Part shown: piece after piece, positions 1 through 64,000 of the stretch
Numbering within the stretch: position 1 is the stretch's first letter
Layout: every line of letters starts with the position of its first letter
From: a virus
Lineage: Duplodnaviria; Caudoviricetes
Direction: 5' to 3' (one strand)
Virus record (IMG/VR): IMGVR_UViG_3300028410_000746
DNA length: 64,000 nucleotides
Program-made: the position numbers and the translations under genes
The notes under the pieces: model-generated
What the model saw: only the letters and a program-made list of their open reading frames with translations
What the model was told of the DNA's origin: nothing
Database searches by the model: none

Positions 1-648
1 GTTGGTGGTGGATGCGTCGCCGTCACCGCCAATCTGGACGTCGAAGGCGGCCAACGGGGTCGTCTGGAAGGTGAAGGTCTCGGTGGTGGCGCCATCGGAG
101 ATTACGATGGTGTCGCCGTCTACCGGAGCCGCCAGGAGCCACGTCGCTCCGGCCTGCGAGATCGCATCGTTGACGGAATCAAGCTGCTCACAGACGAGCA
201 CCAGCTCCTTGAACGTTCGCGCACCCGCAGTCGCCGCGTCGACGTACTGCTTGTTGACCACATCCAGAGGGGCGGTAGGGTCCGGGATGCCTGTGATCGT
301 AGCGGTCCCGTCGAAGGTGACGGGCTGGTCCACTTCACCTTCGGCGTTGTTCTTGACCACGCCGAAGTCTTCGTCAGACTCGGGGAGGATCAGCGTGTCC
401 AGGAAGTTGAGCGCGTCATCCTGGTCGATGTTTACCACGCCATCGTTCAAGATGAGCGTGGAGCTGCCTGCGCCGAACGCGTCGTCGGTCAGCAGGGTGC
501 GAAGATCCTGCGACTCTTGAAGCTCGAAGAGTTCGTCGTTCTCAATGAATGTGTCGCTGCCGCCGCCAAGCGTGATGCAGATTCCGGCATCACGAATGAG
601 TACATCGGCAACTGTGGCTGCGTTGGAAAAGATTGTCAGAGTAGCCAT
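1..648 (-). CDS. Tail-fibre-like virion structural protein, partial (runs off the window start)
   Basis: Hand-translated open frame from ATG at 648 (MATLTIFSNAATVADVLIRD...) to base 1 with no stop, so absent from the ORF track. Contains PDPTAPLDVVNKQYVD, resembling the P...D(A/V)xxKxYVD motif of tail fibres. Confidence 0.65.
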   Translation of the reverse strand, partial: MATLTIFSNAATVADVLIRDAGICITLGGGSDTFIENDELFELQESQDLRTLLTDDAFGAGSSTLILNDGVVNIDQDDALNFLDTLILPESDEDFGVVKNNAEGEVDQPVTFDGTATITGIPDPTAPLDVVNKQYVDAATAGARTFKELVLVCEQLDSVNDAISQAGATWLLAAPVDGDTIVISDGATTETFTFQTTPLAAFDVQIGGDGDASTTN

Positions 649-681
649 GAGGTGTATCCTAGCTTGGAGAGATGTGCTCGC

Positions 682-1608
682 TCAGGTTGATGCGAGCTGT
701 AGGTTGACCAGTACGTTTCGGAAAGTACTCTTCCCACTCCCACTTATCCTGACCACTTGTGCGGAGAGAGCGTCTCCCACATTGAGCGCGGCCCCTACCG
801 ATTGTACGAACTGTGTGGTCCCTGCCAGCAGGGGAACCGAGAACGTGGTCACATTGTTAATCAATACATCAACGGTATAATCCTTGGAATCGACGCGATC
901 TACCGAAATAGAGAGCCCCACGATGCGCATATCAACCGGCGCAACCCATGGAGCAGCGGAAGTGGCCACCTTACCCACGCTCAAGAACTTCGTGCCGTAT
1001 CCTGGGATGGCCGTGTGGCATCCGAAACTCACGATAGACGGCGCGCCTCCTCCCGTGACCACGCTCTCCAGTGTCGGACCCACGTAGCGGTAGACCGTCA
1101 CATAGACCGAAGACACTCCAGCGGCTGCCCAGTTGTCGGTGGGCGTCGTGCCTCCCCAGATGAGAAGCCCCGCGAACGCGTGGAAGAACCAATTCGTGGG
1201 TCCAAACGCGGTCGTGATCTCGTCAGTTCCGGCAGCGTCGCGGTAGAAGCGAGGGAAGTAGCCTAGCCCGGAGCCGTCAAAAGGTGAGACCCAGTTTCCC
1301 AGGACCGTGGAGGAGGGGTCTCCTGGAGCGGCATACAGCCCATACGCGTTGCTATTGGTGCCGGGCACCAGCGTCATCTCACGTAGGGTCTCCTTCGCCA
1401 CGACAGTAGGGTTGGCGGCCGCGTAGACGTCGGCTTGGGCCTGGGTGGTGGCGAAGTCGGGCTGAATGGCGCGGATGTCACGCCCATACAAGATAGACTT
1501 CGCCGCAAACGGTTCCTGGAACCAGTTGCGTAGAGGGCTCGTGTGCGAGGTACCCGTTACAAAGGCCTTGAACGCCGCCTGAGCTTGAATGTCAATTGCC
1601 AGGGGCAT
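682..1608 (-). CDS. Hypothetical protein, probably a virion structural protein
   Basis: 308-aa ORF with beta-rich composition, co-oriented with the flanking structural-looking genes. Confidence 0.6.
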   Translation of the reverse strand: MPLAIDIQAQAAFKAFVTGTSHTSPLRNWFQEPFAAKSILYGRDIRAIQPDFATTQAQADVYAAANPTVVAKETLREMTLVPGTNSNAYGLYAAPGDPSSTVLGNWVSPFDGSGLGYFPRFYRDAAGTDEITTAFGPTNWFFHAFAGLLIWGGTTPTDNWAAAGVSSVYVTVYRYVGPTLESVVTGGGAPSIVSFGCHTAIPGYGTKFLSVGKVATSAAPWVAPVDMRIVGLSISVDRVDSKDYTVDVLINNVTTFSVPLLAGTTQFVQSVGAALNVGDALSAQVVRISGSGKSTFRNVLVNLQLAST

Positions 1609-1614
1609 CTACAC

Positions 1615-1773
1615 TCACTCCACGTCGCGCAGGGCGTCATTGAGGTCATCTCGCAGGCTCTTGATCTCTTGCTCGCTCATGCGCTGGACGAACGTGGAAC
1701 GCTCGCCCAAGGCGAAGTGTACGTCATACCAGACCACTCCGTGGACCTCGACTCGCTCTACTTTTACGGGCAT
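1615..1773 (-). CDS. Small hypothetical protein (52 aa, MPVKVERVEVHGVVWYDVHF...)
   Basis: Hand-translated. GGAG RBS precedes ATG at 1773; the ORF fills the gap between 1783 and 1608. Confidence 0.6.
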   Translation of the reverse strand: MPVKVERVEVHGVVWYDVHFALGERSTFVQRMSEQEIKSLRDDLNDALRDVE

Positions 1774-1782
1774 CTTGACTCC

Positions 1783-4017
1783 TTACCAGCCGACCATTCG
1801 GAGGCTCCGAATTTGAAAGGGATCGCTCAAGCGCATCCCGATGCGTACGCGTACACCGAAGTTGGACCCAGGAGAGGTGAAGTAGGGAAACGCGTTGGAA
1901 GAGAGCGTAAAGCCAAACTCCGGGGGGGATGTGGCTTGGTTGGTCTCCGAGGTGTTCGTCAGGCACCCTCTCTCCACGCGAGTTGCACCTACAGGGTCAA
2001 ACACGGCATTATTGAAAGGGCGGTTCAGGCTGAGCCAGTCACTTTGCCCTCCGTCGACCGGGCTGGCAGATGGATTCGCGAGCATGACCTCCACGAACAG
2101 GCGATCATTGGTCAGGTCTTGCTCCGTGAGCACACCTGAGCACAGCTCGATGCGCAAGACGCCTCCGGAGTGAGTTACCGTACCTGAGGAGTTCGAGAGG
2201 TGGCGGTAATACCAGCGCACATCTGTAGCGCCTTCATACGCCTCTCCCAGAAGCCCAGTGTAATCCGGCCCACTGGGCGTGAAGCTCGTATAGTCTACCC
2301 CAGGATATACAAGCAGACCATCACAGCCAGACCTACAACCGATCACTTGAAGCCCGAACCCGTCGTCGTAGGTCACCAGCGATTCCAGGGAGTCCCAGTT
2401 CCCTGCGTCACGGTCACTGGCGAGCGTGAAGTCGTCCGACCTCAGGAGCCTCCGACCCTCTCCTCGGAAGTCTTCAGAGTTCCTCGTGGCGTTCGGGGTC
2501 CGGTTGAAGACGAGCACGTCGTTCAACGTGCCGGTGGCGTTCCCCGACGTGTTGAAGGGGTCGCTGATTGACGCCTGTGCGGTGATGTTCTCCGAGCAGG
2601 TCCCGTTGCCGGAGAGCGTCAATGTTACGTCCAGGCTCGCGTCGTCGTTGACCGAAGGAGCTGCGCTGGGTGTTGTGATCTCGGCTGCGTTGTAGGCGTA
2701 GGTGGTGTTCCCGAACCCCTGAGCCGACGCATTGAGGCGGAAGGGCTGGGCTACGTACGTTTGGTTGAAGGGGTCCGTGTAGTCCACCAGGGCCCGAAGC
2801 GTGGTCCCGTTGGTCGCGTGTGGTACTCCAGAGAGATAGAAGTCGACGGTGGATAGAACCTCCAGCGCGGGCGCGCCGGCCACGGGTGGAGTAGGTCCGG
2901 CGTCCACGAACACGGGGTCCGTGTAAACGAATGGGTAGGCGTCTCCCGCGACGTCATGGCGCGTCTCGATCCTCGTGATGAGCCCGCCGTCCGTGCCGAG
3001 CCCTGGAACCGCCAGGGGGTCGATGGTCGTGGTTACGAAGCCGGCGCGTCGGCCAAAGTCCGAGATGAGCCCGGTGATGCTGATGGTGATGCCTGATCCG
3101 GTCTCGGTCTTTTCGGTCCCATCCAGGAGCAGCACGAAGCTCACCGTTTGCTCGACCTCGGCGGCGTCAAGGTACGTGATCTCGACGGTGATGGTCCCCT
3201 CCTCAAGCTGCGTGGCCTCCTCAATGTTCACATAGGAGAAGGGCGCGCGCGCCACTTGGTGGAGGTTCTCATCGTCGAGACCTCCGACCCCATACTCACC
3301 TTCGGGAGAGCCAATGAAGGCCTGCGCAAAGACGGGCGGGGAGACGGAGGCGTCGTTCTCGCCGTCTGTGGTGTTGTAGTGGGAGAGGAAGGGTAGGAGA
3401 AGCTCCGGCTGCTCTTTGCAGCAGTAGATCGTCCACCAGTTTCCCGCGTCGTCGGACTGAAGGCCCAGCGAGTCGAGGTAGCCCGTGATCACCATTGGAG
3501 CGAGCGAGCCCTCGATGGATTGGCCGGGCGTGGCTGTGACGATGATGCGGTTGCTGTCTGGGGTGACCTTCTTGATGGTGAACGTCGTGCCTTCGGGGGT
3601 GCGGTTCTCCGGGAAGGGTAGCGAGAAGATGTCTGGCAGGTTGACGATCACGTCTCCCAGTGACGTGTCAATCAGGATCAGCTCATCGTCGATCTGAGCT
3701 TCATAGAGAGGGACCGGGCCGCCCTCTCCTTCATCAATCGTGAGGTTCTGAACGATGGCGGAATTGAGAAAGCCCGCATCCAGGAATCCTCGAATCGAAC
3801 CCTGCTGGTAGCTCGTGAGCGTACGGTCAGTCATGAGGATGTCCACGGTCTCTTTGAAGGAGACGTAGACCGCATGTTTCTCGTTGGCTCTCTTGTTTTC
3901 TTCTGTGTCGAGGTCGCTCAGGAAGAGGCTGCCGTGGCTCAACCCCGTATGCGTGAGTCGAATGAAGCGTGCGCCCGGCCGGATCGGAGACTTGTGTGCG
4001 TTGATGATGCCGGGCAT
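1783..4017 (-). CDS. Virion structural / tail-fibre-associated protein
   Basis: 744 aa. Contains the module DTSLGDVIVNLP...TFTIKKV...NRIIV...SIEG...LGLQSDDAGNWW, resembling the DTSxGxxxxxLP...IxG...W module common in phage fibre and baseplate proteins. Confidence 0.6.
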   Translation of the reverse strand: MPGIINAHKSPIRPGARFIRLTHTGLSHGSLFLSDLDTEENKRANEKHAVYVSFKETVDILMTDRTLTSYQQGSIRGFLDAGFLNSAIVQNLTIDEGEGGPVPLYEAQIDDELILIDTSLGDVIVNLPDIFSLPFPENRTPEGTTFTIKKVTPDSNRIIVTATPGQSIEGSLAPMVITGYLDSLGLQSDDAGNWWTIYCCKEQPELLLPFLSHYNTTDGENDASVSPPVFAQAFIGSPEGEYGVGGLDDENLHQVARAPFSYVNIEEATQLEEGTITVEITYLDAAEVEQTVSFVLLLDGTEKTETGSGITISITGLISDFGRRAGFVTTTIDPLAVPGLGTDGGLITRIETRHDVAGDAYPFVYTDPVFVDAGPTPPVAGAPALEVLSTVDFYLSGVPHATNGTTLRALVDYTDPFNQTYVAQPFRLNASAQGFGNTTYAYNAAEITTPSAAPSVNDDASLDVTLTLSGNGTCSENITAQASISDPFNTSGNATGTLNDVLVFNRTPNATRNSEDFRGEGRRLLRSDDFTLASDRDAGNWDSLESLVTYDDGFGLQVIGCRSGCDGLLVYPGVDYTSFTPSGPDYTGLLGEAYEGATDVRWYYRHLSNSSGTVTHSGGVLRIELCSGVLTEQDLTNDRLFVEVMLANPSASPVDGGQSDWLSLNRPFNNAVFDPVGATRVERGCLTNTSETNQATSPPEFGFTLSSNAFPYFTSPGSNFGVRVRIGMRLSDPFQIRSLRMVGW

Positions 4018-4076
4018 GCGGGTAATGCTCTCAGGAGGTGCTGTGGATGCTCTCGTGAGTCCGCATCACAAGTGAA

Positions 4077-4610
4077 TTACAACTCCCCGCGCGCATCTCT
4101 CGCCTCTTTACGCTCGAAGAGAGTGCCAAGGTCTTTTGGGTATCTCTTGCCGTACACGTCGTCGTAGTACATGATCCGAATCGCGTTCAACCCTCTCCGG
4201 AAGTCAAAGCCAAAGCTCGCTGCCGTGCCCTTCGAGAGGTCCATCACTCCTCGCCACTTTCCCTCCTGGCTCCGCCGCGTCTTGATGATCCATTCGCCGT
4301 CCAACATCGCTCCGTAAGGCCCCCTGTCATTCACACGGCACCACGTCCGCGTCCCGGTCTTCTGCTCTTCAACCAGGACCACCGTGTTCAACGGGATGAA
4401 ACGGGACGCACATGTTCGCTGGCTCGGGTCAAACACCTCACCCGTGGCGGTGATTCGCCCGTGGAGGCCTCCGTCACCGCTCCCACCTCCATACCAGGAG
4501 GAGAGCCCCTCCTCTTGTACGGGGGGCGGCTCAAAGTCGGGCACGACCTCTCCACCTCCTTGTGCCTGGAGGTATAGCGCGAACAGGGCTCCCATCTTGA
4601 CTAGACTCAT
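4077..4610 (-). CDS. rlpA: RlpA-like (DPBB) lytic transglycosylase
   Basis: Motifs SWYG, GRITATGEVFDP, TCASRFIPLNT, VNDRGPY and MDLSKGTA. GGAG RBS before ATG at 4610; hydrophobic N-terminus. Confidence 0.85.
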   Translation of the reverse strand: MSLVKMGALFALYLQAQGGGEVVPDFEPPPVQEEGLSSWYGGGSGDGGLHGRITATGEVFDPSQRTCASRFIPLNTVVLVEEQKTGTRTWCRVNDRGPYGAMLDGEWIIKTRRSQEGKWRGVMDLSKGTAASFGFDFRRGLNAIRIMYYDDVYGKRYPKDLGTLFERKEARDARGEL

Positions 4611-4776
4611 CTTAAACTCCTCTACTACCTCGACACGCGCATGGATACCCCAAGGTCGTCCGAGACGCAAAGTCTTTCTTGTCTTTTTCTTGACGGGGGT
4701 TCCAACCCTGTGGTAAACCTTTTTACATGGCTTGACGGCCATATGCCGGACCGATCGGGTAGAGAGAGAGAGATAC

Positions 4777-5388
4777 ATGACATCAGGTAAGGTGAGCGAG
4801 AACGCCAAGGCGTATATCCGTAAGAGCGTGTTGGAGTGTAAGACCTATGCACAGGTTGCCGAAGAGGTCGGGGAGCTGTACGGCATTGAGATCACGAAGC
4901 AGGCCGTGAACTACTACGTGGGCAAGATGGAGCTGCGTGATCAGATCAACGCAGCGCGCGAGGCGCAGAAGAAGGCTCAGGAGAGCGAGTGGCGTCAGGG
5001 CCTGCGTGCCTACGTAGAGTCTCAGGACGTCAGCACGGTGACGCTGAGGGAGGCCAGCGCGCAGATCGGGGCGCCGCACGACTGGACGCGTGATGCGTTG
5101 ATGAGTCTGGGGGCGTACGACGACACGACCTTCCGATCACGGATTGACGACGTGGAGCTTATGACCCGGTACATTATCGACGACCTGAGCCTGTCTGAGC
5201 TGCACGAGAGCTACTACAATGACGTGTGCATCTCGACGCTGACTCAGACCGTGCGTCAGCTCCTCAAGGAGCACAACGTCGACCCCCGGCCCAAGAGCTG
5301 CGCGAACAACGAGCCTCTCAAGGCCTCGTGGCGCCTGGAGACCCTGGAGAAGCTGAAGTCCCAGGGGTGGGCCGTCGCGGAGGTCTGA
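4777..5388 (+). CDS. Putative HTH DNA-binding protein
   Basis: HTH-like segments TYAQVAEEV...ITKQAVNYYV and TLREASAQIG. ATG at 4777 follows an (AG)n run. Divergent from the rlpA-like gene. Confidence 0.5.
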   Translation: MTSGKVSENAKAYIRKSVLECKTYAQVAEEVGELYGIEITKQAVNYYVGKMELRDQINAAREAQKKAQESEWRQGLRAYVESQDVSTVTLREASAQIGAPHDWTRDALMSLGAYDDTTFRSRIDDVELMTRYIIDDLSLSELHESYYNDVCISTLTQTVRQLLKEHNVDPRPKSCANNEPLKASWRLETLEKLKSQGWAVAEV

Positions 5389-5592
5389 TCACAGGCTACA
5401 GGGGTCGGATCACAAGCAGGGGGGCCGAAGAGAGGGGGGTGAGCGTTCAGGCGTTCACCTCTCTCTGTGCGCCAGGAGCCGAATAATCCGTTTGTTCCCG
5501 GTGAAGTTGTTGTACCACGTGTCTTCGCCCCTCGTGTTGGGTAGACGACCAACTCCCCAGATACAATCAGCCTTTGATGGCAGGAGACCAAG

Positions 5593-6936
5593 ATGAGTGA
5601 GATGAAGAGGATTGCCCAGTGGGCGCAGCGATTGAACCGCAGCCTTGAGATGATGCGTGCGAAGAAGGCCGCGAGCGAGAGCCGAATCAGCTCCAAGGTC
5701 CAGGCTCTCCTGCGCATGGCTGGCGAGGGCAAGCTGGACGGCACGGCTCTTCTCTCGGACCTTTCACGTCTTGAGCGTCTGGCCGAGGAGAAGGGAGCCA
5801 CCCACGCTACGTTGAAGCAGGTCGAGGAGGAGGTGGATCGCATCTACGGCGACCAGTCCAAGAACGACATCTACTACTTCAACCGTCGCAACAAGGGAGC
5901 CTCGGAGCTTGAGGACGAGAAGGATAAGGCGGACGACACGTACGGCGACCAGTCCAAGAACGATACGTTCTACACGGGCAAGGCGGCGGCGGCGTTCATG
6001 CGCAACCGTGACGACCTCATTCAGCACATCGACCTTCTCCTCAAGCGTACCGATCGTTGGGAGCATGGCGGTGGAGATGCACACAAGTACGCTCGCCACC
6101 TTGCAGGACGATTCGAGCTTCTCGGCAAGGAAGAGTATGTGACGGGCATCTACTATGATGTGTACTTCAAGCGAATGGCCAAGCAGCTCAACATGTCGAT
6201 GCGAGGCTCTTCCGAGGAGATGGACTACGTTCTTGCGGACGTGATCGACCAGCTCGCAAACCTTCGCAATCAGGTCCGACGTCTCAAGAAGGCTTCCAAG
6301 GAGCTGGAGGAGATGAAGGCCTTGACCACGTACGAGAACGAGGACGTCGACGCGGAGTGGGACGGCACGATGAATCAGGGGTTCGAGTCGGTACGTAACG
6401 CGGGCCTGAGCCCGATCGGCAAGACCATCTACCAGCAGCTCGGCAACAAGGCCGCCGTGATGTTGGGCGGGACGCTCTACGACATCCGCAACGGCCTCGG
6501 GATCAAGTGGCCCAACCGTCAGCGCTCCAAGGGCAACTACGTGGAGATCGTCCTCAACGGGAAGGACCTCTACGACATGACCTTCTTCAACGTCTCGATG
6601 AAGGGCAAGAAGATGGTCAAGCAGTACAGGGACCTCTTCGCGGAGTCTCTGGCTCCGACCTTCGAGGACCAGACCGGCTGGTACCTGCGCATGTCTTCGG
6701 TAGAGGCGGGCGTGATCTCGCCGGAGCTTCTGCGTCAGGCGCTTGAGGAGGATGGCTTTGTGATCGACCCGGCTGACCAGCTCGACCTCAACCAGCCGGG
6801 CCCTTACGACTACAACGCGCCTCTGCCCCTGGACGAGGCGCACCCTCTGGGCATCCACGACTGGCCTTCCCAGGAAGACCCTGACCGTCCTATTCAGCAC
6901 CTCCAGCCGGTGATGTCGAGCAAGAAGGGCAGGTAA
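5593..6936 (+). CDS. Multidomain hypothetical protein, putative internal virion protein
   Basis: 447 aa with GGAG RBS and an internal duplication YGDQSKND. The C-terminal region TIYQQLGNK...VEIVLNGKDLYDMTF...FEDQTGWYL resembles a widespread phage domain (recognised by eye). Confidence 0.65.
   Translation: MSEMKRIAQWAQRLNRSLEMMRAKKAASESRISSKVQALLRMAGEGKLDGTALLSDLSRLERLAEEKGATHATLKQVEEEVDRIYGDQSKNDIYYFNRRNKGASELEDEKDKADDTYGDQSKNDTFYTGKAAAAFMRNRDDLIQHIDLLLKRTDRWEHGGGDAHKYARHLAGRFELLGKEEYVTGIYYDVYFKRMAKQLNMSMRGSSEEMDYVLADVIDQLANLRNQVRRLKKASKELEEMKALTTYENEDVDAEWDGTMNQGFESVRNAGLSPIGKTIYQQLGNKAAVMLGGTLYDIRNGLGIKWPNRQRSKGNYVEIVLNGKDLYDMTFFNVSMKGKKMVKQYRDLFAESLAPTFEDQTGWYLRMSSVEAGVISPELLRQALEEDGFVIDPADQLDLNQPGPYDYNAPLPLDEAHPLGIHDWPSQEDPDRPIQHLQPVMSSKKGR
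5845..5963 (+). repeat. 23-bp direct repeat TACGGCGACCAGTCCAAGAACGA, two copies 96 bp apart
   Basis: Copies at 5845-5867 and 5941-5963, in frame (YGDQSKND). Confidence 0.9.
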
Positions 6937-6992
6937 GAGTCCGCGTGTTGGGAGTCAAGTAAACCTACACCTACTAAAGAGGAGTCAACGCC

Positions 6993-7634
6993 ATGCGTGA
7001 CAACGACAACAAGGTATACAAGCGGGGTACGAACCCCAACACGCGGATCGCGATCAGCCAGAAGAACAAGCTGTACTCGGTCGCGCGTGGCAACTCTGCG
7101 TTCTCCCAGGTGGGCGTCGTCTCCAGCTTCGGCTTGAGCGAGTCGCGCGCCGTGGATGAGGTTCGTGGCATGGGCTACGGTGATCAGGTTGCCGAGCTGG
7201 TCCCCGGCGTCACGGGTGCCATGAGCATCTCGATCAGCCGTACGCTGCTCTACCTCGCCAACATCTATCAGGTCATGGGCTACGCCGGTGGCATTGACGG
7301 GCTCGTCCGCTCGCTCAAGCACCACCAGTGGCCTTTCGACCTCAAGCAGGAGCTGGTGCTCAGCCGCATCGCCTCCAACTCGCAGAACAACCCCAAGCTC
7401 ACCTCTCCCTCCTCGGACGGGACCAACGAGGCGCTCTTGACGTTCTTCGAGGCGTGCTGGATCGAGTCCTACTCCGCCAACTACGCCGCTGACGCTGCGA
7501 TGATCTCGGAGGACGTGGGCATCAAGGCCACCGACATCATCGACGGCACCTCGACCTACGGCGAGCTTGCCTCCGATCCGGAGTCCACGGGCAACAACCC
7601 GTTCAACGAGACCGGCTCGGCTCGCTACCAGTGA
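6993..7634 (+). CDS. Probable tail tube protein
   Basis: 213 aa with GAGGAG RBS. Pattern VGVVSSFGLSESRAVDEVRGMG...ELVPGVT...SISISRTLLY...PFDLK...EACWIESYS is typical of gp19-like contractile tube proteins. Followed by a strong terminator. Confidence 0.7.
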   Translation: MRDNDNKVYKRGTNPNTRIAISQKNKLYSVARGNSAFSQVGVVSSFGLSESRAVDEVRGMGYGDQVAELVPGVTGAMSISISRTLLYLANIYQVMGYAGGIDGLVRSLKHHQWPFDLKQELVLSRIASNSQNNPKLTSPSSDGTNEALLTFFEACWIESYSANYAADAAMISEDVGIKATDIIDGTSTYGELASDPESTGNNPFNETGSARYQ

Positions 7635-7659
7635 TCCGGGAATCTTGAGACTCTCTATG

Positions 7660-7694
7660 GGCGCCGTGCATCTCAGCACGGCGCCTTTCTTTTT
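7660..7694 (+). terminator. Rho-independent terminator
   Basis: Stem GGCGCCGTGC (7660-7669) / GCACGGCGCC (7676-7685), 6-nt loop, then TTTCTTTTT. Confidence 0.9.
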
Positions 7695-7702
7695 GGAGGG
7701 TC

Positions 7703-7743
7703 TATATACCCTGTTGACTCTTAAGCGTCAAGGGGGCTATGCT
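7703..7743. promoter_or_regulatory. Overlapping divergent sigma70-like promoters
   Basis: Plus strand: TTGACT(7714-7719)-N18-TATGCT(7738-7743). Minus strand: TTGACG(7731-7726)-N17-TATATA(7708-7703). Confidence 0.65.
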
Positions 7744-7766
7744 CAGAAGGCCTACTACGGAGATCA

Positions 7767-8114
7767 ATGTCGATGCAAATGCCTGAGCTTATGGTGCACG
7801 AGTTTGAGACCTTTGTGTGGTCTTTAGAGCAGTGGTATGAGCGCCACCCGATGCCGGCTCCCCTGGTAACACGTTGGATTGGCCTCTTCCTGGAGGCATA
7901 CGAAAGCCGAGACCTCCATGAGTTTGGAGTCTCGGCTGCGTGGGTGGCCCGTGTGCTGTACTCAGACTTGCTTGAGTCTCCGATGCGTAATCAATACGCC
8001 AAGTGGGCGCGGCACGCGTCACTCTGTGCTCGGGTAGCGGGGGGTAGGCCCTTGGTCAGTCATGTGCTCCGACACCGCGTCAAGACACCTCCCGAGATGG
8101 TGTTGCTTCACTGA
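7767..8114 (+). CDS. Hypothetical protein
   Basis: 115-aa ORF with GGAG upstream, downstream of the plus-strand promoter. Confidence 0.55.
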   Translation: MSMQMPELMVHEFETFVWSLEQWYERHPMPAPLVTRWIGLFLEAYESRDLHEFGVSAAWVARVLYSDLLESPMRNQYAKWARHASLCARVAGGRPLVSHVLRHRVKTPPEMVLLH

Positions 8115-8530
8115 TCGTCAGAAAAGCGCGCCTCAAGGGCCTCCTGCATTTCCCGCAGATGTGCGCACGCGGTGTCGATCTCAGTCTTGAGCAGGTCATG
8201 TGCGATGGCGGTCGCTTCCTCCTGGCTATCGGCTCGGAAATACACATTATCCGATCCAACCAACTGGAAGGAGATCTGATAGATGTGCTCAGACATCCAA
8301 CGGTAGATGCTGGCCACCAGAGCACCGTCGTAGTACAGGCCGCGAAAGGACTCCAGGTCTCTAGTTACAAGACCCTCCCCCGTCGATCCCATGAGTGCGG
8401 GCATGCGGATGAAGACCTCTCCCGCCTCGAAACGGCGGGTCAAGGCGGGCACTCCATTCACCGCCTCTCCGGTAGATTCTGGCAGGTTGTTTAGTGCCTC
8501 GGTCAGTTCAGGGCTGATACGTACAGTCAC
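8108..8530 (-). CDS. Hypothetical protein (140 aa)
   Basis: 3' part of track ORF 8108..8788. GTG at 8530 is preceded by AAGGAGAG. Confidence 0.6.
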   Translation of the reverse strand: MTVRISPELTEALNNLPESTGEAVNGVPALTRRFEAGEVFIRMPALMGSTGEGLVTRDLESFRGLYYDGALVASIYRWMSEHIYQISFQLVGSDNVYFRADSQEEATAIAHDLLKTEIDTACAHLREMQEALEARFSDDQ

Positions 8531-8550
8531 GGCGCTCTCCTTGGTGGTGT

Positions 8551-9006
8551 TCAGGAGCCGAGAAGGCTGGGGAGGAACTCCGCAGCGTCTTCGTAGCTGG
8601 GGAAGATGTGGTCGGCGGCCTGTCGAATGAACGCGTGGTCCATGCAGTGCTCCTCGGTCAGGCCGGCGAGGACAACGAGCGTGTGGGGTTGCTTGTACGC
8701 CCACGCGATCTCGAAGGTGGTCCCGAGTGAGCGTGAGGTCGCTCCCGTCACGTCCGCGAACAGGACGTCCGCCTGTGCGACCATCCACTGATCACGACCA
8801 AAGATGGAGCGGTCGTTCGAGAGAGGGTCCTCGTAGCCCTTGGCCTTGGCCGTCCCCAGTCCGAGCAGGTGCTCCTTGCCAAGCATCGGATGCAGGACGT
8901 CGAATCCCATCTCCTTGAGCTGTGCCGCTCGGTTGTGGAAGTGGATGTATGCTTCGTCGAGGTTGAGTCCCGTGATGGGTCCCGCGACGTAGACGGTCTT
9001 GGACAT
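8551..9006 (-). CDS. Nucleoside 2-deoxyribosyltransferase / DNPH1-like N-glycosidase family protein
   Basis: VYVAGP at the N-terminus, IFGRDQWMVAQADVLFAD and SLGTTFEIAWAY match the NDT family signature S.GT..E.G.A. AAGGAG RBS. Confidence 0.8.
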   Translation of the reverse strand: MSKTVYVAGPITGLNLDEAYIHFHNRAAQLKEMGFDVLHPMLGKEHLLGLGTAKAKGYEDPLSNDRSIFGRDQWMVAQADVLFADVTGATSRSLGTTFEIAWAYKQPHTLVVLAGLTEEHCMDHAFIRQAADHIFPSYEDAAEFLPSLLGS

Positions 9007-9095
9007 GCTATGCTCCTTGGGTGGTATTGCTCTTGTAGGGTGCGTGCCTGTACCCCGTTTTGGGGCTCATATGACTTGCGAAAGGTACCACGGGT

Positions 9096-9674
9096 ATGAC
9101 CCTGGAACAACTCAAACGTGTCCTGCTGGCCCTGGGGGTGCAACACCCCAACGTCAAGATCCCTCTAAGGGCGGTCATGGATACGCTCACCCGTGAGGAC
9201 TTCGACCCCTCCCGGATCGTGGCAGCACGCCGATCACGCGTGGCAGCTTACGAGGCTCTTGACTTCACCCCTCCAAAGGCAGCACAGAACGCAGCCTCAA
9301 GGGGTCTGGAGCTGCGCAAGAAGCAGGAAGGGGACAAGGCCGGCCTGACGACGCAGGAGGCAGGAGAGCAGGGTATCGGTTCCGGTGTCCAACGCGCCGC
9401 TGACCTCAAGGCCGGCAAGGCGCTGAGCCCGGATACCATTCGCCAGATGCACGGCTTCTTCTCCCGCTTCCAGGCCCTCATCAAGAAGGCTCGGAAGCTG
9501 ACCAAGGAAGACGACATCCTGGAGTCGAACATGTACGTCTCCGACCTACTCTGGGGAGGCGCGCCTGCTCAGAAGTGGGCCGAGAAGCTCGTCAGTCAAA
9601 TGGATGCGGAAGACAAGAAGAAAGAGGCAGCTCTCGCACGTCGAGTCGCCACCATCTACCTCAACAGCCACTGA
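9096..9674 (+). CDS. Conserved phage head-associated domain protein (start may be ATG 9177)
   Basis: FTPPKAAQNAASRGLELR...RAADLKAG..LSPDTIRQMHGFFSRF...LLWGGAPAQKWA resembles a widespread phage domain. C-terminus ends ARRVATIYL. Confidence 0.65.
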   Translation: MTLEQLKRVLLALGVQHPNVKIPLRAVMDTLTREDFDPSRIVAARRSRVAAYEALDFTPPKAAQNAASRGLELRKKQEGDKAGLTTQEAGEQGIGSGVQRAADLKAGKALSPDTIRQMHGFFSRFQALIKKARKLTKEDDILESNMYVSDLLWGGAPAQKWAEKLVSQMDAEDKKKEAALARRVATIYLNSH

Positions 9675-9684
9675 GAGAGCCCCC

Positions 9685-11262
9685 ATGCACGTACGCATCA
9701 CCCCCAAACTTGAGCGCCAGCTCGTCTATGACGTGTGCGAGGTAGCTCGCCAGGGTCTCCTCGTGACACCCACCAAGGTTCCTAGCGTCCTGCTCAAGAA
9801 GTTGGCGGACAAGCTCGTCAAGGAGCTGGAGGTCGAGCTGAGCACGTCCAACGCGTACCGCTTTGCACAGGACCTTCTGGGCTCTTGCCGCGTCGCGCTG
9901 TCGGTGGCGGACATCAAGTCTGCGCTCAAGCAGGCGTCGGGTGAGGATAGCCCCTCGGTGGACCGCAAGACCGCCGAGAAGCTCTCCTCGATGCTTGAGA
10001 AGGCATGTCAAGCTCTCTCCATGGACCCGGAGCGTGGTGCGGAGCGTGCGAGGCGCGGCGCGTTGAAGCTGCTGGAGCGTGATCTGGCTCTGGAGAGCTG
10101 GGCCGCCATGCAGGTCTACGATGCGGTCTTGACGGACTCTTTGATCCTTCTCGACCTCGACACGTCTCAGCTCGGGGGATACCTCTCGTCGTATGCGGGC
10201 CCGGTCCACCAAAGGGTCGCCATGCGCTACGCGTGCTCCTCGGACACGATGAACGCGGGCTGCTCGGGGGCGTGCGCGTGTGCGTGTGACGGGTATGCGA
10301 ATCAGGACGCGTGCGCGTGTGCGTCTGTGACCGCGAGCTTCCCCCGGTCCACGGAGGTCGCGACCCGTCGGCTGCGTGCTATTGACGAAGAGGTCGAGCG
10401 CCTGAGCGTGCAGATCGAAGACCGCGAGGACATGGGAGTGTCTGCTCCTCGGATGAGTCGAAAGCGTCGTGAGTTGATTGAAGAGCGTGCGGGGTTGATT
10501 CGTCTCCTCGCCAGCTTCGGAGTCCGCATCTCCAAGAAGCACAAGGAGAAGCCCAAGGACGTCAAGCGCTACGTTGAAGAGCACCTGGAACAGGGGATGG
10601 ACGAGAGCAAGGCGTGGGCGATTGCCTGGAGCCGCTACTGTCGCAAGAGGCCCGGCAGCCCACGGTGCAAGCAGGACGGCTACTTCAAGGGACAGAAGAA
10701 AGGGGGGGCCGACGACGCCAAGGATCTTGGCGTGGACCCGTCCGACTACACGCCCGAGCAGAGGGGACAGATCATCATGGAGCGTCCGTGGCTCCACCCC
10801 CGCAGACCTGACGGCATGACCTACGTGATGAGGGCCCTGTCGGAGCCTCTCGCGCGTTGGCAGGAGTACGGGAGCGGCAAAGACAAGGTGTTCGCCGCCT
10901 ACAACGACCTGCACGAGGACCTCAAGAACCTGCTCGACGTCGCCAACCGTAAGGCCATGGGCGCGACCGCCATCGGGTTCCGCAGCTCGGGCAACGGGAA
11001 GTTCCCTTCCACCCTCGGCGGCATCTCTCTGCACTCCAACCTGGAGCCGGGTCAGGCTCGACTCGGGCCCAAGTACAACCGCGCGTACCGCGTACAGGCC
11101 AAAGATGTCCTGATGCACCCGGACGTTCCCAACTCTCCTCTGGCTCGTGGCTCCTGGAAGTGGGAGCGGGAGATGGTCCTCAAGCCCAACGCCAAGCCCA
11201 AGCAGCTCTCGGAATCCGAGACGGTCAAGCTCCTCGAAAAGATCGCCAAGGGAGGGAGGTGA
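9685..11262 (+). CDS. Multidomain (polyvalent-like) protein with a ChaB-like segment and a putative C-terminal ADP-ribosyltransferase-like domain
   Basis: ATG at 9685 after GAGAGAG. Contains PKDVKRYVEE...DESKAWAIAWS. C-terminal GFRSS...ISLHS...YRVQAKDVL...EREMVL. Confidence 0.55.
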   Translation: MHVRITPKLERQLVYDVCEVARQGLLVTPTKVPSVLLKKLADKLVKELEVELSTSNAYRFAQDLLGSCRVALSVADIKSALKQASGEDSPSVDRKTAEKLSSMLEKACQALSMDPERGAERARRGALKLLERDLALESWAAMQVYDAVLTDSLILLDLDTSQLGGYLSSYAGPVHQRVAMRYACSSDTMNAGCSGACACACDGYANQDACACASVTASFPRSTEVATRRLRAIDEEVERLSVQIEDREDMGVSAPRMSRKRRELIEERAGLIRLLASFGVRISKKHKEKPKDVKRYVEEHLEQGMDESKAWAIAWSRYCRKRPGSPRCKQDGYFKGQKKGGADDAKDLGVDPSDYTPEQRGQIIMERPWLHPRRPDGMTYVMRALSEPLARWQEYGSGKDKVFAAYNDLHEDLKNLLDVANRKAMGATAIGFRSSGNGKFPSTLGGISLHSNLEPGQARLGPKYNRAYRVQAKDVLMHPDVPNSPLARGSWKWEREMVLKPNAKPKQLSESETVKLLEKIAKGGR

Positions 11263-12917
11263 TGACTCACAAGACTACACGCATGTCCAAGGCCGGTCAG
11301 GTCTTCTTGCACTTCACCAGCCGCAAAGACGCTGGCTTGATCAAGCGGTCTGGCAAGCTGTGGTCGTCGAGCTATGTTGAGGGCGTCTACGCCATCGAAG
11401 AGGGGGGCGCCTACATACCCGGAGTCCAACAGGGTTCATTGGGCCGCACGAAGGTCCGCGACACGGCGGTCGTTTTCACGACGCGAGTGCCTCCCAACCA
11501 GCGCTACTCGGAGGAGACCATCTGGTATGCGGATTCGATTCCCGTGCGCGTTCTGGAGGTCCTCCCCGTGGACCGAGCCGTATCGAAGTACCTCTACGTG
11601 CCGGGGTCAGACTCGAAGCTGTACACGAAGATGGAGGAAGCCGCGCGTAAGCTCCAGGAAGACCCTGCGATCACGCGGAAGGCAAAGTCGCTTCTTGGCG
11701 TGGACTGCAAGGTCTTCCTGGACATCCCCGCCGAACTTCGAGGGGGCAAGGTGCGGGTCGTGTTGTATCTGATGATGTCGCCCGGCGCTGACCCAAACAT
11801 CCCCTCCGAGCGCGACCTTGGACGCATCCTGCAAGAGGCCTTGGAGGCGCAAGGCCTCTCGGTACAGGTCACCCCGGAAGACTTCTCCCTGGAAGATCGT
11901 ACGGGCCCGGACAGCCTGTATAACGACACGCTCATGACTGCGTTCTTCCTGGTCGAGGAGCCTTCCGGATCACGTAAGGGTACGTCCCACCAGCGCGAGC
12001 TTGCTGTACGCGTCGCATCACTGTGGAGCCATCGTGAGCGTCTCGCGGGAGCGCCCGCGCGTGCGCGTCAAGATATGGCCAAGAAGCTCCTGTCGCACCT
12101 GCTCCGTAATGCGAACTGGATTCCTTCGGCTTTCAGCGACGGCCTGGAAGCCATCGTGCCCGCTCAACAGCTTCTGAGTCTACCGGAGTGGCCTGCGAAC
12201 ACTCCCGCGCGCCTGCGAGTACAGGTGAGTACGCGTCTCCAGACGTCCTCATACAGCGCCTCAAGGATTCGCCTCAAGGTCCGTGAGGAGCCCACAGAGG
12301 AGAACATCTACCTCCTCCTGGGGACTCCGCGTGTGCGGTCCTCTTTGCTCCACGAGCTGGTGCATTACGTGGACGACATGGCGCAGCGTCTCAACCTCTC
12401 CAAGGACTACGACTCCTCGAACCGCGACACGTACTTCAACGAGGCCGGCGAAATCAGCGCCTATGTTGGCCAGCTCGCCGGGTCGGTCGGCTCTACGTCC
12501 ATGCGACGACTGCGCAAGGCCTTGCGTGGGGTCCGCAGCGGCAAGCCTCTCCACACGGTGCTGTGGGAGGTACCGGAGCTGTCAGGTTGGGGCAGCGAAT
12601 ACTTCACCGAGCTGCTCGACGTAAGCAGCATCACCGACAACCCCCTACGAAACGGGGACTACTTCAACAAGCTCGACGTCTCCCATCTCAAGCTCTTGGG
12701 CAAGCACCTCAAGCCCAAGGAGCGTCGCACCTTCCTCCGGGACCTGTACCTTTCCCTGGAGCGCATCCGACGTCGTGAGCTGATTCCGGAGGTGGCGAAG
12801 TTCCTCAAGAGCCGGCCCGAGGTCCTGGAGGTCGAGGAGGACGAGGAATACTCATGGAAGCCCTCGGGCCCCAAGACCGCCAAGGCGTGGTGGGCGTGGC
12901 TCCTCAAGCAGGCTTGA
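11262..12917 (+). CDS. Multidomain protein with an N-terminal ART-like (HxT) domain and a HExxH zincin metallopeptidase-like domain
   Basis: ATG overlaps the upstream TGA, with GGAGGGAGG RBS. Motifs LHFTS...LIKRSGKLWSS...GVY and SSLLHELVHY...YFNEAGEISAY. Confidence 0.6.
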   Translation: MTHKTTRMSKAGQVFLHFTSRKDAGLIKRSGKLWSSSYVEGVYAIEEGGAYIPGVQQGSLGRTKVRDTAVVFTTRVPPNQRYSEETIWYADSIPVRVLEVLPVDRAVSKYLYVPGSDSKLYTKMEEAARKLQEDPAITRKAKSLLGVDCKVFLDIPAELRGGKVRVVLYLMMSPGADPNIPSERDLGRILQEALEAQGLSVQVTPEDFSLEDRTGPDSLYNDTLMTAFFLVEEPSGSRKGTSHQRELAVRVASLWSHRERLAGAPARARQDMAKKLLSHLLRNANWIPSAFSDGLEAIVPAQQLLSLPEWPANTPARLRVQVSTRLQTSSYSASRIRLKVREEPTEENIYLLLGTPRVRSSLLHELVHYVDDMAQRLNLSKDYDSSNRDTYFNEAGEISAYVGQLAGSVGSTSMRRLRKALRGVRSGKPLHTVLWEVPELSGWGSEYFTELLDVSSITDNPLRNGDYFNKLDVSHLKLLGKHLKPKERRTFLRDLYLSLERIRRRELIPEVAKFLKSRPEVLEVEEDEEYSWKPSGPKTAKAWWAWLLKQA

Positions 12918-13004
12918 AGATAGTTCTTATAACGACGTGATCGTGAACGCCCCCGGCGCATGGTGCCGGGTTTACGCAGCCTCATCGCTACGACGGACTC
13001 CCAC

Positions 13005-13493
13005 ATGACACTCTCTCAACGCGTAGCTCGCCTGTATATGGCCGGGATCTATGAGTACACCCACCGCCTCAGGCACCATCGCTATGATGGACCCGATCGC
13101 ACGTGGGCCGAGCAGCTCCAGCTCCTCATTGATACTCTCTATTTGGCTGTGGAGATGTACGACGACCGCAGCGCAAGGGAGGCAGTAGGTGCGGTCTCCC
13201 GAGACCTCCCGGCGCTCTTTGCGCACGCCCAGAACCAGGATGACATCGCCAATGAGGAGGACCTCCTCGTGGCTCTTGATGCGACCACCGCCGCGCTCAT
13301 GGACGCAGACCGCATTGAACATGAGGTCGTCACCGAGGTAGCCGTCGCACTGGAAGCCGTTCTCAGCTCCGGTGATCTGGACGAGATCCCGTACTCCCTC
13401 AACGTGACTCGCATTTACGAGATCCCGTCTCCGAAGGGACTCGACCGTCGCGCAGTCCAGAAGATCGTCCGAGCCTACCGCCTCCAGCGATAA
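13005..13493 (+). CDS. Hypothetical protein, putative internal virion protein
   Basis: Starts MTLSQRVARLYMA, the motif shared with neighbouring genes. Confidence 0.6.
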   Translation: MTLSQRVARLYMAGIYEYTHRLRHHRYDGPDRTWAEQLQLLIDTLYLAVEMYDDRSAREAVGAVSRDLPALFAHAQNQDDIANEEDLLVALDATTAALMDADRIEHEVVTEVAVALEAVLSSGDLDEIPYSLNVTRIYEIPSPKGLDRRAVQKIVRAYRLQR

Positions 13494-13549
13494 GCCCTGC
13501 CAGCTCCGGTCGGTATGGATACGATCACCCACAGCACTTGAGACCTATC

Positions 13550-14200
13550 ATGAGCAACGCACTACTCAAGCCCGGCACTTACGTCCCCGATGAGCACGAC
13601 GTCTTCGTACAGAAGCGTCGCAAGGCTCTGTTGCAGATGCTGGTCTTTTACGGCATGACCCTGGCGGGCCTGGGTTCGATCGCGTTCGCGGTCTATGGCG
13701 CGGAGGACCTCGGGGGAGCCTGGGTTGCCTTCGGCTTCACCATCGTGTGCTTGCTCATCTCAATCTGGGGCACGTACAGCTTCTACACGCGCGCTACCTT
13801 TGGTTATCAGATCGTGAGCGGACGAATCCGGATGCTCTTCGAGACGGTCGACTACTACGTCCCGCCTCACATCATGGAGCCCTACCTCCTGGGTATCATG
13901 ACCATGTTCGATCGGTTCTTCCTGGAGAAGTACGGGAAGCCTACACAAGATGTCGTGGAAGTACGGCTGCTCTTGTTGGGTCGTCGCCCTATCGACCCGA
14001 TCAAGCGCGGCGACCCGGATAAGTTGGTCGGGACCTCGTACTTCGGCCAATCGACCAGTAACGTGTACGGCCCTTACGCTTTGAACGAGGGAGGCCTCGG
14101 ATACGAGTTTCGCCTCCAGCTTTGTCACTACATCATCCCCGACACCACTGAGCCCGAGAAGCTCCAGTGGATGCTCGACAATGACCTCTACAACGACTGA
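13550..14200 (+). CDS. Membrane protein with two predicted TM helices
   Basis: Hydrophobic stretches ALLQMLVFYGMTLAGLGSIAFAVY and AWVAFGFTIVCLLISIWGTYSFY. Confidence 0.65.
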   Translation: MSNALLKPGTYVPDEHDVFVQKRRKALLQMLVFYGMTLAGLGSIAFAVYGAEDLGGAWVAFGFTIVCLLISIWGTYSFYTRATFGYQIVSGRIRMLFETVDYYVPPHIMEPYLLGIMTMFDRFFLEKYGKPTQDVVEVRLLLLGRRPIDPIKRGDPDKLVGTSYFGQSTSNVYGPYALNEGGLGYEFRLQLCHYIIPDTTEPEKLQWMLDNDLYND

Positions 14201-14211
14201 AGGATACGACC

Positions 14212-14814
14212 ATGCCCCAGAAACTACACATCAAGATCGCCTCGGTCCCTGGACAGGAGCGTAGCCTCTTTGATCGCGTCGTCCGACTGGCGTACACCAC
14301 GCCCGAGCTGCGGCCTCAGCTCCTCCCGATGCTCAAGGATGCGGCGCGTTCGATCGGCCTCAACACGCTCAAGGATCTCCACGAGTACCGAGGCACGTTC
14401 GCGATCCTGTCGGCGTACCGTCCGATGTCGAAGTCGGACAACAAGGCACGGCACGGCGAGCTGATTCGTGATCTCCAGGTCATGGGGTACCGGAGCTGGT
14501 TCGACGCCAAGGGCTACTGGACCCACACCGAGAAGAGCGTGATGGTCCCCCGCATGACCTTTGGACACGCCGTGGAGCTTGGTCGCAAGTACAACCAGGA
14601 TGCCGTGGTCTACAAGGGCAAGGACGGTCTCGTGGGGATCTATGACCTCCGCACCAACACCGTTCAGGTCGCCGGCCCGAACGTCGACATCTCCTCCGAC
14701 CCTGCCGATGCCGTCACGAAGTTCCGCAACACGGGCCTCACGTACGAGTTGAGCGAAGCCCACTACCCCTTCAGCGGCCCCATGACTCAGGACAAGCTCC
14801 GCTCTATGCAGTGA
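14212..14814 (+). CDS. DUF3293-like protein with an N-terminal RVVRLAY...PELRPQLLPML segment
   Basis: FAILSAYR...DNKARHGELIRDL...GYW..TEKSV...AVELGRKYNQDAVV matches the DUF3293-like pattern by eye. Confidence 0.6.
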   Translation: MPQKLHIKIASVPGQERSLFDRVVRLAYTTPELRPQLLPMLKDAARSIGLNTLKDLHEYRGTFAILSAYRPMSKSDNKARHGELIRDLQVMGYRSWFDAKGYWTHTEKSVMVPRMTFGHAVELGRKYNQDAVVYKGKDGLVGIYDLRTNTVQVAGPNVDISSDPADAVTKFRNTGLTYELSEAHYPFSGPMTQDKLRSMQ

Positions 14815-15370
14815 GCCTTCCGTGGAAGTCCGCTCCCTCCGGGGCGCAGTCACGGAGAGGGACCTCTCCAGCCTTGAAGCAAATCCAGGTCTCTCCCAGA
14901 GCCAGCCACAAGGTCCCGTCCGAAGATGCCGCGACCTGCGTGAGTTGAGAGCCTTCCAGACCTCTTCCCCAAATGGGGAGGGGGTCTTTCTCTGTGGTAG
15001 GTTCTGAACGTGCTCGGTCAAAGCTCCAACCTTCGCGTCCTACAGGGGCCCACAAATCCAGTCTAACGGGCGGCGCTCCCTTGGCGGACAAGTACAGCGC
15101 GGTGCCTCGGTCAAACGGCTCTACGGCGACGCATCGACGTCCCAGGTCCTTTGCCAGCTCCTTGTACGCGTTCCACTCTCCTCCCGAATGGCCGAGGGCG
15201 CACCACATCAGGACCTCATGGTGCGCCAGCTCGTTATGGGAGTCCCACCTGAGGTAGCGTCCCTCCACTCCTCGAAGCTTCGCAGCTTCCACGAGCGCCG
15301 TGTCGTCTTCCCAGTTGAGGAAGTTAAGCGGTCTACCCGTCTTTGCCCGCTGTCGGTTCAAATCATCCAT
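14804..15370 (-). CDS. Hypothetical protein
   Basis: ATG at 15370 overlaps the end of the upstream gene. Confidence 0.55.
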   Translation of the reverse strand: MDDLNRQRAKTGRPLNFLNWEDDTALVEAAKLRGVEGRYLRWDSHNELAHHEVLMWCALGHSGGEWNAYKELAKDLGRRCVAVEPFDRGTALYLSAKGAPPVRLDLWAPVGREGWSFDRARSEPTTEKDPLPIWGRGLEGSQLTQVAASSDGTLWLALGETWICFKAGEVPLRDCAPEGADFHGRLTA

Positions 15371-15737
15371 GACCCACCACCCAGTTCCGGTCGGCCGCAC
15401 GCACGCGCGACTGTATGCAGCCCTTCGTCCTCTTTTTCAGCGTCTGGAAGACCCCCGCCTCGTGCGGAGTGGCTTCCTCAGGCATGACGAAGAAGCCTCC
15501 CGAGATTCCCTCCTTTCGCACCACATCCCGCAGCTCCTTTGCCACGTCGACGCCGTACCGAAGGTCGAGCCCGAAGTTGGGCCCTGAGGACCTCATCAGC
15601 AGCGCGCACTTCGGACAGTGCATCGTGTTTCGGTTCTTGAAGGATGGCCCGTACTGCCCGCAGCAGTCGCAGATATCTCCTCCGTACTCCTCCCACCCAA
15701 GATGTCGGGCGAGCTTCAGATCCGTGTCTCTATCCAT
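15363..15737 (-). CDS. Zinc-finger-like hypothetical protein
   Basis: CDCCG...HCPKC motifs. GGAGGAG RBS before ATG at 15737; promoter at 15797-15769. Confidence 0.65.
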   Translation of the reverse strand: MDRDTDLKLARHLGWEEYGGDICDCCGQYGPSFKNRNTMHCPKCALLMRSSGPNFGLDLRYGVDVAKELRDVVRKEGISGGFFVMPEEATPHEAGVFQTLKKRTKGCIQSRVRAADRNWVVGHG

Positions 15738-15768
15738 CTCATACTCCTCCGTGAGGGTTAACGTCTCC

Positions 15769-15797
15769 TGTATACCACAGCACGAGAGAGCCGTAAA
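15769..15797 (-). promoter_or_regulatory. Sigma70-like promoter, TTTACG-N17-TATACA class
   Basis: TTTACG(15797-15792), 17-nt spacer ending TGTGG, TATACA(15774-15769). Confidence 0.7.
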
Positions 15798-15852
15798 AGC
15801 TAATCGTTTTATAGTCTGGGAGGGTGTCACGTGGGATATAAGGAGGCAGTAA

Positions 15853-16845
15853 ATGAGCAAGGTACTTACTTTTGATCGCATTCAGGCGGGACTCCAGGCG
15901 CTCAAGAAGCTGGGCATCCAGCGCGAGACCTTCACGGTCCTGGGGGTGGAGCTGACGATTGCGACGGTGGACAGCAAGGCCCATCAGGAGATCAACACCT
16001 ACGTCACCTCCTACATGCAGGCCTATGAGGAGGGAGATGGGGACTCGGCGTACAACTTTGACGCGACCCTGGACTTCTTCCTCGTACGCAAGGTCGAGGT
16101 CCTCTCGCACGCCATCCTCAAGATGGGTGATCTGGACTTCGAGGGTGTTGAGTGGGTGGAGACCGGAGACAAGCATCCGGACAACAGCTCGAAGGTTAAG
16201 GTCGCCAAGAGCAAGTTCTTGCGCGACCTCTTGATGGGAGTGGACCAGACGGTCGTGGACGTGGCCTACCGCAAGTACGCCGAGCTGATCGAGCTTGCCG
16301 AATCGCGCAGCGTCGAAGGTGTCGTGTTCCGTGATCTGGAGGATGAGCTGTCCAAGGCTCGCGCGACCGTCGCCCGTCTGGAAGATGAGTTGGGCAAGGG
16401 CAAGGAAGAGGGCAACGACACGGAAGACGGCGAGAAGGTTGAAGAGGTCCTGACCGAGGAGAGCGTGCGTGATCGCATGTTTGGGGTCGTCTCCGAAGAG
16501 GAGAGCGTGGCCCTTGGAGACCGTTCGATCCTTTCGGAGCTGGAGGCCGAGCCCGTGACGGTGGAGGAGCCTGTGGAGAGGATTCAGGCCGGCTCGACCA
16601 CGTTCGTGCGGCTCGACGAGCCTGACGCCCCCCTCTCCGACGAAGAGGAGACCTACCTACGCGCGCAGGAGGAGTTGCACCAGCAGCGCTACGGCGAGCC
16701 TCGTCAGCCCCTCAATCAGACCCCTCCCCAGCTACACTCCGGGACGCTCCCGTCTCAGGGTGGGCCCCGTCGAGTCGTGCGCGGGTCGCAAGCGCTTCCC
16801 CCCGACTTCGAGATTCACCAGGGTATCCACAGCGATGACACGTGA
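15853..16845 (+). CDS. Putative tail assembly chaperone
   Basis: 330-aa acidic protein with AAGGAGG RBS. First of two genes preceding the tape measure gene; assignment is positional. Confidence 0.5.
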   Translation: MSKVLTFDRIQAGLQALKKLGIQRETFTVLGVELTIATVDSKAHQEINTYVTSYMQAYEEGDGDSAYNFDATLDFFLVRKVEVLSHAILKMGDLDFEGVEWVETGDKHPDNSSKVKVAKSKFLRDLLMGVDQTVVDVAYRKYAELIELAESRSVEGVVFRDLEDELSKARATVARLEDELGKGKEEGNDTEDGEKVEEVLTEESVRDRMFGVVSEEESVALGDRSILSELEAEPVTVEEPVERIQAGSTTFVRLDEPDAPLSDEEETYLRAQEELHQQRYGEPRQPLNQTPPQLHSGTLPSQGGPRRVVRGSQALPPDFEIHQGIHSDDT

Positions 16846-18032
16846 TGAGCAGATTGACTACCCGCTACGAAGACGTGGAGTCGATGCTGTTCCAGGGGTT
16901 CGTGAGTACGCGGTGTTCCATCCAGGGGGTCCCGATCGTCCTCAAGACCTTGACGGAGATGGAGGCAAGCCTCGTCCTGCTCCAGGGTGAGGACCTCTCC
17001 ACGGACTGGCGTACACACACGGCCTACTATCTGGCCTACAGCACGCTCTTCTTCAACAGACAGTTGGTGCTCCCCGTCCGAGATGACTGGCTCCCCGAAC
17101 TGGCCGACTCGTACCTGGAGTTTTCGGACCGGGTGCTCGTGACGCTGTTGCGCTCGCTCCGCAGGCTCAATCAAAGGTCGACGCAGGCGCTGCTCAAGGT
17201 GCAGGCGTACACGTATGGTGCCGCGTCCCGAGAGCGCTGGTTGGGACTCAACGGCACCCCCTTGTGTGATCCGAGGGTCACGGGAATCCGGGGGAGCGAG
17301 TACCTGGGGTTGAACTACCACCAGCGGCTGTGGACCTACCTCAACGTTCACGACGACATCAACGAAAACTACATGCTCAACTATGGGCTCGCCAAGTTCC
17401 AGGTCTCTCCACACGCGCCCAAGGAGATCCAGAAGATGGACCGGCGTGATGCGACCCGGATCAAAGACCGCCAGAGCAAGAGAGACGCGCTCTTCCACGG
17501 TCGCAAAAACCCGCTGGCTGAGGGAGAGAGCGTACGCGTCAGCGCGGAGAGCCCTCAGGAGCTGCTTGAGCAGATGGAGCGGACGATGCGAGGCGAGAAG
17601 GACTTCCACGACCTCGTGATCGAAGAGCACAGCAAACGCGTCCGCATGCGTTACCTGGAGCGCGAGGCAGAGAGAAGCCGAATGGCACGTCAGGGACGCG
17701 AGCGCGCCTTGCGCTTGAGGGAGCTGGAGGGTTCACAGAAAGAGGTCACGGGCTTGAGCCGAGAAGAGGTCGAGCACATCGTCCACAAGAACCGCGACGA
17801 GGACGCTCGGGCACGAGAGAACCCGCTATGGGCTGACCCAAGCGTACGGGCCGAGCAGGAGCGTAATCTCATCCGCTGGGGCTTCGTACAGAACGAGGAC
17901 ATCCCGGAGGACCGCAGGGATTGGTACGACGACATGGGCTACCGCGTTAAGCGCTCGACCTCGGACCTGACCGAAAATCCACTGATGCGAGAGTATTACC
18001 AGAAGGAGACGCCTGAGCGTGATCCCGACTGA
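16842..18032 (+). CDS. Putative second tail assembly chaperone
   Basis: 396 aa, overlaps the previous stop and lies directly before the tape measure gene; assignment is positional. Confidence 0.45.
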   Translation: MMSRLTTRYEDVESMLFQGFVSTRCSIQGVPIVLKTLTEMEASLVLLQGEDLSTDWRTHTAYYLAYSTLFFNRQLVLPVRDDWLPELADSYLEFSDRVLVTLLRSLRRLNQRSTQALLKVQAYTYGAASRERWLGLNGTPLCDPRVTGIRGSEYLGLNYHQRLWTYLNVHDDINENYMLNYGLAKFQVSPHAPKEIQKMDRRDATRIKDRQSKRDALFHGRKNPLAEGESVRVSAESPQELLEQMERTMRGEKDFHDLVIEEHSKRVRMRYLEREAERSRMARQGRERALRLRELEGSQKEVTGLSREEVEHIVHKNRDEDARARENPLWADPSVRAEQERNLIRWGFVQNEDIPEDRRDWYDDMGYRVKRSTSDLTENPLMREYYQKETPERDPD

Positions 18033-18057
18033 CCCCTGATAAAGAGAGACGAACCCC

Positions 18058-21000
18058 ATGGCCAAAGATATCCAGGAGCTGATTGTATCGGTTGGCCAAA
18101 GGGGCATGGCTGACCTTGAGCGCACGTTCAAGAACCTGGACGGGGTGGTCGGCAACTCTTTGGAGGGTCTGTCTCGGTACAACCGCAAGCTCTCGGAGGA
18201 CTCGTCCGCCGCTGAAACGCAAGTCAAGGCCATCCACAACACCTTGACGACCCTGGAGAGGGGCATCGCGAGCGCGGGCAAGGGCCTCTCGACGACCTTT
18301 GACGGGCGGCAGATCGCGCAGTTCGACACCAAGCTGCGTGGGATGCGTCGTCAGCTCGACAAGACCCGTGATGCGTTGGAGGGTGCAGCGCTCTCGGGAG
18401 ATAAGGCGACCGAACGCGCCATGCGCACCCGCCTGGGTTCGATCCAGAAGACGATCGACGCTGAGGTCTCGGGGTTCAGCAAGCTCTACACGTCTCATCG
18501 TGAACAGTTCGAGCAGCTCTCCAAGCTCCAGAAGCGAGGCCTCGGCCAGAACGTGGCGGCGGGTGGTAAGGGTGCCGCGAACCTCATCTCTCAGGTCAGC
18601 GGCGGGAACCTCAAGGGCGCAGCGGGTACTCTCGGACAGGCAGGCAAGGTTGGTTTCCAGAGCGCGCAGCGTCGTGCCTTTGCCGGTGCCGCTGGGGGCA
18701 GTGCCGGGGCCGCAGGACTCTCCAGTGCGCTCGGGGGGTTGGCCAAGATTGCAGGACCTCTCGCGGCCGTTGCGGCCGTCGTCGGATCACTGGTCAAGGC
18801 CTTCCTCGACCTGGACGCCAAGGTCAAAGACGTCAACAAGTCGATGCTCAAGAACGTCCCCTTGACGAGCCTCGCCGCCGATGGCTTCAGCGACATGAAC
18901 GACAAGATCGCAGACGGTGAGAACGCGCTGGCGGACTTCCGAAACACAGTCTTGACCGACGCCGACTTGCGCATGCTCGGGATGACTCCCGAGATGATGG
19001 CATCCACGATGGCGGCCATCGAGGAGCAGGCGGGGGGTCTCAGTCAGCTCCGCCGTGAGGGCTTCTCGGCACGCGACGCGTTGGAGGCCGCCCAGATCGC
19101 GGCCCTCAACCTCGGCGTGGACTCCAACGAGACCATGGGTCTGGTGGGGCAGCTCATGGACGTCACCAGCGCGTCGACGGGAGAGGCTCTGTCTTCCTTG
19201 AGTCAGATCGTATCCACGGCGCAAGATGCCGGAGTCTCCACGCGCAAGTTCTTCCAGGTCGTCCAGGGCGTCGTGGGTGAGATGGGGCTCTACAACTACC
19301 GGCTCGAAGAGACCGCCGCGTTGTTCGGGAAGCTCACCACCATCATGGACTCCAAGTCCGCCGAGTCGTTCGCCACGAGCCTGTCTTCGGCCATCAAGAA
19401 CGCCTCGGCCACGGACAGGACCCGTACCTCCTTGATCGTGGGCTCGAAGACGATGGGGGAGATGACCGATCGAGCACAGGCGGCGGCAGCCAGTGGCATC
19501 AACGAGGACGTCCTCGCCAACGCCATGCGCAAGCTCGGGCTTGGCGCTCAGTTCCAGTCGGGTAACGTCGCAGGTTCGATGGGCGGCTTGAGCGAGAGGC
19601 AGCGTCTGGCGGTGATGTCGGCGGTGTCTGATGAGGACCAGGGACAGGGAGAGCGTCTCCGAAAGTTCGAGAACCTGCGTGGCGTCAACCGTAACAACGC
19701 CATGGAAGTCCAGGGTGCTATGGGGGACTTCAACCAGTACGACCAGATGGCTACTAAAATCATGGAGCTTGAGAAGTCCCTGTCGATGCCTCTCTCGCAA
19801 ATGAACTCGGTACTTACGGAGGGTATGGGCACGAACGAAGATCAGCTTCGTATCTTCAAGACCATCCAGGGGGAAGGCAAAGGCGACATGGCCCGGCTTC
19901 AGATGCTTCTTGAGAAGGGCGTCGGCGGGTCCGCCTTCTCGGAAGCGGCCAAGGAGATGGGATACATCGTCTCCGAGGAGAACGGCAAGATCCTGGACTC
20001 TCAGGGTAACGAGATCAAGTCGTTCAATCAGCTCTTCGCCACGATGGACGATGAGAAGGCCAAGGACCTACAGGAGAAGCAGAAGACCCTTGCCGAGAAG
20101 CAGTCGGACCTCCAGCGCACCATGCTCGACACGATCAAGTTTCAGCTCATGGATTTGGTCCAGGGTATTTACACTACGATCCTGGACATTTACGACGCGT
20201 TGGTCAATTCAAAGTTCTTCGGGGGCAGCCAGGAGTCTCGTGACCGTTCGGCCATGGTTCGTAAGGAGATGAAGACTCGGGACCAGATCCGAACGATAGA
20301 TCAGGATCTGGGATTGGCCCGCGAGCAGGGAGATTCAGGACGAGTGCGTGAGCTGGAGGCTCAGAGAGAGGCACTCAAGTCCAGCCTTGATACGCAGCAA
20401 CGGGCCCGAAGGCATCTCAAGAAGAGCGGCTCTTTGGGCATGGCAGGCGCGACGGCACTTGCGAGCGGAGATCCGGCAACCGGAGGCTTGAGCTACGAAT
20501 ACAGCGGAGGCATGGGTCGCCGCTTTGAAGAAGACGAGTATTCAGGCCTCACGATGGGCGACAGCAAGCTGACCGGTATTGTAACCTCTTCCGGGAAACG
20601 AATCACCGGAGAGGATGCGATCAAGGCCTTCGTCGCGGAGCAGGAGAAGAATAAAAAAGCGGCGCAGGGAACAATCGGCTCTCTGATTCAGAGCAAGGTT
20701 GATGACGGCGAGGAGCTGTATCCCGAGGACGCCAAGAATCTCGCGGAGAAGACCAACAACTTGCTGGAGAGTAAAGGGATTCTGCTCGCTCCGAAGACCA
20801 TCAAGGATCTCACAGATGTTATGCTCCAGGCTCAGATCGACAAGCAGGTGGTCAGTGAGATCATGCGCACGACCGGCCGAAGCAAGGCAGACTCCGAGTT
20901 CCTGCTTGGCAAGTACAAGAGCGGTGATGAGGCTGCGATTAATCAGGTCGGCAAGGAAGGGAACCTCCAGGGTATCTTCGCCAACTACGGCGTACAGACG

Positions 21001-21285
21001 GCGCGTGATGCTCGCATCGTAACGGGCGGGATTCCCCTGTTGGACCTCCAGCCGGGAGACATCGTGGTCGACCAGTCCATGCTGGCCAACGCCGTGGCGG
21101 GCGGTGCAGGTCAATTCGTCCCCGACCTTCTGCGTTCAGCCGGCAACAAGGCGGGGCCCAGCTCCTCGTCTGACAGCACGCTCAATGCCAACTTCTACAT
21201 CAACGGAGGCAACCCCGGTGAGATCCGCACCGAGATCATGCGCGTCCTTGAGCAGTGGCAGAACCTCGGAGCGTCGAGAGGCTGA
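18058..21285 (+). CDS. Tail tape measure protein
   Basis: 1075-aa helical, Ala/Gly/Ser/Leu-rich protein located between chaperone-like and tube-initiator-like genes. Confidence 0.8.
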   Translation: MAKDIQELIVSVGQRGMADLERTFKNLDGVVGNSLEGLSRYNRKLSEDSSAAETQVKAIHNTLTTLERGIASAGKGLSTTFDGRQIAQFDTKLRGMRRQLDKTRDALEGAALSGDKATERAMRTRLGSIQKTIDAEVSGFSKLYTSHREQFEQLSKLQKRGLGQNVAAGGKGAANLISQVSGGNLKGAAGTLGQAGKVGFQSAQRRAFAGAAGGSAGAAGLSSALGGLAKIAGPLAAVAAVVGSLVKAFLDLDAKVKDVNKSMLKNVPLTSLAADGFSDMNDKIADGENALADFRNTVLTDADLRMLGMTPEMMASTMAAIEEQAGGLSQLRREGFSARDALEAAQIAALNLGVDSNETMGLVGQLMDVTSASTGEALSSLSQIVSTAQDAGVSTRKFFQVVQGVVGEMGLYNYRLEETAALFGKLTTIMDSKSAESFATSLSSAIKNASATDRTRTSLIVGSKTMGEMTDRAQAAAASGINEDVLANAMRKLGLGAQFQSGNVAGSMGGLSERQRLAVMSAVSDEDQGQGERLRKFENLRGVNRNNAMEVQGAMGDFNQYDQMATKIMELEKSLSMPLSQMNSVLTEGMGTNEDQLRIFKTIQGEGKGDMARLQMLLEKGVGGSAFSEAAKEMGYIVSEENGKILDSQGNEIKSFNQLFATMDDEKAKDLQEKQKTLAEKQSDLQRTMLDTIKFQLMDLVQGIYTTILDIYDALVNSKFFGGSQESRDRSAMVRKEMKTRDQIRTIDQDLGLAREQGDSGRVRELEAQREALKSSLDTQQRARRHLKKSGSLGMAGATALASGDPATGGLSYEYSGGMGRRFEEDEYSGLTMGDSKLTGIVTSSGKRITGEDAIKAFVAEQEKNKKAAQGTIGSLIQSKVDDGEELYPEDAKNLAEKTNNLLESKGILLAPKTIKDLTDVMLQAQIDKQVVSEIMRTTGRSKADSEFLLGKYKSGDEAAINQVGKEGNLQGIFANYGVQTARDARIVTGGIPLLDLQPGDIVVDQSMLANAVAGGAGQFVPDLLRSAGNKAGPSSSSDSTLNANFYINGGNPGEIRTEIMRVLEQWQNLGASRG

Positions 21286-21833
21286 TGGCAACCAACTTCA
21301 CACAGCGTTCGATCCCTTCGGCCTTCTCGGGGCCAAGCGATGCCCGACGCCTTCCTGTGCTCTTTCAGGTGATCTCTCCGGACTTCTCCACGGCGCTGTT
21401 GCCCGAGGCGATGGTCCTTCACATCAACCCTACCTCGATGTCGTTGAGCTACTCCAAGGTCATTGAGCGGTTCCAGACACGCGGAGGCTTTCAGGAGCAG
21501 CACTTCGGTGAGCAGCTCACGGACATGTCCTGTGAGGTCTCTTCCGGAGCGTTCATCAACGTGGACACCGGCCTCGCGGTGTCGTCGCGTCAGGACACGA
21601 TCGCCTACGAGAAGTTTCAACACCTCGTGGAGCTGTTCCAGAACAACGGCCTCGTCACCGACCAGAACGGGACCGCACAGTACCGAGGTCGCATCCGGAT
21701 CACGTTTGACGGCGGGGTCTATGACGGGTCTTTCCGCTCCCTCACGATCAATGAGTCAGCCTCCAACCCGTTCATGTTCACCTGCGATTTCGCCTTCCGG
21801 GTGGAGCGTGAGGCTCAATCTCTCCTGATCTAA
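21285..21833 (+). CDS. Tail tube initiator / baseplate hub-like protein
   Basis: ATG overlaps the TMP stop. LHINPTSMSLSYSK..ERFQTRGGF.EQHFGEQL fits the INP...QTxGG pattern of genes that follow TMPs. Confidence 0.6.
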   Translation: MATNFTQRSIPSAFSGPSDARRLPVLFQVISPDFSTALLPEAMVLHINPTSMSLSYSKVIERFQTRGGFQEQHFGEQLTDMSCEVSSGAFINVDTGLAVSSRQDTIAYEKFQHLVELFQNNGLVTDQNGTAQYRGRIRITFDGGVYDGSFRSLTINESASNPFMFTCDFAFRVEREAQSLLI

Positions 21834-21844
21834 GGAGGCGCACC

Positions 21845-23059
21845 ATGGCGTCTATTCTTGACGAGCTGGCAGTTCTTACAGGTCAGCAGGCTCTCAACGC
21901 TCAGGCGGACGAGGGCCTTGATCCCAGGACTCGTGATGCCCTTGACAGGAACGCTCAAGCGACGCTCTCTCGCTCCTGGCGCAAGACGCGCTCGGTTCTT
22001 TCGGAGTACGCGAGCCTGATCTCAGGTCAAGGCTACGAGTTCAACGCCCTGTCGAGCCCGGTGGATGCGGTCGCGCACGCCAAGCCGGCCCTGCTCCCCC
22101 TCTTCATTCAGATCATCCCCCCGGACTACTACCCCACGGGCCAGACCCGTACGATCGAGATCTTCTCTCCACAGACCTCCGACACGCAGCTCACGGGATT
22201 CGTGGAGCGTATCCGGCAGCGAGGCTTCTCAACGGACCCTCGCAACCCCGTGTTCACTGGTGGGGTAACCGAGGTGGATCGTATCGTATCCACGAGCCCC
22301 AACGTCAACCAGACGGTCCAGGTTCCCGAGCTGACGCCCGACGATCAGGTCTCCCAGGTGCGACGTACCAGGGACTTCCTGGCGACCACACAGCAGCGAT
22401 ACCGCGACTTCCAGACGGGCTCCCGCACCGCAGCCCGTGATCTGGAGGAGCGTACGCAGCCGATCGTAGAGGACCGCGCCGAGATTGAGGATACGCCGGG
22501 TAAAAATGCAGAGATTCGTCGCGCGCGCAAGGAGAACATCTCCTCGGACCTTGAGTCTTTGCGCCAGCAGGCCCTCAAGCTCCTCGCGTTGCCTCCGGTT
22601 CTCATGTACGTCAACCCCAACGCTCTCACCACCTCCAAGGAGTTCATCGTCTCGGATGGCAACCGTACGCGGGAAGGCTATACGGTCGAGTTCTGGGGAG
22701 AGCAGCAGAACAAGCTGAGCCTGAGTGGCGAGATCGGAGCCTTCTGGACGCACGGTACCAGCCCGTCCGGGCAGCCCACGGGTGGACTCACTGTTCGTTA
22801 CCGTAAGGGCTCCTTTGCCTACCAAAACTTCTTGAGCCTCATCCTCGCCTACCGCAACAACGGCTACCTCTACTCCCAGTCCGAGGTCACCCGGATTGCG
22901 TCGGTAGGCTCGGTCAACCTCTTCTACGACGGGACGCTCTACACGGGTTCCTTCGACACCCTTTCCATCAACCACAGCGAGGACAAGCCCTTCAGCCTCA
23001 CGTACCAGATTGGATTTACCGTTCGATACACCCAGAAATTGGGGACCCTCACACGCTAA
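21845..23059 (+). CDS. Second tube-initiator-like protein
   Basis: C-terminal MYVNPNAL...RTREGYTVEFWGEQ...FYDGTLYTGSFDTLSINHSEDKPF.L.Y...F.V is clearly paralogous to 21285..21833. Confidence 0.6.
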   Translation: MASILDELAVLTGQQALNAQADEGLDPRTRDALDRNAQATLSRSWRKTRSVLSEYASLISGQGYEFNALSSPVDAVAHAKPALLPLFIQIIPPDYYPTGQTRTIEIFSPQTSDTQLTGFVERIRQRGFSTDPRNPVFTGGVTEVDRIVSTSPNVNQTVQVPELTPDDQVSQVRRTRDFLATTQQRYRDFQTGSRTAARDLEERTQPIVEDRAEIEDTPGKNAEIRRARKENISSDLESLRQQALKLLALPPVLMYVNPNALTTSKEFIVSDGNRTREGYTVEFWGEQQNKLSLSGEIGAFWTHGTSPSGQPTGGLTVRYRKGSFAYQNFLSLILAYRNNGYLYSQSEVTRIASVGSVNLFYDGTLYTGSFDTLSINHSEDKPFSLTYQIGFTVRYTQKLGTLTR

Positions 23060-23078
23060 CATGCCCGGAGAATACCCC

Positions 23079-23648
23079 ATGCCTCTATACATCCCTCAGG
23101 ATCGTGAGTACGTACCCGGAGACGTAATTCTGGCTGTCTTCGCGGAGGTACATGACTCAACGGACATGGATGACGAGGAACGCGAAGAGATTTGCCCGTA
23201 CGTGCGTCTCGTGCTTGGACGCGTCATTGGAGTCACCCTCGGCGTACTCAAAAGCTCCGGGGGGGACGATGGGATGGAGTTTCGGGCTTACGAATGCACC
23301 GAGCAGGCGATACACTACGTCTGGCCCCATTCGTACGGCGGAGAGCAGGTCGAGTTCTGTCCGCGAGGGTCCGAGTTCGAGAGCTACGTCATGCACGAAG
23401 ACATCCTTGGGTGCGTCCCACACTCGGACGCCCTCAAAAGCTCTTTCCAGGCGGAGCGCTACATGAGGCAGGTGGTCAAGGCGGAGCGCGACGCCCTCCA
23501 GGATTGGATGGCGTGGGTGCTGGAGGCGTATTCGGAATGGTGTCTGGGTTTCGCAGACGAGAGCTGGGATGGAGATGACGACCTGGACGAGGACTACTCG
23601 ATTCAGGCCTTGTTGTCCCGTCAGCGCGCTGCTACCTTCGTTAGGTGA
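23079..23648 (+). CDS. Accessory protein, probable divergent member 1 of a tandem paralogue family
   Basis: GGAG RBS. N-terminus MPLYIPQDREYVPGDVIL. Confidence 0.6.
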   Translation: MPLYIPQDREYVPGDVILAVFAEVHDSTDMDDEEREEICPYVRLVLGRVIGVTLGVLKSSGGDDGMEFRAYECTEQAIHYVWPHSYGGEQVEFCPRGSEFESYVMHEDILGCVPHSDALKSSFQAERYMRQVVKAERDALQDWMAWVLEAYSEWCLGFADESWDGDDDLDEDYSIQALLSRQRAATFVR

Positions 23649-23679
23649 GACCCTCTGGCATTGCATTTTGAGAGGCCCC

Positions 23680-24075
23680 ATGTTCAGGCTCATGGATATC
23701 CAACACGCCTGCGAGGGTGATCCGTGCTTCATTTTCCGAGTGATACCTCCCGAGGCGGGTGATGTGTCGAGTACGTGGCGCGTAAGCATACATGCAGGCG
23801 TACGAAGGACGAGTCTCGACGCTGACTTCTTCTTGCTGGAGGTTTGTTGGTTCGGTACCGTCTCGCTCTATGCGGGTCAGTGTGGTCTCCCGTCGTTGCA
23901 GGGAGGGTCGCACAATCGGCACGTCTTCTCCCCTCAAAGGTCCTTGGTGACGACCCTTCGGGGAGAGGTCGACTTCGAGGACCCACGCATCGTGCGGCTC
24001 TTGGTACGCCAAGCACTTGCCTCTTTGGAGGACTACTTTGGAGAGCAGCAGCTACGGCTGATGTCTGCTGACTGA
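23680..24075 (+). CDS. Accessory protein, tandem paralogue 2
   Basis: GAGAGG RBS. MFRLMDIQHACEGD... and C-terminal LRGEVDFEDPRIVRLLVRQ. Confidence 0.65.
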   Translation: MFRLMDIQHACEGDPCFIFRVIPPEAGDVSSTWRVSIHAGVRRTSLDADFFLLEVCWFGTVSLYAGQCGLPSLQGGSHNRHVFSPQRSLVTTLRGEVDFEDPRIVRLLVRQALASLEDYFGEQQLRLMSAD

Positions 24076-24114
24076 GGAGAATTCATGCCCGTGCTCCACG
24101 TTTGAAAGGAACCC

Positions 24115-24510
24115 ATGTCATTCTTCACCAACCGCGCCTCCCGTCTCCATACTGGAGACAGCTACGCAGACTATACGGTGGATTCAAACCAATTCTACGT
24201 GTATGTGTGCTTCTACGAGGCTCAAGCCTTTTATCCGTCCCACGATGAAAAAATCCCAGTGCGTTCGATGGTCCTCAAAGCTGCGTACACGTTCAACCTC
24301 GCCTCTGGCCTTATCATCTTCGAGAGGCTCAAGCCTGCGCTTGGGACGGTTCACTCCGACGCCAAGGTGATCGGATTTCACGAGGTTCTCGACTTCTCCA
24401 ACGCACGCGTCCTACGCTCCGTGGCCAAGGAGATCTTCGCACATGTTTGGGAGGACTGCGTGACACAGGTGTGGGGGCAGACGAGCCAAAAAGCTCACGA
24501 GGACCTTTGA
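24115..24510 (+). CDS. Accessory protein, tandem paralogue 3
   Basis: MSFFTNRASRLHTGD...FNLASG...EVLDFSNARVLRSVAKE. Confidence 0.7.
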   Translation: MSFFTNRASRLHTGDSYADYTVDSNQFYVYVCFYEAQAFYPSHDEKIPVRSMVLKAAYTFNLASGLIIFERLKPALGTVHSDAKVIGFHEVLDFSNARVLRSVAKEIFAHVWEDCVTQVWGQTSQKAHEDL

Positions 24511-24511
24511 G

Positions 24512-24931
24512 ATGCCCCTTTTTTACTCTCCAACGTCACATATTGAGCCGGGAAGCTGTGCCTTCGTGTGGCAGATCCATCCAGACGTACCGGTCCTTCA
24601 GATCGAGTTTTTACGTCACCTGGAGTTCGATTCTCGGTGGCGCGATTACCGGTTCGAGGGCGGCCCCACCGTCCAGTACAACTTCTCTACCGGGGCGTAC
24701 CGTTCGAGACCTCCCATTGAGAGGTTGGTGCGGTTTGCCTTCCTGGAGTACGTGTTTCGTCTCGGTGGAGACATGAACTTCAAGGACACGTCTCGGACAC
24801 GCTACCTCGCCAAGGGGATCGTCGCGGTCCTCGAAGAGCGCGTCCTCGATCTGGCTCTCCAGGCCGTCGGTCAGGAGAATTACGATGGTCCCAATGTTCA
24901 ATCGTGGGATGTCCACCCTGACCTGCTCTAA
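24512..24931 (+). CDS. Accessory protein, tandem paralogue 4
   Basis: MPLFYSPTSHIEPGS...YNFSTG...LGGDMNFKDTSRTRYLAKG. Confidence 0.7.
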   Translation: MPLFYSPTSHIEPGSCAFVWQIHPDVPVLQIEFLRHLEFDSRWRDYRFEGGPTVQYNFSTGAYRSRPPIERLVRFAFLEYVFRLGGDMNFKDTSRTRYLAKGIVAVLEERVLDLALQAVGQENYDGPNVQSWDVHPDLL

Positions 24932-24940
24932 GGAGATCCT

Positions 24941-25384
24941 ATGATCCATTGTACGAACCCGGCCAACATCCGCGAAGGCGACCTGATCCTCACCTACTAC
25001 GTGCTGTCGGTCACGACGGAGAGGGTCGTGTATGTGGTCATGGACGTCCGACGTATCGAGCATGTAGGCTACGACTCTGATATGCGTGAGTGGTACTGGG
25101 AGGCGCAGCCCCTGTACAAGACGTGGGTGTACTTCAACACGGGGACCTGCTTTTCGCTGATAGGTAGACACTCCTCCATGGTCTATCCAAGACCAGAAGA
25201 GCCTGTCCTTCTTGTTCGAGGGCGTCCTCTGCAAAGCCCACAGCGCATACGCAGCTTCTTCAAAGAGGTGTTCTGGAGCTTGAGAGACGACCTGATCCTG
25301 AAAGCTCACGACTGCATCACGCGAGAAAACTTCGAGGACGAAGACGGTGTAGATGACGGAGGGGTGGTGACACGATGCCTGTGA
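24941..25384 (+). CDS. Accessory protein, tandem paralogue 5
   Basis: AAGGAG RBS. MIHCTNPANIREGDLIL...YFNTG...DDLILKAHDC. Confidence 0.7.
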   Translation: MIHCTNPANIREGDLILTYYVLSVTTERVVYVVMDVRRIEHVGYDSDMREWYWEAQPLYKTWVYFNTGTCFSLIGRHSSMVYPRPEEPVLLVRGRPLQSPQRIRSFFKEVFWSLRDDLILKAHDCITRENFEDEDGVDDGGVVTRCL

Positions 25385-25785
25385 TACGAATGGTAGAAGC
25401 GTCTCGGGTCAAGACCGGGGATGTGATCCTGCTGGGGGTCTTCCCACCCACCCCGTGGGGAGCTTCGGTTTACGGTGTGGTATATTTCTCAACGATAACT
25501 TCGTGGCTGAAAACGGGCCCGAGCTTTCGAGAGGGGCCAATGCGGTGGGGAGGTAGCCTGCTCCATGAAGCACGGCTGACCTTCTGGGCGCGTACCCTGG
25601 TGGTTCGGGATTTCAATCTGCCTCGCACAAAAGACTTTTGTGAGATTGACGAGAAGGTCCCAGTGCTCAACGGCGCTCTGCCCCGCTCTCGACGAGAGTT
25701 CGTAGAGGTCGGCCGAGCGGTCTACCCTCAGATGGAAGAGGACCTGATTCAAGCCGCCCGTCAATGCAAGTCTTGCAGCTCCTAG
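25375..25785 (+). CDS. Accessory protein, tandem paralogue 6
   Basis: MPVIRMVEASRVKTGDVIL...VLNGALP...EEDLIQAARQC. Confidence 0.7.
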   Translation: MPVIRMVEASRVKTGDVILLGVFPPTPWGASVYGVVYFSTITSWLKTGPSFREGPMRWGGSLLHEARLTFWARTLVVRDFNLPRTKDFCEIDEKVPVLNGALPRSRREFVEVGRAVYPQMEEDLIQAARQCKSCSS

Positions 25786-25795
25786 AGGTAATCAC

Positions 25796-26194
25796 ATGCC
25801 CCTGCTTCGGATCACGAACACTTCACGCCTTCGCCAAGGAGACGTCATACCCGACGTCTGCCTTCGCGAGACACGAGAGCTGTCGATTTCGGGCCCAGAC
25901 CCTGAGCCCACGGTCGGAGTCCATGTCGCCTTCTGGGAGGTCGTGCGGCTCCTCCCGAATGCCGAAGGCCCCATGATCAAGTGGCTCGGCTCTTTCCTCT
26001 TTGATCTGCGAACGGGAGGCTGTGAGACGTTTGAGCTACCCCAGGAGCCCGTGGGACCTCTCCCTCCACAGCGATGCTACGTGGTCAACGGGAGCCTCCC
26101 CGCTGACCTGCGCCTGCGCCGTAAGATTGCCAACACCCTGTATGAATGTGAACAGGACCGCCTACGCTCTCAGGCATGGCAGTTCTTGGGGTAG
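25796..26194 (+). CDS. Accessory protein, tandem paralogue 7
   Basis: GAGG RBS. MPLLRITNTSRLRQGDVI...FDLRTG...VVNGSLP...EQDRLRSQAWQ. Confidence 0.7.
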   Translation: MPLLRITNTSRLRQGDVIPDVCLRETRELSISGPDPEPTVGVHVAFWEVVRLLPNAEGPMIKWLGSFLFDLRTGGCETFELPQEPVGPLPPQRCYVVNGSLPADLRLRRKIANTLYECEQDRLRSQAWQFLG

Positions 26195-26195
26195 C

Positions 26196-27200
26196 TCAGA
26201 GTTGCTCCAGGGATTGCGTGTGGGGGTTGATTCCTGGATGAATGCTGGCGAACTTTGCGATGTTCTGCGAGGTCTCCAGGGCGTCGATCTCGCGGAGCTG
26301 ACGGTTGCGGATGCGCAGGCCCTGGTAGAAGTCTCGCCACAGCAGATCCGCCCCGCCAGCCTTGTGCATCATGGCCTTGAGGTGTTCCATAACCTCGTCC
26401 GCACGACCGATCAGCTCCTGAGCCCGCTTTTGATTTGCCTTCAGGGTCGACAGGGAGACGTTAGTACCTTCTTGGTACACGCGGGCCTTCGTGGAGATTC
26501 CGGAATCCCGGAAGATAGACCACGTGTCGTAACTGCCCCCCAGATCGAGGTCGACGGCGCGGGGCTTTTGATGCTGCCACATCAAGAAGGTGATGCGGTT
26601 CTGCCCCGCGCCGTCGACCTCGATCTGGAAGTAGTCTCTCGCCCTGTTCCAGCGGTTTCCCAGGATATCATAGGGGTAGACCACCCCCGAGACTTCCCGA
26701 CCTCCGCGAGAATGTCCCAGAAGGCCTCGTATTGCGATCAGGTGCTTCTCCAGGGCTGCGACGTGGCCCGACCCCTCTCCCAACTGCGTACGCGAGCCTC
26801 TACGGCTACGAGGACACTCCCAGAGGTCGGGCTTTGACACGGATCGTTTGATGATCGCTATCTGCCCCGGATCATACCGTCGCTCGATGAGCGAGGGCTT
26901 CTCGTACGACAACTTGACGGTAGCCCGGAGGACACATCGGGGTTGCTCCAGGTCGGGCAGAATCCGAACCTCACTCCATTCCCCCTCAAGATTGTACTGT
27001 ATCACATGCTGGATGAGATGGACCGCCTTCATGTGGTCAGCGGGATAGGGCAAGATGCCTCCTCGCCTCGCACGAAGCTCCACCTCGACAGTGTGGGTCG
27101 CAGAGTATTCTCTCTTCATGGGGTCATGGTGTCGGATGTCTATGATAGCGGGTTGGCCCGTCGTATACACTCGCACCGTGGCGGGGCTCGTCAGCGGCAT
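26196..27200 (-). CDS. Hypothetical protein
   Basis: 334-aa ORF with GAGGAG RBS and its own candidate promoter. Confidence 0.7.
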   Translation of the reverse strand: MPLTSPATVRVYTTGQPAIIDIRHHDPMKREYSATHTVEVELRARRGGILPYPADHMKAVHLIQHVIQYNLEGEWSEVRILPDLEQPRCVLRATVKLSYEKPSLIERRYDPGQIAIIKRSVSKPDLWECPRSRRGSRTQLGEGSGHVAALEKHLIAIRGLLGHSRGGREVSGVVYPYDILGNRWNRARDYFQIEVDGAGQNRITFLMWQHQKPRAVDLDLGGSYDTWSIFRDSGISTKARVYQEGTNVSLSTLKANQKRAQELIGRADEVMEHLKAMMHKAGGADLLWRDFYQGLRIRNRQLREIDALETSQNIAKFASIHPGINPHTQSLEQL

Positions 27201-27220
27201 GTCAGCACTCCTCTATCTGA

Positions 27221-27250
27221 ATCTTACTGTATTCAATCTTAGGCGGTCAA
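27221..27250 (-). promoter_or_regulatory. Sigma70-like promoter TTGACC-N18-TAAGAT
   Basis: -35 at 27250-27245 and -10 at 27226-27221, just upstream of the ATG at 27200. Confidence 0.6.
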
Positions 27251-27292
27251 AGGTACCTCGCACGGAGGGTCCCTGTCAACGCTCAAGCGGCT

Positions 27293-27466
27293 TCAGGAGA
27301 AGAGGTGGGCCCACTTCTCCTTGAACATCACCCCCGCCCATTCGTCTCCCATGCCCTGAAAGTCCTCCTGCGTTTTGCTCATGCCTACCAGGAACATCGC
27401 GCTCGCCTCCAGGGACTCCTCCGAGGCGCTCCTCGCCTCTCCCCAGTAATCTCTCCTCTTGACCAT
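27293..27466 (-). CDS. Small hypothetical protein (57 aa)
   Basis: GGAGG RBS before ATG at 27466 (MVKRRDYWGEAR...). Confidence 0.55.
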   Translation of the reverse strand: MVKRRDYWGEARSASEESLEASAMFLVGMSKTQEDFQGMGDEWAGVMFKEKWAHLFS

Positions 27467-27549
27467 GCCGAACCTCCAACGTATCAACCGTCACACAGTC
27501 AACACGTACCACAAAGAAGGTGGCAGGTAAAGAGGACTCTCAGGACGTC

Positions 27550-28482
27550 TCACTCGGTGGCGAGAGCGATCTGCATGCTTACGTGGTAGCGGAGGAGTCC
27601 GGTCAGCGTCTCAAAACCCCCGAAGCTGTGGGAGAGCTTGGAGAGGCGCTTGAGCTGAGCCACGACCTCTCTCAAGAGGGCTACGTACTCGGCCCTGCGG
27701 GCGGCATGAGCCGCCAGCTCATCGAGGGACGCTTGAGAGAGACTGGACATCGAGAGGTGGTAGTCGATGAAGCCTTGCGCGAAGGGCTTGAAGCTCTTGC
27801 GCATACCGAAGACGACCTCACTCTCGGTGTACGAGATCCTCGCCTCCAGTTCGATCGAGGTAGCGACCGCAGCGGTTCCCCTGAAATCGTAGCGCAGCTC
27901 CAGCTTTCGAGTGTCGCTGTTCCGCCCCATCGACGGCGCGAAGATTGCCGCCATGGGGGAGAGGTCTTCGTAGATGTGTCCCCCACGCGGCGGAGTGATG
28001 AAGTCACTACCCAGGTTCACCAGCTCCTGAGAGATGTGCTCGACTTCAGCGAGCGTAGCCTTCTCGGTCTCTCCTATGGTGGTGACGATCTCGTCCATGG
28101 CCACTGAGATGCTCGCGGCCAACATGCTCGCTTGGTTGGTCTTGCCCTCTCCCTTGGGCAGCTCGGAGGGCTTGGCGTAGTGGATCTTGACATGAAGATC
28201 CGCGTGTACCCCGCCATCGTCCTGTAGAAAGAGCTGGTTCACCTTCACCTCAAGAGGCCTCTCGGGGTGGGTGTTCTCGTGAGCAAAGTAACGCTCCCCC
28301 ACCGCTTTGAGACACGCGACGGCCTCCGACACCAGACAGATGAACTGGTCGTCTTCGGGAACGCGCACCTGGACCTCGAAGCACATGCGTATCGAGTAGT
28401 CACGAGCATGCGCATGTTTCGCGCGGAAGTTGGTGGTCGCAAATTCGGTTCGCTCGATCGTCGCGGTCGTCACGGTCGTCAC
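27550..28482 (-). CDS. Hypothetical protein, possible distant paralogue of 26196..27200
   Basis: 310 aa, GTG start with CAGGAG RBS, promoter at 28546-28518. Confidence 0.7.
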   Translation of the reverse strand: MTTVTTATIERTEFATTNFRAKHAHARDYSIRMCFEVQVRVPEDDQFICLVSEAVACLKAVGERYFAHENTHPERPLEVKVNQLFLQDDGGVHADLHVKIHYAKPSELPKGEGKTNQASMLAASISVAMDEIVTTIGETEKATLAEVEHISQELVNLGSDFITPPRGGHIYEDLSPMAAIFAPSMGRNSDTRKLELRYDFRGTAAVATSIELEARISYTESEVVFGMRKSFKPFAQGFIDYHLSMSSLSQASLDELAAHAARRAEYVALLREVVAQLKRLSKLSHSFGGFETLTGLLRYHVSMQIALATE

Positions 28483-28517
28483 TCCTGTACGGGTGTGTCG
28501 TTTTGTCTTACATCCTC

Positions 28518-28546
28518 TATATACCCCAAGGAGGGGGGGCCGTCAA
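28518..28546 (-). promoter_or_regulatory. Sigma70-like promoter TTGACG-N17-TATATA
   Basis: -35 at 28546-28541 and -10 at 28523-28518. Spacer and downstream UTR are nearly identical to the copy at 52.5 kb. Confidence 0.75.
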
Positions 28547-28581
28547 ATAAAGACTTCACCTGATGCCTCGGGAGAGAGGGC

Positions 28582-28611
28582 TTGACACGTCCGGCCCGTT
28601 GAGGTTACCGT
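28582..28611 (+). promoter_or_regulatory. Candidate CRISPR array 1 promoter TTGACA-N18-TACCGT
   Basis: Same architecture as the array 3 promoter (GGCTTGACA...AGGTTACCRT). Confidence 0.7.
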
Positions 28612-28721
28612 AATGAAGTCTGGAGCGGTGAGGAGCGGTGACGGTCTTTGTCACTGGACCCTGAAAGTCTTTGAAAACTGAATACTTACGTGATTTCACC
28701 CATGTGACTTCTTGTCGCAGA
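28612..28721 (+). promoter_or_regulatory. CRISPR array 1 leader
   Basis: Positions 28665-28721 match the array 3 leader at 50 of 57 positions (counted by hand). Confidence 0.85.
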
Positions 28722-29368
28722 CCCCTCCCCGTGTACGCGGGGATGTCCCGTGCCTACCCTTGTCTACGAACGGGGCGCGGCCCCCCTCCCCGTGTACGCG
28801 GGGATGTCCCCCTTCGACGGTCACGACGACCATCGACACCAACCCCCTCCCCGTGTACGCGGGGATGTCCCCTACAACCTGGGCTCGGCTCGCTCCAGGC
28901 AAGCCCCCTCCCCGTGTACGCGGGGATGTCCCCACCCACATCACGACCTCGAAGGACTCGTTGGTCCCCTCCCCGTGTACGCGGGGATGTCCCCATGGCG
29001 TCTGTCATGGGCAACAGGATGGACTTCCCCTCCCCGTGTACGCGGGGATGTCCCCGGGTACGTGAGCGCCTTGGCGGAACCCTTCCCCGTGTACGCGGGG
29101 ATGTTCCCCGTGTACGCGGGGATGTTCCCCATTACAGGGCGGCACACCCTAGGTTCATAACCCCTTCCCCGTACACGCGGGGATGTTCCCCAGACACCCC
29201 AGATCCACCTTGGCGTCCAGACCCCTTCCCCGTACACGCGGGGATGTTCCCCTCACACCGAACGAGCGAACGCCAATGTGCCCTTCCCCGTACACGCGGG
29301 GATGTTCCCACCATGCCTTTTTGGACATGCACTGATTGTCGCTTCCCCGTATACGCGGGGATGTTCCT
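28722..29368 (+). CRISPR. Type I-E CRISPR array 1: 12 repeats (one overlapping, last degenerate) and 10 spacers
   Basis: 29-nt repeats CCCCTCCCCGTGTACGCGGGGATGTCCCC start at 28722, 28783, 28844, 28905, 28966 and 29027. Hybrid repeats at 29080 and 29101. CCCTTCCCCGTACACGCGGGGATGTTCCC at 29162, 29223 and 29281; degenerate repeat at 29340. Spacers are mostly 32 nt, plus one each of 24, 29 and 30 nt. Confidence 0.97.
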
Positions 29369-29420
29369 GTTCCTGTTCCGTCTCGTTCTCCTCTCTATTG
29401 CCGTGGCAAAGGAGCCTGAT

Positions 29421-29747
29421 ATGAAGATCATGACCTTGAGTGCAGAGTCGCTTCGCGAGTCCATGAGTCCGCGTGATTACTTCAGAGAGACCGGGTGCTT
29501 TACGGACACCAAAGACGCCCTGGATCAGGTGCTCAGGGGTGTGAGAGGGCTGACCTCGATGGCCGAAGCCTTCGAGCGTGAGACGCATCAAGAAGCTTGG
29601 CGGAGAGGCGACGCCGAACAGCACGTTTCTGCTTTGGTCGTGGAGTCTCAGCGTGTCTACACTGTCGCTCGATTGCTTCAGAGAAGCGTGAGGGCGACTC
29701 CCTTGCACTATGGCACCACGCTGCAAGAAGGCGCGCGCGAGGGATGA
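29421..29747 (+). CDS. Hypothetical protein (108 aa) directly downstream of array 1
   Basis: AAAGGAG RBS before ATG at 29421 (MKIMTLSAESL...). Confidence 0.65.
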   Translation: MKIMTLSAESLRESMSPRDYFRETGCFTDTKDALDQVLRGVRGLTSMAEAFERETHQEAWRRGDAEQHVSALVVESQRVYTVARLLQRSVRATPLHYGTTLQEGAREG

Positions 29748-29755
29748 AGCCTCCT

Positions 29756-32700
29756 TCAGTCCGGATCGAGCAGGAATTCCAGCTCGTCAAGCAGGGTCGT
29801 GGTCTCCTGGAGATCGTCCTGATCCCGTGCGATGCGTGTCTGCTCCACCACATCCAGACCCGTAGCACGTTCGATCTTCTGCGTCAGGCTGACGCCTCCG
29901 ATGGCGGAGAGGTCCTCGTCCTTCTCCAGACGTACGGCGACCACCTCCGGATCTTGAGCGGCGACTTGCCCCAGAGCGGTGGAGAGATCACGTCTCGCGC
30001 GGTCCAGCTTCAGGCGGGTATCTTCGGTCGCAGTGCGCGCCTCCGTGCCGAGCACCGATCCTAGCGTCTCTCCTGCGTCCAGGCGGCGGCGAATGTCCTC
30101 ACGCCCAAAGATGCCTGTGTTTGCTCGACCCACCGGCTCCAGGTTCACCGTGTCGAGACCTCCAATGACGGGATTGGGAGGGGAGGTCGCGGGCGGGGTA
30201 CGGTTCTCACCGCGTAGCTCGCGCTCTCGAATCGCACCCTGTTGGACGTCTCGCTCGTAGAGGTTGAGGAGGAAGCGGTTGAGCGCGTCGATGATCCCCG
30301 GATCACGGGGAGGGGTCAGGCCTTCCGGTAGCGTATTGACTCCGTTCTGGGCGTTGTCGTCGAGAGCTTCCGCGAAGCGGTTCACTGAATCCTGCTCGTC
30401 TTCAATGACGTCCGGGAGCCCAACCGTGTTGACGCGGTTGGAGGCTTCAAGATCATTCGCCTCGTCACCTTGAAGAATGGCGGCCTCCGTGACCATGGGC
30501 TGCTCGGGCGTGACCACCATGCCGTCAGGTATCGGGAGCAAGGACTCAGCCCAGATCCCGCGCGCGGTCTCCTCATCTCCGATGTACCCGTCAAGGTTCC
30601 AGGGCTTCTTGTTGGGCTTGTACTGTCGGGGGTACTCGGCTTGCCACTGGGCGATCTCGGCTGCGCTGGGGTTGGTCGCCAGGAAGCGGTTGTAGAGCGT
30701 CAGGCTTCCAGGACCTGCCTTCCAGAGGATGGCGATCTTGGTGGGATCGTTGCCGTGTCGGCCTTTGTACTTTTCGGCGTAGCGTAGGAAGTGCTCCAGG
30801 CTCTGGTCTGGCGCGTTCATGAAGTCGACGTTGGAGGTGTTGGTGCCGTCCCTCTTGTTGAACTCCTTCGCGTTGGTCTTGCCGATCTGAACCAACCCGA
30901 CAAACTGCGAGGGCTTCCCGTTCTTCTGCGTCCGTCTCGCATCGGCCTTACCCGAAGACTCGGTGTGGATGATCGCGAGCACCAACTCATCGGGATAGGT
31001 CGCTTCGGAGTAGCCCAGCTTTTCGCGCGCCGCGCGGATGTTGGGGCGCCAACGGGCCACGTTCGAGTTGTACTTGAAGACGCGACCTCGCGACGACTTT
31101 CTCACCGTCTTGTTGTTGACCGTGTACGAGTCCGAAGAGAGTGGGCTGGGCGCAGCGGTCGCCGGCACGGAGGAGGAAGCCCCCTGTGCGTTGGAGAACT
31201 GGAGCTGGGCGGAGAGCACGCGCGCGGCGAGCGTGGGGTCGGCCGAGATGTTGGGAGGTGCAAGCTCTGCGAGTCGTCGCCCGTAGTTGTTGGGGTCCAG
31301 CTTGAGCGCCTTGCCTCCCAGGTCTGCCTCATAGGCCGTGGCGAGGTTGTCGGAGATCTCATTTTCGGCGTTGGGCGTCGTCCTCCCTGGCTGCCCCAGG
31401 TCGTCGGGTGCGAGGTTGAGGAGCAGCTCCACGGCCGTGTTCAAGGGCGTCTGGTCAAAGCGGTAGCCTTGAGGGGTCGCCAGGACACGGCGCCCGTACT
31501 CATAGGCTCCGATCACCTCATAGCCTCGCTCATCCGAGACCGGGAACACCACCGCGTTGACCGTGGCGGTCTCGGTGGTTCCTTCTGAGGTGGCCGTGAT
31601 CTGTAGCTTGGGGTCGGACTCGATGTGAGTCACCGGACCTCGTGAGCGGTTGTTGGCCTCATCGGAGACGTAAGGGGTCTCCCGGTTCGGGTCAATGAGG
31701 TAGACGTAGCGGTTGTCTGTCGTGTTGCCAAACTGTGATCGCAGGTCGACCAAGTTACGCAGGCGGCGGTCCGAGTCAGTGGAGTCGTCCTCAAACGTGG
31801 GCACCACGTCACCGAACCTCTTGAAGTCCTTTTCGGGGAGGTAGGTCATCACCACGTTGCGGTCACCCAGGGGCCGCCCGTTGGGGTCTGTGGGTCGGGC
31901 CCCGATGTTTCTCGGGATGTCACCGGGGAGCGCCAGATCACCGGGCTTGGGCTCGGCCGCCTCGTCACGCCACCGCTCAAAGGCCCCGTAGAACTTCTGT
32001 CTGCGCGCGGAGAGGGTCAGGGACGTGGTACAGCGTGATCCATACCCGAAGCTGTGTGAGATGCCCTCCACGTAGTAGTACGCGTCCTTGCCCTCCACAT
32101 AGACCGGGTACCCCAGGCGAAGCTCGGGTCGAAACGGGATCGTGACCGTGCCGCTGTTGATGCGCGCGTTCTGCTGATCCAGGATGTCGACGAGGTGGTA
32201 GAAGAGCGCCTTGGGCCCTCCGTTCTCCTTGGACCCAATGAACTCGGAGCTGAACGCTCCTGGACGCCATCCGTACTTCTGGACGAGCCTGTAGTCGACG
32301 TACGTAGCCTTGGTCTGTGCCAGGGAGGAGAGCCCGACCTCGACGTTCTGTGTGTAGCGTCCCGTGGCCTCCACGAAGGTCGCTTCCGGAGGGTTCTCCG
32401 AAAAGTTCCAGGAGATCACGTCAACGTCTCGAATCCAACTCACGGGGAAATTCAGCCGGGTGTCCATGTTGAAGAACGGAGGCTTGAAGATGATCTCCCC
32501 CGTGACGTCCATGTAGAACTCGTAGTTGATCGCCTCCTTGGTCTGCAAGGCGAGGTTGAGCTTGTTCTCGAACTCACTGTTCTCGATCTCTACCGCACCG
32601 AGCTGACTCAGCTTCTGGCTGAAGGGGGCGATGGCGCTCACGTCGAAGAAGTCCTGCTTGAAGGGCTCGTAGTCCTTGAGCTTGGTAGCCTTGGCGGACC

Positions 32701-33484
32701 CCTTGCGCTGGCGAAGGAAGAAGTCTCGGTTCTCGCCCGAGAGCACGCTCGCGAGCTGGCCACCCTGGAGGACGTTCCCGGAGGGGCCATACATCTTGAT
32801 GTTCTGCGTGATCCGACCCCACTTGGCGCTCCAGTAGGCCATCATCCTCTTGGTGTCCGCTCCCGAGATCGGCTCGGTACGGGCTTCGCGGTTTGGGACC
32901 GACTGATTACGCACGTTCATCGAGTCCCCATACACGTAGCGTGAGAGGCTGTAGATGATGTCGAAGGCGTTCATGCCCGTGAACGTGTGTCCTCGCAGGT
33001 TGACCTGTTGGGTCTGGTCCTTCAAGGTCGCCAGATACGACGGGTTGATGTTGATCTGCGAGACCTGCCACCAGTACAGGATGTCCGAACAGCTCAAGCT
33101 GACCGTCTGCTCGCCGGCCGAGTAGCTCTCCTGCAAGCTCGTGACGACGCCCCAGAAGATCGGGTAGTACCGTGGCGATCCGCCCACCGAGAAGTGACCC
33201 TTGGCGTAGATCTGGACCTCCATCATCGTGGTCAACGTGAGCTGACCCCCCACATAGATGTCACCCAGGTAATGTGCCGGGATGTGCAGGTCAATGGAGG
33301 CGCTGCCGGGCACCGAGTTGACCCCCAGGTTGACCGAGATCGTGTTGATCAACGGCTGCAAAGGCACGCGTCGGTTCGGGTTGGCTCCGCTTGGGAGGCT
33401 CAGCTCTCCGTTGATGTAGACCAGACAGTCTGGCGCCGTGGTGACGACGGGGCGGCGGTTTGGCTTGTAGGTCCCTTGGTACAC
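29756..33484 (-). CDS. Baseplate hub (gp27/gp44/VgrG-like) protein fused to an SLT lytic transglycosylase domain
   Basis: Hub-like N-terminus (SASIDL, YYPIFWGVVTSLQESY, TVSLSCSDIL, EFYMDVTGEIIFKPPFFN, GTVTIPFRPELRLGYPVY, YYVEGISHSF). SLT motifs LAIIHTESSG, VGLVQI and KAGPG at about 31075-30700. Confidence 0.8.
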   Translation of the reverse strand: MYQGTYKPNRRPVVTTAPDCLVYINGELSLPSGANPNRRVPLQPLINTISVNLGVNSVPGSASIDLHIPAHYLGDIYVGGQLTLTTMMEVQIYAKGHFSVGGSPRYYPIFWGVVTSLQESYSAGEQTVSLSCSDILYWWQVSQININPSYLATLKDQTQQVNLRGHTFTGMNAFDIIYSLSRYVYGDSMNVRNQSVPNREARTEPISGADTKRMMAYWSAKWGRITQNIKMYGPSGNVLQGGQLASVLSGENRDFFLRQRKGSAKATKLKDYEPFKQDFFDVSAIAPFSQKLSQLGAVEIENSEFENKLNLALQTKEAINYEFYMDVTGEIIFKPPFFNMDTRLNFPVSWIRDVDVISWNFSENPPEATFVEATGRYTQNVEVGLSSLAQTKATYVDYRLVQKYGWRPGAFSSEFIGSKENGGPKALFYHLVDILDQQNARINSGTVTIPFRPELRLGYPVYVEGKDAYYYVEGISHSFGYGSRCTTSLTLSARRQKFYGAFERWRDEAAEPKPGDLALPGDIPRNIGARPTDPNGRPLGDRNVVMTYLPEKDFKRFGDVVPTFEDDSTDSDRRLRNLVDLRSQFGNTTDNRYVYLIDPNRETPYVSDEANNRSRGPVTHIESDPKLQITATSEGTTETATVNAVVFPVSDERGYEVIGAYEYGRRVLATPQGYRFDQTPLNTAVELLLNLAPDDLGQPGRTTPNAENEISDNLATAYEADLGGKALKLDPNNYGRRLAELAPPNISADPTLAARVLSAQLQFSNAQGASSSVPATAAPSPLSSDSYTVNNKTVRKSSRGRVFKYNSNVARWRPNIRAAREKLGYSEATYPDELVLAIIHTESSGKADARRTQKNGKPSQFVGLVQIGKTNAKEFNKRDGTNTSNVDFMNAPDQSLEHFLRYAEKYKGRHGNDPTKIAILWKAGPGSLTLYNRFLATNPSAAEIAQWQAEYPRQYKPNKKPWNLDGYIGDEETARGIWAESLLPIPDGMVVTPEQPMVTEAAILQGDEANDLEASNRVNTVGLPDVIEDEQDSVNRFAEALDDNAQNGVNTLPEGLTPPRDPGIIDALNRFLLNLYERDVQQGAIRERELRGENRTPPATSPPNPVIGGLDTVNLEPVGRANTGIFGREDIRRRLDAGETLGSVLGTEARTATEDTRLKLDRARRDLSTALGQVAAQDPEVVAVRLEKDEDLSAIGGVSLTQKIERATGLDVVEQTRIARDQDDLQETTTLLDELEFLLDPD

Positions 33485-33542
33485 GCAGCACTCCTTGACG
33501 TGGGGTCCTTCACCCTGCGCACAAAAAGGTTAGGCATGGCGC

Positions 33543-33572
33543 TTGACACTCACGTTGCAGTTGCAGTATACC
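33543..33572 (+). promoter_or_regulatory. Candidate promoter TTGACA-N18-TATACC upstream of the orphan CRISPR leader
   Basis: Perfect -35 but imperfect -10. Confidence 0.45.
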
Positions 33573-33608
33573 TTGAGACGTCAAGTGGGCGCGGTACCAC
33601 AGAGTAAG

Positions 33609-33703
33609 AGTTGGTAAAGTAAAACGGCGAACCTCATGCTAACAGGATTCCCCTTATGAATCAAGGAGTTAGGTACACTTCCGAAGGCTTGAACATTTGA
33701 AGA
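33609..33703 (+). promoter_or_regulatory. Orphan CRISPR leader, homologous to the array 2 leader
   Basis: 33668-33703 is identical (36 nt) to the reverse complement of 54491-54526, and TTGGTAAAGTAAAACGG is also shared. AATCAAGGAGTTA (33659-33671) is a perfect IHF consensus (WATCAANNNNTTR). Confidence 0.85.
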
Positions 33704-33732
33704 GTGTTCCCCGCGCGAGCGGGGAAGTTCCT
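33704..33732 (+). CRISPR. Solitary type I-E repeat with no array
   Basis: GTGTTCCCCGCGCGAGCGGGGAAGTTCCT with intact CCCCGC/GCGGGG stem. No further repeat at +61 nt. Confidence 0.85.
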
Positions 33733-33772
33733 ACCTTCTACTACGACCACACCTTCTGTGGGGGATGAGACC

Positions 33773-33970
33773 ATGAAGATCAAGACACGGATTCAGCGAG
33801 ACGACAAGCCCACGGTCATCATCCGAATCGTCCGCACGGAAGATGGGACGGTCACGTGGCAGAGCAAGATAGCACGCACGGGTCGAATCATCGGCACCGG
33901 TACGTGCGATACGGTCGAAGATGCGCTCCTGGAATCGTCCAAGGGGATGTTCGAGGTCCCTGATTCATGA
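33773..33970 (+). CDS. Small hypothetical protein (65 aa)
   Basis: ATG at 33773 with GGGGA upstream, 40 nt after the solitary repeat. Confidence 0.6.
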   Translation: MKIKTRIQRDDKPTVIIRIVRTEDGTVTWQSKIARTGRIIGTGTCDTVEDALLESSKGMFEVPDS

Positions 33971-34845
33971 GCTACTACAAGACCAAAGGTCGCTGCACGC
34001 TCCAGGTACAGAAGCACGGCGGCGTGTGGATGGCCGAGGTCGACGTCTCTCAGGAGCATGGTCCGATGGCCGAGCTGTGCTGTGCTCCGGCGACGTCCTA
34101 CACTCAGGCCGTCAAGATGGCCCACGCGGTGGAGAAGCAAGTAGAGGAGGGCTCACTCTTGCGCCTCCCCGAACAGGCGATTGAAGAGCACTACACCTCT
34201 TATCCCAAGCTGTACTATACGCGGTGGTGCGCCCTCTCTTGGATTCTGGGCTATTACGGTATGGATTGGCTCGACGGACAGAAGGTCTCAACCTGCGACC
34301 TTCACCCGGACGGGACGCAAGCGCTGGACCTCTACTCCGAAATCTCTGACGAGCTGGAGGGTCTTGAGCGGCGGGCCTTCGCGCCGTTGAAACACGATGA
34401 GCCTCTTGAAGACTATCTCTCCAGGTACTACAAGGAGGAACAGTTTCAAGCCTATAAGGCCGAGTCCAAGGCGTTCTTTGAGCGGCCTTACCCCCTCGAT
34501 GATACCGGCTACGCGGTTCATGACGCACATCTGCGAGACCTCGAAGTCCCTGACAACATCCACCCCAAGTGGTTGGAAGCCGTCCGTGAGCTGCTCATCA
34601 TCTGCGGCACGAGGTGCACGGAGACCTCGGCTCGGCTGTGGGCCGACGAACAGGGCAAGACACTCGAAGCTCGTTTCCCTACACGCTTCGAGCCCTTGAA
34701 CCTGGACATGACCTCTCACCCCACTCGGCCCGTGTTTTCGAGCTTCAGCTTGACGCAGAGGAGCGCGGAGAAGACGGCGAAGCTCTTGACCGCCAAAGAG
34801 CGTGAGCGTCTCCTTTGTGCCTATCCCAAGAGGTTCTCAGTATGA
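33967..34845 (+). CDS. Hypothetical protein
   Basis: 292 aa; ATGA overlap with the previous gene. Confidence 0.7.
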   Translation: MSYYKTKGRCTLQVQKHGGVWMAEVDVSQEHGPMAELCCAPATSYTQAVKMAHAVEKQVEEGSLLRLPEQAIEEHYTSYPKLYYTRWCALSWILGYYGMDWLDGQKVSTCDLHPDGTQALDLYSEISDELEGLERRAFAPLKHDEPLEDYLSRYYKEEQFQAYKAESKAFFERPYPLDDTGYAVHDAHLRDLEVPDNIHPKWLEAVRELLIICGTRCTETSARLWADEQGKTLEARFPTRFEPLNLDMTSHPTRPVFSSFSLTQRSAEKTAKLLTAKERERLLCAYPKRFSV

Positions 34846-35102
34846 ACGAGTTGACCTACCTTAGAAGCGTTCTTGGAATCCTGGGAGCCTTTATGGCGGC
34901 CATGTTCTTCACGAGCTTCCTGATGTTGGCCTTGCCGGCTGAAGAGGACCTGACGGGGTGGCACTTTGTGTTCTACTTCTTCTCCTGGACCTGCATCTTC
35001 ATTGCGCGTGGTGCACGGGGAGTGGTCCTGTCACATCTGGTCGAGCTGGAAGCGGCCATGAAAGACCAGGGCGTCGATGCACCGGAAGACCTCGTGATGT
35101 GA
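34842..35102 (+). CDS. Small membrane protein with two TM helices
   Basis: ATGA overlap. Hydrophobic segments VLGILGAFMAAMFFTSFLMLAL and WHFVFYFFSWTCIFI. Confidence 0.6.
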   Translation: MNELTYLRSVLGILGAFMAAMFFTSFLMLALPAEEDLTGWHFVFYFFSWTCIFIARGARGVVLSHLVELEAAMKDQGVDAPEDLVM

Positions 35103-35153
35103 GATTGTCTTTGTTCGCCGTGGTTGAAGAGACCTCAACCGTGGAGTCGTGCT

Positions 35154-37307
35154 GTGACCAGACGCTATGGAACCCCCCTCCCTCTCGGCCAGAAGCCCCT
35201 CAAGACCAAGATGGTGGGAGGCAAGGGCGCGTTGCGCTTCTCGTTGCGCATCGGTGAGATCACGCGGGTAGACTACGAGAGCATGGTCTGTGACATCTCC
35301 TGGATACAGGGTCGGTATCCGCCCTCTCTTGATGTCCCCTTGACCTCGGCCTACTGGTCGGCGCGTAGCTTCCTTGGAGTGATGCCAGAAGAGGGCGCGC
35401 TCGCTGTATGCGGCTTCAGCGCCGTGCACGAGAGTCAGGGCACCCGTCCCTATGTCCTGGCGTACATCCCCAATGGATACCGAACCGCCCTCGGGTTCCA
35501 ACCGTTCGGGGTCGCCCCTCGTAATGCTCCCGAACTCAACGCCCCTCTTGACGACATCCAACGTCAGCTCCAGGGTCAGTATGGCCCTACTCGCTACAAG
35601 ATGCGCAAGCTCTACGGTGGTGACGCCTACATGGCCTCCACGCATGGCGCCGAGCTTCTGGTGAACCGGGACGTCCGGCTCCTGGATGCTTCAGGTGGAG
35701 AGCTGTGGCTGCGAGGGGAAGACAGCTCACTGACCACGACCTCCCTGGACCATTACTCGACCACGGCAGCCGGCCGGTCCAGGACGGGTCGCATCTCTCG
35801 CGGAGCCCTGACTCTTCCTGCCGACGTCGAGAGTCGCCTCACGCCAGGGACCGAGCTGTTCGAGTACCTCCTGTCAGCCGGACTCGTCTTTGAGGACGGC
35901 GCGCTGGCCCCCGACATCAACCGCCTCCCTTATCTGGTGCTGGAGTCCGGGGAGCGTCTGACTCTGATCACGGACAACGGGGTCGACCCTTCCCTCCCAT
36001 CCTCGCGCGCCTTCACGGAGTCTCGTCACGAGATTCAGGAGTTCGATGCGGGCATCCTGGGACATCCCGATCACTACGGGTTTGACTCGGACCTCCTCGC
36101 CCCTTCGCCCAACTACGCCCCCTTCATTGAGCGGGTCCACGGCACCGTCGTGGGCAACGACCCCTACACCCTGCGAGGAAGGGCCCAATATGGCAGCCTC
36201 CTGCGTCCCTCGGTGTTCTCCAGCCCCTCAGCCACGACAGGCTCTCCAGGCCTGGAGGCGGTCGCCAACGACGCCGAGGAGACTCAGAAGTCCATGGTCG
36301 CTGCCAGCCTCTACCGTATGCGACGCCCTGATGGTCTCGGAGAGCTGTTCTTTGCTCATGACAAGGAAGGCCATGTCTACCTCTCTATCCCCGGCTCGAC
36401 CTCAAAGCCGGCCAGCCTTGGGGGCAACCGCAGCGTCGAAGCCGACATCAAGGGGTCCATCAAGGCCGTGCTCGGAGCCAACACGAACGATACGCAGTCC
36501 CTCGACCTCTTCGCGCGTGGTGGGTTCCTGTGGTCCCTGGGGACCCTCGCGTCGTCGCGACGCTCTCTTGATCTGACAGCTCGGGGAGGCATCAACATCA
36601 AGGTCGAGCGGCCCGACGTCAACGGGTACGCGATGCAATCTACCCTCAACGGAGACGTAGGGCTCTCCGCGCGCGGTTCGATGGGCGTGGCCCTGACGGG
36701 AGATCTTCTCGAAGACATCCAGGGGTTGCGCGAGACCAACGCGGAAGCGGTGAGCGTGAACGTTGGCGTGGGAGGCAAGACGGAGACGATTCAAGGTGAT
36801 CGCCAGTCGGTCGTCACAGGCAACGAGCAGCTCAAGATTGGACAGGGGCGTGACGTCACGATCACGGGACCCTCTCCTCAGAGTCCCTACGCAGACCGTC
36901 TGGAGATCCTCGCCGGGAGCCGGCTTGAGACCTTCGCAGGACCGGCCACCGACACGATCCAGTACCAGTCCGCCGCCACGAGGTCTATCGAAGCCACGGG
37001 GGCCCTCAACGCCACATGGTCCTCGGCCGGCGTGGGCACATACAGCTTCTCCTCCGCGTCAGGCTCGTTCGCCGTCAACGTCGGCACAGGTGCGATCTCG
37101 TTGAACGCGGGCGGCGCGGTCTCGATCAACTCGGGAGCTGCGATCACGATGGCGGCCTCCAACATCAACCTCACCGGCTCGGTTGGCCTGGGTACAGGTG
37201 CGGCGGCGGTCAACGCGGTCGTGGGCGGCGTCCCCGGTCCAAGCCCCTCCATCGACCCCTTGACGGGTATCCCCGCCACAGGTAACCCTCTCGTGCGTAC
37301 GGCTTGA
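35154..37307 (+). CDS. Baseplate central spike protein (gp5/gpV-like)
   Basis: N-terminal OB-fold-like LRIGEITRVDYESMVCDISW...GVMPEEGALAVCGF. C-terminal beta-helix-like repeats (ETIQGDRQSVVTGNEQLKIGQGRDVTITG; SLNAGGAVSINSGAAITMAASNINL). GTG at 35154 has a GGAG RBS; ATG at 35211 is an alternative start. Confidence 0.7.
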   Translation: MTRRYGTPLPLGQKPLKTKMVGGKGALRFSLRIGEITRVDYESMVCDISWIQGRYPPSLDVPLTSAYWSARSFLGVMPEEGALAVCGFSAVHESQGTRPYVLAYIPNGYRTALGFQPFGVAPRNAPELNAPLDDIQRQLQGQYGPTRYKMRKLYGGDAYMASTHGAELLVNRDVRLLDASGGELWLRGEDSSLTTTSLDHYSTTAAGRSRTGRISRGALTLPADVESRLTPGTELFEYLLSAGLVFEDGALAPDINRLPYLVLESGERLTLITDNGVDPSLPSSRAFTESRHEIQEFDAGILGHPDHYGFDSDLLAPSPNYAPFIERVHGTVVGNDPYTLRGRAQYGSLLRPSVFSSPSATTGSPGLEAVANDAEETQKSMVAASLYRMRRPDGLGELFFAHDKEGHVYLSIPGSTSKPASLGGNRSVEADIKGSIKAVLGANTNDTQSLDLFARGGFLWSLGTLASSRRSLDLTARGGINIKVERPDVNGYAMQSTLNGDVGLSARGSMGVALTGDLLEDIQGLRETNAEAVSVNVGVGGKTETIQGDRQSVVTGNEQLKIGQGRDVTITGPSPQSPYADRLEILAGSRLETFAGPATDTIQYQSAATRSIEATGALNATWSSAGVGTYSFSSASGSFAVNVGTGAISLNAGGAVSINSGAAITMAASNINLTGSVGLGTGAAAVNAVVGGVPGPSPSIDPLTGIPATGNPLVRTA

Positions 37308-37340
37308 CTCTAATCCACCTCTTGGGATACACTCTCGGCT

Positions 37341-37619
37341 ATGAACACATCCGAAGTCGAAAAGTTCTGCGAGGACACCAAGGCCTCTGGCTTCTATGTC
37401 CACCGACCACACCCGACGATGATCATCGCCGCGCGGAAACAGAAGCTCTTATTTGGGGTGCCCATCCTCTATGGCGCTCGCTTCGCCGTGGTGGTCAACC
37501 CGGAAGGCGGATGGCTCATGGAGCATGTCCTCGGTCACCCGAGTGGTGACTTCATGTCTCGGGAGATGGATACCCTGGAGGAAGTTCTCGCGGTCGCGCG
37601 TCAGCTCCAGTCCGACTGA
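37341..37619 (+). CDS. Hypothetical protein
   Basis: 92-aa ORF filling the gap after the spike gene. Confidence 0.55.
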   Translation: MNTSEVEKFCEDTKASGFYVHRPHPTMIIAARKQKLLFGVPILYGARFAVVVNPEGGWLMEHVLGHPSGDFMSREMDTLEEVLAVARQLQSD

Positions 37620-37629
37620 ACAATATTCT

Positions 37630-37658
37630 TTTACGGTACGGTCTTCTTGTGGTATAGA
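37630..37658 (+). promoter_or_regulatory. Sigma70-like promoter TTTACG-N17-TATAGA
   Basis: Spacer ends TGTGG as in other copies; 30 nt upstream of the sspB-like ATG. Confidence 0.7.
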
Positions 37659-37687
37659 GGTCGTACACACCAATATGGAGGTACTCG

Positions 37688-38116
37688 ATGAGTAATGAGA
37701 AGAAAGACAACGTGGTGAAGGTGCAGTTCGGAAAGATCGCGTCGCGAGACGACGGCTTCTTCAAGGACCTCATGTCCTTGGAGGCACCCGAGCAGGATTA
37801 CGACAAGCCGAGCAAGCAGCGGGTCTGCGAGGATTTCCTCGCGAGCGGCATCGTGCATGTGGCGCTGATCATGAGCGCGCCGGGGGTCGTGGTCCCGGAG
37901 CACCTGGGAAATACGGGCATCGGCGTCCTGACCTTCTCGTACGCTTACGGGCTGGTCGACTTCGAGGTGGACGGCGAGGGCTTGAGAGCCTCGCTGTTGT
38001 TCTCGGGTCGCAAGGTCTTCTGTGACATCCCCTGGAGCGCCGTGGTGAACCTGAGCAGCAAGGATCAAAGGCTCTCCGTGAACTTCGTCGAGGAGTTTCC
38101 GAATGTCCTCAACTGA
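37688..38116 (+). CDS. sspB: ClpXP adaptor SspB-like protein
   Basis: LASGIVHV...APGVVVPEHL...LTFSYAYG..DFEVD.EGLRASLLFSG....CDIPWSAV matches the SspB fold signature. GGAGG RBS. Confidence 0.75.
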   Translation: MSNEKKDNVVKVQFGKIASRDDGFFKDLMSLEAPEQDYDKPSKQRVCEDFLASGIVHVALIMSAPGVVVPEHLGNTGIGVLTFSYAYGLVDFEVDGEGLRASLLFSGRKVFCDIPWSAVVNLSSKDQRLSVNFVEEFPNVLN

Positions 38117-38510
38117 AGCTGAACAGCTCGAAGCCATCTCCTCGGAGATGGCTTCTCTCATCGTTGCGGCGTGCTCCAAGCTCCACACGGAAGCGCACAC
38201 GCCTCATGGCGTCACCCTGCGGACTCAAGGGGAGCTGACAAGGGCTACCCTTCGCAAGGATGCCTGCAACGCTCCCCACCCCACACCCGCTCAGAAGCTG
38301 CTGCGGGCGGCGGAGCTGCTCTACTACCAGACTTGCCAGGAGATCCAGGAGGCCGAGAAACTCGTAGGAGAGACGCCAGAAGCGGTCGAGATGCTGGACG
38401 TTCGCTGGGCGCGTCTCTACCAGCTCATGCGAGAGGCGGACAAGGCTCGTGCGGTGGGGGCCGACGCGGTGGCGTTGGAAAACCGAGTCAACGACCTTGG
38501 CACATCTTGA
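38103..38510 (+). CDS. Hypothetical helical protein
   Basis: 135 aa, GAGGAG RBS, overlaps the end of the sspB-like gene. Confidence 0.6.
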   Translation: MSSTEAEQLEAISSEMASLIVAACSKLHTEAHTPHGVTLRTQGELTRATLRKDACNAPHPTPAQKLLRAAELLYYQTCQEIQEAEKLVGETPEAVEMLDVRWARLYQLMREADKARAVGADAVALENRVNDLGTS

Positions 38511-39033
38511 GCGTGTAGGAGGGCCTCTCGTCCTCCCCTGTCGCGCCCTCCTCCGCATAGTTCAGGTACCGGGTCAGGGGCCTGAAGTTCACAATCTCCG
38601 GCCTGTCGGGGTACGCGTTGAGGATGCAGTCGTCGAGGTGGCCGTTGTAGCGGTCGATTTGTGCAAGGTAGAAATGCCTCGCCTCGTCCTTGAAGTGCGG
38701 GAGGACCTCCTCGTAGCGCTCTAGCTGATCACTGTAGCTCGCCTTGGATTTGAGACCGGAGATGCCGTACATGAGGAGGTCTCGTATCTTGTGTGTATGG
38801 ATTCGGCGTCGCGGAGAGCGTCTCCCTTGAATCACCGCCTTGTACGCAAAGAAGAGGGCGTTGAGGCAGGCGTATTCATTATGCGCCTCCCGAGCTTCCA
38901 GGAGGCGTGCAGTGGCCTCCACATTGTGATCCAGGTCCTTGAGGGTCTTGACCCATGTGTATGTGGAGTGGATCTCTTCGATGTGGTGGGAGAAGAGGTA
39001 AGAGGGCGTGAACTTGAAGGCGTGTGTTGTCAT
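38488..39033 (-). CDS. Hypothetical protein
   Basis: ATG at 39033 overlaps the upstream stop (ATGA). Confidence 0.6.
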   Translation of the reverse strand: MTTHAFKFTPSYLFSHHIEEIHSTYTWVKTLKDLDHNVEATARLLEAREAHNEYACLNALFFAYKAVIQGRRSPRRRIHTHKIRDLLMYGISGLKSKASYSDQLERYEEVLPHFKDEARHFYLAQIDRYNGHLDDCILNAYPDRPEIVNFRPLTRYLNYAEEGATGEDERPSYTLKMCQGR

Positions 39034-39350
39034 TCTTCTTCGTCTCTGTTGTAGACTTCGTGGTACCACTCCTCAATGTCGAGGCTGAGCTTGGTCTGTC
39101 GGTAATACTCGAATTTACCTCGGGTTTCGGTCTCAAGCCATCCGCACATGCCGAGCAGGTCGCAGATATTTGTCAGCTCCTTGGAGAGCTTTGACACGGG
39201 GCCTAACTCCTCAAAGGTAATCTGCGTCAGGATGTGCCCGTAGACCAAGTACATGTGCATCTCGGTATTACGGAGGCGGCGCAGGATATACAGGGGGGTC
39301 CAGGTTATAGCAGCTATGCAGCACATCCCTGGAGTCCAGGTATGCCTCAT
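39030..39350 (-). CDS. Hypothetical protein
   Basis: ATG at 39350 (MRHTWTPG...); the start is uncertain. Confidence 0.5.
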   Translation of the reverse strand: MRHTWTPGMCCIAAITWTPLYILRRLRNTEMHMYLVYGHILTQITFEELGPVSKLSKELTNICDLLGMCGWLETETRGKFEYYRQTKLSLDIEEWYHEVYNRDEEE

Positions 39351-39353
39351 GCT

Positions 39354-39382
39354 CGCTGATACGCGCTGATACGCGCTGATAC
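39354..39382. repeat. 10-bp tandem repeat CGCTGATACG, about 2.9 copies
   Basis: Seen directly, between divergent genes. Confidence 0.8.
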
Positions 39383-39483
39383 TCTCTCTAGCTTCTTTTG
39401 GTTCATGCTGCACCTCCAAGGTGTTTATACCTTATAGCCTCTTATTCGGTCAAGCCGCGATTCCTTCTATCAGCCGGGTGACT

Positions 39484-40071
39484 ATGCCTGTGACACCACT
39501 ACAGCTCGTACCTGCGTTGACCTCTTCCCTGGCGAGCGTGGGGATTCAAGGGGTACGCGCGCCCGCGCTCGCGCAAGCTCTCTCCCAAGGTGTGATCGCC
39601 TCTCTGGCCGTCGCGCGGGTCGTGACGGCAGCAACAGGAGTCTCGGGAGTGGGCACCGGCAACGGCCGCATCTTGCTTGACCCCGTGTCGGGTATTGCCA
39701 CCCTCGCAGCGACTCTCTCTGCCCGTGGACTCAATGGATACTTGACACCGGGATTGGCTCAAGGCATCATCACAGGTATTGCGCTCACGCTCAATACGCA
39801 GGCAACCGTGGCGACTGTAACGCCTGGAGTCGCCACGGGAGTGGGTGTGGGCAGTTTGCAAGGTCTCAACCCGGCTACAATGGCTCCGCTATTTTTGGCC
39901 GGGTTGGCCAGCACAGGAATCATTGGACCCCAAGCCTCCGCCCTTGCGTCTGCCCTGGGTGAAGGCCTGTCGGTTTGGATGTCAACGGGCGTCGTCACTA
40001 CCGTCATCACCGGGGTACCCAGCGTACCTCCTATCGCCCTCGTCCTCGCCGGGACGGGTCAAATCTTCTGA
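39484..40071 (+). CDS. Hydrophobic Ala/Gly-rich probable virion (baseplate) protein with three internal repeats
   Basis: Three segments of the form xxP...L...LxxxGxxG...xxLAxxlxxG. Confidence 0.55.
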   Translation: MPVTPLQLVPALTSSLASVGIQGVRAPALAQALSQGVIASLAVARVVTAATGVSGVGTGNGRILLDPVSGIATLAATLSARGLNGYLTPGLAQGIITGIALTLNTQATVATVTPGVATGVGVGSLQGLNPATMAPLFLAGLASTGIIGPQASALASALGEGLSVWMSTGVVTTVITGVPSVPPIALVLAGTGQIF

Positions 40072-40079
40072 GGTACCAC

Positions 40080-40616
40080 ATGAGCGATTACACACTACCC
40101 CCTACCCATGACTTGAGGTACCCCTTCTTGCGTGAGGATAGTGGTGGGGACTACGCCAAGTACAACAACATCCCCTACATCTGGCCGTTTGGCGGGTATG
40201 AGCACTCGTACCCCTACGACACGATGCCCATGCCCCCCTCTACGGCCCCCCCGTTTACGCTCCCTCCCCAGAACATGGCGCCCCCGATCGTGTCCACCTC
40301 TCTCGTGGCGCATACGCTCTACGACCTCCGCATCGTGTGGCATGATGCGGAGAGCGCGTACCTGCAATGCGAGTACGCGATGGCCATGCTTGGCGGTGAC
40401 GATGTGCGACGCGTTCTGCTCGTGCCCATAGCCGAGGTAGGGCTTGTTGATGGGTCGCTAGCCGACCTTACCTTCAGGGCTCAAGACCGTACGTACTGGT
40501 TCACGCGTCCCGAGGAGTCCTACCGATATCAGTATGAGATGGACCGTGAGGGTGGAGAGCCGATCAACCTCGCGTTGTTGCTGTACTCGCTCCGAGACGC
40601 GTGGGCACAGCAGTGA
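40080..40616 (+). CDS. Hypothetical protein
   Basis: GAGG RBS before ATG at 40080. Confidence 0.6.
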   Translation: MSDYTLPPTHDLRYPFLREDSGGDYAKYNNIPYIWPFGGYEHSYPYDTMPMPPSTAPPFTLPPQNMAPPIVSTSLVAHTLYDLRIVWHDAESAYLQCEYAMAMLGGDDVRRVLLVPIAEVGLVDGSLADLTFRAQDRTYWFTRPEESYRYQYEMDREGGEPINLALLLYSLRDAWAQQ

Positions 40617-41104
40617 CCGACATGACGCTCGAAGAATTCTTCGCACTCGAAGAGCACGAGGAGTCCTTGAGACCTCCCCTTCGGCTTGGCATCGTGGGCT
40701 CACGAGACTGGCCCGAAGAGCGCAAGGAGTTCTTCGTGCGCGAGGTCCTGGCGATGCTCAAGCTCCACCCGAGCATCAACACGATCGTCTCGGGAGGGCA
40801 GGCCAAGGGCGTGGACGGCTGGGCAATGCGCATCGCGCGCCACTTTGGCATGAAGCCGGTTGAGCATCTCCCCGCACACTACCTCCCCAAAAACGACCCT
40901 CGGTATCTCCCTTATTCTCCTGGCCACTACCACGCGCGCAACGAGAAGATCGCACAGGACAGCGACCTCATCCTCGCGTTCCGACACAAGATGTCAGGAG
41001 GCACATCCTCGACGATTCGATACGCTCAGAAGCTCTTGCCTCCTGAGCGTGTGATCATCCATGACTGGCCCCTTCGGGCCGCCACAACGGAGCCTATCAA
41101 ATGA
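40613..41104 (+). CDS. SLOG-superfamily (YspA/DprA-like Rossmann fold) protein
   Basis: IVGSRDW, IVSGGQAKGVDGWA, YHARNEKIAQDSDLILAF and SGGTSSTIRYA. Start is GTG 40613 or ATG 40622. Confidence 0.8.
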   Translation: MTDMTLEEFFALEEHEESLRPPLRLGIVGSRDWPEERKEFFVREVLAMLKLHPSINTIVSGGQAKGVDGWAMRIARHFGMKPVEHLPAHYLPKNDPRYLPYSPGHYHARNEKIAQDSDLILAFRHKMSGGTSSTIRYAQKLLPPERVIIHDWPLRAATTEPIK

Positions 41105-41421
41105 GCCTCAAGAACATCACCACCGAGACTCACGACCAGCACGTCTTCTCGGACGACCTCAAGCGCGTTGTCGTCCTGGACTTCTACGCCGACTGGTGCG
41201 GCCCCTGTAAGGGGATCATGCCTCAGGTCGAGAAGATGGCACAGGACCGCAACGCCTCCTTCTTCAAGGTCGACACGGACAAGGAGAACGAGTTGGCCTC
41301 GGAGTACGGCATCAAGAGCCTCCCCACGTTCATCGTGATCCAGGGTGGGGAGGTGGTCGAGTATTGCATCGGCGCCAACCTCGACAAGCTCAACGAGGTC
41401 CTTGACGGCCTGGGTGCTTGA
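41101..41421 (+). CDS. trxA: Thioredoxin
   Basis: 106 aa with VVLDFYADWCGPCK and FKVDTD...ASEYGIKSLPTF. Confidence 0.95.
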   Translation: MSLKNITTETHDQHVFSDDLKRVVVLDFYADWCGPCKGIMPQVEKMAQDRNASFFKVDTDKENELASEYGIKSLPTFIVIQGGEVVEYCIGANLDKLNEVLDGLGA

Positions 41422-41422
41422 C

Positions 41423-41884
41423 ATGTGGGTTCCCCTGTCCTTTGGCTTCGTGTTGGGTGCGGTGTTTGCCCTGCTCTGCGTTTGGTCTCGCTATGGCGAA
41501 CAGCTCCAGGCTGCAACGGCTACCCTGTTGGATAGTAGACAGAGGCGACAGTTACTGTTGGAGTGGGGGCAACTTGAAGTAGGTGACCGGTTCAAGTCCA
41601 AAGCGACGTGGCACGAGATCGACCAGATTAAGGTCCGTGAGCGTACCCAGCGTTACGCTGCGCCTCAAGACGATGAGGTCTTCGTCTTGACCACCCAGGG
41701 GGAGATGATGCAGCATACCCTCGACAAAGTGTTTGTGGTACAGAGGATTGTGGACCAGCCCATTCAAGGGGCGCTGTCCCATCCTGAGACGCCTCTGGCG
41801 CTCTCGCATGAGGACCTCTTTGATAGTGACGCGGAACGTGAGGACCTCACCTCACGCGAGGCGGAGCATGACATCTGGAAATAG
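41423..41884 (+). CDS. Hypothetical protein with an N-terminal TM helix
   Basis: Starts MWVPLSFGFVLGAVFALLCVW. Confidence 0.6.
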   Translation: MWVPLSFGFVLGAVFALLCVWSRYGEQLQAATATLLDSRQRRQLLLEWGQLEVGDRFKSKATWHEIDQIKVRERTQRYAAPQDDEVFVLTTQGEMMQHTLDKVFVVQRIVDQPIQGALSHPETPLALSHEDLFDSDAEREDLTSREAEHDIWK

Positions 41885-41886
41885 AC

Positions 41887-44800
41887 ATGACAGGCGACTT
41901 CAACGGCTGGGTGCTTCGTAAGCCACGGGTAGCAGCTTCCAACGCCAACACCACCGCTGAACCTGATGTCGTCGTGCGCGAGCAGGATGAGGCCGCGTAT
42001 CGCGCCTCCTACCTCGACAACGTGAGCGCTACGGGGTCGGAGTACCTCGTCCGTACTGCACAGACCGGTGACCTCGTGGTCCCCTCGTCGATCACCGAGA
42101 TTGCGAGCCCCTTTGATGGCTCCTTGCCGACCGCGCTCGTCTTCACGTTCAACACGCAGGGTCGCGCCGTCGCTGCGCCCGTGCTCCCCGCAGATGTGAC
42201 GCCCCTTCCGGACAGCGTGGACACGTCTGCCGGCCTGATCACCTATCTGGTCGCCCCTGGTGTGGCACCCACCGTCACCTTTGTACCTGCACCCCTGTCT
42301 GTCGAGTACACCCGCAACGACTCGGGGCGTACGCGCTTTGGATACGATGCGCGCGTGTCCCGTTGGGAGACCCTCCCCGGAGGCTCACCCGAGTCCCTCG
42401 GTCTGGTGCCTGAAACCGGCCTCCTCACGCTCCCTCTCGTTGAAGCTGATGCAGCGGGCGCGCCGGCCCCTCCTCGCGTCCTGCTTGGCAATCCGGACCG
42501 TCTGTTGGGGACCCTCGTGGACGTCACACAGCTCCTGGGTGAAGACGCGTTCGCGGATTACCGTGATGGCATCCTTGACCCTGCGTCTGGAGAAGGGGCG
42601 CTGAACGTGGAGACGGGGGAGCTTCGACTCGCCCCGTCCTTGACGGTAGGATTCGAGGCTCAGGAGGCCTTCTTTACCCGGCGCAACTTCTTCGCCTTTG
42701 ATGCGTCAACGGGACGCGTCGGGATCATCGGAGAGGACCTCCTCTTGAACCCGTTGCCCCTGGTCGGAGAGGAGCCCCTGCTTCGCGTAGGGTACGGCTC
42801 GTATCTAAACGCGTCCGTAGGGGCGGGCTCTCCGGTGGGCAGCGAGCAGGCACGTGTTGATCCGCTCACGGGTCGAGTCAACTTGAGCGCGGCTCTTGAG
42901 GCTCAATCAGAGGGCTTAGCTCTCTACTACGATGGGGTTCTTACGGGGACCGCGACGCCTCAGGCTCCTACAGTGCTCGGAGACCTCCTCTCCAACCAAT
43001 CGGGCCTCTCCAATGTGGACCTCCTGGAGTACGAGCCGGAGGCGCTGGTGCTCTATATCGAACAGACCGGGGAGGCGGTGCGCGAGCTGGAGTTCGTGGC
43101 CGACCCGTCGGACTTCACTGAGGCGCGCAACCTCCCTCCCACGAAGGCGCAGGTCGCCCGGTCAGATGGGTCCGTTCGCTTGAGCCAGCGTTTCGTTTCG
43201 GCCAACCTCTCGCGTGATCTTGTGGCGGGCTCCACGGACCTCACGCTCGAACGTGGGCTGACGTTTCGGATGGGCCGATCACCCCTTGACCCAACCAACG
43301 CAGCCGGGCTCCCGGACGGCCAAGGCGTCTTGCGCCTGGAAGATGAGCTGCTGGGCCCCGTTCGCAGTGGGCCTTCCGCGTTCCTGACTCAGGTGCCCCT
43401 GGTCGACGTCGCAGGTTATGCGGCAGACACCTTTTACCGTCTGGGGAGCGGGGCCCAACGGCGCGTACTCGTCCCGGATGAGGAGGTGATCTATGATTTT
43501 GATACCCGTCAGCTCCTGTGGGCCCAGCGTCGTACCACCTCACAGACGATCTCTCAGCGCACGTTCTCCGTACGCGTCCCGGATCAGGTCCTGCTCAACC
43601 GTAACTACAGCTTCGAGCTGAACCGGGGCAGCGGCTTTGAGGCCCTGGAGGATGGCGTCAACGCCTCCGTGGACTTCGACATTGGGGAGATCCGCTTCAC
43701 CCAGACGCAGGGTGAGGTTCTGATTGAAGACGTCGCGACCGTGGCGGGACAGGAGTTCACGTTCTTGACCGAGGACCTCTCCGGGGTCGTCATTTCGCTG
43801 GTGGACCTTGACCGGCCCCTGCTTCGTACAGGCCTGAACGCCTACACGATCACGGGCATCGCGGGTAGCGTGGTGACCGTGGAGGGGGACGTCCAGGAGA
43901 GCGGCTCCGTCGCTGTCGAGATCATCTCCGCGCCCGAGCCCGTGTACGCGTACGCGCTCGCGCAGGTGAACCTCAACCCGGACATCGTGGCGGCGTTCCT
44001 GGTCCGCGAGGTGGACAGCTCCGGGACCGTCTACGCTCCGGGGACCACAGGAGAGGTCTATGCGGTCTCGGGCGGAGTCCGTCGTGATGTCGTACGGCTC
44101 GCCTCAACCGTTCTCGGAGAGGCACAGGATGCCTTGACGCTTCCTGCGTTTGCACAGGGGGCCGAGGCTGTCTTTGAGATCTACCTTGGGAGTGATCTCC
44201 TGGTAGAGGTCGGCGGGACGCCCAACCAGGGTGAGTACCGCATCATGGGCGTGGACTTGGTGCTCTCCTCGGCGGACGTGCTGGCCAACCCCAAAGAGCT
44301 GGTTACGCTGGACCCGAGCCTGAGCACGGCGCGCGCGACCGGGGACGTGGAGCTGCTGGTCGCTACCCGCGAGCTGGGGTTCCCTCTTGACCTCGCAGTC
44401 GTAGACCTCTACGTACAGGTCGAGGCGCGTATCCAGGACCGCCTCCTCTACTTCTCCCAGCCTTTCGCTGCGGGAGATCGCCTGAGGGCGCGCTACCGTA
44501 CCGCTGATGAGGTTGAGGTGGAGGAAGAGGTAGGCTTTCGCGTCGTGGAGGATGCCGTGATCGTGAGCGCGACCGAGGCGACCTACGGGGCTGGACGCCT
44601 CCTCGACCCGAACCGCGCTCCTATCATACTCGTCAATGGAGCACGCACAGACCTCCCGGTAGATCCGGTGGCGGGCACCATCAACACCAGCTCGGTTCGT
44701 ACGGGGCGCACGATCAGCGTGAGCTACGCCGCACTCGATGCCAAGGGTGGGGAACAGACCGCGAGCCTTCTCCAGACGCCCGTGTCTCCTGATGTGGTGT

Positions 44801-47800
44801 TCGCTCCTGGGACCAGCCAGACCTTGCGCGGTGATCAGACCGACGACCTCTTCCTGGGTGCGTTTGTCCAGGCGGGCTCAACGAGCTTCACCGTGGCGAG
44901 CGTGCCGACCTATGATGGAACGCAAACCACCTTCGAGGTCGAGCCTTCGCTCCCTCAAGAGGTACGCAATCCGATCACTCTTGTCAGCGGGACGGTGTTT
45001 GACTTCGAGGTACTCCCCACGCTTGCCTTTGATGCCCCCGTGCAGGGCTCGACAACCTTGCGCGTCTTCTCAGACGTGACAGGCCTCCTCAAGGCGCAGC
45101 GGGTGCTCGTGCTCGACTCGGACGCTTACTACGTCACCGACGTCACCTTCGACGGTGGCCAGACTGTCCTCTCCTTGGCGAGCCCGCTCGCGCGCGCATA
45201 CAGCTCTCCCCTGGCGTCTCAGTCCGTGTTTACGGTGTATGGCCCCGGTGCTCAGGTCCTGTTGACCGAGAAGACGGGACTCGACGGAGGCCTCGTTGAG
45301 GTGATCCGCCGCGCCGCAAATGGAGACCTTACGGTAGTAGATCCCTCGACCTACCTGTTTGAGCCTGCGGGTCGTCTCACTCTGGACCCTACCCTGACGG
45401 CTCCGCTGTCTCGGGGAGAGGTGGTCTTCTTGCGGTACACCGCGCTCGATCCGGTAGGCCCCACGACTCTTGGGGGACAGCTCTTCTTGCCTCGCTTCCG
45501 TGGGACCTACACGCAACGGGTCAACGCCTCCGAGACCAATGGCTACCTGGGGTCGAACCTGTACGTGAGCGCGACCTTGCGCGCGCCTGACACCTTCTAC
45601 TTTCGCGTCCTCCCTCTCGCGGAATGGTCCGAGGAGGTCGCTCAAGGCTTGACGACCTCTTCAGGCACGGGCCCCGTGGTCTCTTCGTTCGCGACGACGC
45701 CCCTGTCAGATCAAGGTATCCAGACCCTGGTTGGGGAAGGGGGAGACCTCTACGATACCGACCGCGCCGCGCGTCGCTACCTTTCGTTCTACAATGACCT
45801 CGTGACCGCCTTCGAGAACGTCCAGGAGGTCCTGGATGGTCGAGTGATCGGAGACCGTGACGGCAAGTTCCGCTTCACCGTCCGTGCAGACTCGACCCCT
45901 GGAGGTGAGGACCCGATCACGGGACGCCTGCTTCCCTACTACATCAACCCGGCCAACCCTGGAGTGCGTCCGACGAGCGTTCAGATCGGGGACACGGGAG
46001 ACCTGACCTTGCAGACCGGGCTCGTCCAGAACAACCTCGACGACATCCTGCTCACCTCCAAGCGCCCCTTCTCCCTGAACATCCTCGGGTTCACGATCGA
46101 CTACACAGGCACGTTCAAGCGTGCCTGGGAGCCCTCACGCCTCTCGCGTCTCTACCCCGAAGAGTCCACGGTCCAGACGATCACGGTGCCCCCTCTTGGC
46201 GGAGGCGGCAGCTACACGTTTGGAGACGATGGCGGGCAGATCCTGGCAGACTCGGGCGTCACGGGGGTCCTGGCGATCAAGGGTATCCGTCCGCGCGGGT
46301 CCGCCGCCACGGTTACGAAGGTGACGCCCGGAGATCCGCTCGTGCTGTCTTGCGCGCAGACCTATGACCCGATCACAGGCGACCTCTCCAACGCTCCCTA
46401 TGACCTCACCACAGGTGACCCCTCGCGCGCGCGCCCGCCGTTTGAAGTAGGTAGCCGGGTCGACATAGGCCGGGTCGTCTTTAGCCGAAACGGTGAGGAT
46501 GTCACGAGGACCGAGGTGCTCGTGGCTCGGGACTTGGTGGTCGACTCGGTGACCGCTTCAACTCTTGAGCTGGTCGAGGGTGCAGGCACGGCAATCGGTT
46601 CGGTAAATACACGAGCGGGAGATACGGTGTACGAGGCTACGCCTCTGGACCTCCCCGGAGTCGCAGACTTGGCATCGCTCGACCCGGCCGACATGCCCTT
46701 CTACCGCAACCCACTGGACGTGACCCTGGACGGAGCGACTGGAGAAGTCATTAACCCGACCCTACCCGGATTCTTTGCGACCTTGCTCGGTCAGAAGGTG
46801 CCTCCTCCCGGCACTCTGCTCGATCTGACCGTGAGCTACCAGAATACGAACACGTCTCCTCGTCGTCCTCCCGCTCTTGATGGAGGTGCGGCCAATGACG
46901 ATGGGGACCTCAGCGTCCCGTTCGTCTCTCCAATGCCGGACTCGGAGCTGTCTCGTCTGCCTGCCGAGCTGGCTGCGATCACGACGCTACTCTCCAACAC
47001 GGAGCCCGGCGTCTACGTGTCCGCGGCGACGCGTCTCTCGGCCACGACCCTCTCGACGTCTCTGGACCTCACTGGCCTTGGAGTGGGAGTCCAGGGGTTC
47101 ACCCTCCTTGAAGGTTCTCCTGTGGTCTACTCCTCTTCGGAGGTGCCGGGACCCAACGTCTTGACCCTGGCAGCGTTTGAGTATGAGGACCTGACGGCTC
47201 CCTTTGAGGTGCCTGACCTCTTCGCGGGTTCTGGTACCGTAGCGGGCGCGGTCCTTACCGACGCGGGCACGGACTTCACCGCGTTCTCGGGAGCGACGAT
47301 CACCCTCAATATTGACGGCGGAGCCTCTTACCCGGTGAGCGTGCTCTCCAACGGGTCTCTTACGGCTACGGGCGTGATCGCGGAGACGGGCGCGCAAAGC
47401 TACACGTTGAGTGCGAGCGGGGTAGGCTCCATCTCCACGGACTTGACCACTCTGGAGGCTCCTGGAGTTGACTTCACCTCGGCGTCCGGGCCCTTCACCG
47501 TCGCACGTCCGTTCAATGGCGGCCTCTCTCCCATCACCTTCCTCGTGGGAGAGGGCTCAGACGGATCTCTCGTGCCAGACCTCATCCCTTCAGGCTTCAA
47601 CGGACCGTTGGCAGTGGGTCCACTGGTGCCGGTAGCCTCAGGGACCGCTCAGGTGTCTGTCACAAACGTGCTCAGTACCCTGGACTCCCTGGCATCTGTG
47701 GCTCCAGGAGACACGCTCATCATTGCCTCTTCGTCTCCCAACGCTGGCCGCTACCGGGTGGGTGCAGTAGGCGCGACGACGTTGACCCTGGATGTGGGAG

Positions 47801-48720
47801 CGGACGCGAGCATCTGGAACACCTTCTTCTGGGACAATGAGGGCGGAGGCATCACTTACCCTGTGGACTACACGGTCGTGCGTCCTCGCCGCTACAGCGT
47901 GGAGATGGAAGACTACCGCGAGGAGCTGGCACGTCAGCGGGTGATCTATGAGGACAACGCCAACGCGCCGGCTGACATCATTGGCTTCCTCACGGCGACG
48001 TCTTCCAACCCCGCCACGCCCTTGAAAGAGCGGCTGGACGCTCTTGACGCCCTCCTGTTGCCGGCTCCTTTCCTTACGCTTACCGGCGTGGCGGAGACGG
48101 GCGCGCAGACCTTGACCGGTGGCGTGGACTTCGTGGTGGAGGGGGTGGAGACGGGAGACCTCGTGCGCGTGGACGCGGGTATCAATCGAGGCTTCTACTT
48201 CGTCACTGGAGTCTCCAGCGCAGCGATCACCCTGGACGGCTCGAACCCTTACGTCACCTACACGCTGAGCAACGACGGCGCTACGGACTACACGGTCACC
48301 AAGGCGGAGGGGTTCCAGGACCTCACGTACCAGCTCGTGCTCTCGGAGATCTACGGACTTGACCAACGCATCGAGCGTCTGGACGCGGGTATCCGAGGGG
48401 TCGACACGGACACGGACGACCTTCTGGGAGTGCTTCCGTACGGTAGCCTGACAGGAGACTACACCGACGACACCCTCACGGCCCACCAGACGCAAGCTCA
48501 GGCGAGGTTGGACCGTCTACAGGTGGTTCCCACGCTTGCTCAGGACATCGAAGGCATCTTGAAGGGGTCTGAGGCCCTGTATGATACGCGGTATGCCTGG
48601 GTAGACTATCGCGCGAACCTTGAAACAGGTACCCTGCCAAGAATCCGTCGATACCTTGCTACGGTAGACAAAGAGAAGGAGCGACGCTTGAGGGAACTCA
48701 CTCGCGCCGGTTCAACTTGA
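41887..48720 (+). CDS. Large baseplate wedge / tail structural protein
   Basis: 2277-aa beta-rich, acidic ORF in the tail module. Segments DTFYFR, DGRVIGDRDGKFRF and YDxRYAWVDYRANLETGTL; assignment is mostly positional and compositional. Confidence 0.6.
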   Translation: MTGDFNGWVLRKPRVAASNANTTAEPDVVVREQDEAAYRASYLDNVSATGSEYLVRTAQTGDLVVPSSITEIASPFDGSLPTALVFTFNTQGRAVAAPVLPADVTPLPDSVDTSAGLITYLVAPGVAPTVTFVPAPLSVEYTRNDSGRTRFGYDARVSRWETLPGGSPESLGLVPETGLLTLPLVEADAAGAPAPPRVLLGNPDRLLGTLVDVTQLLGEDAFADYRDGILDPASGEGALNVETGELRLAPSLTVGFEAQEAFFTRRNFFAFDASTGRVGIIGEDLLLNPLPLVGEEPLLRVGYGSYLNASVGAGSPVGSEQARVDPLTGRVNLSAALEAQSEGLALYYDGVLTGTATPQAPTVLGDLLSNQSGLSNVDLLEYEPEALVLYIEQTGEAVRELEFVADPSDFTEARNLPPTKAQVARSDGSVRLSQRFVSANLSRDLVAGSTDLTLERGLTFRMGRSPLDPTNAAGLPDGQGVLRLEDELLGPVRSGPSAFLTQVPLVDVAGYAADTFYRLGSGAQRRVLVPDEEVIYDFDTRQLLWAQRRTTSQTISQRTFSVRVPDQVLLNRNYSFELNRGSGFEALEDGVNASVDFDIGEIRFTQTQGEVLIEDVATVAGQEFTFLTEDLSGVVISLVDLDRPLLRTGLNAYTITGIAGSVVTVEGDVQESGSVAVEIISAPEPVYAYALAQVNLNPDIVAAFLVREVDSSGTVYAPGTTGEVYAVSGGVRRDVVRLASTVLGEAQDALTLPAFAQGAEAVFEIYLGSDLLVEVGGTPNQGEYRIMGVDLVLSSADVLANPKELVTLDPSLSTARATGDVELLVATRELGFPLDLAVVDLYVQVEARIQDRLLYFSQPFAAGDRLRARYRTADEVEVEEEVGFRVVEDAVIVSATEATYGAGRLLDPNRAPIILVNGARTDLPVDPVAGTINTSSVRTGRTISVSYAALDAKGGEQTASLLQTPVSPDVVFAPGTSQTLRGDQTDDLFLGAFVQAGSTSFTVASVPTYDGTQTTFEVEPSLPQEVRNPITLVSGTVFDFEVLPTLAFDAPVQGSTTLRVFSDVTGLLKAQRVLVLDSDAYYVTDVTFDGGQTVLSLASPLARAYSSPLASQSVFTVYGPGAQVLLTEKTGLDGGLVEVIRRAANGDLTVVDPSTYLFEPAGRLTLDPTLTAPLSRGEVVFLRYTALDPVGPTTLGGQLFLPRFRGTYTQRVNASETNGYLGSNLYVSATLRAPDTFYFRVLPLAEWSEEVAQGLTTSSGTGPVVSSFATTPLSDQGIQTLVGEGGDLYDTDRAARRYLSFYNDLVTAFENVQEVLDGRVIGDRDGKFRFTVRADSTPGGEDPITGRLLPYYINPANPGVRPTSVQIGDTGDLTLQTGLVQNNLDDILLTSKRPFSLNILGFTIDYTGTFKRAWEPSRLSRLYPEESTVQTITVPPLGGGGSYTFGDDGGQILADSGVTGVLAIKGIRPRGSAATVTKVTPGDPLVLSCAQTYDPITGDLSNAPYDLTTGDPSRARPPFEVGSRVDIGRVVFSRNGEDVTRTEVLVARDLVVDSVTASTLELVEGAGTAIGSVNTRAGDTVYEATPLDLPGVADLASLDPADMPFYRNPLDVTLDGATGEVINPTLPGFFATLLGQKVPPPGTLLDLTVSYQNTNTSPRRPPALDGGAANDDGDLSVPFVSPMPDSELSRLPAELAAITTLLSNTEPGVYVSAATRLSATTLSTSLDLTGLGVGVQGFTLLEGSPVVYSSSEVPGPNVLTLAAFEYEDLTAPFEVPDLFAGSGTVAGAVLTDAGTDFTAFSGATITLNIDGGASYPVSVLSNGSLTATGVIAETGAQSYTLSASGVGSISTDLTTLEAPGVDFTSASGPFTVARPFNGGLSPITFLVGEGSDGSLVPDLIPSGFNGPLAVGPLVPVASGTAQVSVTNVLSTLDSLASVAPGDTLIIASSSPNAGRYRVGAVGATTLTLDVGADASIWNTFFWDNEGGGITYPVDYTVVRPRRYSVEMEDYREELARQRVIYEDNANAPADIIGFLTATSSNPATPLKERLDALDALLLPAPFLTLTGVAETGAQTLTGGVDFVVEGVETGDLVRVDAGINRGFYFVTGVSSAAITLDGSNPYVTYTLSNDGATDYTVTKAEGFQDLTYQLVLSEIYGLDQRIERLDAGIRGVDTDTDDLLGVLPYGSLTGDYTDDTLTAHQTQAQARLDRLQVVPTLAQDIEGILKGSEALYDTRYAWVDYRANLETGTLPRIRRYLATVDKEKERRLRELTRAGST

Positions 48721-48858
48721 ATCCAAAGGTAGTTCTGATGGAAGATAGGCGCACCTGGGTAAGCCAGGACATCAAGCGATCACAGACCCTACGTGATCGC
48801 CTCAAGGAGATCCGGGAAGGCCTCTCGGATCTCAGGGACCAGCTAAGGCGAACACCTG

Positions 48859-49092
48859 ATGATCGACATGACACTGGAGATGGGGCCGACGCCTCTACGG
48901 CAAGACCCCTGGAATGATTATTACGAGCGCCTCGGTGAGCTGGCCTGCAAGCTCGACCTGGACGAAGATGAGGAGGGGGAGTACCGCACCCTCTCAGCGC
49001 TTCTGAAGGTACACATGGAGCTGATGGCCGAGAGCGCGGTCCCGGAGACTGGATCAGTCGAAGCCCTGAAGGGCCGGTACGGAGTGTCTTGA
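48859..49092 (+). CDS. Small acidic hypothetical protein
   Basis: 77-aa ORF abutting the next start. Confidence 0.5.
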   Translation: MIDMTLEMGPTPLRQDPWNDYYERLGELACKLDLDEDEEGEYRTLSALLKVHMELMAESAVPETGSVEALKGRYGVS

Positions 49093-51324
49093 ATGGCAGA
49101 TTGGCAGAATCTGGAGGTAGACCTCTCGGGGGTACAGGCGGGGGTTGATGGTACACAGGCGGTCTCGGACGCGGTGAGTGCCGTGGGGCAGATTGCGTCG
49201 GCTTTGCTTGGCCTGTTGCGGACCTTCACCGTCCCTTCCTTGCCCAATCCCATCGCCGGCGCAACCATGTTGCTGATCGCACAGCTTGAGGACCTCCTGG
49301 AGAGCCTGGGAGATACCGGAGCGTTTGGGCTCTTCCTGTTGCCCACGACTCTGGACGACCTCGCAGACAGCGCTGGTGGGTACGCACGCTTCGAGCAGCG
49401 CGTGGTAGCGTCCTTCTACGACACGGCGGACGCCGAGCGTCCTCAGGTGGGCCAAGCAGGTACGCTGGGCGGGCTAGTGATCTACGTCAACGCTCCCAGT
49501 CCGGCCGGCATCATCGAGAAGGCCTTGGCCCTGGCGAGGCTCTTTGGCCAGCGTCCGGAGGTGTCTTACCCCTCCCCCATAAGCCTTCGAGCTACCCCCG
49601 CGTCAGACCTCGGCGTGGCCATCCCCGGCGTGATCGACATCTACACGCAAGGCATCGACCCGCCCACCACGATCCTGCTGGAGTGGGAGGAGCCCAAGAG
49701 CACGCAGAACATCTTCTTCGACCTATTCGCGGCCAACAAGTTCTACATCGAACGCTCCCGATCACGGGAAGGCAAGCGCCTCACCGTGACTCAACCCTCT
49801 ACCATTCAGATCGACCCTCTCGCGCGTCGCCGTAACGCGCCACCGGAGTATCGCGAGCCCGTGCTCGATGAGAAAGGCGCCGTGACGACCGTGTGGGAGC
49901 CCCTCGACCCCTCCAACCCGTTCCTCGACGCAGACGACGCAGACGAGGGAGAAGGCCGCCTCGGAGCCAACTTCCTCGCGGGAACCTACTCGACCGTCTT
50001 GCGCGGCCTCACTCCGGGACAGGATGAGGGGTATTACTACCGTATCCGGAGTGTCCCCGAGAACACCGTGTTGGCGAGCCGACCGGTCGAGACGACTGAT
50101 GCCGGGGGCGTGACCGCACAAGAGATCGCGTATGAGTTGAAGCTGGACGGCAAGCCTTATCAGGGCTCTCCCCCCTCGTCTCCCGTCTATGGATTCATCC
50201 CGGAGATCCCCAAACAGACGGGGGGCGCAGCGTTCGACCTCCCCACGGCCCTGCTCAACGTCTACCGCGCCGCGTACCTGCTACGCTTTGACACCACGGT
50301 CTTTGACGACAGCTCTCAGCCCTTGACGGGCTCGGGTATCCTCAACCCGATCACGCCACAGACGATCCTTGACCTCCCCCCGGACGACTTCGACTTTGAC
50401 GGTACGGGCTCAGTCTCGGCGGCGTTCGAGTCGCAGTCTCCAGGTGGCTTTCGATCCACCGAAGACGGCGTGCGGTACTTCTCGGGTGAGTTCTTTCCGG
50501 AGGTGTTCTTTGAGCAGGGACCTCCAGGCTACGCAGACTCGAAGCGGAACGTGGCAACGCTGGGGGCGATCACGTCGTCGTCAGCTCTGGAAGATGACCC
50601 GTTCGCAGGAGCGCGTGAGCTGTTTGCGGCCAAGCTCGGCCTTACCGTTCGGGAGCGGTATCGCCTGTATGTGGACGAGGTGGCCACAGATAAGATCGAA
50701 CGGATACTACCCCTCATCGCACGCAACGAGACGCTCCTGGGGGCTATACGGACATCCTACGTTGGATTCGAGGCGGACCTTCTGGAACTCCTCACGGGAT
50801 TCACGACAGACTTCACGCTGATCGAGCGTGAGGACCTGCGAATCGCCGTGGCGAGCCTGATGGTCCTCTTTGATGGGCAGATTCGCCCCGGTCAGCCTCC
50901 CAACTGGAGATCTGTCCGGCTCTTCAAGGACGTTCTGCCTGAGGTTGATCGCGTGGGCGCGGAGCTTCTGGCTGCCATACAGAGCATCGAGCTGGCGACC
51001 GCCGACGTGAGCACACGCCTTGACGCGACAGTGGAGGGCTTGCAGAACCGTTTGGCCGCGCTCGACGCGGTAGTAGACGCCCTTGATGAGATCATTTCGT
51101 TCCTGGATGCGGTCTCCGGGACGGCGCTCACGGCTTCGATCCTATTCATCCCGCCTCAGACTGGAGGCGCTCCTGCGTTCGTGAACGAGGTCCTCGCGGC
51201 ACAGGACAAGCCCACGAGCGAGCCCACCGACTACGGCGGAGGTTTCGTGCTCGCAGCCGGAGGGGCGGGTCCTGGGGACGGCGCCGCGCTCTTTGATGCG
51301 CTACGGTTCGTCTTCGGCTTCTAG
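49093..51324 (+). CDS. Probable baseplate/tail structural protein
   Basis: 743 aa, follows the wedge-like gene; GGAG RBS. Confidence 0.55.
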   Translation: MADWQNLEVDLSGVQAGVDGTQAVSDAVSAVGQIASALLGLLRTFTVPSLPNPIAGATMLLIAQLEDLLESLGDTGAFGLFLLPTTLDDLADSAGGYARFEQRVVASFYDTADAERPQVGQAGTLGGLVIYVNAPSPAGIIEKALALARLFGQRPEVSYPSPISLRATPASDLGVAIPGVIDIYTQGIDPPTTILLEWEEPKSTQNIFFDLFAANKFYIERSRSREGKRLTVTQPSTIQIDPLARRRNAPPEYREPVLDEKGAVTTVWEPLDPSNPFLDADDADEGEGRLGANFLAGTYSTVLRGLTPGQDEGYYYRIRSVPENTVLASRPVETTDAGGVTAQEIAYELKLDGKPYQGSPPSSPVYGFIPEIPKQTGGAAFDLPTALLNVYRAAYLLRFDTTVFDDSSQPLTGSGILNPITPQTILDLPPDDFDFDGTGSVSAAFESQSPGGFRSTEDGVRYFSGEFFPEVFFEQGPPGYADSKRNVATLGAITSSSALEDDPFAGARELFAAKLGLTVRERYRLYVDEVATDKIERILPLIARNETLLGAIRTSYVGFEADLLELLTGFTTDFTLIEREDLRIAVASLMVLFDGQIRPGQPPNWRSVRLFKDVLPEVDRVGAELLAAIQSIELATADVSTRLDATVEGLQNRLAALDAVVDALDEIISFLDAVSGTALTASILFIPPQTGGAPAFVNEVLAAQDKPTSEPTDYGGGFVLAAGGAGPGDGAALFDALRFVFGF

Positions 51325-51663
51325 TTTCGGCGTTGGGAAGATGAGAGCGTCTTTCAGGATCTCCTGGATCTCCCGATCGCACCGTCGTATCCGAATCTCC
51401 AGCTCTCGGAACTGTATCATGAGCTGCCAGAACTCCGAGAGGTTGCGGTCCTTCACGGCAACAGGCATCCCCGACAGTCGAATCTTCAGGTGTTCCGTGC
51501 CTCGCTCGACGAGCAGGCAAGGGGTAAATCTAACAACCTCGGCGCCCCAAACAATGTAACTTTTGCGGGTGTTTATGACCCGGACGCCATATGGCGTCAG
51601 GTTCAGGGTGACGCCTTCCCCCAGAAGGTCCTGGAGGCGTCTGAGGGTTTCCGTGTCGCTCAT
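51301..51663 (-). CDS. Hypothetical protein
   Basis: GGAG RBS before ATG at 51663 (MSDTETLRRL...). Confidence 0.6.
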   Translation of the reverse strand: MSDTETLRRLQDLLGEGVTLNLTPYGVRVINTRKSYIVWGAEVVRFTPCLLVERGTEHLKIRLSGMPVAVKDRNLSEFWQLMIQFRELEIRIRRCDREIQEILKDALIFPTPKLEAEDEP

Positions 51664-51917
51664 GACTCCGGGAGGTTGTCCAGCTCCTCCTGGAGCAGGT
51701 CTCGCGCCCACTGCGGCACCGTCTTGCGGTACGAGTCACCACCCGTAAGCAGGGTCAGCGTGAGGGCGTCTCCCGAAGGCGCCTCACCCTTGCGCACTCC
51801 CCAGAAGAGGGCGCTGTAGGCATCGCCACCGGGAGCGCACGCGGTGGGTGCGCCCTTGGCGAGCTTTCGGAGCGCGACGCGGTGTGCTTCAGGGTTCGAG
51901 CTGGCATGAAATCCCAT
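51660..51917 (-). CDS. Hypothetical protein
   Basis: 85 aa; GAGG RBS; ATGA overlap with the next gene. Confidence 0.55.
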   Translation of the reverse strand: MGFHASSNPEAHRVALRKLAKGAPTACAPGGDAYSALFWGVRKGEAPSGDALTLTLLTGGDSYRKTVPQWARDLLQEELDNLPES

Positions 51918-52044
51918 GATGTGTTCCTCTTAGCGTTGTGTGTATGTAGGAGAGTCTACGCGTTACGTGGGGCGGACACTTAGCGCTGGACCACGTGCCA
52001 GACCCGTGGGCGCGTCTGCTTGTGACTGTAGGTGTTTGTCGAGG

Positions 52045-52182
52045 TCAGTGAGGACAGGCGGCCCCCAGGGTGCGACACCACTTACCGCTCAAGAGCTTGA
52101 CGAAGTGGAATTTCTTGGCCCAGCTCTCGTGGTAGTCCAGGCGGGTGGTGCTGCGCGCGTGGTTGAGCGTGTTGAACGTCAT
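52045..52182 (-). CDS. Small hypothetical protein (45 aa)
   Basis: Hand-translated MTFNTLNHARSTTRLDYHESWAKKF...; GGAG RBS. Confidence 0.5.
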   Translation of the reverse strand: MTFNTLNHARSTTRLDYHESWAKKFHFVKLLSGKWCRTLGAACPH

Positions 52183-52224
52183 GGTCTTGTCTCCGTGTCT
52201 GAATGTTCGTGGTGCGGGAAGCTC

Positions 52225-52491
52225 TCAGCGGTAGCGGATGAAGTTCTCCGCCTCTTCGTGGAAGGACTGCCAGCGCTCCTCCATATGCTCCTCTTCCAGC
52301 TCTTTATCGCAGTGGCGGCAGTGGTCTCGCCACTCCTGGAGACAGTGCACCGAGTCTTCCGGGCTCAAGCCCTTGACCGACTCAAGGATCTCTTCCTTGC
52401 TCTTGGGTGCCTCGTCCGGGTCGAAGCTGTTGAGCAGCTCAAGGGCGAGCTGCTTGAACTGGAAGCGAAGCTCCTGAATCGAGTTGTCCAT
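52225..52491 (-). CDS. Hypothetical protein (88 aa)
   Basis: CAGGAG RBS and promoter at 52561-52533. Confidence 0.65.
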   Translation of the reverse strand: MDNSIQELRFQFKQLALELLNSFDPDEAPKSKEEILESVKGLSPEDSVHCLQEWRDHCRHCDKELEEEHMEERWQSFHEEAENFIRYR

Positions 52492-52532
52492 GTCGTCGTC
52501 TCCTGCGGTGTGTCGTTTCGTCTTACACACCC

Positions 52533-52561
52533 TATATACCACAAGGAGGGGGGGTCGTAAA
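52533..52561 (-). promoter_or_regulatory. Sigma70-like promoter TTTACG-N17-TATATA
   Basis: Near-copy of the 28.5-kb promoter and UTR. Confidence 0.75.
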
Positions 52562-52563
52562 AA

Positions 52564-53269
52564 CTATTCGACAGGTTCCACGCGACGGCGGTACTGGACT
52601 CCTCGGCGGTACTTCCCCCTTAAAGCCTTCAAGGGTGTGAGATCTTGGATGTGGTTGTAATCCAGGGATATCCATCCCGCCTTCACCATGCTTGCGAGAG
52701 GCTCCACGTCGTCGATGTGGTTCCCCCCAAGGTCGAGTTCCACCATCTCTACCATTCCCGCAAGGGGCGATACGTCCTCTATTTTATTGTCCGAGAGCGT
52801 CAGGTATTCAAGCTTGGTCAGCCCTGTGATCGGGCGGGAGATCTTCGATGGCATTTCTGTCCAGGGACGGATGCAGCATTCCGACCATCTGCGCGATAGG
52901 GGTGAGGTCTTTGATGTTCAGCTCCATCGCCTCCAACTCGACGACGTTCGTGAGGCCATGCAGCCGCGCGAAGTCCTCGGCTTCGTAGAGCGCCAAATCT
53001 GTTGTGATCTTGGGGCACAGCTCCTGGAGTTCAAAGGCGCGCTCGACCTTGCTGTGACATAAAACGGGTCTGGAGACCTTGAAGTCGAGTCCCATGACGT
53101 AGGGGAGCACCTGATCCGCGTAACGCGTCGGGTCCTCTTCCCTCATGCGGTACAGGATGTGGTACAAGTGCGGTGCCTCCACCGGGTTCCCGGAGTGCAG
53201 GAGGCTACGGAGGTCGTGAAAAGCTTCGGCTTGCAGGGTTCGTCTCGCGTCAGGTGTGTGTGGCGGCAA
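52564..53269 (-). pseudogene. Leucine-rich repeat (internalin-like) gene split by a 1-nt frameshift
   Basis: Upstream frame ends ...LDRNAIEDL and the other frame continues PITGLTKLEYLTLSDNKIEDVSPL... Removing one C from CTCCCG (about 52835-52840) joins them. The start (TTG at about 53269) is uncertain. Confidence 0.7.
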
Positions 53270-53648
53270 GATGAGCAAGGAAGGCTTCCACCTTGAACGG
53301 TGTGAACGTTCCGGGACCGTCCCAGTCGTCCTCAACATGTAGGTCCAAGTGCGGGCGGCCTTTGCATCGGAACGAGTAGCCCTTGTGTCCTGAGTTCGTG
53401 CGCTCAATCTCAAGACGCCAGCCCTCCTCTAGCCAGACAGCGATGGCGCCGCCCTCCAAAGATAGTGTCAGCACGTAGGGGTCACCCAGATGTGCTTGGA
53501 AGGCGTCCACGTCGCAAAAGAAGGCATCGAGGGCATCCGAAGAGGGCTCGGGCCAGTCTTCCTCATCCTCCCACCGATAGCTCAAGATCGTCATGAGGTC
53601 GGACGTGGTGTCCTGCGCTCGTGTTTTATCCCAAAAATCCCAAAACAC
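53250..53648 (-). CDS. Hypothetical protein
   Basis: GTG start with AAGGAGAG RBS; promoter at 53707-53678. Confidence 0.6.
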   Translation of the reverse strand: MFWDFWDKTRAQDTTSDLMTILSYRWEDEEDWPEPSSDALDAFFCDVDAFQAHLGDPYVLTLSLEGGAIAVWLEEGWRLEIERTNSGHKGYSFRCKGRPHLDLHVEDDWDGPGTFTPFKVEAFLAHLAATHT

Positions 53649-53677
53649 ACGCTCTCCTTGGGTAGTGTAAGGTGGCG

Positions 53678-53707
53678 AGCGTACCTTGAGATGTGGGAAC
53701 CTGTCAA
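53678..53707 (-). promoter_or_regulatory. Sigma70-like promoter TTGACA-N18-TACGCT
   Basis: -35 at 53707-53702 and -10 at 53683-53678. Confidence 0.6.
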
Positions 53708-53898
53708 GCGGGGTCTACGGGCTGGTCGCACACATCACACTTCTCGGTGTTGTGGGGGCCGGTATCTCCCCACACCACGTTCCCGTGGTTGACGGCACAT
53801 GCCATACAGCGGAGGTACCCCAGGTTGTCAACGACGCCGACGGCGCCTTGTTTGTAGAGCTTCTCCCGGTCTTCCTTCTCAATGCGCTTTGCGTTCAT
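53704..53898 (-). CDS. Small zinc-finger-like protein (64 aa)
   Basis: CMAC...CDVC motifs; GAGGAG RBS. Confidence 0.65.
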   Translation of the reverse strand: MNAKRIEKEDREKLYKQGAVGVVDNLGYLRCMACAVNHGNVVWGDTGPHNTEKCDVCDQPVDPA

Positions 53899-53938
53899 GG
53901 CTCGTCTCCTCTCGTGGCGTGTTGTTCCTTACACACAT

Positions 53939-53967
53939 CATATACCATAGGAAGCCTGGAGCGTAAA
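53939..53967 (-). promoter_or_regulatory. Sigma70-like promoter TTTACG-N17-TATATG
   Basis: -35 at 53967-53962 and -10 at 53944-53939. Confidence 0.7.
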
Positions 53968-54034
53968 AACTATCTCAGTCTTCGAGGCTTCGAATGCCCA
54001 CGGTCTGGTAGGTCTCAAAGCCCACAACCTCTTC

Positions 54035-54490
54035 TGGGACATCCCCGCGTGCGCGGGGAACACGCTCCCCTTCGATACAGAGATCTTCTTTCTACCGGGA
54101 CATCCCCGCGCACGCGGGGAACACGGGTAGAACAAGAAGATGTATGAGAGGGGATCCGGGACATCCCCGCGCACGCGGGGAACACCGGACGAGCATGGGG
54201 AGACGTATTCGCCCTACCGGGACATCCCCGCGCACGCGGGGAACACTTGAAGCTGGAAGGATGCACGAGATGTGCGTGCGGGACATCCCCGCGCACGCGG
54301 GGAACACACAGGTGTGATCACAAGAGCATGTCGCCTCATCGGGACATCCCCGCGCACGCGGGGAACACGTCAAAGCTGGTCACCTTTGGAGCGTGAACGG
54401 CGGGACATCCCCGCGCACGCGGGGAACACCATGACACCGACACACCCGCACTTGGTGCATCCGGGACATCCCCGCGCACGCGGGGAACAC
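54035..54490 (-). CRISPR. Type I-E CRISPR array 2: 8 repeats and 7 spacers of 32 nt
   Basis: Repeat GTGTTCCCCGCGTGCGCGGGGATGTCCCG (minus strand) with a 61-nt period; plus-strand starts at 54096, 54157, 54218, 54279, 54340, 54401 and 54462. Terminal variant at 54035-54063. Confidence 0.98.
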
Positions 54491-54600
54491 TCTTCAAATG
54501 TTCAAGCCTTCGGAAGTGTACCTAACCCCCTGTATTCGCTCAGGAATTCTGTTGGCATGGGGTACACCGTTTTACTTTACCAAATCGTACCCTGCGGTAC
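54491..54600 (-). promoter_or_regulatory. CRISPR array 2 leader
   Basis: AT-richer segment between the cas8e-cas11 stop and the first repeat, ending ...TTGAAGA|GTGTT. Candidate TTGTAC-N17-TAAAGT promoter. Confidence 0.8.
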
Positions 54601-54609
54601 AAGCCTGAA

Positions 54610-56817
54610 TCAGGAGGCCTTCTTGGTGGGGGCGCGGTAGTAGGTGCGCGTCCACTCCATCTGCGTCTGAGAGCCCCAGGTGAGGAGGCTCAGGATGAGG
54701 TCGTTGGCGTCGGCACCCTGACCCTCAATGCGTCCGAGGACGTTGCGGAGCTGGCGCCAGTGGCCGTTCAAGGTGCCTCCCGAACACAGGCGCTCGAACG
54801 AGCGCTCCTTGATGTCACGAGACTGCGCGAGGACGCGCGCGACGGGGCGGTTGCCCTTGAAGCCGGTGGGCTTGAGGCCCGCGAGCAGGACCGCCAGGAG
54901 GAACACGCGCTCCTGCAACTCGGGGGCGTTCTCACCAAGGTTACGCTCCACCACCTTCTCCAGGGCCTTCTCCAGCAGGATGGCGGGGCGCATGTAGCGT
55001 ACGTCCTGGAGGTTCTTGGCGCGAGAGAGCGCGACGCGGCCGGAGCCCTTGTCGTGGTGGAGGTTGCGCCACCACTTGTGGACCACGGAGAGGATCTCAT
55101 CCTTGTGGGCGTATACGATGTTGTTCATGGGGTTCTTCTCTCTCTTGGTGGAGGTGCCGCAGAGTTTGAGGAGCTGCTTTTCGAGCCCGGCTCGTTCCCT
55201 CACGGCGGATGTGATGGTGCGGGTGTTCATGCGCGATTTGCGAGTGACACGGCCTCCAACGAGGGAGTCGAAGATCGTGAGCGCGGTGGTCGCGAGGAGG
55301 CGCTTGTAGGGCGTATAGACCATCTCCTCAAGCTCCTCCCGGTTGGTCGTGAGCTTGACCTTGGCGAGCGCGTCGTATGCAGCCTGTTCGGTGTGTGACC
55401 ACAGCTCGGAGTTGTTCCGGCCTCCCAGGCAGGCGACCTTCGCGCGGAGCACCTTATCCACCTCGGACGTGAGCTTGACCAGCGCCCCGAAGGTGTCCTC
55501 ATCACGCAGAGCCTGTGAGCCCTCGAAGATGAAGATGTACTTCTCGAAGAAGCTCACCGTCTTGCCCGCAAACATGTTGAATCCGAAGACACGCAGCGGG
55601 GGAAGCCCTCCCCATACCTCATCCCAATGCTCCGCGACCTCATCGTACAGGAAGGCCTTGCGCTTGGTGTGGGTGATGATTGGGGGCGTGTGGAGGGTCT
55701 CGGAGTAGGCGTGGGAACCCAGAACGTTCCACGTGCGCCTGTTGGTGACGGTCTGCACAGCGCGGACATCTTTCACATCTTTGGGGGTCCACTTGCCGTT
55801 GACGCCCATCGTCTTGAGGTTCTTGAGGGTGGTGGCGTTGTTGGGGAGCTGCCAGACACCCGACATGGGGATGCACTGACGAGACCCCGGCAGACCTTCC
55901 CACTTCTCGGACTGCGCTGTGTAGCGCTGCCGGTTGCCCCAGGGCTGCGCATCCACGTAGTCCAGGAGCCCGTCCTCATCCGGCTCCGGCAGGACCCACT
56001 CACGCGTGAGGTGCCAGAACGCGGTCAAGGGGTGGTAGTCCAGGTCGTGAGCGCGCCACCCCTCGATCTGACTCTCTTCGACCCAGGGGAACTCGAACTC
56101 GGGGACGGTCTCCTGTCCCCACAGAGCGTTGATTTCAGGTTCAGTGAGGATGTTGTTGAGGACCTCCTCGCAGAGGTCGCGGCCGCTGAAGACGTACCAC
56201 AGGCTGCCGTTGTTTCCGTAGCCGGGTCGCGATGTGCCACGTGAGAACTTGTTCCCCGCGTCCATGCGAAACTCGGCCGCCAGGATGAACGCGATGGCGT
56301 CCCCAGGCGTCAGACGCTGCCGGGGATCACGGCCCAAGTCCATGCTGAAGGGGAGCGGCCGCGTGACCTTCTCCGAGTCGAAGTCGAAGCCTGAGGAGGA
56401 GGACCCCAGCGCGTGCGTGTTGAAGCGGTAGCGGCCTATCTCAGTGGCGCACGGCAGGTCGGACTTCTTGATCTTTCTGATATCTTCGGTCCACTCGCGC
56501 AAGGCGGGCGTGGCCTGGAACGCACGGTACCCCGGCCCGTAGACGTCGAAGAAGTCTTCCTCACTCAGAAAGCGCTTCTTGAAGTCGAGGTTCTCGCCGC
56601 GCGTCAGGTGCATCTCGACCCACTCGTCGTCGTCCTTGGGCGCGGCCACCGTCTGGACCAGTGCCTGAATGAAGTGTCGGACGCCCTCATTCATTACGGA
56701 GTGGGGGTAGTCGAGCTTGAGGCCGGGTTCCGTGAACTCGTGCGGTCGGATGAGCTTGGACTTTCCCGTGGCGTCCTGAACCCGAATCCAAGCGTCGGTC
56801 ATGAGATTGAGTGACAT
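54610..56817 (-). CDS. cas8e-cas11: Type I-E Cas8e (Cse1/CasA) fused in frame to Cas11 (Cse2/CasB)
   Basis: N-terminus MSLNLMTDAWIRV, LTPGDAIAFIL...GRDLCEEVLNNI and YHPLTAF are Cse1-like. The last 172 aa from Met564 (KWWRNL...GRVALSRA...ERSFERL...WTRTYY) are Cse2-like. No stop separates them. Confidence 0.85.
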   Translation of the reverse strand: MSLNLMTDAWIRVQDATGKSKLIRPHEFTEPGLKLDYPHSVMNEGVRHFIQALVQTVAAPKDDDEWVEMHLTRGENLDFKKRFLSEEDFFDVYGPGYRAFQATPALREWTEDIRKIKKSDLPCATEIGRYRFNTHALGSSSSGFDFDSEKVTRPLPFSMDLGRDPRQRLTPGDAIAFILAAEFRMDAGNKFSRGTSRPGYGNNGSLWYVFSGRDLCEEVLNNILTEPEINALWGQETVPEFEFPWVEESQIEGWRAHDLDYHPLTAFWHLTREWVLPEPDEDGLLDYVDAQPWGNRQRYTAQSEKWEGLPGSRQCIPMSGVWQLPNNATTLKNLKTMGVNGKWTPKDVKDVRAVQTVTNRRTWNVLGSHAYSETLHTPPIITHTKRKAFLYDEVAEHWDEVWGGLPPLRVFGFNMFAGKTVSFFEKYIFIFEGSQALRDEDTFGALVKLTSEVDKVLRAKVACLGGRNNSELWSHTEQAAYDALAKVKLTTNREELEEMVYTPYKRLLATTALTIFDSLVGGRVTRKSRMNTRTITSAVRERAGLEKQLLKLCGTSTKREKNPMNNIVYAHKDEILSVVHKWWRNLHHDKGSGRVALSRAKNLQDVRYMRPAILLEKALEKVVERNLGENAPELQERVFLLAVLLAGLKPTGFKGNRPVARVLAQSRDIKERSFERLCSGGTLNGHWRQLRNVLGRIEGQGADANDLILSLLTWGSQTQMEWTRTYYRAPTKKAS

Positions 56818-56858
56818 GGTGTGTCTCGTAGGTAGAGAGGGGAGGTGGGGAGGCGCGC

Positions 56859-57569
56859 TCAGAGCGTGTGCATGTGGGCGCTAAACTCGCGCCGCACCTT
56901 GTGGGACCCTTGACGGGTCAGATCGTGGGGCACATCACGACGGAAGGTTGACCGTCGGCTACCTTCGAGGCCAAAGTCTTCATCCCAGAACACCTGTCCC
57001 GGCACCACGGTTCGGTCAAGGTAGTAGAAGCTACTCGCCACGGCCTCCTCCAGACACTCACGCGGCGTGGTGGACTGTAGGACCCGTGGATTGAGAGGCG
57101 CGCTTGGCGGACAGCTCTTGCGGCCAAAGTAGATAGGCCAGTAGGGACGCTGGAGCGCCGCGATGATACCGTCGACGTCCTCGTCGGGTACCTGGAGCAG
57201 GACCACCCAGGTCTGGTCCTGGAGGTAGTACCTCTCCGAGGTCAGGGAGTCCGTCTTGGGGCTTTGCGGGTCCAGCTCCTCCTGGCGCGTGGTCACGTAG
57301 CCCTTGAAGCAGCGGATGAGGTGGTAGTCTCGAAGCGGCGGGGGGCTCACCGAGGCTCCCTCAAGCTGGAGCTGGACGCACGCCATCTTGATGGTGTTTG
57401 CCAGCCTCTGGTGGTGAGCCTGATCGTCACGCTCGATGCCTTGCGCGCACGCGATCATCCCGAGTATGGCCGATTTCGTCGGGCTCTGGTCCGTCGTGCG
57501 CAGCGCCGCGCGCGCCGCGTTTCCGAAGCTCATGAGAGGGGCTCGAATGTCGCAGGCGAGTGTTTGCAT
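56859..57569 (-). CDS. cas5e: Type I-E Cas5 (CasD)
   Basis: APLMSFG...RTTDQSPTKSAILGMIACAQGIER, RYYLQD and IYFGRKSCPPSAP. AAGGAGG RBS before ATG at 57569. Confidence 0.95.
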   Translation of the reverse strand: MQTLACDIRAPLMSFGNAARAALRTTDQSPTKSAILGMIACAQGIERDDQAHHQRLANTIKMACVQLQLEGASVSPPPLRDYHLIRCFKGYVTTRQEELDPQSPKTDSLTSERYYLQDQTWVVLLQVPDEDVDGIIAALQRPYWPIYFGRKSCPPSAPLNPRVLQSTTPRECLEEAVASSFYYLDRTVVPGQVFWDEDFGLEGSRRSTFRRDVPHDLTRQGSHKVRREFSAHMHTL

Positions 57570-57633
57570 AGGTACCTCCTTTGTGGTACTCAAAAGATAC
57601 CACAAGGTTCAAGATGGGGTCAAGTGGTTCGAT

Positions 57634-58365
57634 TCAGAGGGCCACAAGGGCGGCGGCGGGCTTGAGAAGGACAAGGCCGGCCCCGAAGGCCTTGCCCCGA
57701 CCGATGCCGTTGCGCCACAGGGTCACGAACTTCTCGGGGTCGGTGACCTCGACGCGCGCCTCAAGCTGCACGAAGTCCATCGTAATGGGGTTGCGCCGTC
57801 CCACGCCCTGCTCGGAGAACACGGGGGTCAAGGCGGTGACCCTGTGCAGCTTGAAGCCGCCGTCCTCCGAGCGCCTCTCAAGCCACTCGAAGAGGAGGGC
57901 GTCGAGGTCGCGAGGCGTCTCCCCATTCGCTTCGCACATGAGCTTCTCGTAGGTCTGGAGACCCAAACGCTTGGAGCGCCCCTTGGGCACGATCCGCTCG
58001 TCACGGGTACAGACGGTGGCGTTGACCCATGCTCGGAGGTCGAGGCCGGCACCCATGTGCATCGTGGGCTGCTCGATCGTCTTGGTCAGAAGCTTCACGT
58101 AGCCGTGAGGGTCCGAGGGGATCTCCGTGGACTGGATGTAGAAGGAGGAGCCCTTGAAGGGGGTGAACATGAAGGGTCGGTCTTTGCGGTCCTCCACCGG
58201 GTCGAAGAGGTCCCAGACGAACTGGTGTGCGGTGTAGATGCCCTCGGACGTGTAGCGGGAGAGCTGCTCGATTCCCTTGGCCGTGAAGGTGGCGCGTGAG
58301 ATGTAGAGAGGGGTCGAGGTGGGGGGTGTGGTGGTGTTGAACGGGATGTTGACTTGCGTGCTCAT
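57634..58365 (-). CDS. cas6e: Type I-E Cas6e (Cse3/CasE)
   Basis: AHQFVWDLF and the C-terminal G-loop GIGRGKAFGAGL. GGAG RBS before ATG at 58365. Confidence 0.95.
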   Translation of the reverse strand: MSTQVNIPFNTTTPPTSTPLYISRATFTAKGIEQLSRYTSEGIYTAHQFVWDLFDPVEDRKDRPFMFTPFKGSSFYIQSTEIPSDPHGYVKLLTKTIEQPTMHMGAGLDLRAWVNATVCTRDERIVPKGRSKRLGLQTYEKLMCEANGETPRDLDALLFEWLERRSEDGGFKLHRVTALTPVFSEQGVGRRNPITMDFVQLEARVEVTDPEKFVTLWRNGIGRGKAFGAGLVLLKPAAALVAL

Positions 58366-58441
58366 TGATAACTCCAAAAATACCCCCGCACGAGGCGGGG
58401 AGGTTGAGAGGGGACCCCCGCGTGAGCGGGGAAAGGGGCAC

Positions 58442-59788
58442 TCACTCGGCGGCGGCGGTCTCGGAGGCCTCCACGGCGATACCGAGCGTCTGGTAGATGG
58501 CATCCACGATGTCATCCAGGGTCGTACACACCTCGCCGCCCGACTCCAGGGCCGTGAGGTCCTTGGTCGAGGACCACGTGAGGACACGCTCATGGTCGAC
58601 GCCCACGCGGGTCACGATGCGGTTGTGGTGGTCCTCCAGGCGCGTGAGGGCCATCTGAAGAGGATCGTTGGACTCCACAGGCACCAGGAACGCGTCGGTG
58701 TACTGAGTGTTCTGGGTCTCCCCGATGGTCACCATCAGGTAGGGGGACGGGATGCTCGCAGCCATCGTGGACTGGTTACCCGAGGGGCGCACCATCACGA
58801 GAGCCTTGACGAAGGCGTGGATGGTCTCACGGAGGAGGTCCTCCTGACCGCTCCCGAAGCGGCGAGCCAGCTCACCGATGTGGAGGCCCACGTAGGCGTA
58901 GTTGACGCCCGAGGTGAAGCTCTTGTGGCCCATATGCGAGGCGCCCGTATTGGAGTTGAAGCAGTCCTGAGCCGAGAAGAAGTCGTCCTCCTCGGGCATC
59001 ACGCCGACGCCGATGGTGTGCGCGAACTGGACGCAGGCCGCTTCATTGTCCTGTGCGAGCTGCGCGACCATGCGGCCGAAGAGGCTCACGTCGACGTTGG
59101 GCATCCTCGTGAGGTCCGTGAAGCTCTTCGCGGTCTCAGTCAGGCTCTCGAAGACGACGGAGGGGTCCGTGAAGTCCAGACCCACCAGCGCCTCGAAGCC
59201 CAGCGTCAAGACCTCCTGCTCCGCCTGCTTGAGCTTGATGGCCGAGCCGAACATGCGGCCGTCCTTCTTGTCGCTCTTTTTGTTCTTCTTCTTCTTGGTG
59301 TCTCCTTCGGACTCGTTCGACTCGTCGTCGAGAGCGTCCTTGGTCGAGTACGGCGTGATGCCTCCCTCGGCGTACAGGGTACCATCCGCGATGAGGCCCT
59401 TGAGGAGCGTGAGAAGCGCCGCTTCGGTCTTCTTGGTGAGCTTGGCGCCCTTGAAGCACTGCGTGAAGAAGTTCGGCGTCGTCATCATGTAGGCGAGCAG
59501 CGCGGCGGCTCGATACGACCTCTCAGCCTCCTGGCCCGCCTCGACGGCCTTCTCACTCTTGAAGACCAGGAACGATCTCGTGTTGTCGCTCATGACCTTG
59601 CGCTGACGGAGCACATCGAAGTGCATGGAGGCACGAATCGCCGCCTTCTCCGCTTGGCTGGAGATGCGGTAGCGCATGGCGTTCCCGAAGAAGGAACTCT
59701 TGGGGTTACCCGCGTCATCGCGGTTGATGTTGCTGGGGGGCAGCACACCGAGCATGTGGAACTGGAGCTTTGTTTTCACGTTCATCAT
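58442..59788 (-). CDS. cas7: Type I-E Cas7 (Cse4/CasC)
   Basis: PPSNINRDDAGNPK...RYRISSQAEKAAIR, DVSLFGRMVA, ACVQFAH and DDFFSAQD. Confidence 0.97.
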   Translation of the reverse strand: MMNVKTKLQFHMLGVLPPSNINRDDAGNPKSSFFGNAMRYRISSQAEKAAIRASMHFDVLRQRKVMSDNTRSFLVFKSEKAVEAGQEAERSYRAAALLAYMMTTPNFFTQCFKGAKLTKKTEAALLTLLKGLIADGTLYAEGGITPYSTKDALDDESNESEGDTKKKKNKKSDKKDGRMFGSAIKLKQAEQEVLTLGFEALVGLDFTDPSVVFESLTETAKSFTDLTRMPNVDVSLFGRMVAQLAQDNEAACVQFAHTIGVGVMPEEDDFFSAQDCFNSNTGASHMGHKSFTSGVNYAYVGLHIGELARRFGSGQEDLLRETIHAFVKALVMVRPSGNQSTMAASIPSPYLMVTIGETQNTQYTDAFLVPVESNDPLQMALTRLEDHHNRIVTRVGVDHERVLTWSSTKDLTALESGGEVCTTLDDIVDAIYQTLGIAVEASETAAAE

Positions 59789-59858
59789 GTCTGGACTCTC
59801 ACTACAGTGGGTAAAAGGACCTTCGAGCTTTCAGAGGCTTCGTGCCTCGACGGAAACG

Positions 59859-59915
59859 ACACTAACTCCGATGTTAGAGCAGTGTCAAGCGGTTTCTTTA
59901 ACGCTTGACACTGCT
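59859..59915 (-). promoter_or_regulatory. Candidate Cascade operon promoter TTGACA-N18-TAGTGT overlapping a 14-bp perfect inverted repeat
   Basis: Arms AGCAGTGTCAAGCG (59878-59891) and CGCTTGACACTGCT (59902-59915). -35 at 59888-59883 and -10 at 59864-59859. Confidence 0.75.
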
Positions 59916-59935
59916 GTGCGGTATGAAAAAAAGAC

Positions 59936-62566
59936 CTAGAGGACTTGGAGTCCCAGGATGTGGTCGTAGATGAGGGTGACGGATACCGGGGCGCCCTTGG
60001 GGGAGAGCTTGGTCATGTTGACCCTCCACGCGTCGGCGGGTGCGCTGAGGTCGTCCACGGTCACGATCAACACGGAGTCGGTAGAGTGGAACGGGAGCTG
60101 CGCCAAAAGTTCGTGCTGCTCCGGGCTCGGGTCGAGCCGCTCTCCGGCCATGTACATGGGGATAGCGATGCCAGAGGCCTTGATGCCTCCGTTGTGGATA
60201 CGCCGGAGTCGATCGCCGTCAACGAAGTGGACCTCCCAGATGCACGTAGGGATGGCGTCTCGGGTGTGTATGGCCACGTTCTTACCCCACTTGCTGACCG
60301 ACTCACGGTAGCTGCGGGTGAAGTCGAGAGACCCCAAAACAGCCGATGCTCGCGTCTCCTGGTCACGGGCGGTGGAGGCTTGGTGCGAGCGGGCCAGACC
60401 GGCCGGAATCAGTGCGTTGATGTCGTCCAGGATCTCACGCGTATGGGTGGGAAGCTCCCAGGACCTCAAGGCACACATCGCCGCGCTGGCGTACACACGG
60501 CCTGCATCCCCATAGACGTAAGATGTCCCCCCATGATGAGGGGAGCCGCTGAGCCATTGAGCGTGTGGAGTCCCGGCCAAGGAGGGCGTGAACAGGCCCA
60601 TCTCGACGTGCACCTCTTCCCCACTCTCGTGACGCAGGACGCGACCCGAGCGCTGAATCAGGAGGTCGGCCTCGCATACATCGGAGACGCCCCAGTCAAA
60701 GCTGACATCCAAAGACTCCTGGAGCACCTGCGTGCATATGACGATGTAGCCCTCACGCTCTTGGGGATCGGCGCCCTTACCGAAGCGACGCAGCACCTCG
60801 GCGTCACGTACCTCACGGTGTCCGACCGTGTAGCGAGAGTGCAGCAAGAGCACTCGGTCATACCCTGACAAGGCTTCATAGGCCGCACAGGCGGCGCGCA
60901 CGGTGTTTCGGAACCACACCACCGCCTCACCTCGGTTGGCTCGCCGGTGCAGCTCTTCCACGATGGGGTCGAGCCCACGCCGATCCTCTTCAAAGACGTT
61001 CCAGTGCACGTGCCGGATCTGGTGTGCGTCCACCGAGACCACGTTGATGTGGCCGCTGGAGCTGACGTGCGTGAGCGCGGGCAAGGGGACATCGGGGAGG
61101 TCTACAACCTCTCCTCGATACGCGGAGGCGAGCGCGCGGCGTGTCTTGGAGTCGCAGGTGGCGCTCATGGCGATCACGGGCTGTCCCTGTCGCCCGCAGT
61201 AGGCGAGCAGGTTACAGAGCAGAGGGAGCATGTGAGCGTCGAAGGCGTGGACCTCATCTATCAGAAGCACGGTACGGGTGAGCGCGCTCAGTCGCATGGG
61301 CGCAAAGTATCGCCCGATCGTCGCCAGGAGGGCTTGGTCTATTGTGCAGACATTGATTTGCGAGAACATGCTCTGTCGGGAGGACTTGAGCAGCCACTCG
61401 GAGGCGCTAATCAGGCCTCCATTCGAGTTGCGTTGAGCCTTCCACGGCTTGAATTCACTTCGAGTCGAGTGAATGAGCGCCATCGTGACGGGCTCATCAA
61501 AGGTTGCCTCCGTCCAGGCGTGCGCACGCCCGTAGAGGCCGTTGGCGGTAGCGCGAGTAGGCAACGCCAACGTCAGCCCTTTGTAGTCGCCATCACGCAT
61601 CATCTGACGCGCGAGCGCGAGCCCTACCTCCGTCTTACCCGCCCCCGTAGAGGCCTCGATGAGGACAAACCCGTCCGCAGAACTCAAGAGGGTCTCAGCA
61701 CCTACCTGGAGAGGCCGAGGTTCCCAGGTATCGTCGAGGAGACCGCTCCAGAAGGAGTAGGTGGTAGAGAGGGGCGTGTAGAGGATCTCCACGTCTGTAC
61801 ACGCCCTCTCCGCTTGAGGCTGTGCGATGGTCTCCCAATAAGCTCTCGGGTCCATACGCGCGCCACGCAGCGGGAAGTATTCAGGCGTGGAGCCCAGCCA
61901 ATCCGAGATCATCCCGACGCCCGCCAGGAGGTAGCTCGCGAAAGGCAGGTCCGGAGGGTTGGAGTAGTCGCCACGCATGGGTCCAAATACGCCCTGGATG
62001 ATTTCGGAGAGGTACGCAGTCAGGCGCTCGTCGCACCCAGGCACTCCCCACTGGAGCTGAGCCGTACGTGGGGTGGCGCCTTCTCGCTTCTGATGAGGCA
62101 AGGCGTAGCCGTGATGGCTCAGCGCGCTATGCAGCAGCGTCGTGATGTGGCGTCGTTCCTGACGCCCAGTACCGCTCTTGAGGTACTCCCGGATCACGTT
62201 CCTGCGTTCCCATCCCACCAGATCGTGACGGGCTTCGGTCTCACGCGCACCATCAGGCTGGGGGGTGATATCCAGGAGCGTACAGGCGGGTGCGCTTCGA
62301 GCCTGGAAGTTGTCCGTGAGCTTACCGATGTCATGGCAAGCGTAGAGCATGGGGAGGTCATGCCACAGGTCGTACATGCTCACACCCAAGGCCTCCGACA
62401 AGGGACGCCACCAACGCTCCTCGTGCCTGAGCAAGTGATTCACGACCGCCGCGACGTCGAGGTTATGATACACCACGCGGTGAATGGCAGTCACGGCCTC
62501 TTGTGAGCCGGGAGGCTGGTCTGTCTTGGCCCAACAGTCCCACATACCGATAGGTTTGGTCGTCAT
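59936..62566 (-). CDS. cas3: CRISPR-associated Cas3 (HD nuclease plus SF2 helicase)
   Basis: YHNLDVA, CHDIGK, SHHG and SDWLGS (HD domain). PRPLQ, ASTGAGKTE, TIDQ, DEVH, SAT, LHSRY, TQVLQESLDV and QRSGRVLRH (helicase). Confidence 0.98.
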   Translation of the reverse strand: MTTKPIGMWDCWAKTDQPPGSQEAVTAIHRVVYHNLDVAAVVNHLLRHEERWWRPLSEALGVSMYDLWHDLPMLYACHDIGKLTDNFQARSAPACTLLDITPQPDGARETEARHDLVGWERRNVIREYLKSGTGRQERRHITTLLHSALSHHGYALPHQKREGATPRTAQLQWGVPGCDERLTAYLSEIIQGVFGPMRGDYSNPPDLPFASYLLAGVGMISDWLGSTPEYFPLRGARMDPRAYWETIAQPQAERACTDVEILYTPLSTTYSFWSGLLDDTWEPRPLQVGAETLLSSADGFVLIEASTGAGKTEVGLALARQMMRDGDYKGLTLALPTRATANGLYGRAHAWTEATFDEPVTMALIHSTRSEFKPWKAQRNSNGGLISASEWLLKSSRQSMFSQINVCTIDQALLATIGRYFAPMRLSALTRTVLLIDEVHAFDAHMLPLLCNLLAYCGRQGQPVIAMSATCDSKTRRALASAYRGEVVDLPDVPLPALTHVSSSGHINVVSVDAHQIRHVHWNVFEEDRRGLDPIVEELHRRANRGEAVVWFRNTVRAACAAYEALSGYDRVLLLHSRYTVGHREVRDAEVLRRFGKGADPQEREGYIVICTQVLQESLDVSFDWGVSDVCEADLLIQRSGRVLRHESGEEVHVEMGLFTPSLAGTPHAQWLSGSPHHGGTSYVYGDAGRVYASAAMCALRSWELPTHTREILDDINALIPAGLARSHQASTARDQETRASAVLGSLDFTRSYRESVSKWGKNVAIHTRDAIPTCIWEVHFVDGDRLRRIHNGGIKASGIAIPMYMAGERLDPSPEQHELLAQLPFHSTDSVLIVTVDDLSAPADAWRVNMTKLSPKGAPVSVTLIYDHILGLQVL

Positions 62567-62829
62567 GTAGCTCTCAGCTTGGCGAGATGAATGGCGTGCT
62601 TGTATTTGGCCGATTCCACGTAGGTGGAGCTTCCCAGGAGCTTCGAGCCTCCTGACGAAGAGAAGAAGCGGGCGAGGTAGGGGGGGTTCTTCTTGTAGGA
62701 GGTCTCGGAGCGGTGAATCTCCATACGACCCTCGGGGACCTCACATGTGAAGTAGCGCGTAAGCCCAGCGGGACCGTGAACTTCCCATTGCAGCGTCTTG
62801 GAGAGCTTCTCGGCAGCCGTGATTTCCAT
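62563..62829 (-). CDS. Small hypothetical protein translationally coupled to cas3
   Basis: 88 aa; GAGG RBS; its stop overlaps the cas3 ATG. Confidence 0.65.
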   Translation of the reverse strand: MEITAAEKLSKTLQWEVHGPAGLTRYFTCEVPEGRMEIHRSETSYKKNPPYLARFFSSSGGSKLLGSSTYVESAKYKHAIHLAKLRAT

Positions 62830-63197
62830 CAAGCCACCTCTACGGGCGCGCCGCACAGGTGGCAGAACTGCGAGGCGGGGATCAGCTCAGTCCCGCAGTT
62901 GTGGCAATACACGGCCTTACGGGGACCCTCCACCTCGAACTCCCCGAGCAGGTCGAGGTACGTATCATCCCTGCATCCCGCCAAGGAGAGTCGAATGCCG
63001 GGGAGGAGGTCGTCGTGGTGGTAGTCATGACCCTTGTGCAACAAGGTCGCGTTGTCTGCGTTGGGGGGACCCTGGAGGTCATTGACCCTACGCCCTCCAG
63101 GCTTGAAGACCCATAGCCGCACGGGGTACCCTCGATCAAACTCCAGCTCTCCGGTGCGACCTGTTGTGGATGCGACTTCATACTCATGATGTTTCAT
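62829..63197 (-). CDS. Double zinc-ribbon domain protein
   Basis: C-terminal YCHNCG...QFCHLCG; GGAGG RBS; stop overlaps the next ATG. Confidence 0.7.
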   Translation of the reverse strand: MKHHEYEVASTTGRTGELEFDRGYPVRLWVFKPGGRRVNDLQGPPNADNATLLHKGHDYHHDDLLPGIRLSLAGCRDDTYLDLLGEFEVEGPRKAVYCHNCGTELIPASQFCHLCGAPVEVA

Positions 63198-63200
63198 ATC

Positions 63201-63247
63201 TCAACCTCCTGTGGTCTGTATATACCACAGGAGGTTGAAGCTGTAAA
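63201..63247 (-). promoter_or_regulatory. Candidate cas3 operon promoter TTTACA-N17-TATATA inside a 15-bp perfect inverted repeat
   Basis: Arms TCAACCTCCTGTGGT (63201-63215) and ACCACAGGAGGTTGA (63224-63238). -35 at 63247-63242 and -10 at 63224-63219. Confidence 0.8.
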
Positions 63248-63580
63248 AGGAAAACCCCACGTGTGTGGGGAAGGGGCGCGTAACTGCGGGGGAGGTCGTA
63301 GGAGCAGGGGAACATCCCCGCGTGTGCGGGGAAGGGCAACTGTATCAACTCAGCGTCCGGGAGTACGTGGGAACATCCCCGCGTGTGCGGGGAAGGGTTT
63401 TTGGGCGATCTTGCCCCTTTGGATGATCGGGGAACATCCCCGCGTGTGCGGGGAAGGGTTGAGCGTGTCGGCGGCGTCGTCGAGGGCGTAGGGGACATCC
63501 CCGCGTGTGCGGGGAAGGGGCGCTGACGCGCTCCCCCAAGACCGTGATCGTGGGGACATCCCCGCGTGTGCGGGGAAGGG
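63247..63580 (-). CRISPR. Type I-E CRISPR array 3: 6 repeats (terminal one degenerate) and 5 spacers of 32 nt
   Basis: Repeat CCCTTCCCCGCACACGCGGGGATGT(C/T)CCC on the minus strand; plus-strand starts at 63552, 63491, 63430, 63369 and 63308. Degenerate repeat at 63247. Confidence 0.97.
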
Positions 63581-63720
63581 TCTGTGCCAAGAAGTCACAT
63601 GCGTTAGATCGCGTAAGTATTCGGTTTTCAAAGACTTCTCAGATCCAGCGCCGTTCGGTGCCACCCTTGAGCGACCTCTCCGAGGTCCTTATGGTAACCT
63701 TGGAGAGGGAGACCTGTCAA
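63581..63720 (-). promoter_or_regulatory. CRISPR array 3 leader and promoter TTGACA-N18-TACCAT
   Basis: 63581-63637 matches the array 1 leader at 50 of 57 positions. -35 at 63720-63715 and -10 at 63696-63691. Confidence 0.85.
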
Positions 63721-63751
63721 GCCTCTTTCACAGCCTCGAAGAACACGGGGA

Positions 63752-63780
63752 GGGGACATCCCCGCGTGTACGGGGAAGAG
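63752..63780 (-). CRISPR. Solitary type I-E repeat upstream of the array 3 promoter
   Basis: CTCTTCCCCGTACACGCGGGGATGTCCCC on the minus strand, preceded by TGGCACAGA, the same 9 nt that end the array 3 leader. Confidence 0.85.
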
Positions 63781-64000
63781 TCTGTGCCATACGTGTGAAC
63801 TTGAGCATGGGGAAGTCCTCAAAGAAGAAGTAGGGGTCCACGGATTTTCGAGGGTAGCGAAAAAAGCAGCATTGGTAACCTCTTTTGGCAGGGATACCAC
63901 AACCACCTCCCCCACGTCAAGGGGGTATTACGTGCTCCAACGTGCGCCGTGGAACGTGTGCTCCACATCTCGTCCAGCCTGATCCGGGAAGACGGGATGC

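Follow-up and report, generated by a model that had tools for sequence, protein, structure and literature searches.

Genomic context of the leader-repeat unit

The window analysed here, a stretch of 64,000 nucleotides, is part of a 373,477-bp lake-water metagenome contig (ENA ERZ27315555, k141_181878), and window positions equal the positions in that record minus 242,090. Most genes of the window could not be assigned to a family, and the recognisable ones are tail- or baseplate-like. Between a divergent gene on the minus strand, encoding a 1242-aa protein with an SLT domain (29756–33484), and a seven-gene operon on the plus strand (33773–38510) lies a 139-bp segment (33594–33732), which aligns without gaps to the array-2 leader and first array-2 repeat of the same phage and is their paralogue. 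This segment is a real, non-chance, spacer-less CRISPR leader-repeat unit.

Approximately 20 kb from the solo repeat, the same genome carries the cas operon (54610–62566, minus strand). In this rearranged type I-E interference module, cas3 (59936–62566), cas7 (58442–59788), cas6e (57634–58365), cas5 (56859–57605) and a cse1-cse2 fusion (54610–56817) are followed by the array-2 leader (54491–54600) and by the eight repeats of array 2 (54035–54490), all in minus orientation. The fusion is a single 735-aa ORF directly before the array-2 leader, and a word-indexed search of 5.8 billion proteins gave no detectable homologue of its product. The 243-aa product of cas6e is assigned to Pfam CRISPR_assoc and is expected to bind and cut the solo repeat. 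It gives PDB matches to Cse3/CasE, the G-rich loop included, and one of its histidines aligns with His20 of E. coli CasE. No cas1 or cas2 was found among the called genes with precomputed Pfam assignments at window positions 8058–72566, the part of the 373-kb phage genome that this search covered. For spacer uptake, a source of Cas1-Cas2 in the host or elsewhere in the genome is assumed.

The leader copy and its single repeat

The leader copy (33594–33703, plus strand, 110 nt) is identical to its type A reference paralogue, the array-2 leader (54491–54600, minus strand), at 90 of 110 positions without gaps. Identity is distributed in blocks of 13/17, 17/17 (33611–33627), 24/40 and 36/36 (33668–33703), so that the leader duplication with 36 identical nucleotides proposed in the preliminary description is borne out. 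Outside the unit, the match to the array-2 flanks drops to chance level (6/34 upstream and 3/32 downstream), and for this reason we place the start of the unit 15 nt further upstream than had been described before. The fully identical blocks of 17 and 36 nt each occur at only these two places in the window, while shuffled sequences give an expectation of 0.00–0.01.

The 17-nt block contains TGGTAAAGT, an extended −10-like motif (33612–33620) that is found only in the two type A leaders. The IHF consensus WATCAANNNNTTR has exactly one match in the 64-kb window (whole-window shuffle mean 0.27); it is located inside the leader copy at 33659–33671, which confirms the perfect IHF site reported earlier. 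This site overlaps the upstream edge of the 36-nt block by 4 nt and is 32 nt away from the repeat. In E. coli the IHF site lies closer to the repeat, and this counts against a role of the unit as a spacer acceptor. The leader-repeat junction, with TTTGAAGA on the leader side and GTGTTCCCCGCG on the repeat side, is the same as in array 2. Among 185,579 species genomes, its only other exact match stands at the head of a type I-E array in a Methanoregula MAG. The identical blocks are those with known leader roles, namely the one with the extended −10-like motif and the 36 nt adjoining the repeat. With two to four leader copies to judge from, their identity may be due to selection or to recent gene conversion.

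The single type I-E repeat (33704–33732, plus strand) has a 6-bp stem (33709–14/33719–24), a GCGA loop and the handle AAGTTCCT. It agrees with the array-2 repeat at 24 of 29 positions. The differences fall at 33716, 33718, 33726, 33729 and 33732, and all 12 stem positions are conserved, in line with the intact stem and GCGA loop described for it. The hairpin of the solo repeat has a folding energy of −17.1 kcal/mol (z −3.6) vs. −14.4 kcal/mol for an array-2 repeat. With a position weight matrix (PWM) built from 17 distinct repeats of the four arrays, the solo repeat scores 23.8 and the best chance match 11.9. There is no second repeat downstream: PWM scores are −23 or lower over 33733–33774 and strongly negative across the next 70 nt. 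Cas6e is predicted to cut between 33724 and 33725 and to leave the 8-nt tag AAGTTCCT on the downstream RNA. Cutting at this position is likely because a phage Cas6e with the catalytic histidine is present.

The changes in the 3′ handle to which the preliminary description drew attention are indeed there, but for the most part they are not unusual; the handle was over-read, since in this genome a terminal repeat, or one with no spacer, would be expected to show two of the three changes. Comparison of the four arrays revealed that repeats of one array can differ in their final base. This base derives from the PAM of the adjoining spacer in type I-E (PMC3338789), and a repeat with no adjoining spacer should therefore deviate at that position. 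Working repeats have either T or C at handle position 5. Moreover, 11 of the last 12 nt of the solo repeat agree with the terminal repeat of array 1. That repeat has TGTTCCT at its end and GTTCCT runs after it, as does repeat 7 of array 4. The only handle change unique to the solo repeat is T>A at position 2 (33726), which is absent from the working repeats here. Through this change one more U-A pair forms below the predicted cut site, which might impair Cas6e or Cascade function.

Promoter, 5′ untranslated region and downstream operon

A sigma-70-like promoter candidate (CTTGACA, 18 nt, TATACC) was identified by pattern scan at 33542–33572 on the plus strand. A stricter promoter scan did not flag it because its −10 element ends in C. 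The predicted start is near 33580, approximately 14 nt before the leader homology begins. Candidates of the same class, CTTGAC[AG]-N17-18-TAnnn[TC], are also found before arrays 1, 3 and 4, before the second solo repeat and before cas7. The candidate lies approximately 130 nt upstream of the solo repeat, with the leader in between, and the first ORF starts 40 nt downstream of the repeat.

These 40 nt form a unique trailer (33733–33772, plus strand) with a weak hairpin (33747–33761) and a Shine-Dalgarno-like GGGGGA (33760–33765), which ends 7 nt upstream of the ATG at 33773. Neither a second repeat nor a terminator or promoter was found in the trailer, and no terminator-like site lies between the promoter candidate and the ORFs. 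A small hairpin and a start codon had been noted within 40 nt of the repeat, and both are present; however, at about −6 kcal/mol the hairpin is weak and no better than shuffled sequences. The weak hairpin together with GGGATGAGACC was also considered as a degenerate second repeat, and this candidate was ruled out by the PWM scan and by its spacing.

The operon downstream begins with ORFs of 65 aa (33773–33970), 292 aa (33967–34845) and 86 aa (34842–35102), all on the plus strand; neighbours among the three overlap by 4 nt, and the 86-aa product has two hydrophobic segments. None of them has a Pfam, PHROG, PADLOC or NCBIfam match. They are followed by a 717-aa ORF (35154–37307, plus strand), a gp5-like baseplate spike candidate with an Atlas feature match to Gp5/Phage_base_V clusters and three weak PHROG matches to baseplate hub proteins. 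The last three genes of the operon are small ORFs, and the gene calls come from two assemblies. An Atlas feature search with the 292-aa product points weakly to tyrosine recombinases. Assignment of this ORF as an integrase was rejected: the Atlas feature scores of 0.92–0.93 are based on few shared features, and Pfam, PHROGs, NCBIfam and PADLOC gave no support (E up to 5). Residues near 205–225 resemble what we take to be recombinase box I, with no HMM support, and no homologue of the ORF was found among 5.8 billion proteins.

Because a promoter candidate lies upstream, no terminator intervenes and 40 nt are too short for another promoter, we infer that the leader and repeat form the 5′ untranslated region (UTR) of the operon. 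From this geometry the unit appears to be transcribed ahead of all seven genes. An RNA switch in the UTR was rejected, as the full UTR folds no better than shuffled sequences (z +0.7). Folding also gave no sequestration of the ribosome-binding site before 33773.

Other arrays and repeat units in the phage

The leader-repeat unit at 33594–33732 is not the only one of its kind. Just upstream of the promoter and leader of array 3 there is another spacer-less unit (63752–63925, minus strand), which belongs to the other leader family. It consists of a promoter candidate (63891–63921), a type B leader that has diverged and has TGGCACAGA at its end, and a single repeat whose handle is canonical. The presence of this second leader with a single repeat shows that spacer-less units are recurrent in this phage.

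In arrays 1 and 3, repeat variants follow one another stepwise from the terminal to the leader end. Such ordered variants are the pattern of polarised growth, and adaptation has therefore acted on the arrays of this lineage. The terminal repeats of both arrays (29344–29380, plus strand; 63245–63270, minus strand) are followed by a T-rich tract and resemble intrinsic terminators; the solo repeat at 33704 was not flagged in this way. At arrays 1, 3 and 4, an ORF starts approximately 40–52 nt after a repeat. No homology was detected between the ORFs after array 1 and those after the leader-repeat unit. Array 4, with 10 repeats, lies beyond the window end (positions 6257–7000 of contig L006, equal to 65567–66310 in window numbering).

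The 76-nt gap between cas7 and cas6e contains two hairpins with the repeat stem CCCCGC/GCGGGG (58384–58436, minus strand), 31 nt apart. The first has a PWM score of 21.3, and the second, which has a T run behind it, was flagged as terminator-like. These hairpins may serve Cas6e autoregulation or attenuation.

Population forms and relatives of the site

On Logan contig L002, which comes from an independent assembly of the source run, the leader end, a single repeat and the operon follow one another at normal genome depth, and the one-repeat form is the majority form in that run. Pieces identical to the window were recovered from three other lake runs. Contigs from the four lake runs revealed no spacer-bearing form or variant at this site. 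One contig with two similar repeats and a 33-nt spacer was considered and rejected as a cross-alignment, as it is not from this site and is absent from the window. Summed contig depth reaches approximately 8x the single-copy level over 33668–33703 and approximately 3.7x over 33630–33640, values that are not to be read as copy numbers. Two Logan contigs break inside type A leaders. Together, the summed depth and the contig break points indicate that further type A leader copies are present in the sample.

Relatives of the site were found neither by blastn of a phage collection, nor in IMG/VR with the 292-aa protein or the leader junction, nor in JGI metagenomes with the leader core, nor in an index of look-alike sequences. 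The closest relative of the phage Cas7, with 33% identity, is encoded on contig L010 (Logan, SRR14610206), where the order of cas3 and cas7 is the same. This contig (positions 1–3000) has dispersed mini-arrays just before ORFs, with repeats approximately 40–52 nt before an ORF start at three places. One unit on it consists of a repeat, 22 nt resembling the type A leader end, a terminal-type repeat, a ribosome-binding site and an ATG, in this order. Two unrelated ORFs of L010 are preceded by an identical 19-nt core of the terminal-type repeat and by an RBS-ATG segment identical at 17 of 18 positions. A mini-array after its cas7 takes the place of the hairpins in the cas7-cas6e gap. The small ORFs after the repeats show no homology between this phage and L010. 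A promoter of the form CTTGACG-N18-TAACCT was also seen on this contig, approximately 30 nt before a four-repeat array.

Proposed interpretation of the unit as a spacer-less CRISPR locus

The unit fits best with an empty array, collapsed or never filled, that has features for Cas1-Cas2/IHF integration and for Cas6e cutting; we hold this reading with about even credence. Among the possibilities raised in the preliminary description, an empty array ready for acquisition agrees best with the anatomy of the unit, in which a complete leader containing an IHF site meets one terminal-type repeat at a conserved junction. At the sequence level, it shares with a minimal type I-E array a homologous leader, a repeat with the family palindrome in register, an IHF site and the junction. 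The spacers between repeats that define a CRISPR array are absent. The type I-E system of E. coli can acquire spacers with no more than 60 bp of leader and one repeat, the repeat-adjacent 20 bp being essential (PMC3384332), and it requires IHF for integration according to work cited in PMC10120712.

The single repeat of this type A leader-repeat module would be the first and the terminal repeat at once. The unit may have originated when a leader-repeat module was duplicated, or when recombination between repeats removed every spacer. What type I-E adaptation uses has been retained, namely a leader of more than 60 bp, the IHF site, the conserved junction and both halves of the repeat palindrome, and the hairpin needed by Cas6e is still there as well. 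Were Cas1-Cas2 provided in trans, whether by the host or by another part of the genome, a first spacer could be taken up here. The unit would be passively transcribed and probably cut by the phage Cas6e at 33724/33725, which would yield a leader fragment with a 3′ hairpin and an mRNA starting with the 8-nt tag. A Cas6e cleavage site in the operon mRNA, likewise raised in the preliminary description, is thus predicted from the geometry and from a Cas6e with a conserved catalytic histidine, but nothing indicates that the operon is controlled by it. We see no evidence that the unit was built as a regulator.

The position of the repeat in front of the operon could also mean that the unit is a dedicated Cas6e-dependent processing element of the 5′ UTR, by which baseplate expression is tied to the phage CRISPR proteins. 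In one variant, the Cas6e cut would remove the 145-nt leader and give the operon mRNA a defined 5′-OH end; in another, Cas5 and Cas7 bound to the 8-nt tag would cover the ribosome-binding site 28–33 nt downstream. The 40 nt before the ATG leave no room for a promoter and no terminator is present, and repeats stand at a comparable distance from ORFs at arrays 1, 3 and 4 and at the three places in L010. The repeat-like hairpins in the cas7-cas6e gap, matched by the L010 mini-array, and a stem that has stayed intact while the loop and tag changed point in the same direction. Yet such a role makes a full leader with an IHF site unnecessary, the whole UTR is no more structured than shuffled sequences and its ribosome-binding site is not sequestered. 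Proximity to ORFs also means little, as in dense phage genomes ORFs lie close to anything. Cas6e (CasE) stays on the upstream product and not on the mRNA, which likewise counts against the proposal, and we regard it as rather unlikely. Extended to the whole lineage, it would have leader-repeat cassettes in operon 5′ UTRs, with Cas6e and possibly Cascade subunits maturing or gating the mRNAs; the unit would then be a switch or insulator of the baseplate operon, and the hairpins before cas6e a similar autoregulatory loop. This broader form appears unlikely to us. Co-transcription of arrays and ORFs is not general, because arrays 1 and 3 end in repeats that resemble terminators.

A solitary intergenic repeat in a virus, here downstream of a promoter candidate, also recalls the situation of viral solitary repeat units (PMC10651486), and an unrelated IMG/VR contig, L005, likewise has a solitary type I-E repeat. 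The solo repeat might then act as a Racr-like RNA anti-CRISPR that sequesters the Cas6e and Cas7 of a type I-E system in the host, or modulates the system of the phage itself. The decoy suggested earlier is, however, poorly supported by what surrounds the repeat. The cognate cas operon, Cascade included, is on the same genome 20 kb away, and the unit adds little decoy capacity, as it is one of at least 37 transcribable repeats in 72 kb. Its 110-nt leader and its direct run into ORFs show that it is not a small RNA gene, and there is no acr-like match nearby. The repeat is truly solitary and intergenic, but, with the cas operon on its own genome, it is not free from cas association. Altogether we find this explanation very unlikely. 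A regulatory guide of the CreA/crlRNA type, in which the tag and the downstream sequence would direct Cascade to a partly matching promoter for repression, is highly improbable. Although such elements are common in type I-E loci (PMC10120712) and the distal repeat of such mini-arrays can degrade beyond recognition, no second repeat or repeat-like hairpin occurs at a usable distance, the weak hairpin being only 14 nt after the tag. Regulatory mini-arrays typically have no leader, whereas this unit has one, and the tag deviates at an otherwise invariant position. No exact seed match for the pseudo-spacer was found on either strand of 72.5 kb; within the same sequence, no site with a single seed mismatch exceeds 16/32 overall, and the best ungapped match (20/32) equals that of shuffled sequences. 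The guide put forward in the preliminary description thus found no support. Finally, the frame of the first ORF is open from GTG 33704 and in frame with ATG 33773, so the repeat might simply be coding (88 aa). This is scarcely credible: GGGGGA precedes ATG 33773, whereas GTG 33704 has no ribosome-binding site, the gene calls of both assemblies use 33773, and homology to a non-coding leader and repeat explains the sequence fully.

Comparison with known systems

The spacer-less array that we favour has an experimental counterpart in the minimal type I-E locus engineered in E. coli, in which only one repeat follows the leader (Yosef et al. 2012, PMC3384332), and natural loci reduced to one repeat are known from Escherichia and Salmonella (Touchon and Rocha 2010, PMC2886076). 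As in the minimal locus, there is no spacer in the phage unit, its leader is of the type found at a working array, the palindrome of its repeat is intact, and both an IHF-type site and the conserved junction are present. It differs from it in being on a phage that encodes Cascade-Cas3 with no visible cas1-cas2, in being embedded as the predicted 5′ UTR of a structural operon, and in being one of several dispersed leader-repeat units with two leader families in one genome.

Racr candidates and viral solitary repeat units have been described as unassociated with cas genes and as matched to the system of the host (Camara-Wilpert et al. 2023, PMC10651486). The unit shares with them a solitary intergenic viral repeat, here downstream of a promoter candidate, and an intact Cas6-type hairpin. 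Unlike Racrs, it has the full 110-nt leader, its genome also encodes the cognate Cas proteins, it does not form a small RNA gene of its own, and no acr neighbourhood was detected at it. With the crRNA-like mini-arrays and isolated repeats (Shmakov et al. 2023, PMC10120712) it has in common a repeat-like sequence outside the main type I arrays and near a gene start. In contrast to CreA-type guides, it has neither a distal repeat nor a partial target, it does have a leader, and it lies 20 kb from the cas operon.

Very large phages that have no adaptation genes (reviewed in PMC11656645) resemble this phage, which exceeds 200 kb and, over the part examined, combines an interference module and several small arrays with a lack of adaptation genes. 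Among the forms described for such phages in that review are mini-arrays and single repeat units; in the passages considered here, a spacer-less unit with a complete leader paralogue is not one of them. The unit is different from known minimal type I-E arrays and from viral solitary repeats while related to both.

The unit bears on how phage arrays gain spacers when cas1-cas2 are missing and on the role that solitary repeats play on viruses. Its complete leader with adaptation signals argues that at least some viral solitary repeats are empty acceptors or collapsed arrays and not decoys. The unit also provides a clean 240-bp one-repeat substrate for uptake of spacers in trans by the Cas1-Cas2/IHF of a host type I-E system, and the same substrate is suited to asking whether the phage Cas6e processes the mRNA of structural genes. 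Should the mRNA-processing reading be true, the unit would exemplify in nature the processing of mRNAs by Cas6, so far known mainly as a device of synthetic biology.

Additional features of the arrays

Several further features were seen at the arrays. Array 4 is composite, with seven repeats, a GTTCCT microsatellite like the array-1 trailer and three older repeats. Its stem, CCCCAC/GTGGGG, has a compensatory change relative to CCCCGC/GCGGGG, and its leader contains three tandem 13-nt units. In array 1, a 21-nt partial duplication of the repeat gives two overlapping copies (29080–29129, plus strand), and the older units are irregular, with lengths of 58–59 nt. A 56-nt element is duplicated at 88% identity (28492–28547 and 52507–52562, plus strand); it comprises an TATATACC box and a long AAGGAGGGGGGG tract, and one copy is upstream of array 1.

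On the minus strand, a hairpin with a 13-bp stem (63199–63235) stands directly before ATG 63196. Since its 3′ arm contains the AGGAGG ribosome-binding site, translation of the ORF after array 3 may be gated. The solitary type I-E-like repeat of contig L005 (IMG/VR UViG 3300024051_000003), an unrelated viral contig of 92.7 kb, is intergenic and is located at positions 12911–12939.

Follow-up and report, generated by a model that had tools for sequence, protein, structure and literature searches.

CRISPR-Cas systems carried by huge phages mostly lack Cas1, Cas2, and Cas4 (PMC7162821). The systems described by Al-Shayeb et al. in 2020 (PMC7162821) lie in metagenomic genomes of more than 200 kb, conserve the catalytic residues of their effectors, are missing the acquisition genes, and have been proposed to act in phage-versus-phage targeting; the type I example among them is an I-C variant without Cas6, in which a helicase replaces Cas3. 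A second precedent, the type I-F system of Vibrio phage ICP1, likewise belongs to type I and is carried by a phage, keeps arrays beside an intact interference module, and serves in conflict with another genetic element, but it has its own adaptation module and occupies a single locus in a phage of ordinary size. The plasmid type IV-A3 system is a mobile-element CRISPR without its own Cas1-Cas2 whose arrays are still updated; it uses the adaptation module of a host type I-E system in trans as its spacer donor (PMC11656645; 10.1101/2023.06.23.546257). It lacks Cas3 and silences its targets instead of cutting them.

The locus considered here lies in a stretch of 64,000 nucleotides (IMG/VR record IMGVR_UViG_3300028410_000746), referred to below as the window. 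From its sequence, it appears to belong to the known kind of adaptation-less CRISPR-Cas found in huge phages, as a variant that has a full type I-E set with Cas3. Compared with the canonical type I-E systems of E. coli K-12 and Thermobifida fusca, it has the same Cas3 (HD plus helicase), Cas8e, Cas11, Cas7e, Cas5e, and Cas6e families, as well as the 29-nt hairpin repeat, the 32-nt spacers, the 61-nt period, and a last repeat base that depends on the spacer. However, there is no adjacent cas1e-cas2e module, the genes are in another order, Cas8e and Cas11 are fused, and the Cascade proteins are extremely divergent. In addition, the genome is dotted with many small arrays, headed by leaders of at least two families, and relatives of the phage place arrays between the cas genes. 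The reading preferred here, which is held with moderate confidence, is that of a self-contained type I-E interference module on a freshwater huge phage of ~373 kb, whose spacers were most likely gained through host Cas1-Cas2 acting in trans. (This trans-adaptation is experimental in type IV-A3; in the phage clade it is suggested by the comparison of arrays.)

Viral setting of the locus

The phage genome corresponds to an ENA lake-water contig of 373,477 bp (ERZ27315555 k141_181878), to which the window is 100% identical over a 14,065-nt overlap (22.6-kb contig stretch compared). The genome thus exceeds the 200 kb of a huge phage, with the capsid and terminal-repeat evidence coming from a collinear relative, G001. 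This complete IMG/VR genome of 437,490 bp has direct terminal repeats, a CheckV completeness of 100%, and a match to an HK97 major capsid gene; 26 non-cas ORFs of the window (51 window ORFs compared) have collinear homologues in it at 26-88% amino acid identity. Proteins encoded in the window itself are similar to a baseplate hub or spike, to a tape-measure protein, and to a tail protein with SLT, and the neighbours of the baseplate-hub and tape-measure-like proteins are 98-100% viral.

It is nevertheless worth considering that the locus might be part of a bacterial chromosome, a prophage remnant, or a megaplasmid rather than a free phage. For most ORFs of the window, neither Pfam nor PHROG gives a hit, so direct evidence of a virion within the window is thin, and neither a terminase nor a sheath family was detected by Pfam in G001. 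The initial annotation had placed the cas genes next to a contractile-tail module and had called for confirmation of the viral context by terminase and capsid; tail-like proteins are found in the window and a capsid hit in G001, but the contractile character and the terminase did not emerge from the G001 searches. It had also named host housekeeping genes just beyond 64 kb as the mark of a host-owned locus. In the 8.5 kb past the window there are a further CRISPR array and ORFs for which no Pfam hit is recorded, and no housekeeping gene is present in the combined 72.5 kb. Given this, the collinearity with a complete phage genome, and the viral neighbours of the tail-like proteins, a non-phage origin is very improbable, and ownership of the locus by the phage is supported on several grounds.

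The type I-E effector genes

On the minus strand, the locus runs from array 3 through two small ORFs, cas3, cas7, cas6e, cas5e, and a cas8e::cas11 fusion to array 2. Its features, in this order, are the following.

62829-63197, minus strand: zinc-ribbon ORF, 122 aa (PF13240, 30.1 bits), the first gene downstream of array 3
62563-62829, minus strand: small ORF, 88 aa, whose stop overlaps the cas3 start
59936-62566, minus strand: cas3, 876 aa, N-terminal HD nuclease fused to an SF2 helicase (PF18019, 96.6 bits; TIGR01587, 190.7 bits)
58442-59788, minus strand: cas7e, 448 aa (PF09344, 197.6 bits; TIGR01869, 182.1 bits against a cut-off of 178.05)
58376-58437, minus strand: degenerate repeat and then a hairpin with a U-run that resembles a terminator, between cas7 and cas6e
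57634-58365, minus strand: cas6e, 243 aa (TIGR01907, 72.4 bits against a cut-off of 45.2)
56859-57569, minus strand: cas5e, 236 aa (TIGR01868, 142.1 bits against a cut-off of 68.95), also a gene call in the ENA record
54610-56817, minus strand: cas8e::cas11 fusion, 735 aa, a single ORF

All five cas genes named in the initial annotation are real, with scores above the curated cut-offs of Pfam and NCBIfam profiles, and the catalytic motifs that had looked intact are so. When aligned to PDB 4Q2C (E=2e-52), Cas3 retains the HD-nuclease motifs (H..D, HD, HH, and D), the Walker A sequence GAGKT, DEVH, and QRxGR. Cas6e, whose PDB matches are Cse3 and CasE, keeps the invariant Tyr21, the catalytic His47 (YxxHQ), and the C-terminal Gly-rich loop of the bacterial proteins. 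The ATG start of cas5e is preceded by a good Shine-Dalgarno sequence. Cas7e is ~90 aa longer than is typical. The zinc-ribbon ORF is not conserved in relatives, and the 88-aa ORF has no family match.

The gene order, cas3-cas7-cas6e-cas5-cas8e::cas11, is not the canonical cas3-cas8e-cas11-cas7-cas5-cas6e. It is kept in the relatives L073 and L079/G001, and parts of it are visible on two short contigs (cas3-cas7 on L003 and cas5-cas8e::cas11 on L074). The cas7-cas6e gap, which holds a degenerate repeat in the window, is filled in relatives by true mini-arrays.

In the fusion protein, residues 4-500 correspond to Cse1 (PF09481, 67.6 bits against a cut-off of 24.7) and residues 579-729 to Cse2 (TIGR02548, 38 bits against a cut-off of 28.5); Cas11 is therefore present as a domain, without a separate gene. 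The Cse1 equivalog profile TIGR02547 scores below its cut-off (41.6 versus 70.05 bits) and matches the N-terminal 127 aa, which indicates that this Cas8e is a divergent member of its family. Such fusions are rare: of 1.84 billion representatives, just 3 others are fused. Because the Cascade proteins are so divergent (the nearest relative of Cas7e outside the genome has 33% identity, and the fusion has no sequence match in PDB), the activity of the module is presumed rather than proven.

The fusion also has a candidate internal start, Met564, which is preceded by a purine-rich tract and has a Met as its counterpart in the aligned L073 homologue; translation from this position within the fusion gene may yield free Cas11. 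In types I-B, I-C, and I-D, Cas8 genes encode Cas11 by internal translation, and the phage gene resembles these in that one ORF specifies both the large and the small subunit, with an in-frame Met before the Cas11 part. In contrast, cse2 is a gene of its own in the known type I-E systems, and internal initiation in the phage fusion is suggested by sequence alone.

Arrays, spacer turnover, and adaptation

The three arrays and two solitary repeats of the initial annotation are all present, and a fourth array can be added to them, as can the degenerate repeat between cas7 and cas6e.

28582-28611: promoter-like site of array 1, TTGACA-N18-TACCGT
28722-29368, plus strand: array 1, 12 repeats including one overlapping half-repeat, in two repeat blocks
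33704-33732, plus strand: solitary repeat that begins GTGTTCCCCGCG, with a degenerate 3' handle
54035-54490, minus strand: array 2, 8 repeats and 7 spacers, directly downstream of cas8e::cas11
63247-63580, minus strand: array 3, 6 repeats and 5 spacers
63691-63720, minus strand: promoter-like site in the array 3 leader, TTGACA-N18-TACCAT
63752-63780, minus strand: solitary repeat, 200 nt upstream of array 3 and with the same leader-junction sequence
65713-66310 (window-equivalent coordinates): array 4, 10 repeats, 1.7 kb past the window end

The arrays have a 61-nt period, with 29-nt repeats and uniform 32-nt spacers, about 22 of which lie in the window. All repeat variants fold into a 7-bp stem with a 4-nt loop, as is typical of type I-E, and the last repeat base (C, G, or T) varies with the spacer. 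In the type I-E system of E. coli, this base is PAM-derived. The leader family of array 3 also heads array 1, while array 2 has its own 119-nt leader and a repeat that starts GTGTT. In array 3, the leader-proximal repeats end with GTCCCC and the distal ones with GTTCCC; its terminal repeat, which is degenerate, also forms a terminator-like hairpin. In both array 1 and array 3, a newer repeat variant makes up a block next to the leader, which is what is expected from repeated copying of the first repeat.

As had been claimed initially, the window has no cas1/cas2. When window coordinates 1-72,566 were searched in six frames with HMMs for Cas1e and Cas2e, the best E-value was 0.63, while 7/7 positive controls were recovered, so that no such genes lie in the 8.5 kb just outside the window either. 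Neither Cas1 nor Cas2 was found anywhere in the complete genome of G001 using Pfam and custom HMMs. G001 has the same cas operon and about 15 dispersed arrays, along with a sub-threshold Cas4-like nuclease far from the locus.

The arrays of the relatives change all the same. Across the cas genes, L073 and G001 share 93-96% identity, but in their homologous mini-arrays just the trailer-end units are shared and all of the leader-end spacers differ; spacer turnover therefore takes place in a lineage that has no integrase of its own. This turnover gives indirect support to the idea, raised in the initial annotation, that adaptation is borrowed from the host. Against it stands that searches for this host, and for a bacterial array with identical repeats beside cas1-cas2, identified neither.

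A rather unlikely alternative is that the interference module is real, but that the arrays owe their repeat-spacer cassettes to homologous recombination between repeats, which would both bring them in and shuffle them, rather than to an integrase working on the phage genome. The donors would be the many arrays of the phage itself, relatives that co-infect the cell, or type I-E arrays of the host. Several observations fit this explanation. Single arrays of G001 and L073 hold repeats with different loops, even in units gained after the two diverged, and in the G001 subclade these differences occur between adjacent repeats. They are not predicted by a simple Cas1-Cas2 duplication of the first repeat, and so count against the preferred reading. 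In addition, among the repeat variants are several whose hairpin centres are the reverse complement of one another, and the terminal repeat of array 2 is such an inverted-centre hairpin variant; array 1 contains a truncated, 24-nt spacer and an overlapping half-repeat (29080-29129) that suggest recombination scars; the window phage and G001 do not have their arrays in the same positions; and a spacer that targets the clade's own cas3 is of the kind expected to be gained by an immunised host. However, the uniform 32-nt spacers, the spacer-linked last base of the repeat, and the flanks of the protospacers described below show that a type I-E integrase made the spacers somewhere, and conservation at the trailer end together with novelty at the leader end is the pattern of polarised integration. 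Furthermore, the search for a bacterial array with identical repeats yielded none.

Targets are seen in the relatives, some of whose spacers match the cas3 region of sister phages; two of these protospacers are flanked by AAC and AAT, where type I-E has an AAG-type PAM on the 5' side of the protospacer. The PAM is probably AAN. For this phage's own spacers, the search of viral and plasmid databases that the initial annotation had proposed produced no target: searches of the window, G001, INPHARED, and PLSDB, together with five spacer scans of IMG/VR, yielded no protospacer.

An improbable reading, one that we rank below recombination between repeats, is that the arrays and solitary repeats work mainly against the host, either as Racr-like RNA decoys that sequester the type I-E Cas proteins of the host or as crRNAs guiding Cascade to host genes or defence islands. 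Precedents exist, since solitary viral repeats inhibit CRISPR-Cas (PMC10651486), the ICP1 CRISPR is aimed at a host defence island, and the spacers of huge phages can target host genes (PMC7162821, PMC11656645). The solitary repeats at 33704 and 63752 would suit such a role, as would additional arrays without cas genes that are reported from other parts of the genome and the repeat hairpin, which is a widespread type I-E consensus common to Actinomycetota arrays and a solitary repeat on an Allochromatium plasmid. However, a decoy strategy would require neither the full Cascade nor the intact Cas3 that the phage has kept, sister phages are the only targets found in the clade, and no spacer match was seen in the individual bacterial genome records examined.

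Proposed mechanism and its implications

In the preferred reading of a phage-owned interference module supplied by host Cas1-Cas2, Cas3 would act with a Cascade composed of Cas7, Cas6e, Cas5e, and the Cas8e::Cas11 fusion. Transcripts from several promoter-driven arrays would be cut by Cas6e at the 29-nt hairpin repeats to give crRNAs; Cascade would then locate matching DNA beside a PAM, probably AAN, and Cas3 would degrade it. New spacers would most likely be inserted at the leader ends, in trans, by a type I-E Cas1-Cas2 that the infected cell provides. Competing mobile elements, above all related huge phages, are the likely targets of the system, and in the sister lineages the targets include the cas loci that such phages themselves carry.

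A more extensive picture can be offered tentatively, as one that is possible but doubtful as a whole. A clade of freshwater huge phages may have a private, streamlined type I-E system, with mini-arrays that are updated by the Cas1-Cas2 of any infected host and aimed largely at sister phages, including their cas3, thereby disarming a rival's CRISPR. Arrays and relic repeats between the cas genes could then serve as points of Cas6e cleavage or of termination that set the ratios of the Cascade subunits, with free Cas11 being supplied from the fusion by internal initiation.

How the arrays of adaptation-less phage CRISPR systems stay current is an open question, for which this clade is a clean natural test case: a complete 437-kb genome without Cas1/Cas2 can be set beside a near-identical sibling contig whose homologous arrays differ at the leader ends alone. 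The clade also offers a compact type I-E effector whose Cas8e and Cas11 are naturally fused, an operon made unusual by the arrays that punctuate its cas genes, and sequence evidence that rival phages target each other's cas3. These features are directly testable by ordinary interference, acquisition, and small-RNA experiments.

Layout of the locus

The content of the locus was established by ORF listing, repeat finding and family searches, which bear out the initial annotation of a type I-E cas set served by dispersed arrays and add to it one further array and one degenerate repeat.

Elements of the CRISPR-Cas region, in window positions (arrays and solitary repeats from repeat finding; the promoter-like site from sequence)
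63780-63752, minus strand: solitary repeat, the first element in transcription order
63720-63691, minus strand: promoter-like site TTGACA-N18-TACCAT in the leader
63580-63247, minus strand: array 3, 6 repeats
62563-63197, minus strand: 122-aa zinc-ribbon ORF, then 88-aa ORF, between array 3 and cas3
minus strand, successive after the 88-aa ORF: cas3, cas7e, cas6e and cas5e
58437-58376, minus strand: degenerate repeat, then terminator-like hairpin and U-run, in the cas7-cas6e gap (added)
minus strand: cas8e::cas11 fusion, 735 aa (Cse1 part, residues 4-500; Cse2 part, residues 579-729)
minus strand: leader of array 2, 119 nt, between the fusion gene and array 2
54490-54035, minus strand: array 2, 8 repeats
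28722-29368, plus strand: array 1
33704-33732, plus strand: solitary repeat
65713-66310 (window-equivalent coordinates): array 4, 10 repeats, beyond the window end (added)

The arrays have a period of 61 nt, made up of a 29-nt repeat and a 32-nt spacer, and every repeat variant forms a hairpin of a 7-bp stem and a 4-nt loop. Within array 1 (29056-29129), a 24-nt spacer is followed by two repeats that share 8 nt, which is probably the scar of a deletion or recombination. A 56-nt sequence is present in two copies (88% identical), one directly upstream of the array 1 leader (28492-28547), the second preceding array 2 by 1.5 kb (52507-52562). No crRNA-like self-complementary pseudo-spacer was found beside the solitary or terminal repeats of the window. 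The stop of the 88-aa ORF overlaps the cas3 start, and translation of the zinc-ribbon and 88-aa proteins is coupled to that of cas3; neither protein has detectable homology to the ORFs at the same position in the relatives.

Phage context and relatives

Several lines of evidence concern the ownership of the locus. The 373,477-bp ENA contig that encodes this Cas3 comes from a lake-water metagenome and is identical to the window over a 14,065-nt overlap. The locus had been taken to be phage-borne, and host housekeeping genes were looked for in the 8.5 kb beyond the 64-kb end; none was found, and this flank holds another array and ORFs with no Pfam match on record. Neither Pfam nor PHROG gives a match for the majority of the window ORFs. 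The 727-aa ORF at 35124 resembles gp5/Phage_base_V baseplate hubs, and the protein clusters that neighbour it are 95-100% viral, at a feature score of 0.97; the 1075-aa ORF at 18058 resembles tape-measure proteins, and a 1242-aa ORF has an SLT domain. The tail-gene region also contains genes for a SLOG/DprA-like protein and a thioredoxin (40601-41421); a 397-kb JGI contig, possibly another relative, encodes a homologue 55% identical to the thioredoxin.

IMG/VR gave no match when scanned with Cas3 or the fusion as single proteins. It took a three-sequence Cas3 alignment to bring up the relative UViG_3300021978_000001 (G001), a genome of 437,490 bp with direct terminal repeats that CheckV rates 100% complete. 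A comparison of 51 window ORFs with G001 gave homologues for 26 non-cas ORFs (26-88% amino-acid identity); their order is kept with one weak exception, and the cas operon is at the same position. G001 has an HK97-type capsid match; searches of it for terminase (PF03237, PF03354) and sheath (PF04984) families were negative, which for the terminase is read as divergence rather than absence. The tail module next to the cas genes had been called contractile: the baseplate-hub-like, tape-measure-like and SLT-domain proteins support a tail module, but 'contractile' is unsupported, since no sheath family was detected in G001. The published huge phage LR745208.1, considered as a close relative, was rejected, having two weak gene matches only.

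The order cas3-cas7-cas6e-cas5-cas8e::cas11 recurs in G001 (cas locus L079) and in L073, a relative's contig, and is partly visible on L003 and L074, short contigs of relatives; the system is a conserved variant and no one-off. In relatives, true mini-arrays lie in the cas7-cas6e gap, in the cas6e-cas5 gap and after the fusion gene (L073 5107-5321 and 6092-6361; L079 14215-14552, 15322-15655 and 18724-19176), and a conserved junction starting GTGACA precedes each. Because relatives carry these mini-arrays between cas genes, the degenerate repeat in the cas7-cas6e gap of the window is best regarded as the remnant of one. The element at 58376-58437 could lower the expression of those Cascade subunits that occur in single copy, as compared with Cas7; alternatively, it could be a place where Cas6e cleaves the operon mRNA. 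In G001 there are about 15 arrays, most of them no more than 20 kb from the cas operon and the others at 110, 127 and 405-408 kb.

Cas proteins and the Cas8e::Cas11 fusion

The Cas3 protein aligns with the Thermobaculum Cas3 structure 4Q2C (E=2e-52), and in this alignment the HD-nuclease, Walker A (GAGKT), DEVH and QRxGR motifs are all present. Like bacterial Cas6e, the Cas6e of the window has the histidine of the YxxHQ motif and a Gly-rich loop, and Cas7, Cas5 and Cas6 pass NCBIfam equivalog cut-offs. Judged by sequence, the Cas proteins of the window are very divergent; the closest relative of Cas7 outside the genome has 33% identity, and the fusion has no sequence match in PDB and finds only itself in a word-based homologue search. 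Among 1.84 billion representatives searched exhaustively with phmmer, only three other Cse1-Cse2 fusions were recovered, two of them within the phage's clade and the third in a canonical-order locus with cas1-cas2. An independent Cse1-Cse2 fusion of 688 aa is seen on the contigs L075-L077, in a different, phage-like context; there the type I-E locus is in canonical order and includes cas1 and cas2, and the contigs show no cas3.

Met564 lies directly ahead of the Cas11 part of the fusion, at a position where the L073 protein also has a Met in the alignment, and it follows a purine-rich tract resembling those ahead of cas3 and cas7; the sequence would thus allow separate translation of Cas11 from this codon. 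Between the window phage and G001 the Cascade subunits have diverged far more than the flanking tail genes (27% identity for Cas8e::Cas11, 32% for Cas7 and 38% for Cas6e; 56-72% for tail genes), which suggests that the effector may be evolving fast or may have been replaced.

Adaptation, array turnover and targets

HMMs for Cas1e and Cas2e were built from bacterial type I-E loci, with the ORFs verified by Pfam. In a six-frame search of the window, the 8.5 kb beyond it and the relatives' contigs, these HMMs did not find Cas1 or Cas2 (best E-values 0.63 and 0.74, respectively; controls recovered, 7/7), and the complete relative G001 is without Cas1 and without both Cas2 families by Pfam and by the same HMMs. 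The absence of cas1/cas2 first noted for the window thus holds there, and now extends to the 8.5-kb flank and to the whole of G001. Far from its cas locus, G001 encodes a Cas4-like PD-(D/E)XK nuclease (259094-259435; 20.8 bits, under the family cut-off).

The general kind of system is already known, given that CRISPR-Cas without Cas1, Cas2 and Cas4 is established in huge phages (PMC7162821; reviewed in PMC11656645), trans-adaptation by host type I-E machinery has been demonstrated in type IV-A3 systems of plasmids (10.1101/2023.06.23.546257), solitary viral repeats are able to serve as RNA anti-CRISPRs (PMC10651486), and mini-arrays can regulate cas genes (10.1101/2023.03.03.530964). The window system is distinguished by its full type I-E set with Cas3, its rearranged order and its fusion, and the phage clade further by arrays interleaved with cas genes and by evidence of spacer turnover.

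This evidence comes from L073 and G001, which are 93-96% identical across the cas genes and whose alignment breaks exactly at the arrays. What homologous arrays have in common is only the unit at the trailer end and the degenerate repeat that closes the array; the leader-end spacers are all different, and their number differs too. Such a pattern is the classical signature of polarised acquisition, which would have taken place after divergence in a lineage that encodes no integrase of its own. Next to the leader of window arrays 1 and 3 lies a block of a newer repeat variant, and the last repeat base varies with the spacer, as it does in the relatives' arrays. This is like the last repeat base of E. 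coli type I-E, which is PAM-derived. A recombination route rather than simple integration stays a serious rival, since the loops of neighbouring repeats in the G001 subclade differ, some being reverse complements of one another, and the hairpin centre of the array 2 terminal repeat is inverted. That repeat (54035-54063) reads GCGCACGC in place of the GCGTGCGC of the other repeats. An inverted hairpin centre is often what sets repeat variants apart, in the window and in G001 arrays (e.g. 17788-18125); in G001 and L073 the loop is different in nearly every repeat and the stem is kept, sometimes via compensatory changes. The leader-end turnover in the relatives lends indirect support to the earlier proposal that the phage borrows the adaptation machinery of its host, the route being one that we infer.

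As to the host, matches to the repeat pattern were mostly Actinomycetota arrays differing by at least 3 nt, with a pattern biased by its 3' handle. An Actinomycetota host was dropped because of this bias and because an Allochromatium (Gammaproteobacteria) plasmid carries the same hairpin as a solitary repeat. A JGI metagenome scan with the exact repeat family found one ordinary bacterial type I-E locus, and thioredoxin homologues gave no host signal.

Protospacers for the window spacers were found neither as self-matches in the window and loci nor in the G001 genome, among INPHARED phages (repeat-like or chance matches only), in IMG/VR (five spacer patterns scanned) or on PLSDB plasmids (repeat matches only), and we infer the targets of the window phage. 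Among relatives, an L003 spacer (2851-2884) matches cas3 of L073 (1324-1350) and G001 (21887-21913) at 26/27 positions with an AAC flank, and its own cas3 (4062-4088) at 27/27 with a CCC flank, which is identical to the repeat end; it looks as if a rival's cas3 is targeted and the own copy protected. A second spacer, of L073 (109-140), matches the small ORF upstream of cas3 in L003 (3412-3434; 23/23, AAT flank), and matches its own genome (668-699) with 3 mismatches and an ACT flank. With their AAC and AAT flanks, these spacers of the relatives suggest that sister phages are rivals and that the PAM is AAN.

Follow-up and report, generated by a model that had tools for sequence, protein, structure and literature searches.

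A type I-E CRISPR locus carried by a phage with Cas8e and Cas11 in one reading frame and a candidate internal start for free Cas11

Type I-E provides the reference Cascade, in which one Cas8e (Cse1) and two free Cas11 (Cse2) are produced from separate genes. In E. coli, T. fusca and T. thermophilus, the canonical complex comprises one Cse1, two Cse2, six Cas7, one Cas5 and one Cas6e, to which Cas3 is added. Internal translation of Cas11 is, to our knowledge, established only for types I-B, I-C and I-D. In a 64,000-nt stretch of viral DNA (hereafter the window), a type I-E locus was found to encode Cas8e and Cas11 in a single open reading frame (ORF), raising the question of whether this fusion is genuine and whether the fused gene gives rise to one product or to two.

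The ORF occupies positions 54610-56817 of the minus strand, begins with ATG, stops with TGA (54610-54612) and encodes a protein of 735 aa (83.9 kDa). A preliminary reading of the letters (the sequence-only reading) had placed Cas8e and Cas11 within this frame, and both HMM matches and the predicted fold bear this out. The Cas8e/Cse1 part (residues 1-553; 55159-56817) consists of an N-terminal domain and a C-terminal four-helix bundle (residues 439-553). Pfam CRISPR_Cse1 (PF09481) matched residues 4-500 with an E value of 1.6e-18 (67.6 bits; cut-off 24.7). Since the equivalog TIGR02547 remained below its cut-off (41.6 vs 70.05 bits) and matched the N-terminal 126 residues only, this protein is a divergent family member, very distant from the canonical I-E Cas8e. 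The Cas11e/Cse2 part (residues 564-735; 54613-55128) matched NCBIfam casB_cse2 (TIGR02548) at residues 579-729, spanning profile positions 2-166 of 167 (38.0 bits; cut-off 28.5), and phmmer searches with this part retrieved free-standing PF09485 proteins of 168-172 aa. Pfam PF09485 itself gave no match with the window protein (P0001) at E < 0.1; its cut-off was passed by the fused homologues P0002, P0003, P0006 and P0071 (see below).

An AlphaFold2 model covering residues 436-735 (pLDDT 84, pTM 0.78) displays the four-helix bundle, followed by a linker (residues 554-563, GTSTKREKNP; 55129-55158), which the model places at residues 554-562 as a coil of lower pLDDT between the two domains, and then a helical domain. 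The latter aligned with E. coli Cse2 (5h9e_B) over 149/151 residues (Z 15.9, rmsd 2.7 A), residue 3 of E. coli Cse2 falling on residue 571 of the fused protein, and its best 13 PDB matches in structure comparison were all Cse2/CasB chains. The bundle superimposed on the C-terminal domain of Cse1 (4h3t, residues 392-528) with a Z score of 10.3 and an rmsd of 2.8 over 109 aligned residues. The C-terminal 172 aa, initially described as Cse2-like, are identified as Cse2 by both HMM and fold and represent a complete Cas11e.

A frame of this kind could also arise artificially, if cas8e and cas11 were separate genes and an assembly or sequencing error had erased the stop codon between them or shifted the frame. 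The junction, for which the sequence-only reading had advised a check for a lost stop or an indel, was compared with assembled contigs of DNA runs. An 8881-nt Logan contig (depth 14) is identical to positions 54518-63398, with 0 differences, and a second lake sample provided a 264-nt contig that spans positions 55115-55378, also with 0 differences, although it extends only 11-14 nt past the junction ATG. No lost stop or indel was detected in these independent contigs, on which two assemblers agree, and the identical fused protein is present on a separately assembled 373-kb contig. Moreover, unrelated samples yielded four more fused lineages with the frame open, and the linker, with just 10 residues, can be aligned between lineages. 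An artefact is therefore considered extremely improbable.

The fused gene belongs to a CRISPR-Cas system carried by a 373-kb phage contig, with all elements on the minus strand in the order cas3-cas7-cas6e-cas5e-cas8e::cas11-array. Profile matches identified cas3 (59936-62566; 876 aa, HD and helicase domains), cas7e (58442-59788; 448 aa, with a Lys-rich insert) and cas6e (57634-58365; 243 aa). The cas5e gene (56859-57569; 236 aa) is preceded by a strong AAAGGAGG ribosome-binding site (RBS), and a promoter-like site lies at 57623-57594. One CRISPR array of 8 repeats with a 61-nt period (54018-54490) lies directly downstream of the fused gene, with a leader at about 54491-54609, and another is found upstream of cas3 (63249-63789); both have 29-nt repeats and 32-nt spacers. 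The locus resembles canonical I-E systems in its I-E repeats, in the folds of its Cse2 domain and Cse1 bundle, and in the presence of all five Cascade families and Cas3, which score as I-E. It differs from them in having a single ORF instead of separate cas8e and cas11 genes, and in its gene order, the canonical one being cas3-cas8e-cas11-cas7-cas5-cas6e-cas1-cas2. No match to Cas1 or Cas2 was detected among the ORFs flanking the locus, and no Cas1 in a complete 437-kb relative (G001). In this relative, the Cse2 match lies solely inside the fused frame, and a six-frame HMM search revealed no other Cas11-like frame in the window.

Homologous fusions, whose existence the sequence-only reading had left to be explored, were found in other metagenomes at 27-31% identity. 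These included P0002/P0071 (725-726 aa), P0003 (718 aa) and P0006 (688 aa). The fusion of Cas8e and Cas11 is natural and conserved, with both domains complete. In the Cas8e tree, P0001, P0002/P0071 and P0003 form one clade (SH-aLRT 97) nested among unfused proteins. Their nearest unfused relatives, P0004 (locus L029) and P0008 (L030/L031), share the operon order of the window (cas3-cas7-cas6e-cas5e-cas8e-cas11), but there a stop codon closes cas8e, and a separate cas11 of 175-193 aa follows 62-72 nt downstream. Because the fused clade is nested among unfused proteins having the same rearranged operon and a separate cas11, the fusion is a derived state, and a visibly recent one since sister lineages still have two genes. 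P0006 (L005-L007) is located far from this clade. It has the same two domains as the window protein, but these are joined by a 25-residue Pro/Ala linker and encoded in a full operon of canonical order (cas8e::cas11-cas7-cas5-cas6-cas1-cas2). A single origin for every fused protein was not rejected by the AU test (p 0.35), so the argument for two origins is limited to the best tree and to the differences in linker and operon order.

Several other searches yielded no further fusions. Word-indexed protein searches with the whole protein, the fused alignment or the Cas11 region returned the query itself only; phmmer against PDB sequences, and BLAST against GenBank phages (DNA and protein) and plasmids, produced no matches. 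IMG/VR scans with P0003, P0006 and the Cas11 alignment revealed no further members, while metagenome and genome scans detected only ordinary unfused Cas8e N-termini. Cse2 was present in 29 of 401 genomes sampled from one phylum, but never within an open frame longer than 416 aa, and hence no full fusion was found there. No description of a natural Cas8e-Cas11 fusion was encountered in the literature searched, and the 2025 classification update includes the variants I-E2, I-E3 and I-E5 but no Cas8e-Cas11 fusion variant.

Whether free Cas11 might also be produced from such a gene was examined at the junction. The sequence-only reading had pointed to an ATG at the Cas8e/Cas11 boundary, and this codon is indeed present (Met564; 55126-55128), with AAGAGAGAGAAGAACCCC directly before it. 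It lies where free-standing Cas11 proteins begin, 19 residues ahead of a conserved WW motif (16-23 residues in free-standing Cas11e proteins), and initiation there would yield a predicted protein of 172 aa (19.6 kDa, pI 10.2). A candidate ribosome-binding tract is contained in the linker codons. The run AAGAGAGAGAAGAA (55133-55146), the sole purine run of at least 9 nt in the fused gene, ends 4 nt 5' of the ATG (AAGAGAGAGAAGAA-CCCC before ATG) and includes an AGA codon, one of only 2 among the 57 Arg codons of the gene. The mRNA around Met564 has a folding energy of -4.4 kcal/mol vs a gene mean of -17.7; only one other stretch of the mRNA ranks with this region as least structured, and only about 1% of cas-locus windows are equally open. 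With a Shine-Dalgarno (SD) pairing energy of -5.3 kcal/mol, Met564 exceeds the annotated starts of cas3, cas7 and cas8e in both pairing and openness. Its SD is nevertheless weak beside that of well-expressed phage genes, which carry AAGGAGG and reach about -12 kcal/mol.

The same genome provides a comparator for this site. The motif AGAGAGA[C/A]GAACCCCATG has exactly two occurrences in the window, at 55126-55143 on the minus strand and at 18043-18060 on the plus strand, where the 18-nt context AGAGAGACGAACCCCATG forms the intergenic start of a 1075-aa ORF. The two contexts are identical at 17/18 nt, about 0.18 matches being expected even when 3 mismatches are allowed, and Met564 nearly matches the start of the 1075-aa ORF in SD pairing and openness. 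The likeness noted at the outset between the Met564 context and a tape measure start holds as far as this look-alike is concerned. The tape measure label, however, is unsupported, because the 18043 copy opens a 1075-aa ORF with no PHROG match. The 2277-aa ORF is a separate one, at 41887, and has a different start context.

No promoter-like site was found within the fused gene, so nothing points to separate transcription of cas11; no RNA runs containing the sequence were found. Another in-frame ATG, at codon 499 and with a strong GGAGG upstream, was considered as a Cas11 start and rejected, as it falls within the third helix of the Cas8e bundle, where the mRNA is structured (-22.4 kcal/mol).

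Start-like features recur at the junctions of several relatives, but only in part in P0006 (see below). In the unfused locus L029, the separate cas11 is preceded by a purine-rich RBS (GAAGAGAGGAAAGAA-ATG). P0002-type genes have AAGAAGGACGCC-ATG at the codon aligned to Met564, which is the least structured spot of the gene, with the RBS-like tract AAGAAGGA before the ATG, and P0003 has GGAG-N6-GTG one codon upstream of the aligned position. All three lineages of the phage clade have a start-type codon at the boundary or one codon away from it, the chance for each lineage being 12-22%. Variable columns across four distinct P0002-type sequences reach their gene-wide minimum in the 150-nt window with the ATG at its centre (4 vs a mean of 16.7), with only 0.15% of windows as low, a figure based on n=4 close sequences. 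Between P0001 and P0002, conservation is higher in the linker region than across the protein on average. The linker residues K-R-E-K-N-P are probably the former ribosome-binding region of cas11, which is now also translated. Part of the signature may still be a by-product of linker coding, since a hydrophilic linker alone would be A/G-rich and unstructured.

These observations favour an internal start substantially, if indirectly, and lead us to lean, by a modest degree, towards a two-product gene supplying both tethered and free Cas11. From the sequence, we infer that ribosomes initiating at 56817 would produce the 84-kDa Cas8e-Cas11 protein, whose tethered Cas11, beside the four-helix bundle of Cas8e, would come first in the minor filament of Cascade. 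The free 19.6-kDa Cas11, produced by ribosomes initiating at Met564 (55128), would take the second position. Together, tethered and free Cas11 would restore the layout of one Cas8e to two Cas11 of the canonical I-E Cascade.

The alternative is that the gene has one product and that each Cascade contains a single, covalently attached Cas11. The second position of the minor filament would then be empty, or filled by the Cas11 of a host type I-E system, and the ATG and its purine tract would be a relic of the old cas11 start or mere linker coding. A design of this kind seems viable, as P0006, with its Pro/Ala linker, has a GTG at the junction but no RBS-like tract and a GC-rich, structured mRNA, and yet keeps a full operon. 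The weak SD at Met564 points in the same direction, as does the partial activity of E. coli Cascade lacking Cas11, which keeps about half of its silencing in vivo and shows only a 2-4 fold decrease in plasmid interference (PMC12235044); two Cas11 copies may thus not be required. Furthermore, with no cas1/cas2 detected beside its locus and with ordinary I-E repeats, the phage may depend on host I-E parts anyway. On the other hand, a mere tether does not readily explain why three lineages with only about 30% identity have all kept a start-type codon at the boundary, or why the linker regions of P0001 and P0002 resemble each other more than the proteins do on average. Constraint would be expected to be weakest in a passive linker, whereas nucleotide variation in the P0002 group is minimal exactly at the junction. 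The match of 17/18 nt to a real gene start also goes far beyond what chance would give. We consider a single tethered product a realistic possibility, though with somewhat less than an even chance of being correct.

A two-product gene would share its logic with the hidden cas11 of types I-B, I-C and I-D. Hidden Cas11 has been described in archaeal I-B systems (PMC11899642) and in types I-B, I-C and I-D (McBride et al. 2020, bioRxiv 10.1101/2020.04.18.045682), and translation of Cas11 from an internal ATG, with a GA-rich RBS located 8 bp upstream, was shown in type I-D, as well as in I-B and I-C (same preprint). Like these systems, the window locus has an in-frame ATG at the domain boundary, a GA-rich tract before it and no separate cas11, and by analogy one tethered and at least one free Cas11 would be expected in both. 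The subtypes differ in that cas11 is normally a separate gene in I-E. In types I-B, I-C and I-D, the Cas11-like domain is the C-terminal bundle of the large subunit itself, whereas in the window a full extra Cas11 follows an intact Cas8e bundle. Their internal product has been shown; that of the window would come from a candidate start. Repeated origin vs reversion of such fusions was left open by McBride et al. (bioRxiv 10.1101/2020.04.18.045682). The chances appear evenly balanced that type I-E has independently and recently re-invented hidden cas11, by losing the cas8e stop and turning the old RBS region into a linker that still serves as an internal start. Since unfused sisters with the same operon persist, this locus would be a caught-in-the-act example of fusion genes with internal translation.

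What is new here is the evidence for a putative internal start within a Cas8e-Cas11 fusion. Internal Cas11 translation would be extended to type I-E by a conserved fusion whose junction bears a start-site signature, and the evolutionary route to it, the loss of a stop codon with retention of the downstream start, would be visible because unfused sister loci exist. Such a fusion would also allow the idea that tethered Cas11 nucleates the minor filament to be examined in a natural system. When compact I-E systems of this phage-borne type are expressed in other hosts, free Cas11 would be lost if the internal start is not recognised. A complex prediction pairing free Cas11 (residues 564-735) with the fused C-terminal half (436-735) scored 0.00 and has no bearing either way. 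Finally, a two-domain architecture like that of the window protein also occurs in AFDB entry A0A3M2LV90 (707 aa), which is labelled only as Cse1/CasA.

The window lies within a 373-kb contig from a lake-water metagenome, and this contig bears large virion-type ORFs. Pfam and NCBIfam profile matches, together with an array search, revealed a type I-E interference module on the minus strand of the window. From a CRISPR array at the upstream end (63249-63789), this module comprises cas3 (59936-62566), cas7e (58442-59788), cas6e (57634-58365), cas5e (56859-57569), and a 735-aa cas8e::cas11 ORF (54610-56817), all on the minus strand, followed downstream by a leader and an array of 8 repeats (54018-54490). 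The window has a third array at 28716-29376. This gene order differs from that of canonical I-E systems, and no Cas1 or Cas2 profile match was found in the ORFs flanking the locus. A promoter-like site (TTGACC-18-TATCTT with TG; 57594-57623, minus strand) is located just 5' of cas5e, which suggests that cas5e, cas8e::cas11, and the array may form a separate transcription unit. Cas7e has 448 aa vs. about 360 aa in E. coli (463-496 aa in relatives), with a charged insert near 59270-59310 that includes KKKKNKKSDKK.

The sequence-only reading had described the 735-aa ORF as a Cse1-like protein running into a Cse2-like one, and a true fusion was indeed recovered. The Pfam Cse1 match covers residues 4-500 and the NCBIfam casB_cse2 match residues 579-729, the latter spanning the profile end to end with a score above cut-off. 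When 1.84 billion representatives were searched exhaustively with phmmer, residues 569-733 matched free-standing proteins of 168-172 aa corresponding to PF09485 Cse2. Residues 436-735 were confidently modelled by AlphaFold2 from a 10-row alignment (pLDDT 84, pTM 0.78); in the model, a four-helix bundle (439-553) is joined through a short coil (554-562) to a helical domain. The best PDB matches of this last domain were exclusively Cse2 chains from I-E Cascades (E. coli 5h9e_B: Z 15.9, rmsd 2.7 Å, 149/151 residues aligned), and the bundle matched the C-terminal domain of Cse1 4h3t (Z 10.3). Based on these profile and fold matches, the ORF encodes an intact Cas8e with its own bundle, a 10-residue linker (GTSTKREKNP), and an intact Cas11, bearing out the Cse2-like nature proposed for the C-terminal 172 aa. 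An assembly or sequencing error opening the frame across the joint is very improbable: among assembled contigs, an 8.9-kb Logan contig (depth 14) has zero differences from positions 54518-63398 and encodes the same fused protein as the 373-kb contig, and a contig from another sample and study has zero differences over 55115-55378. As judged from these contigs, with neither a lost stop nor an indel at the joint, the fused frame is not an artefact.

Homologous fusions, all with both domains, were found in metagenomes: P0002 (726 aa) with its close relatives P0071, P0072, and P0073, as well as P0003 (718 aa) and P0006 (688 aa). The P0002 group is represented by five contigs from different runs, of which one, 437 kb long and bounded by terminal repeats, is a complete phage. 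In the AlphaFold DB, the cluster representative A0A3M2LV90 (707 aa) bears only the UniProt name 'Cse1/CasA', and its residues 382-698 align to both the four-helix bundle and the Cas11 domain of the model, so that fused proteins are unrecognised in public annotation. In the Cas8e tree, the window protein, P0003, and P0002/P0071 form one clade (SH-aLRT 97) nested within the unfused P0008, P0004, and P0005. The P0004 and P0008 loci have the same unusual order as the window (cas3-cas7-cas6e-cas5e-cas8e), with a separate cas11 (175 or 193 aa) 62-72 nt 3' of cas8e; on sequence comparison, the fusion is a derived state. The fused clade is most closely related to these rearranged loci with separate cas8e and cas11 (L029:5407-10169, L030:1188-9442, and L031); no cas1 or cas2 was found on their contigs, and the L029 locus lies on an 87-kb contig amid unannotated genes. 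P0006 is placed elsewhere in the tree; its operon follows the canonical order and includes cas1 and cas2, and its Pro/Ala linker is long. Two origins of the fusion are required by the best tree; a single origin is not rejected (AU test p 0.35).

The region of Met564 (ATG 55126-55128, minus strand) looks like a start, from which we infer its use and all that would follow. Met564 lies 19 residues ahead of the conserved WW motif (16-23 in free-standing Cas11e), residue 3 of E. coli Cse2 pairs with residue 571 in the structure alignment, and the predicted product has 172 aa (19.6 kDa). The putative ribosome-binding tract AAGAGAGAGAAGAA is the sole purine run of at least 9 nt across the 2.2-kb gene and holds one of just two AGA among its 57 Arg codons. 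The 63-nt mRNA window at this ATG folds at -4.4 kcal/mol (gene mean -17.7); across the cas locus, equally open windows are rare (about 1%). SD pairing (-5.3 kcal/mol) exceeds that of the annotated cas3, cas7, and cas8e starts (-2.7 to -3.5), where local structure is stronger (-6.9 to -12.1 kcal/mol). The likeness to a tape measure start context holds for the sequence, since the intergenic start at 18058 of a 1075-aa ORF shares 17/18 nt, with nearly the same SD pairing and folding values; the tape measure label itself is unproven, no family match being found for this ORF. The two 18-nt contexts, at an intergenic gene start (18043-18060, plus strand) and at the cas8e::cas11 joint (55126-55143, minus strand), differ at one base. 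P0002-type genes carry AAGAAGGACGCC-ATG at the codon aligned with Met564, their least structured place, and P0003 has GGAG-N6-GTG one codon upstream of the aligned position; a start-type codon within a 3-codon window is expected by chance in 12-22% per gene. No comparable signal was found at the P0006 joint. In the unfused L029, GAAGAGAGGAAAGAA immediately precedes the ATG of the separate cas11, which suggests that the linker codons are a former cas11 RBS.

No separate cas11 was found in the window, and the sole Cse2 match of the complete related phage lies within the fused frame (Cas1 was not found). We consider it somewhat better than an even chance that cas8e::cas11 yields both tethered and free Cas11: the full-length protein would serve both as large subunit and as first unit of the minor filament, and initiation at Met564 would provide the second such unit. 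This proposed second source mirrors internal translation in types I-B, I-C, and I-D, in which Cas11 is made from an internal GA-rich RBS and ATG and the fused copy was proposed as a filament nucleator (McBride et al., bioRxiv 10.1101/2020.04.18.045682). That the gene only tethers Cas11 is a serious contender, at a little under even chances: the Met564 SD is weak beside the AAGGAGG sites of the same phage, A/G-richness and lack of structure are expected of hydrophilic linkers anyway, P0006 apparently copes without a start signal, and E. coli Cascade without Cas11 partly retains function (PMC12235044). Yet, when four distinct P0002-type sequences (92-96% identical) are compared, variation along the gene is lowest in the 150-nt window centred on the ATG, where 4 columns vary (mean 16.7), which would be unexpected of a passive linker.

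The searched literature yielded no account of a Cas8e-Cas11 fusion occurring naturally. McBride et al. (bioRxiv 10.1101/2020.04.18.045682) name I-A and I-E as those type I systems in which cas11 is a separate gene, and raise the question of whether fusions originated more than once or reverted. Both the components and the mechanism proposed here are already known; what is new is that they occur in I-E, with unfused sisters available.

Related phages have mini CRISPR arrays interleaved among the cas genes, before cas3, in the cas7/cas6e and cas6e/cas5e gaps, and after cas8e::cas11, an unusual operon-array layout seen in the related loci L008 (2528-2796, 7682-8025, 8789-9134, and 12191-12588) and L003 (19-168, 5107-5256, and 6092-6360). 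The cas7-cas6e spacer of the window (58381-58440, minus strand) retains no more than one or two hairpins that resemble degenerate repeats (TTCCCCGCTCACGCGGGGGTCCCC; CCCCGCCTCGTGCGGGGG then a T run). In contigs from the probable source sample, the arrays at 54018-54490 and 63249-63789 display alternative spacers and skipped repeat-spacer units (joints 54187>54461 and 63520>63750, with other letters between each); both are thus heterogeneous within a single lake sample, though no cas1/cas2 was seen. A 56-nt repeat (GGTGTGTCGTTT..TATATACC.CAAGGAGGGGGGG; 88% identity) occurs at 28492-28547 and 52507-52562, with one copy about 170 nt before array 1, and resembles a promoter or leader module that has been reused.

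Follow-up and report, generated by a model that had tools for sequence, protein, structure and literature searches.

Introduction

Huge phages reportedly carry CRISPR–Cas loci that lack adaptation genes, Al-Shayeb et al. 2020 being said to have described them, and the phage locus considered here resembles those loci in its phage-borne effector genes, its short scattered arrays and, over the 64 kb analysed, its lack of cas1 and cas2. Our subject within it is narrower, one decayed unit inside such a locus and not a whole system: a solitary repeat, R1, which together with its flanks we call the R1 unit. At least one repeat-like sequence lies in the intergenic DNA of 53% of type I-E loci (Shmakov et al. 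2023, PMC10120712), and such stand-alone repeats are said to arise sporadically by recombination (PMC10120712). The CreR described from type I-E loci consists of psi-R1, psi-S and psi-R2, with 15 consecutive matching nucleotides beside AAG in the vicinity of the casA promoter; it is this work on CreR and CreA that introduced the notion of a partly complementary guide (bioRxiv 10.1101/2023.03.10.532045). Racr units are viral solitary repeats, typically not associated with cas genes, that are highly expressed from an active promoter, mimic host repeats and inhibit the cognate CRISPR–Cas system through aberrant Cas complexes (Camara-Wilpert et al. 2023, PMC10651486).

The R1 unit fits among the stand-alone repeats of I-E loci (PMC10120712). 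Like them, it is an isolated, near-identical repeat with a degraded partner, placed in intergenic DNA of a type I-E locus; unlike them, its repeat pair is fused with no spacer between, its locus is on a huge phage, and no target combining a PAM and a seed was found for it near a cas promoter. With CreR and CreA (bioRxiv 10.1101/2023.03.10.532045) it shares the standing of a repeat-derived element that heads a cas operon, but it has neither two repeats flanking a spacer-like segment of 20–60 nt nor, within the 64-kb window, a PAM-adjacent match of 10–15 nt or more at a cas or toxin promoter. As in Racr (PMC10651486), a single CRISPR repeat lies in a virus genome with a promoter-like box upstream; R1, however, is a neighbour of the cas genes and arrays of the phage itself, its promoter is poor and it is predicted to enter a competing fold. 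We read the unit, with a probability of about 0.68, as what is left of a CRISPR array that formerly adjoined array 3 in tandem, a relic rather than a regulatory RNA; as a collapsed array remnant, it would be an instance of an already described class.

The cas locus and its arrays

The window, by which we mean the whole 64,000-nt stretch that was analysed, carries cas3, cas7, cas6e, cas5 and a cas8e/cas11 fusion on its minus strand (62566-54610), with cas6e at 57634-58593. Neither cas1 nor cas2 was seen in the 64-kb window or in L020 (IMGVR_UViG_3300021978_000001), a 437-kb IMG/VR contig whose Cas3 is 49–52% identical to that of the window. The arrays and isolated repeats of the window are the following.

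28722-29368, plus strand: array 1
54490-54035, minus strand: array 2
63247..63580, minus strand: array 3, six repeats
63581..63720, minus strand: promoter and 140-nt leader of array 3, ~64–66% identical to the array 1 leader
33704-33732, 58436-58408 and 63780-63752: isolated repeats

The core of the R1 repeat matches 22 places in the window against 0.03 expected. Array 3 lies upstream of two small ORFs, which are followed by the cas3-cas7-cas6e-cas5-cas8e/11 series, and its promoter (TTGACA-N18-TACCAT, 63720-63691) is the sole sigma-70-like promoter called by a promoter scan of 63100-64000. The array 1 and array 3 leaders show clear homology, the identity given above being ungapped and the global alignment scoring z = 11.9. 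In both leaders (28582-28721, plus strand, and 63720-63581, minus strand) exactly 140 nt run from TTGACA to the first repeat, and the two have in common a near-identical block of ~60 nt next to the repeat, despite lying 35 kb apart on opposite strands. Just 3′ of the array 3 −10 box, at 63670-63686 on the minus strand, is a perfect 6-bp hairpin, GACCTC-GGA-GAGGTC, of which the array 1 leader has no equivalent.

A solitary repeat behind a decayed leader-like region

The R1 unit was first picked out as a 29-nt repeat with array 3 leader-like sequence before it and, after it, 31 nt reaching exactly to the array 3 promoter, and both descriptions are borne out: along the minus strand, TGGCACAGA is followed by R1, then by 31 nt (63751-63721), then by TTGACA at 63720-63715.

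63752..63780, minus strand: solitary type I-E repeat R1, CTCTTCCCCGTACACGCGGGGATGTCCCC, 29 nt, with an intact stem that includes one G-U pair
63781..63789, minus strand: junction TGGCACAGA, identical to the final 9 nt of the array 3 leader
63781..63920, minus strand: decayed leader-like region, 140 nt
63891..63920, minus strand: vestigial promoter TTGACG-N18-TATCCC, with TTGACG at 63920-63915 and TATCCC at 63896-63891
63910..63922, minus strand: 13-mer CCTTGACGTGGGG, whose only other exact copy in the window is at 33493-33505 on the plus strand

Between the unit and array 3 there are 171 nt, and the cas3 of the phage is ~1.2 kb away. R1 agrees at 27 of 29 nt with the repeat of array 3, and equally with the distal repeat of array 1; its 8-nt 3′ handle, ATGTCCCC, is that of the leader-proximal array 3 repeats (63580, 63519), whereas in its loop variant, GTACAC, it goes with the distal array 1 repeats and not with array 3. 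Taken together, junction and repeat (38 nt) match the leader/first-repeat junction of array 3, exactly 200 nt downstream, at 36 positions (95%); at the junction position the array 1 leader ends in TGTCGCAGA and not TGGCACAGA.

The TTGACG-N18-TATCCC element, which the first-pass annotation had listed as weak, is present and fails the −10 criteria of the promoter scan. Its TATCCC stands in exact register with the TACCAT of array 3, and the distance from the T of TTGAC to the first base of the repeat is exactly 140 nt in the solitary unit, in array 1 and in array 3. By our own estimate the chance of such a placement is roughly 5e-4 to 5e-3, and a TTGACG at exactly −140 hints that something still constrains the solitary unit.

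Between these anchors the resemblance fades. With its ends set aside, the interior of the leader-like region agrees with array 3 at 18% of positions and with array 1 at 26%, where random offsets give 25 ± 5%; global alignment yields z = −0.3 for array 3 and, for array 1, z = 2.0 (p about 0.04); and the 60-nt repeat-proximal block of the array 1 and array 3 leaders is absent upstream of R1. The region was thus not copied recently from the array 3 leader, nor from that of array 1, and we rejected a recent duplication of the array 3 leader. The broader proposal of a tandem leader duplication keeps the TTGACG at −140 and the shared 9-nt junction on its side and loses the interior, which leaves it faintly indicated. 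A further sign offered for it, the recurrence of AGGTTACCA, is real in that the sequence occurs twice (63881-63873 and 63700-63692), but the copies are 19 nt out of register and 81/500 and 38/500 shuffles score equally well, a chance level at which we do not count it as evidence of homology. Our reading is that the region either belongs to the leader family and has long been decaying, or is a mosaic in which gene conversion from a neighbouring array renewed a 38-nt patch. The contrast between a near-perfect R1 and junction and the scrambled leader adjoining them counts, like the −140 placement, against a mere relic; to account for it, the repeat must be under selection or must recently have been converted by array 3 or array 1.

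Reading frames in 63790-64000 reach a GC3 of at most 0.59, against 0.71–0.88 in real genes, and this stretch is therefore non-coding. A hidden protein-coding gene across the R1 unit (a 95-aa ORF at 63915-63628 and a 37-aa ORF were the candidates) was likewise set aside for lack of a Pfam match and for too low a GC3, and an Rfam search returned nothing relevant. Both copies of CCTTGACGTGGGG lie upstream of leader-bearing solitary repeats, on the same strand as the repeat, at distances of 140–142 and 209–211 nt; at 33493, its reverse complement overlaps the ribosome-binding site of a divergent gene for a 1242-aa product.

A second repeat fused to the first

The segment between R1 and the array 3 promoter resolves into the following parts.

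63721..63751, minus strand: 31-nt segment after R1, read as a repeat stub, a degenerate remainder and ~5 nt beside the −35 box
63743..63755, minus strand: stub CCCCTCCCCGTGT, 13 nt, an exact match to the start of the proximal array 1 repeat
63726..63755, minus strand: possible whole degenerate second repeat, psi-R2, composed of the stub, TCTT and CGAGGCTGT
63743..63767, minus strand: predicted alternative RNA helix of the R1 3′ arm with the stub arm

Earlier described as a spacer-sized segment, the 31 nt open with TCCCCGTGT, which is the 5′ stem arm of the array 1 repeat and which, besides the stub, occurs in the window in eight array 1 repeats and once at 25145. Read base by base, the segment is not a spacer, its first 9 nt being repeat arm. 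The stub shares the terminal CCCC of R1, so that no spacer lies between the two; and since an exact second-repeat stub abuts R1, the unit is a repeat fused, spacer-less, to a broken second repeat. How far that second repeat extends is less distinct: CGAGGCTGT agrees with the repeat 3′ arm CGGGGATGT at 7 of 9 positions (p about 0.02), and a stricter global alignment test of the psi-R2 tail was not significant. Reading the sequence 20–60 nt downstream of R1 revealed no degraded distal repeat.

Predicted RNA fold

In the predicted fold of 63830-63690, the 3′ arm of R1, ACGCGGGGA (63767-63759), pairs with the TCCCCGTGT segment (63751-63743; UCCCCGUGU in the fold) as a 9-bp helix around a 7-nt loop, UGUCCCC, and this helix appears in both the minimum-free-energy and the centroid structures. 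The partition function at R1 assigns P = 0.001 to the canonical Cas6e hairpin and P = 0.999 to the alternative helix. For comparison, among 14 true repeats of arrays 1 and 3, each folded with its own downstream 31 nt, the canonical hairpin reaches P = 0.99–1.0 in 13, the remaining repeat giving 0.42. The R1–stub helix is thus the form predicted to replace the Cas6e hairpin in RNA. The promoter/terminator scan of 63100-64000 called no intrinsic terminator at the repeat–repeat helix, which no terminator-like T-run follows.

Were Cas6e nonetheless to cut, at 63760/63759, the resulting RNA would be left without a second repeat from which to gain a 3′ handle and would run on into the array 3 leader. 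Given the competing fold and the missing handle, a working guide from the R1 transcript appears unlikely; folding during transcription, or early binding by Cas6e, could provide a route to cleavage despite the alternative helix.

Relatives of the locus

Close homologues of this Cas3 are rare, with only two among 5.8 billion proteins (49% and 45% identity), and L020 is the one relative in IMG/VR. A metagenome scan for closer relatives gave only loci at or below 35% identity, and a repeat-pattern scan of IMG/VR only three unrelated single repeats. In L020, nine arrays or mini-arrays fall within 22.6 kb (1-22619), all on the cas strand. Some of them separate cas7 from cas6e and cas6e from cas5; repeat loops differ within arrays, stems show the compensatory pairs CCCCAC/GTGGGG and CCCTGC/GCAGGG, and terminal repeats lie directly ahead of ribosome-binding sites. 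Within one L020 spacer, at 1341-1392, a 19-nt sequence, GTTCCTCGTGCAGTACACG, is duplicated in tandem. The promoter of the cas3-proximal array is preceded in L020 by a decaying mini-array.

8815-8829: 3′ half repeat, upstream of the cas3-proximal array promoter
8849-8877: first repeat of the mini-array, followed by a 33-nt spacer
8911-8939: second repeat of the mini-array, with the compensatory stem change CCCTGC/GCAGGG

From the end of this mini-array to the −35 box of the cas3-proximal array (TTGACG at 8967) is 27 nt. The mini-array and the R1 unit occupy the same position and have no common sequence, the mini-array has no leader-type junction, and its spacers gave no regulatory-type partial matches in the DNA searched. 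Nowhere else in the two phages do repeats stand immediately upstream of an array promoter. Eroding units at the same site in both phages, with no other array so furnished, favour an ancestral second array at the site upstream of the cas3-proximal array. Two other candidates for shared ancestry found no support: the end of the window against the L020 gene upstream of the mini-array (E = 0.088), and the small ORFs between array and cas3, which are not homologous between the window phage and L020.

Probable collapse of an upstream array

A collapsed array had been one of the options raised at first pass, and it is the one that the evidence upholds: an exact second-repeat stub abuts R1, other spacer-less pairs occur in the genome, and L020 has its mini-array at the same site. 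The R1 unit would then be the remains of an older array, comprising the ghost of a promoter, a scrambled 140-nt leader, a leader–repeat junction and one intact repeat, with a second repeat that would have become fused to R1 through the common CCCC, without a spacer, and have decayed past its first 13 nt. Repeats of this family begin and end with C-runs (CCCC, TTCCC), and the junction sequences suggest that exactly one spacer may have been lost when the end of a repeat slipped onto the start of its neighbour, a later deletion bringing the stump to within ~5 nt of the sequence flanking the array 3 −35 box. We infer this order of deletions, as we do the absence of function in the unit, from what is observed: its sequence anatomy, its predicted fold, the lack of targets and the decaying mini-array of L020. 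Transcribed by read-through or from a weak promoter, the stump would be expected to form the 9-bp repeat–repeat helix and not the Cas6e hairpin. With Cascade and Cas3 present but neither cas1 nor cas2 in the window or in L020, arrays probably lose units more easily than they gain them, and with no adaptation genes in view such losses would stay uncompensated.

Spacer loss of a similar kind is visible in array 1, where two repeats at 29080-29129 (plus strand) overlap by TTCCC and the spacer is gone; in the gap between cas7 and cas6e, two repeat-like hairpins stand ~5 nt apart. The loss in array 1 falls at the switch from the TGTA-loop to the TACA-loop repeat type. The R1 unit thereby documents possible array erosion in a phage with no cas1 or cas2 in view, and suggests that spacers may be removed precisely through short C-rich homology at repeat ends, leaving a repeat-pair RNA that would not present the Cas6e hairpin. 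Should this hold more widely, repeat pairs that lack a spacer could mark decaying arrays. It also counsels caution: a repeat and a spacer-sized gap abutting a promoter mimic a regulatory mini-CRISPR, where a base-level reading gives a fused, broken repeat pair.

The near-perfect state of R1, kept although its leader decayed, speaks for a different account, which we nevertheless think unlikely: that R1 is a stand-alone Cas6e site or RNA switch, or titrates Cas6e/Cas7 as in Racr, the repeat or the repeat–repeat helix marking or cutting read-through transcripts just ahead of the array 3 promoter. Racr RNAs do function as single repeats (PMC10651486), and L020 places mini-arrays at gene borders, one of them with a stem that has undergone the compensatory change CCCTGC/GCAGGG. 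An inhibitor, however, would hit the phage's own system, since the cognate Cas proteins are the phage's own; in the predicted fold, the Cas6e hairpin that such a site would offer is masked; and the unit has no strong promoter, nor a terminator-like T-run after its helix. It is more doubtful still that the spacer-less repeat pair is kept on purpose, with the repeat–repeat helix and the Cas6e hairpin as alternative folds of one RNA. Such a unit would act as a sensor of free Cas6e, or would shield array 3 and the cas operon against transcription arriving from upstream, and the three spacer-less repeat pairs together with the shared 13-mer CCTTGACGTGGGG would then be parts of an undescribed, phage-specific control layer.

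A further solitary repeat lies in an unrelated viral contig of 92.7 kb, L023 (IMGVR_UViG_3300024051_000003): at 12909-12937 it has an intergenic I-E-type repeat, GGGTTCCCCGCCAACGCGGGGATGTTCCG, with no further match to the repeat core in the 13.7 kb searched, and is a candidate solitary repeat unit (Racr).

Target search

The seed search with the 31 nt covered 64 kb of the 373-kb genome and tolerated mismatches at every sixth base. The best seed, which matches the start of the segment, is 10 nt beside an AGG PAM (25148-25136, minus strand), and it falls inside an ORF with no Pfam match (24941-25384), not at a promoter; near the cas promoters of the 64-kb window there was no seed match. Shuffled versions of the segment reach 10 nt anywhere in the window, with any PAM, in 39% of cases, and in 5% beside one of four E. 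coli-type PAMs, which may not be those of this system; the true spacers have seed matches of 8–13 nt by chance. The 31 nt gave only noise at E = 10 against the INPHARED phages, and a 21-base degenerate pattern of them (3 N) had no match in IMG/VR. No convincing target of the segment was found in the window, INPHARED or IMG/VR.

These results bear on the suggestion, made at first pass, of an autoregulatory crRNA-like product. A working regulator of the CreR, CreA or crlRNA kind would be released by a Cas6e cut at 63760/63759, its handle and the 31 nt guiding Cascade to a partly matching site for repression without cleavage. R1 does have an intact stem and 5′ handle region, and the unit heads the cas locus, a common place for such elements (PMC10120712; bioRxiv 10.1101/2023.03.10.532045). 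Yet the supposed guide opens with a repeat arm, the Cas6e hairpin is predicted to be sequestered, and there is no distal repeat to give a 3′ handle, against two repeat-like elements in the described I-E CreR. The one 10-nt seed with its AGG PAM, counted in favour of this account, is compromised by its place within an ORF and a p of about 0.05, and we regard a regulator of this kind as very improbable.

Repeat family and possible host

The repeat family of the phage arrays matches actinobacterial I-E arrays and is typical of Actinomycetota (Streptomyces, Corynebacterium). A minimal empty array, consisting of a leader end and one repeat still open to spacers from a host Cas1–Cas2, would suit that match and the exactly preserved leader–repeat junction, and a leader with a single repeat can reportedly suffice for acquisition in E. 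coli (Yosef et al. 2012), but this account has very little to commend it, for the unit lacks the 60-nt block that adjoins the repeat in the leaders of arrays 1 and 3, the broken second repeat points to loss and not to a unit never filled, and the sampled bacterial leaders end in ..AAGT or ..AAGA and not in CACAGA. The Actinomycetota-type repeats may hint at the host of the phage. Elsewhere in the window, the solitary repeat at 33704-33732 and the end of the array 2 leader (..TTGAAGA before GTGTTCCCCGCG) resemble bacterial I-E arrays (contigs L069 and L119); one bacterial example is a Pseudoclavibacter MAG with ..CAAGAAGT ahead of GTGTTCCCCGCGCGAGCGGGGATGTTCC.
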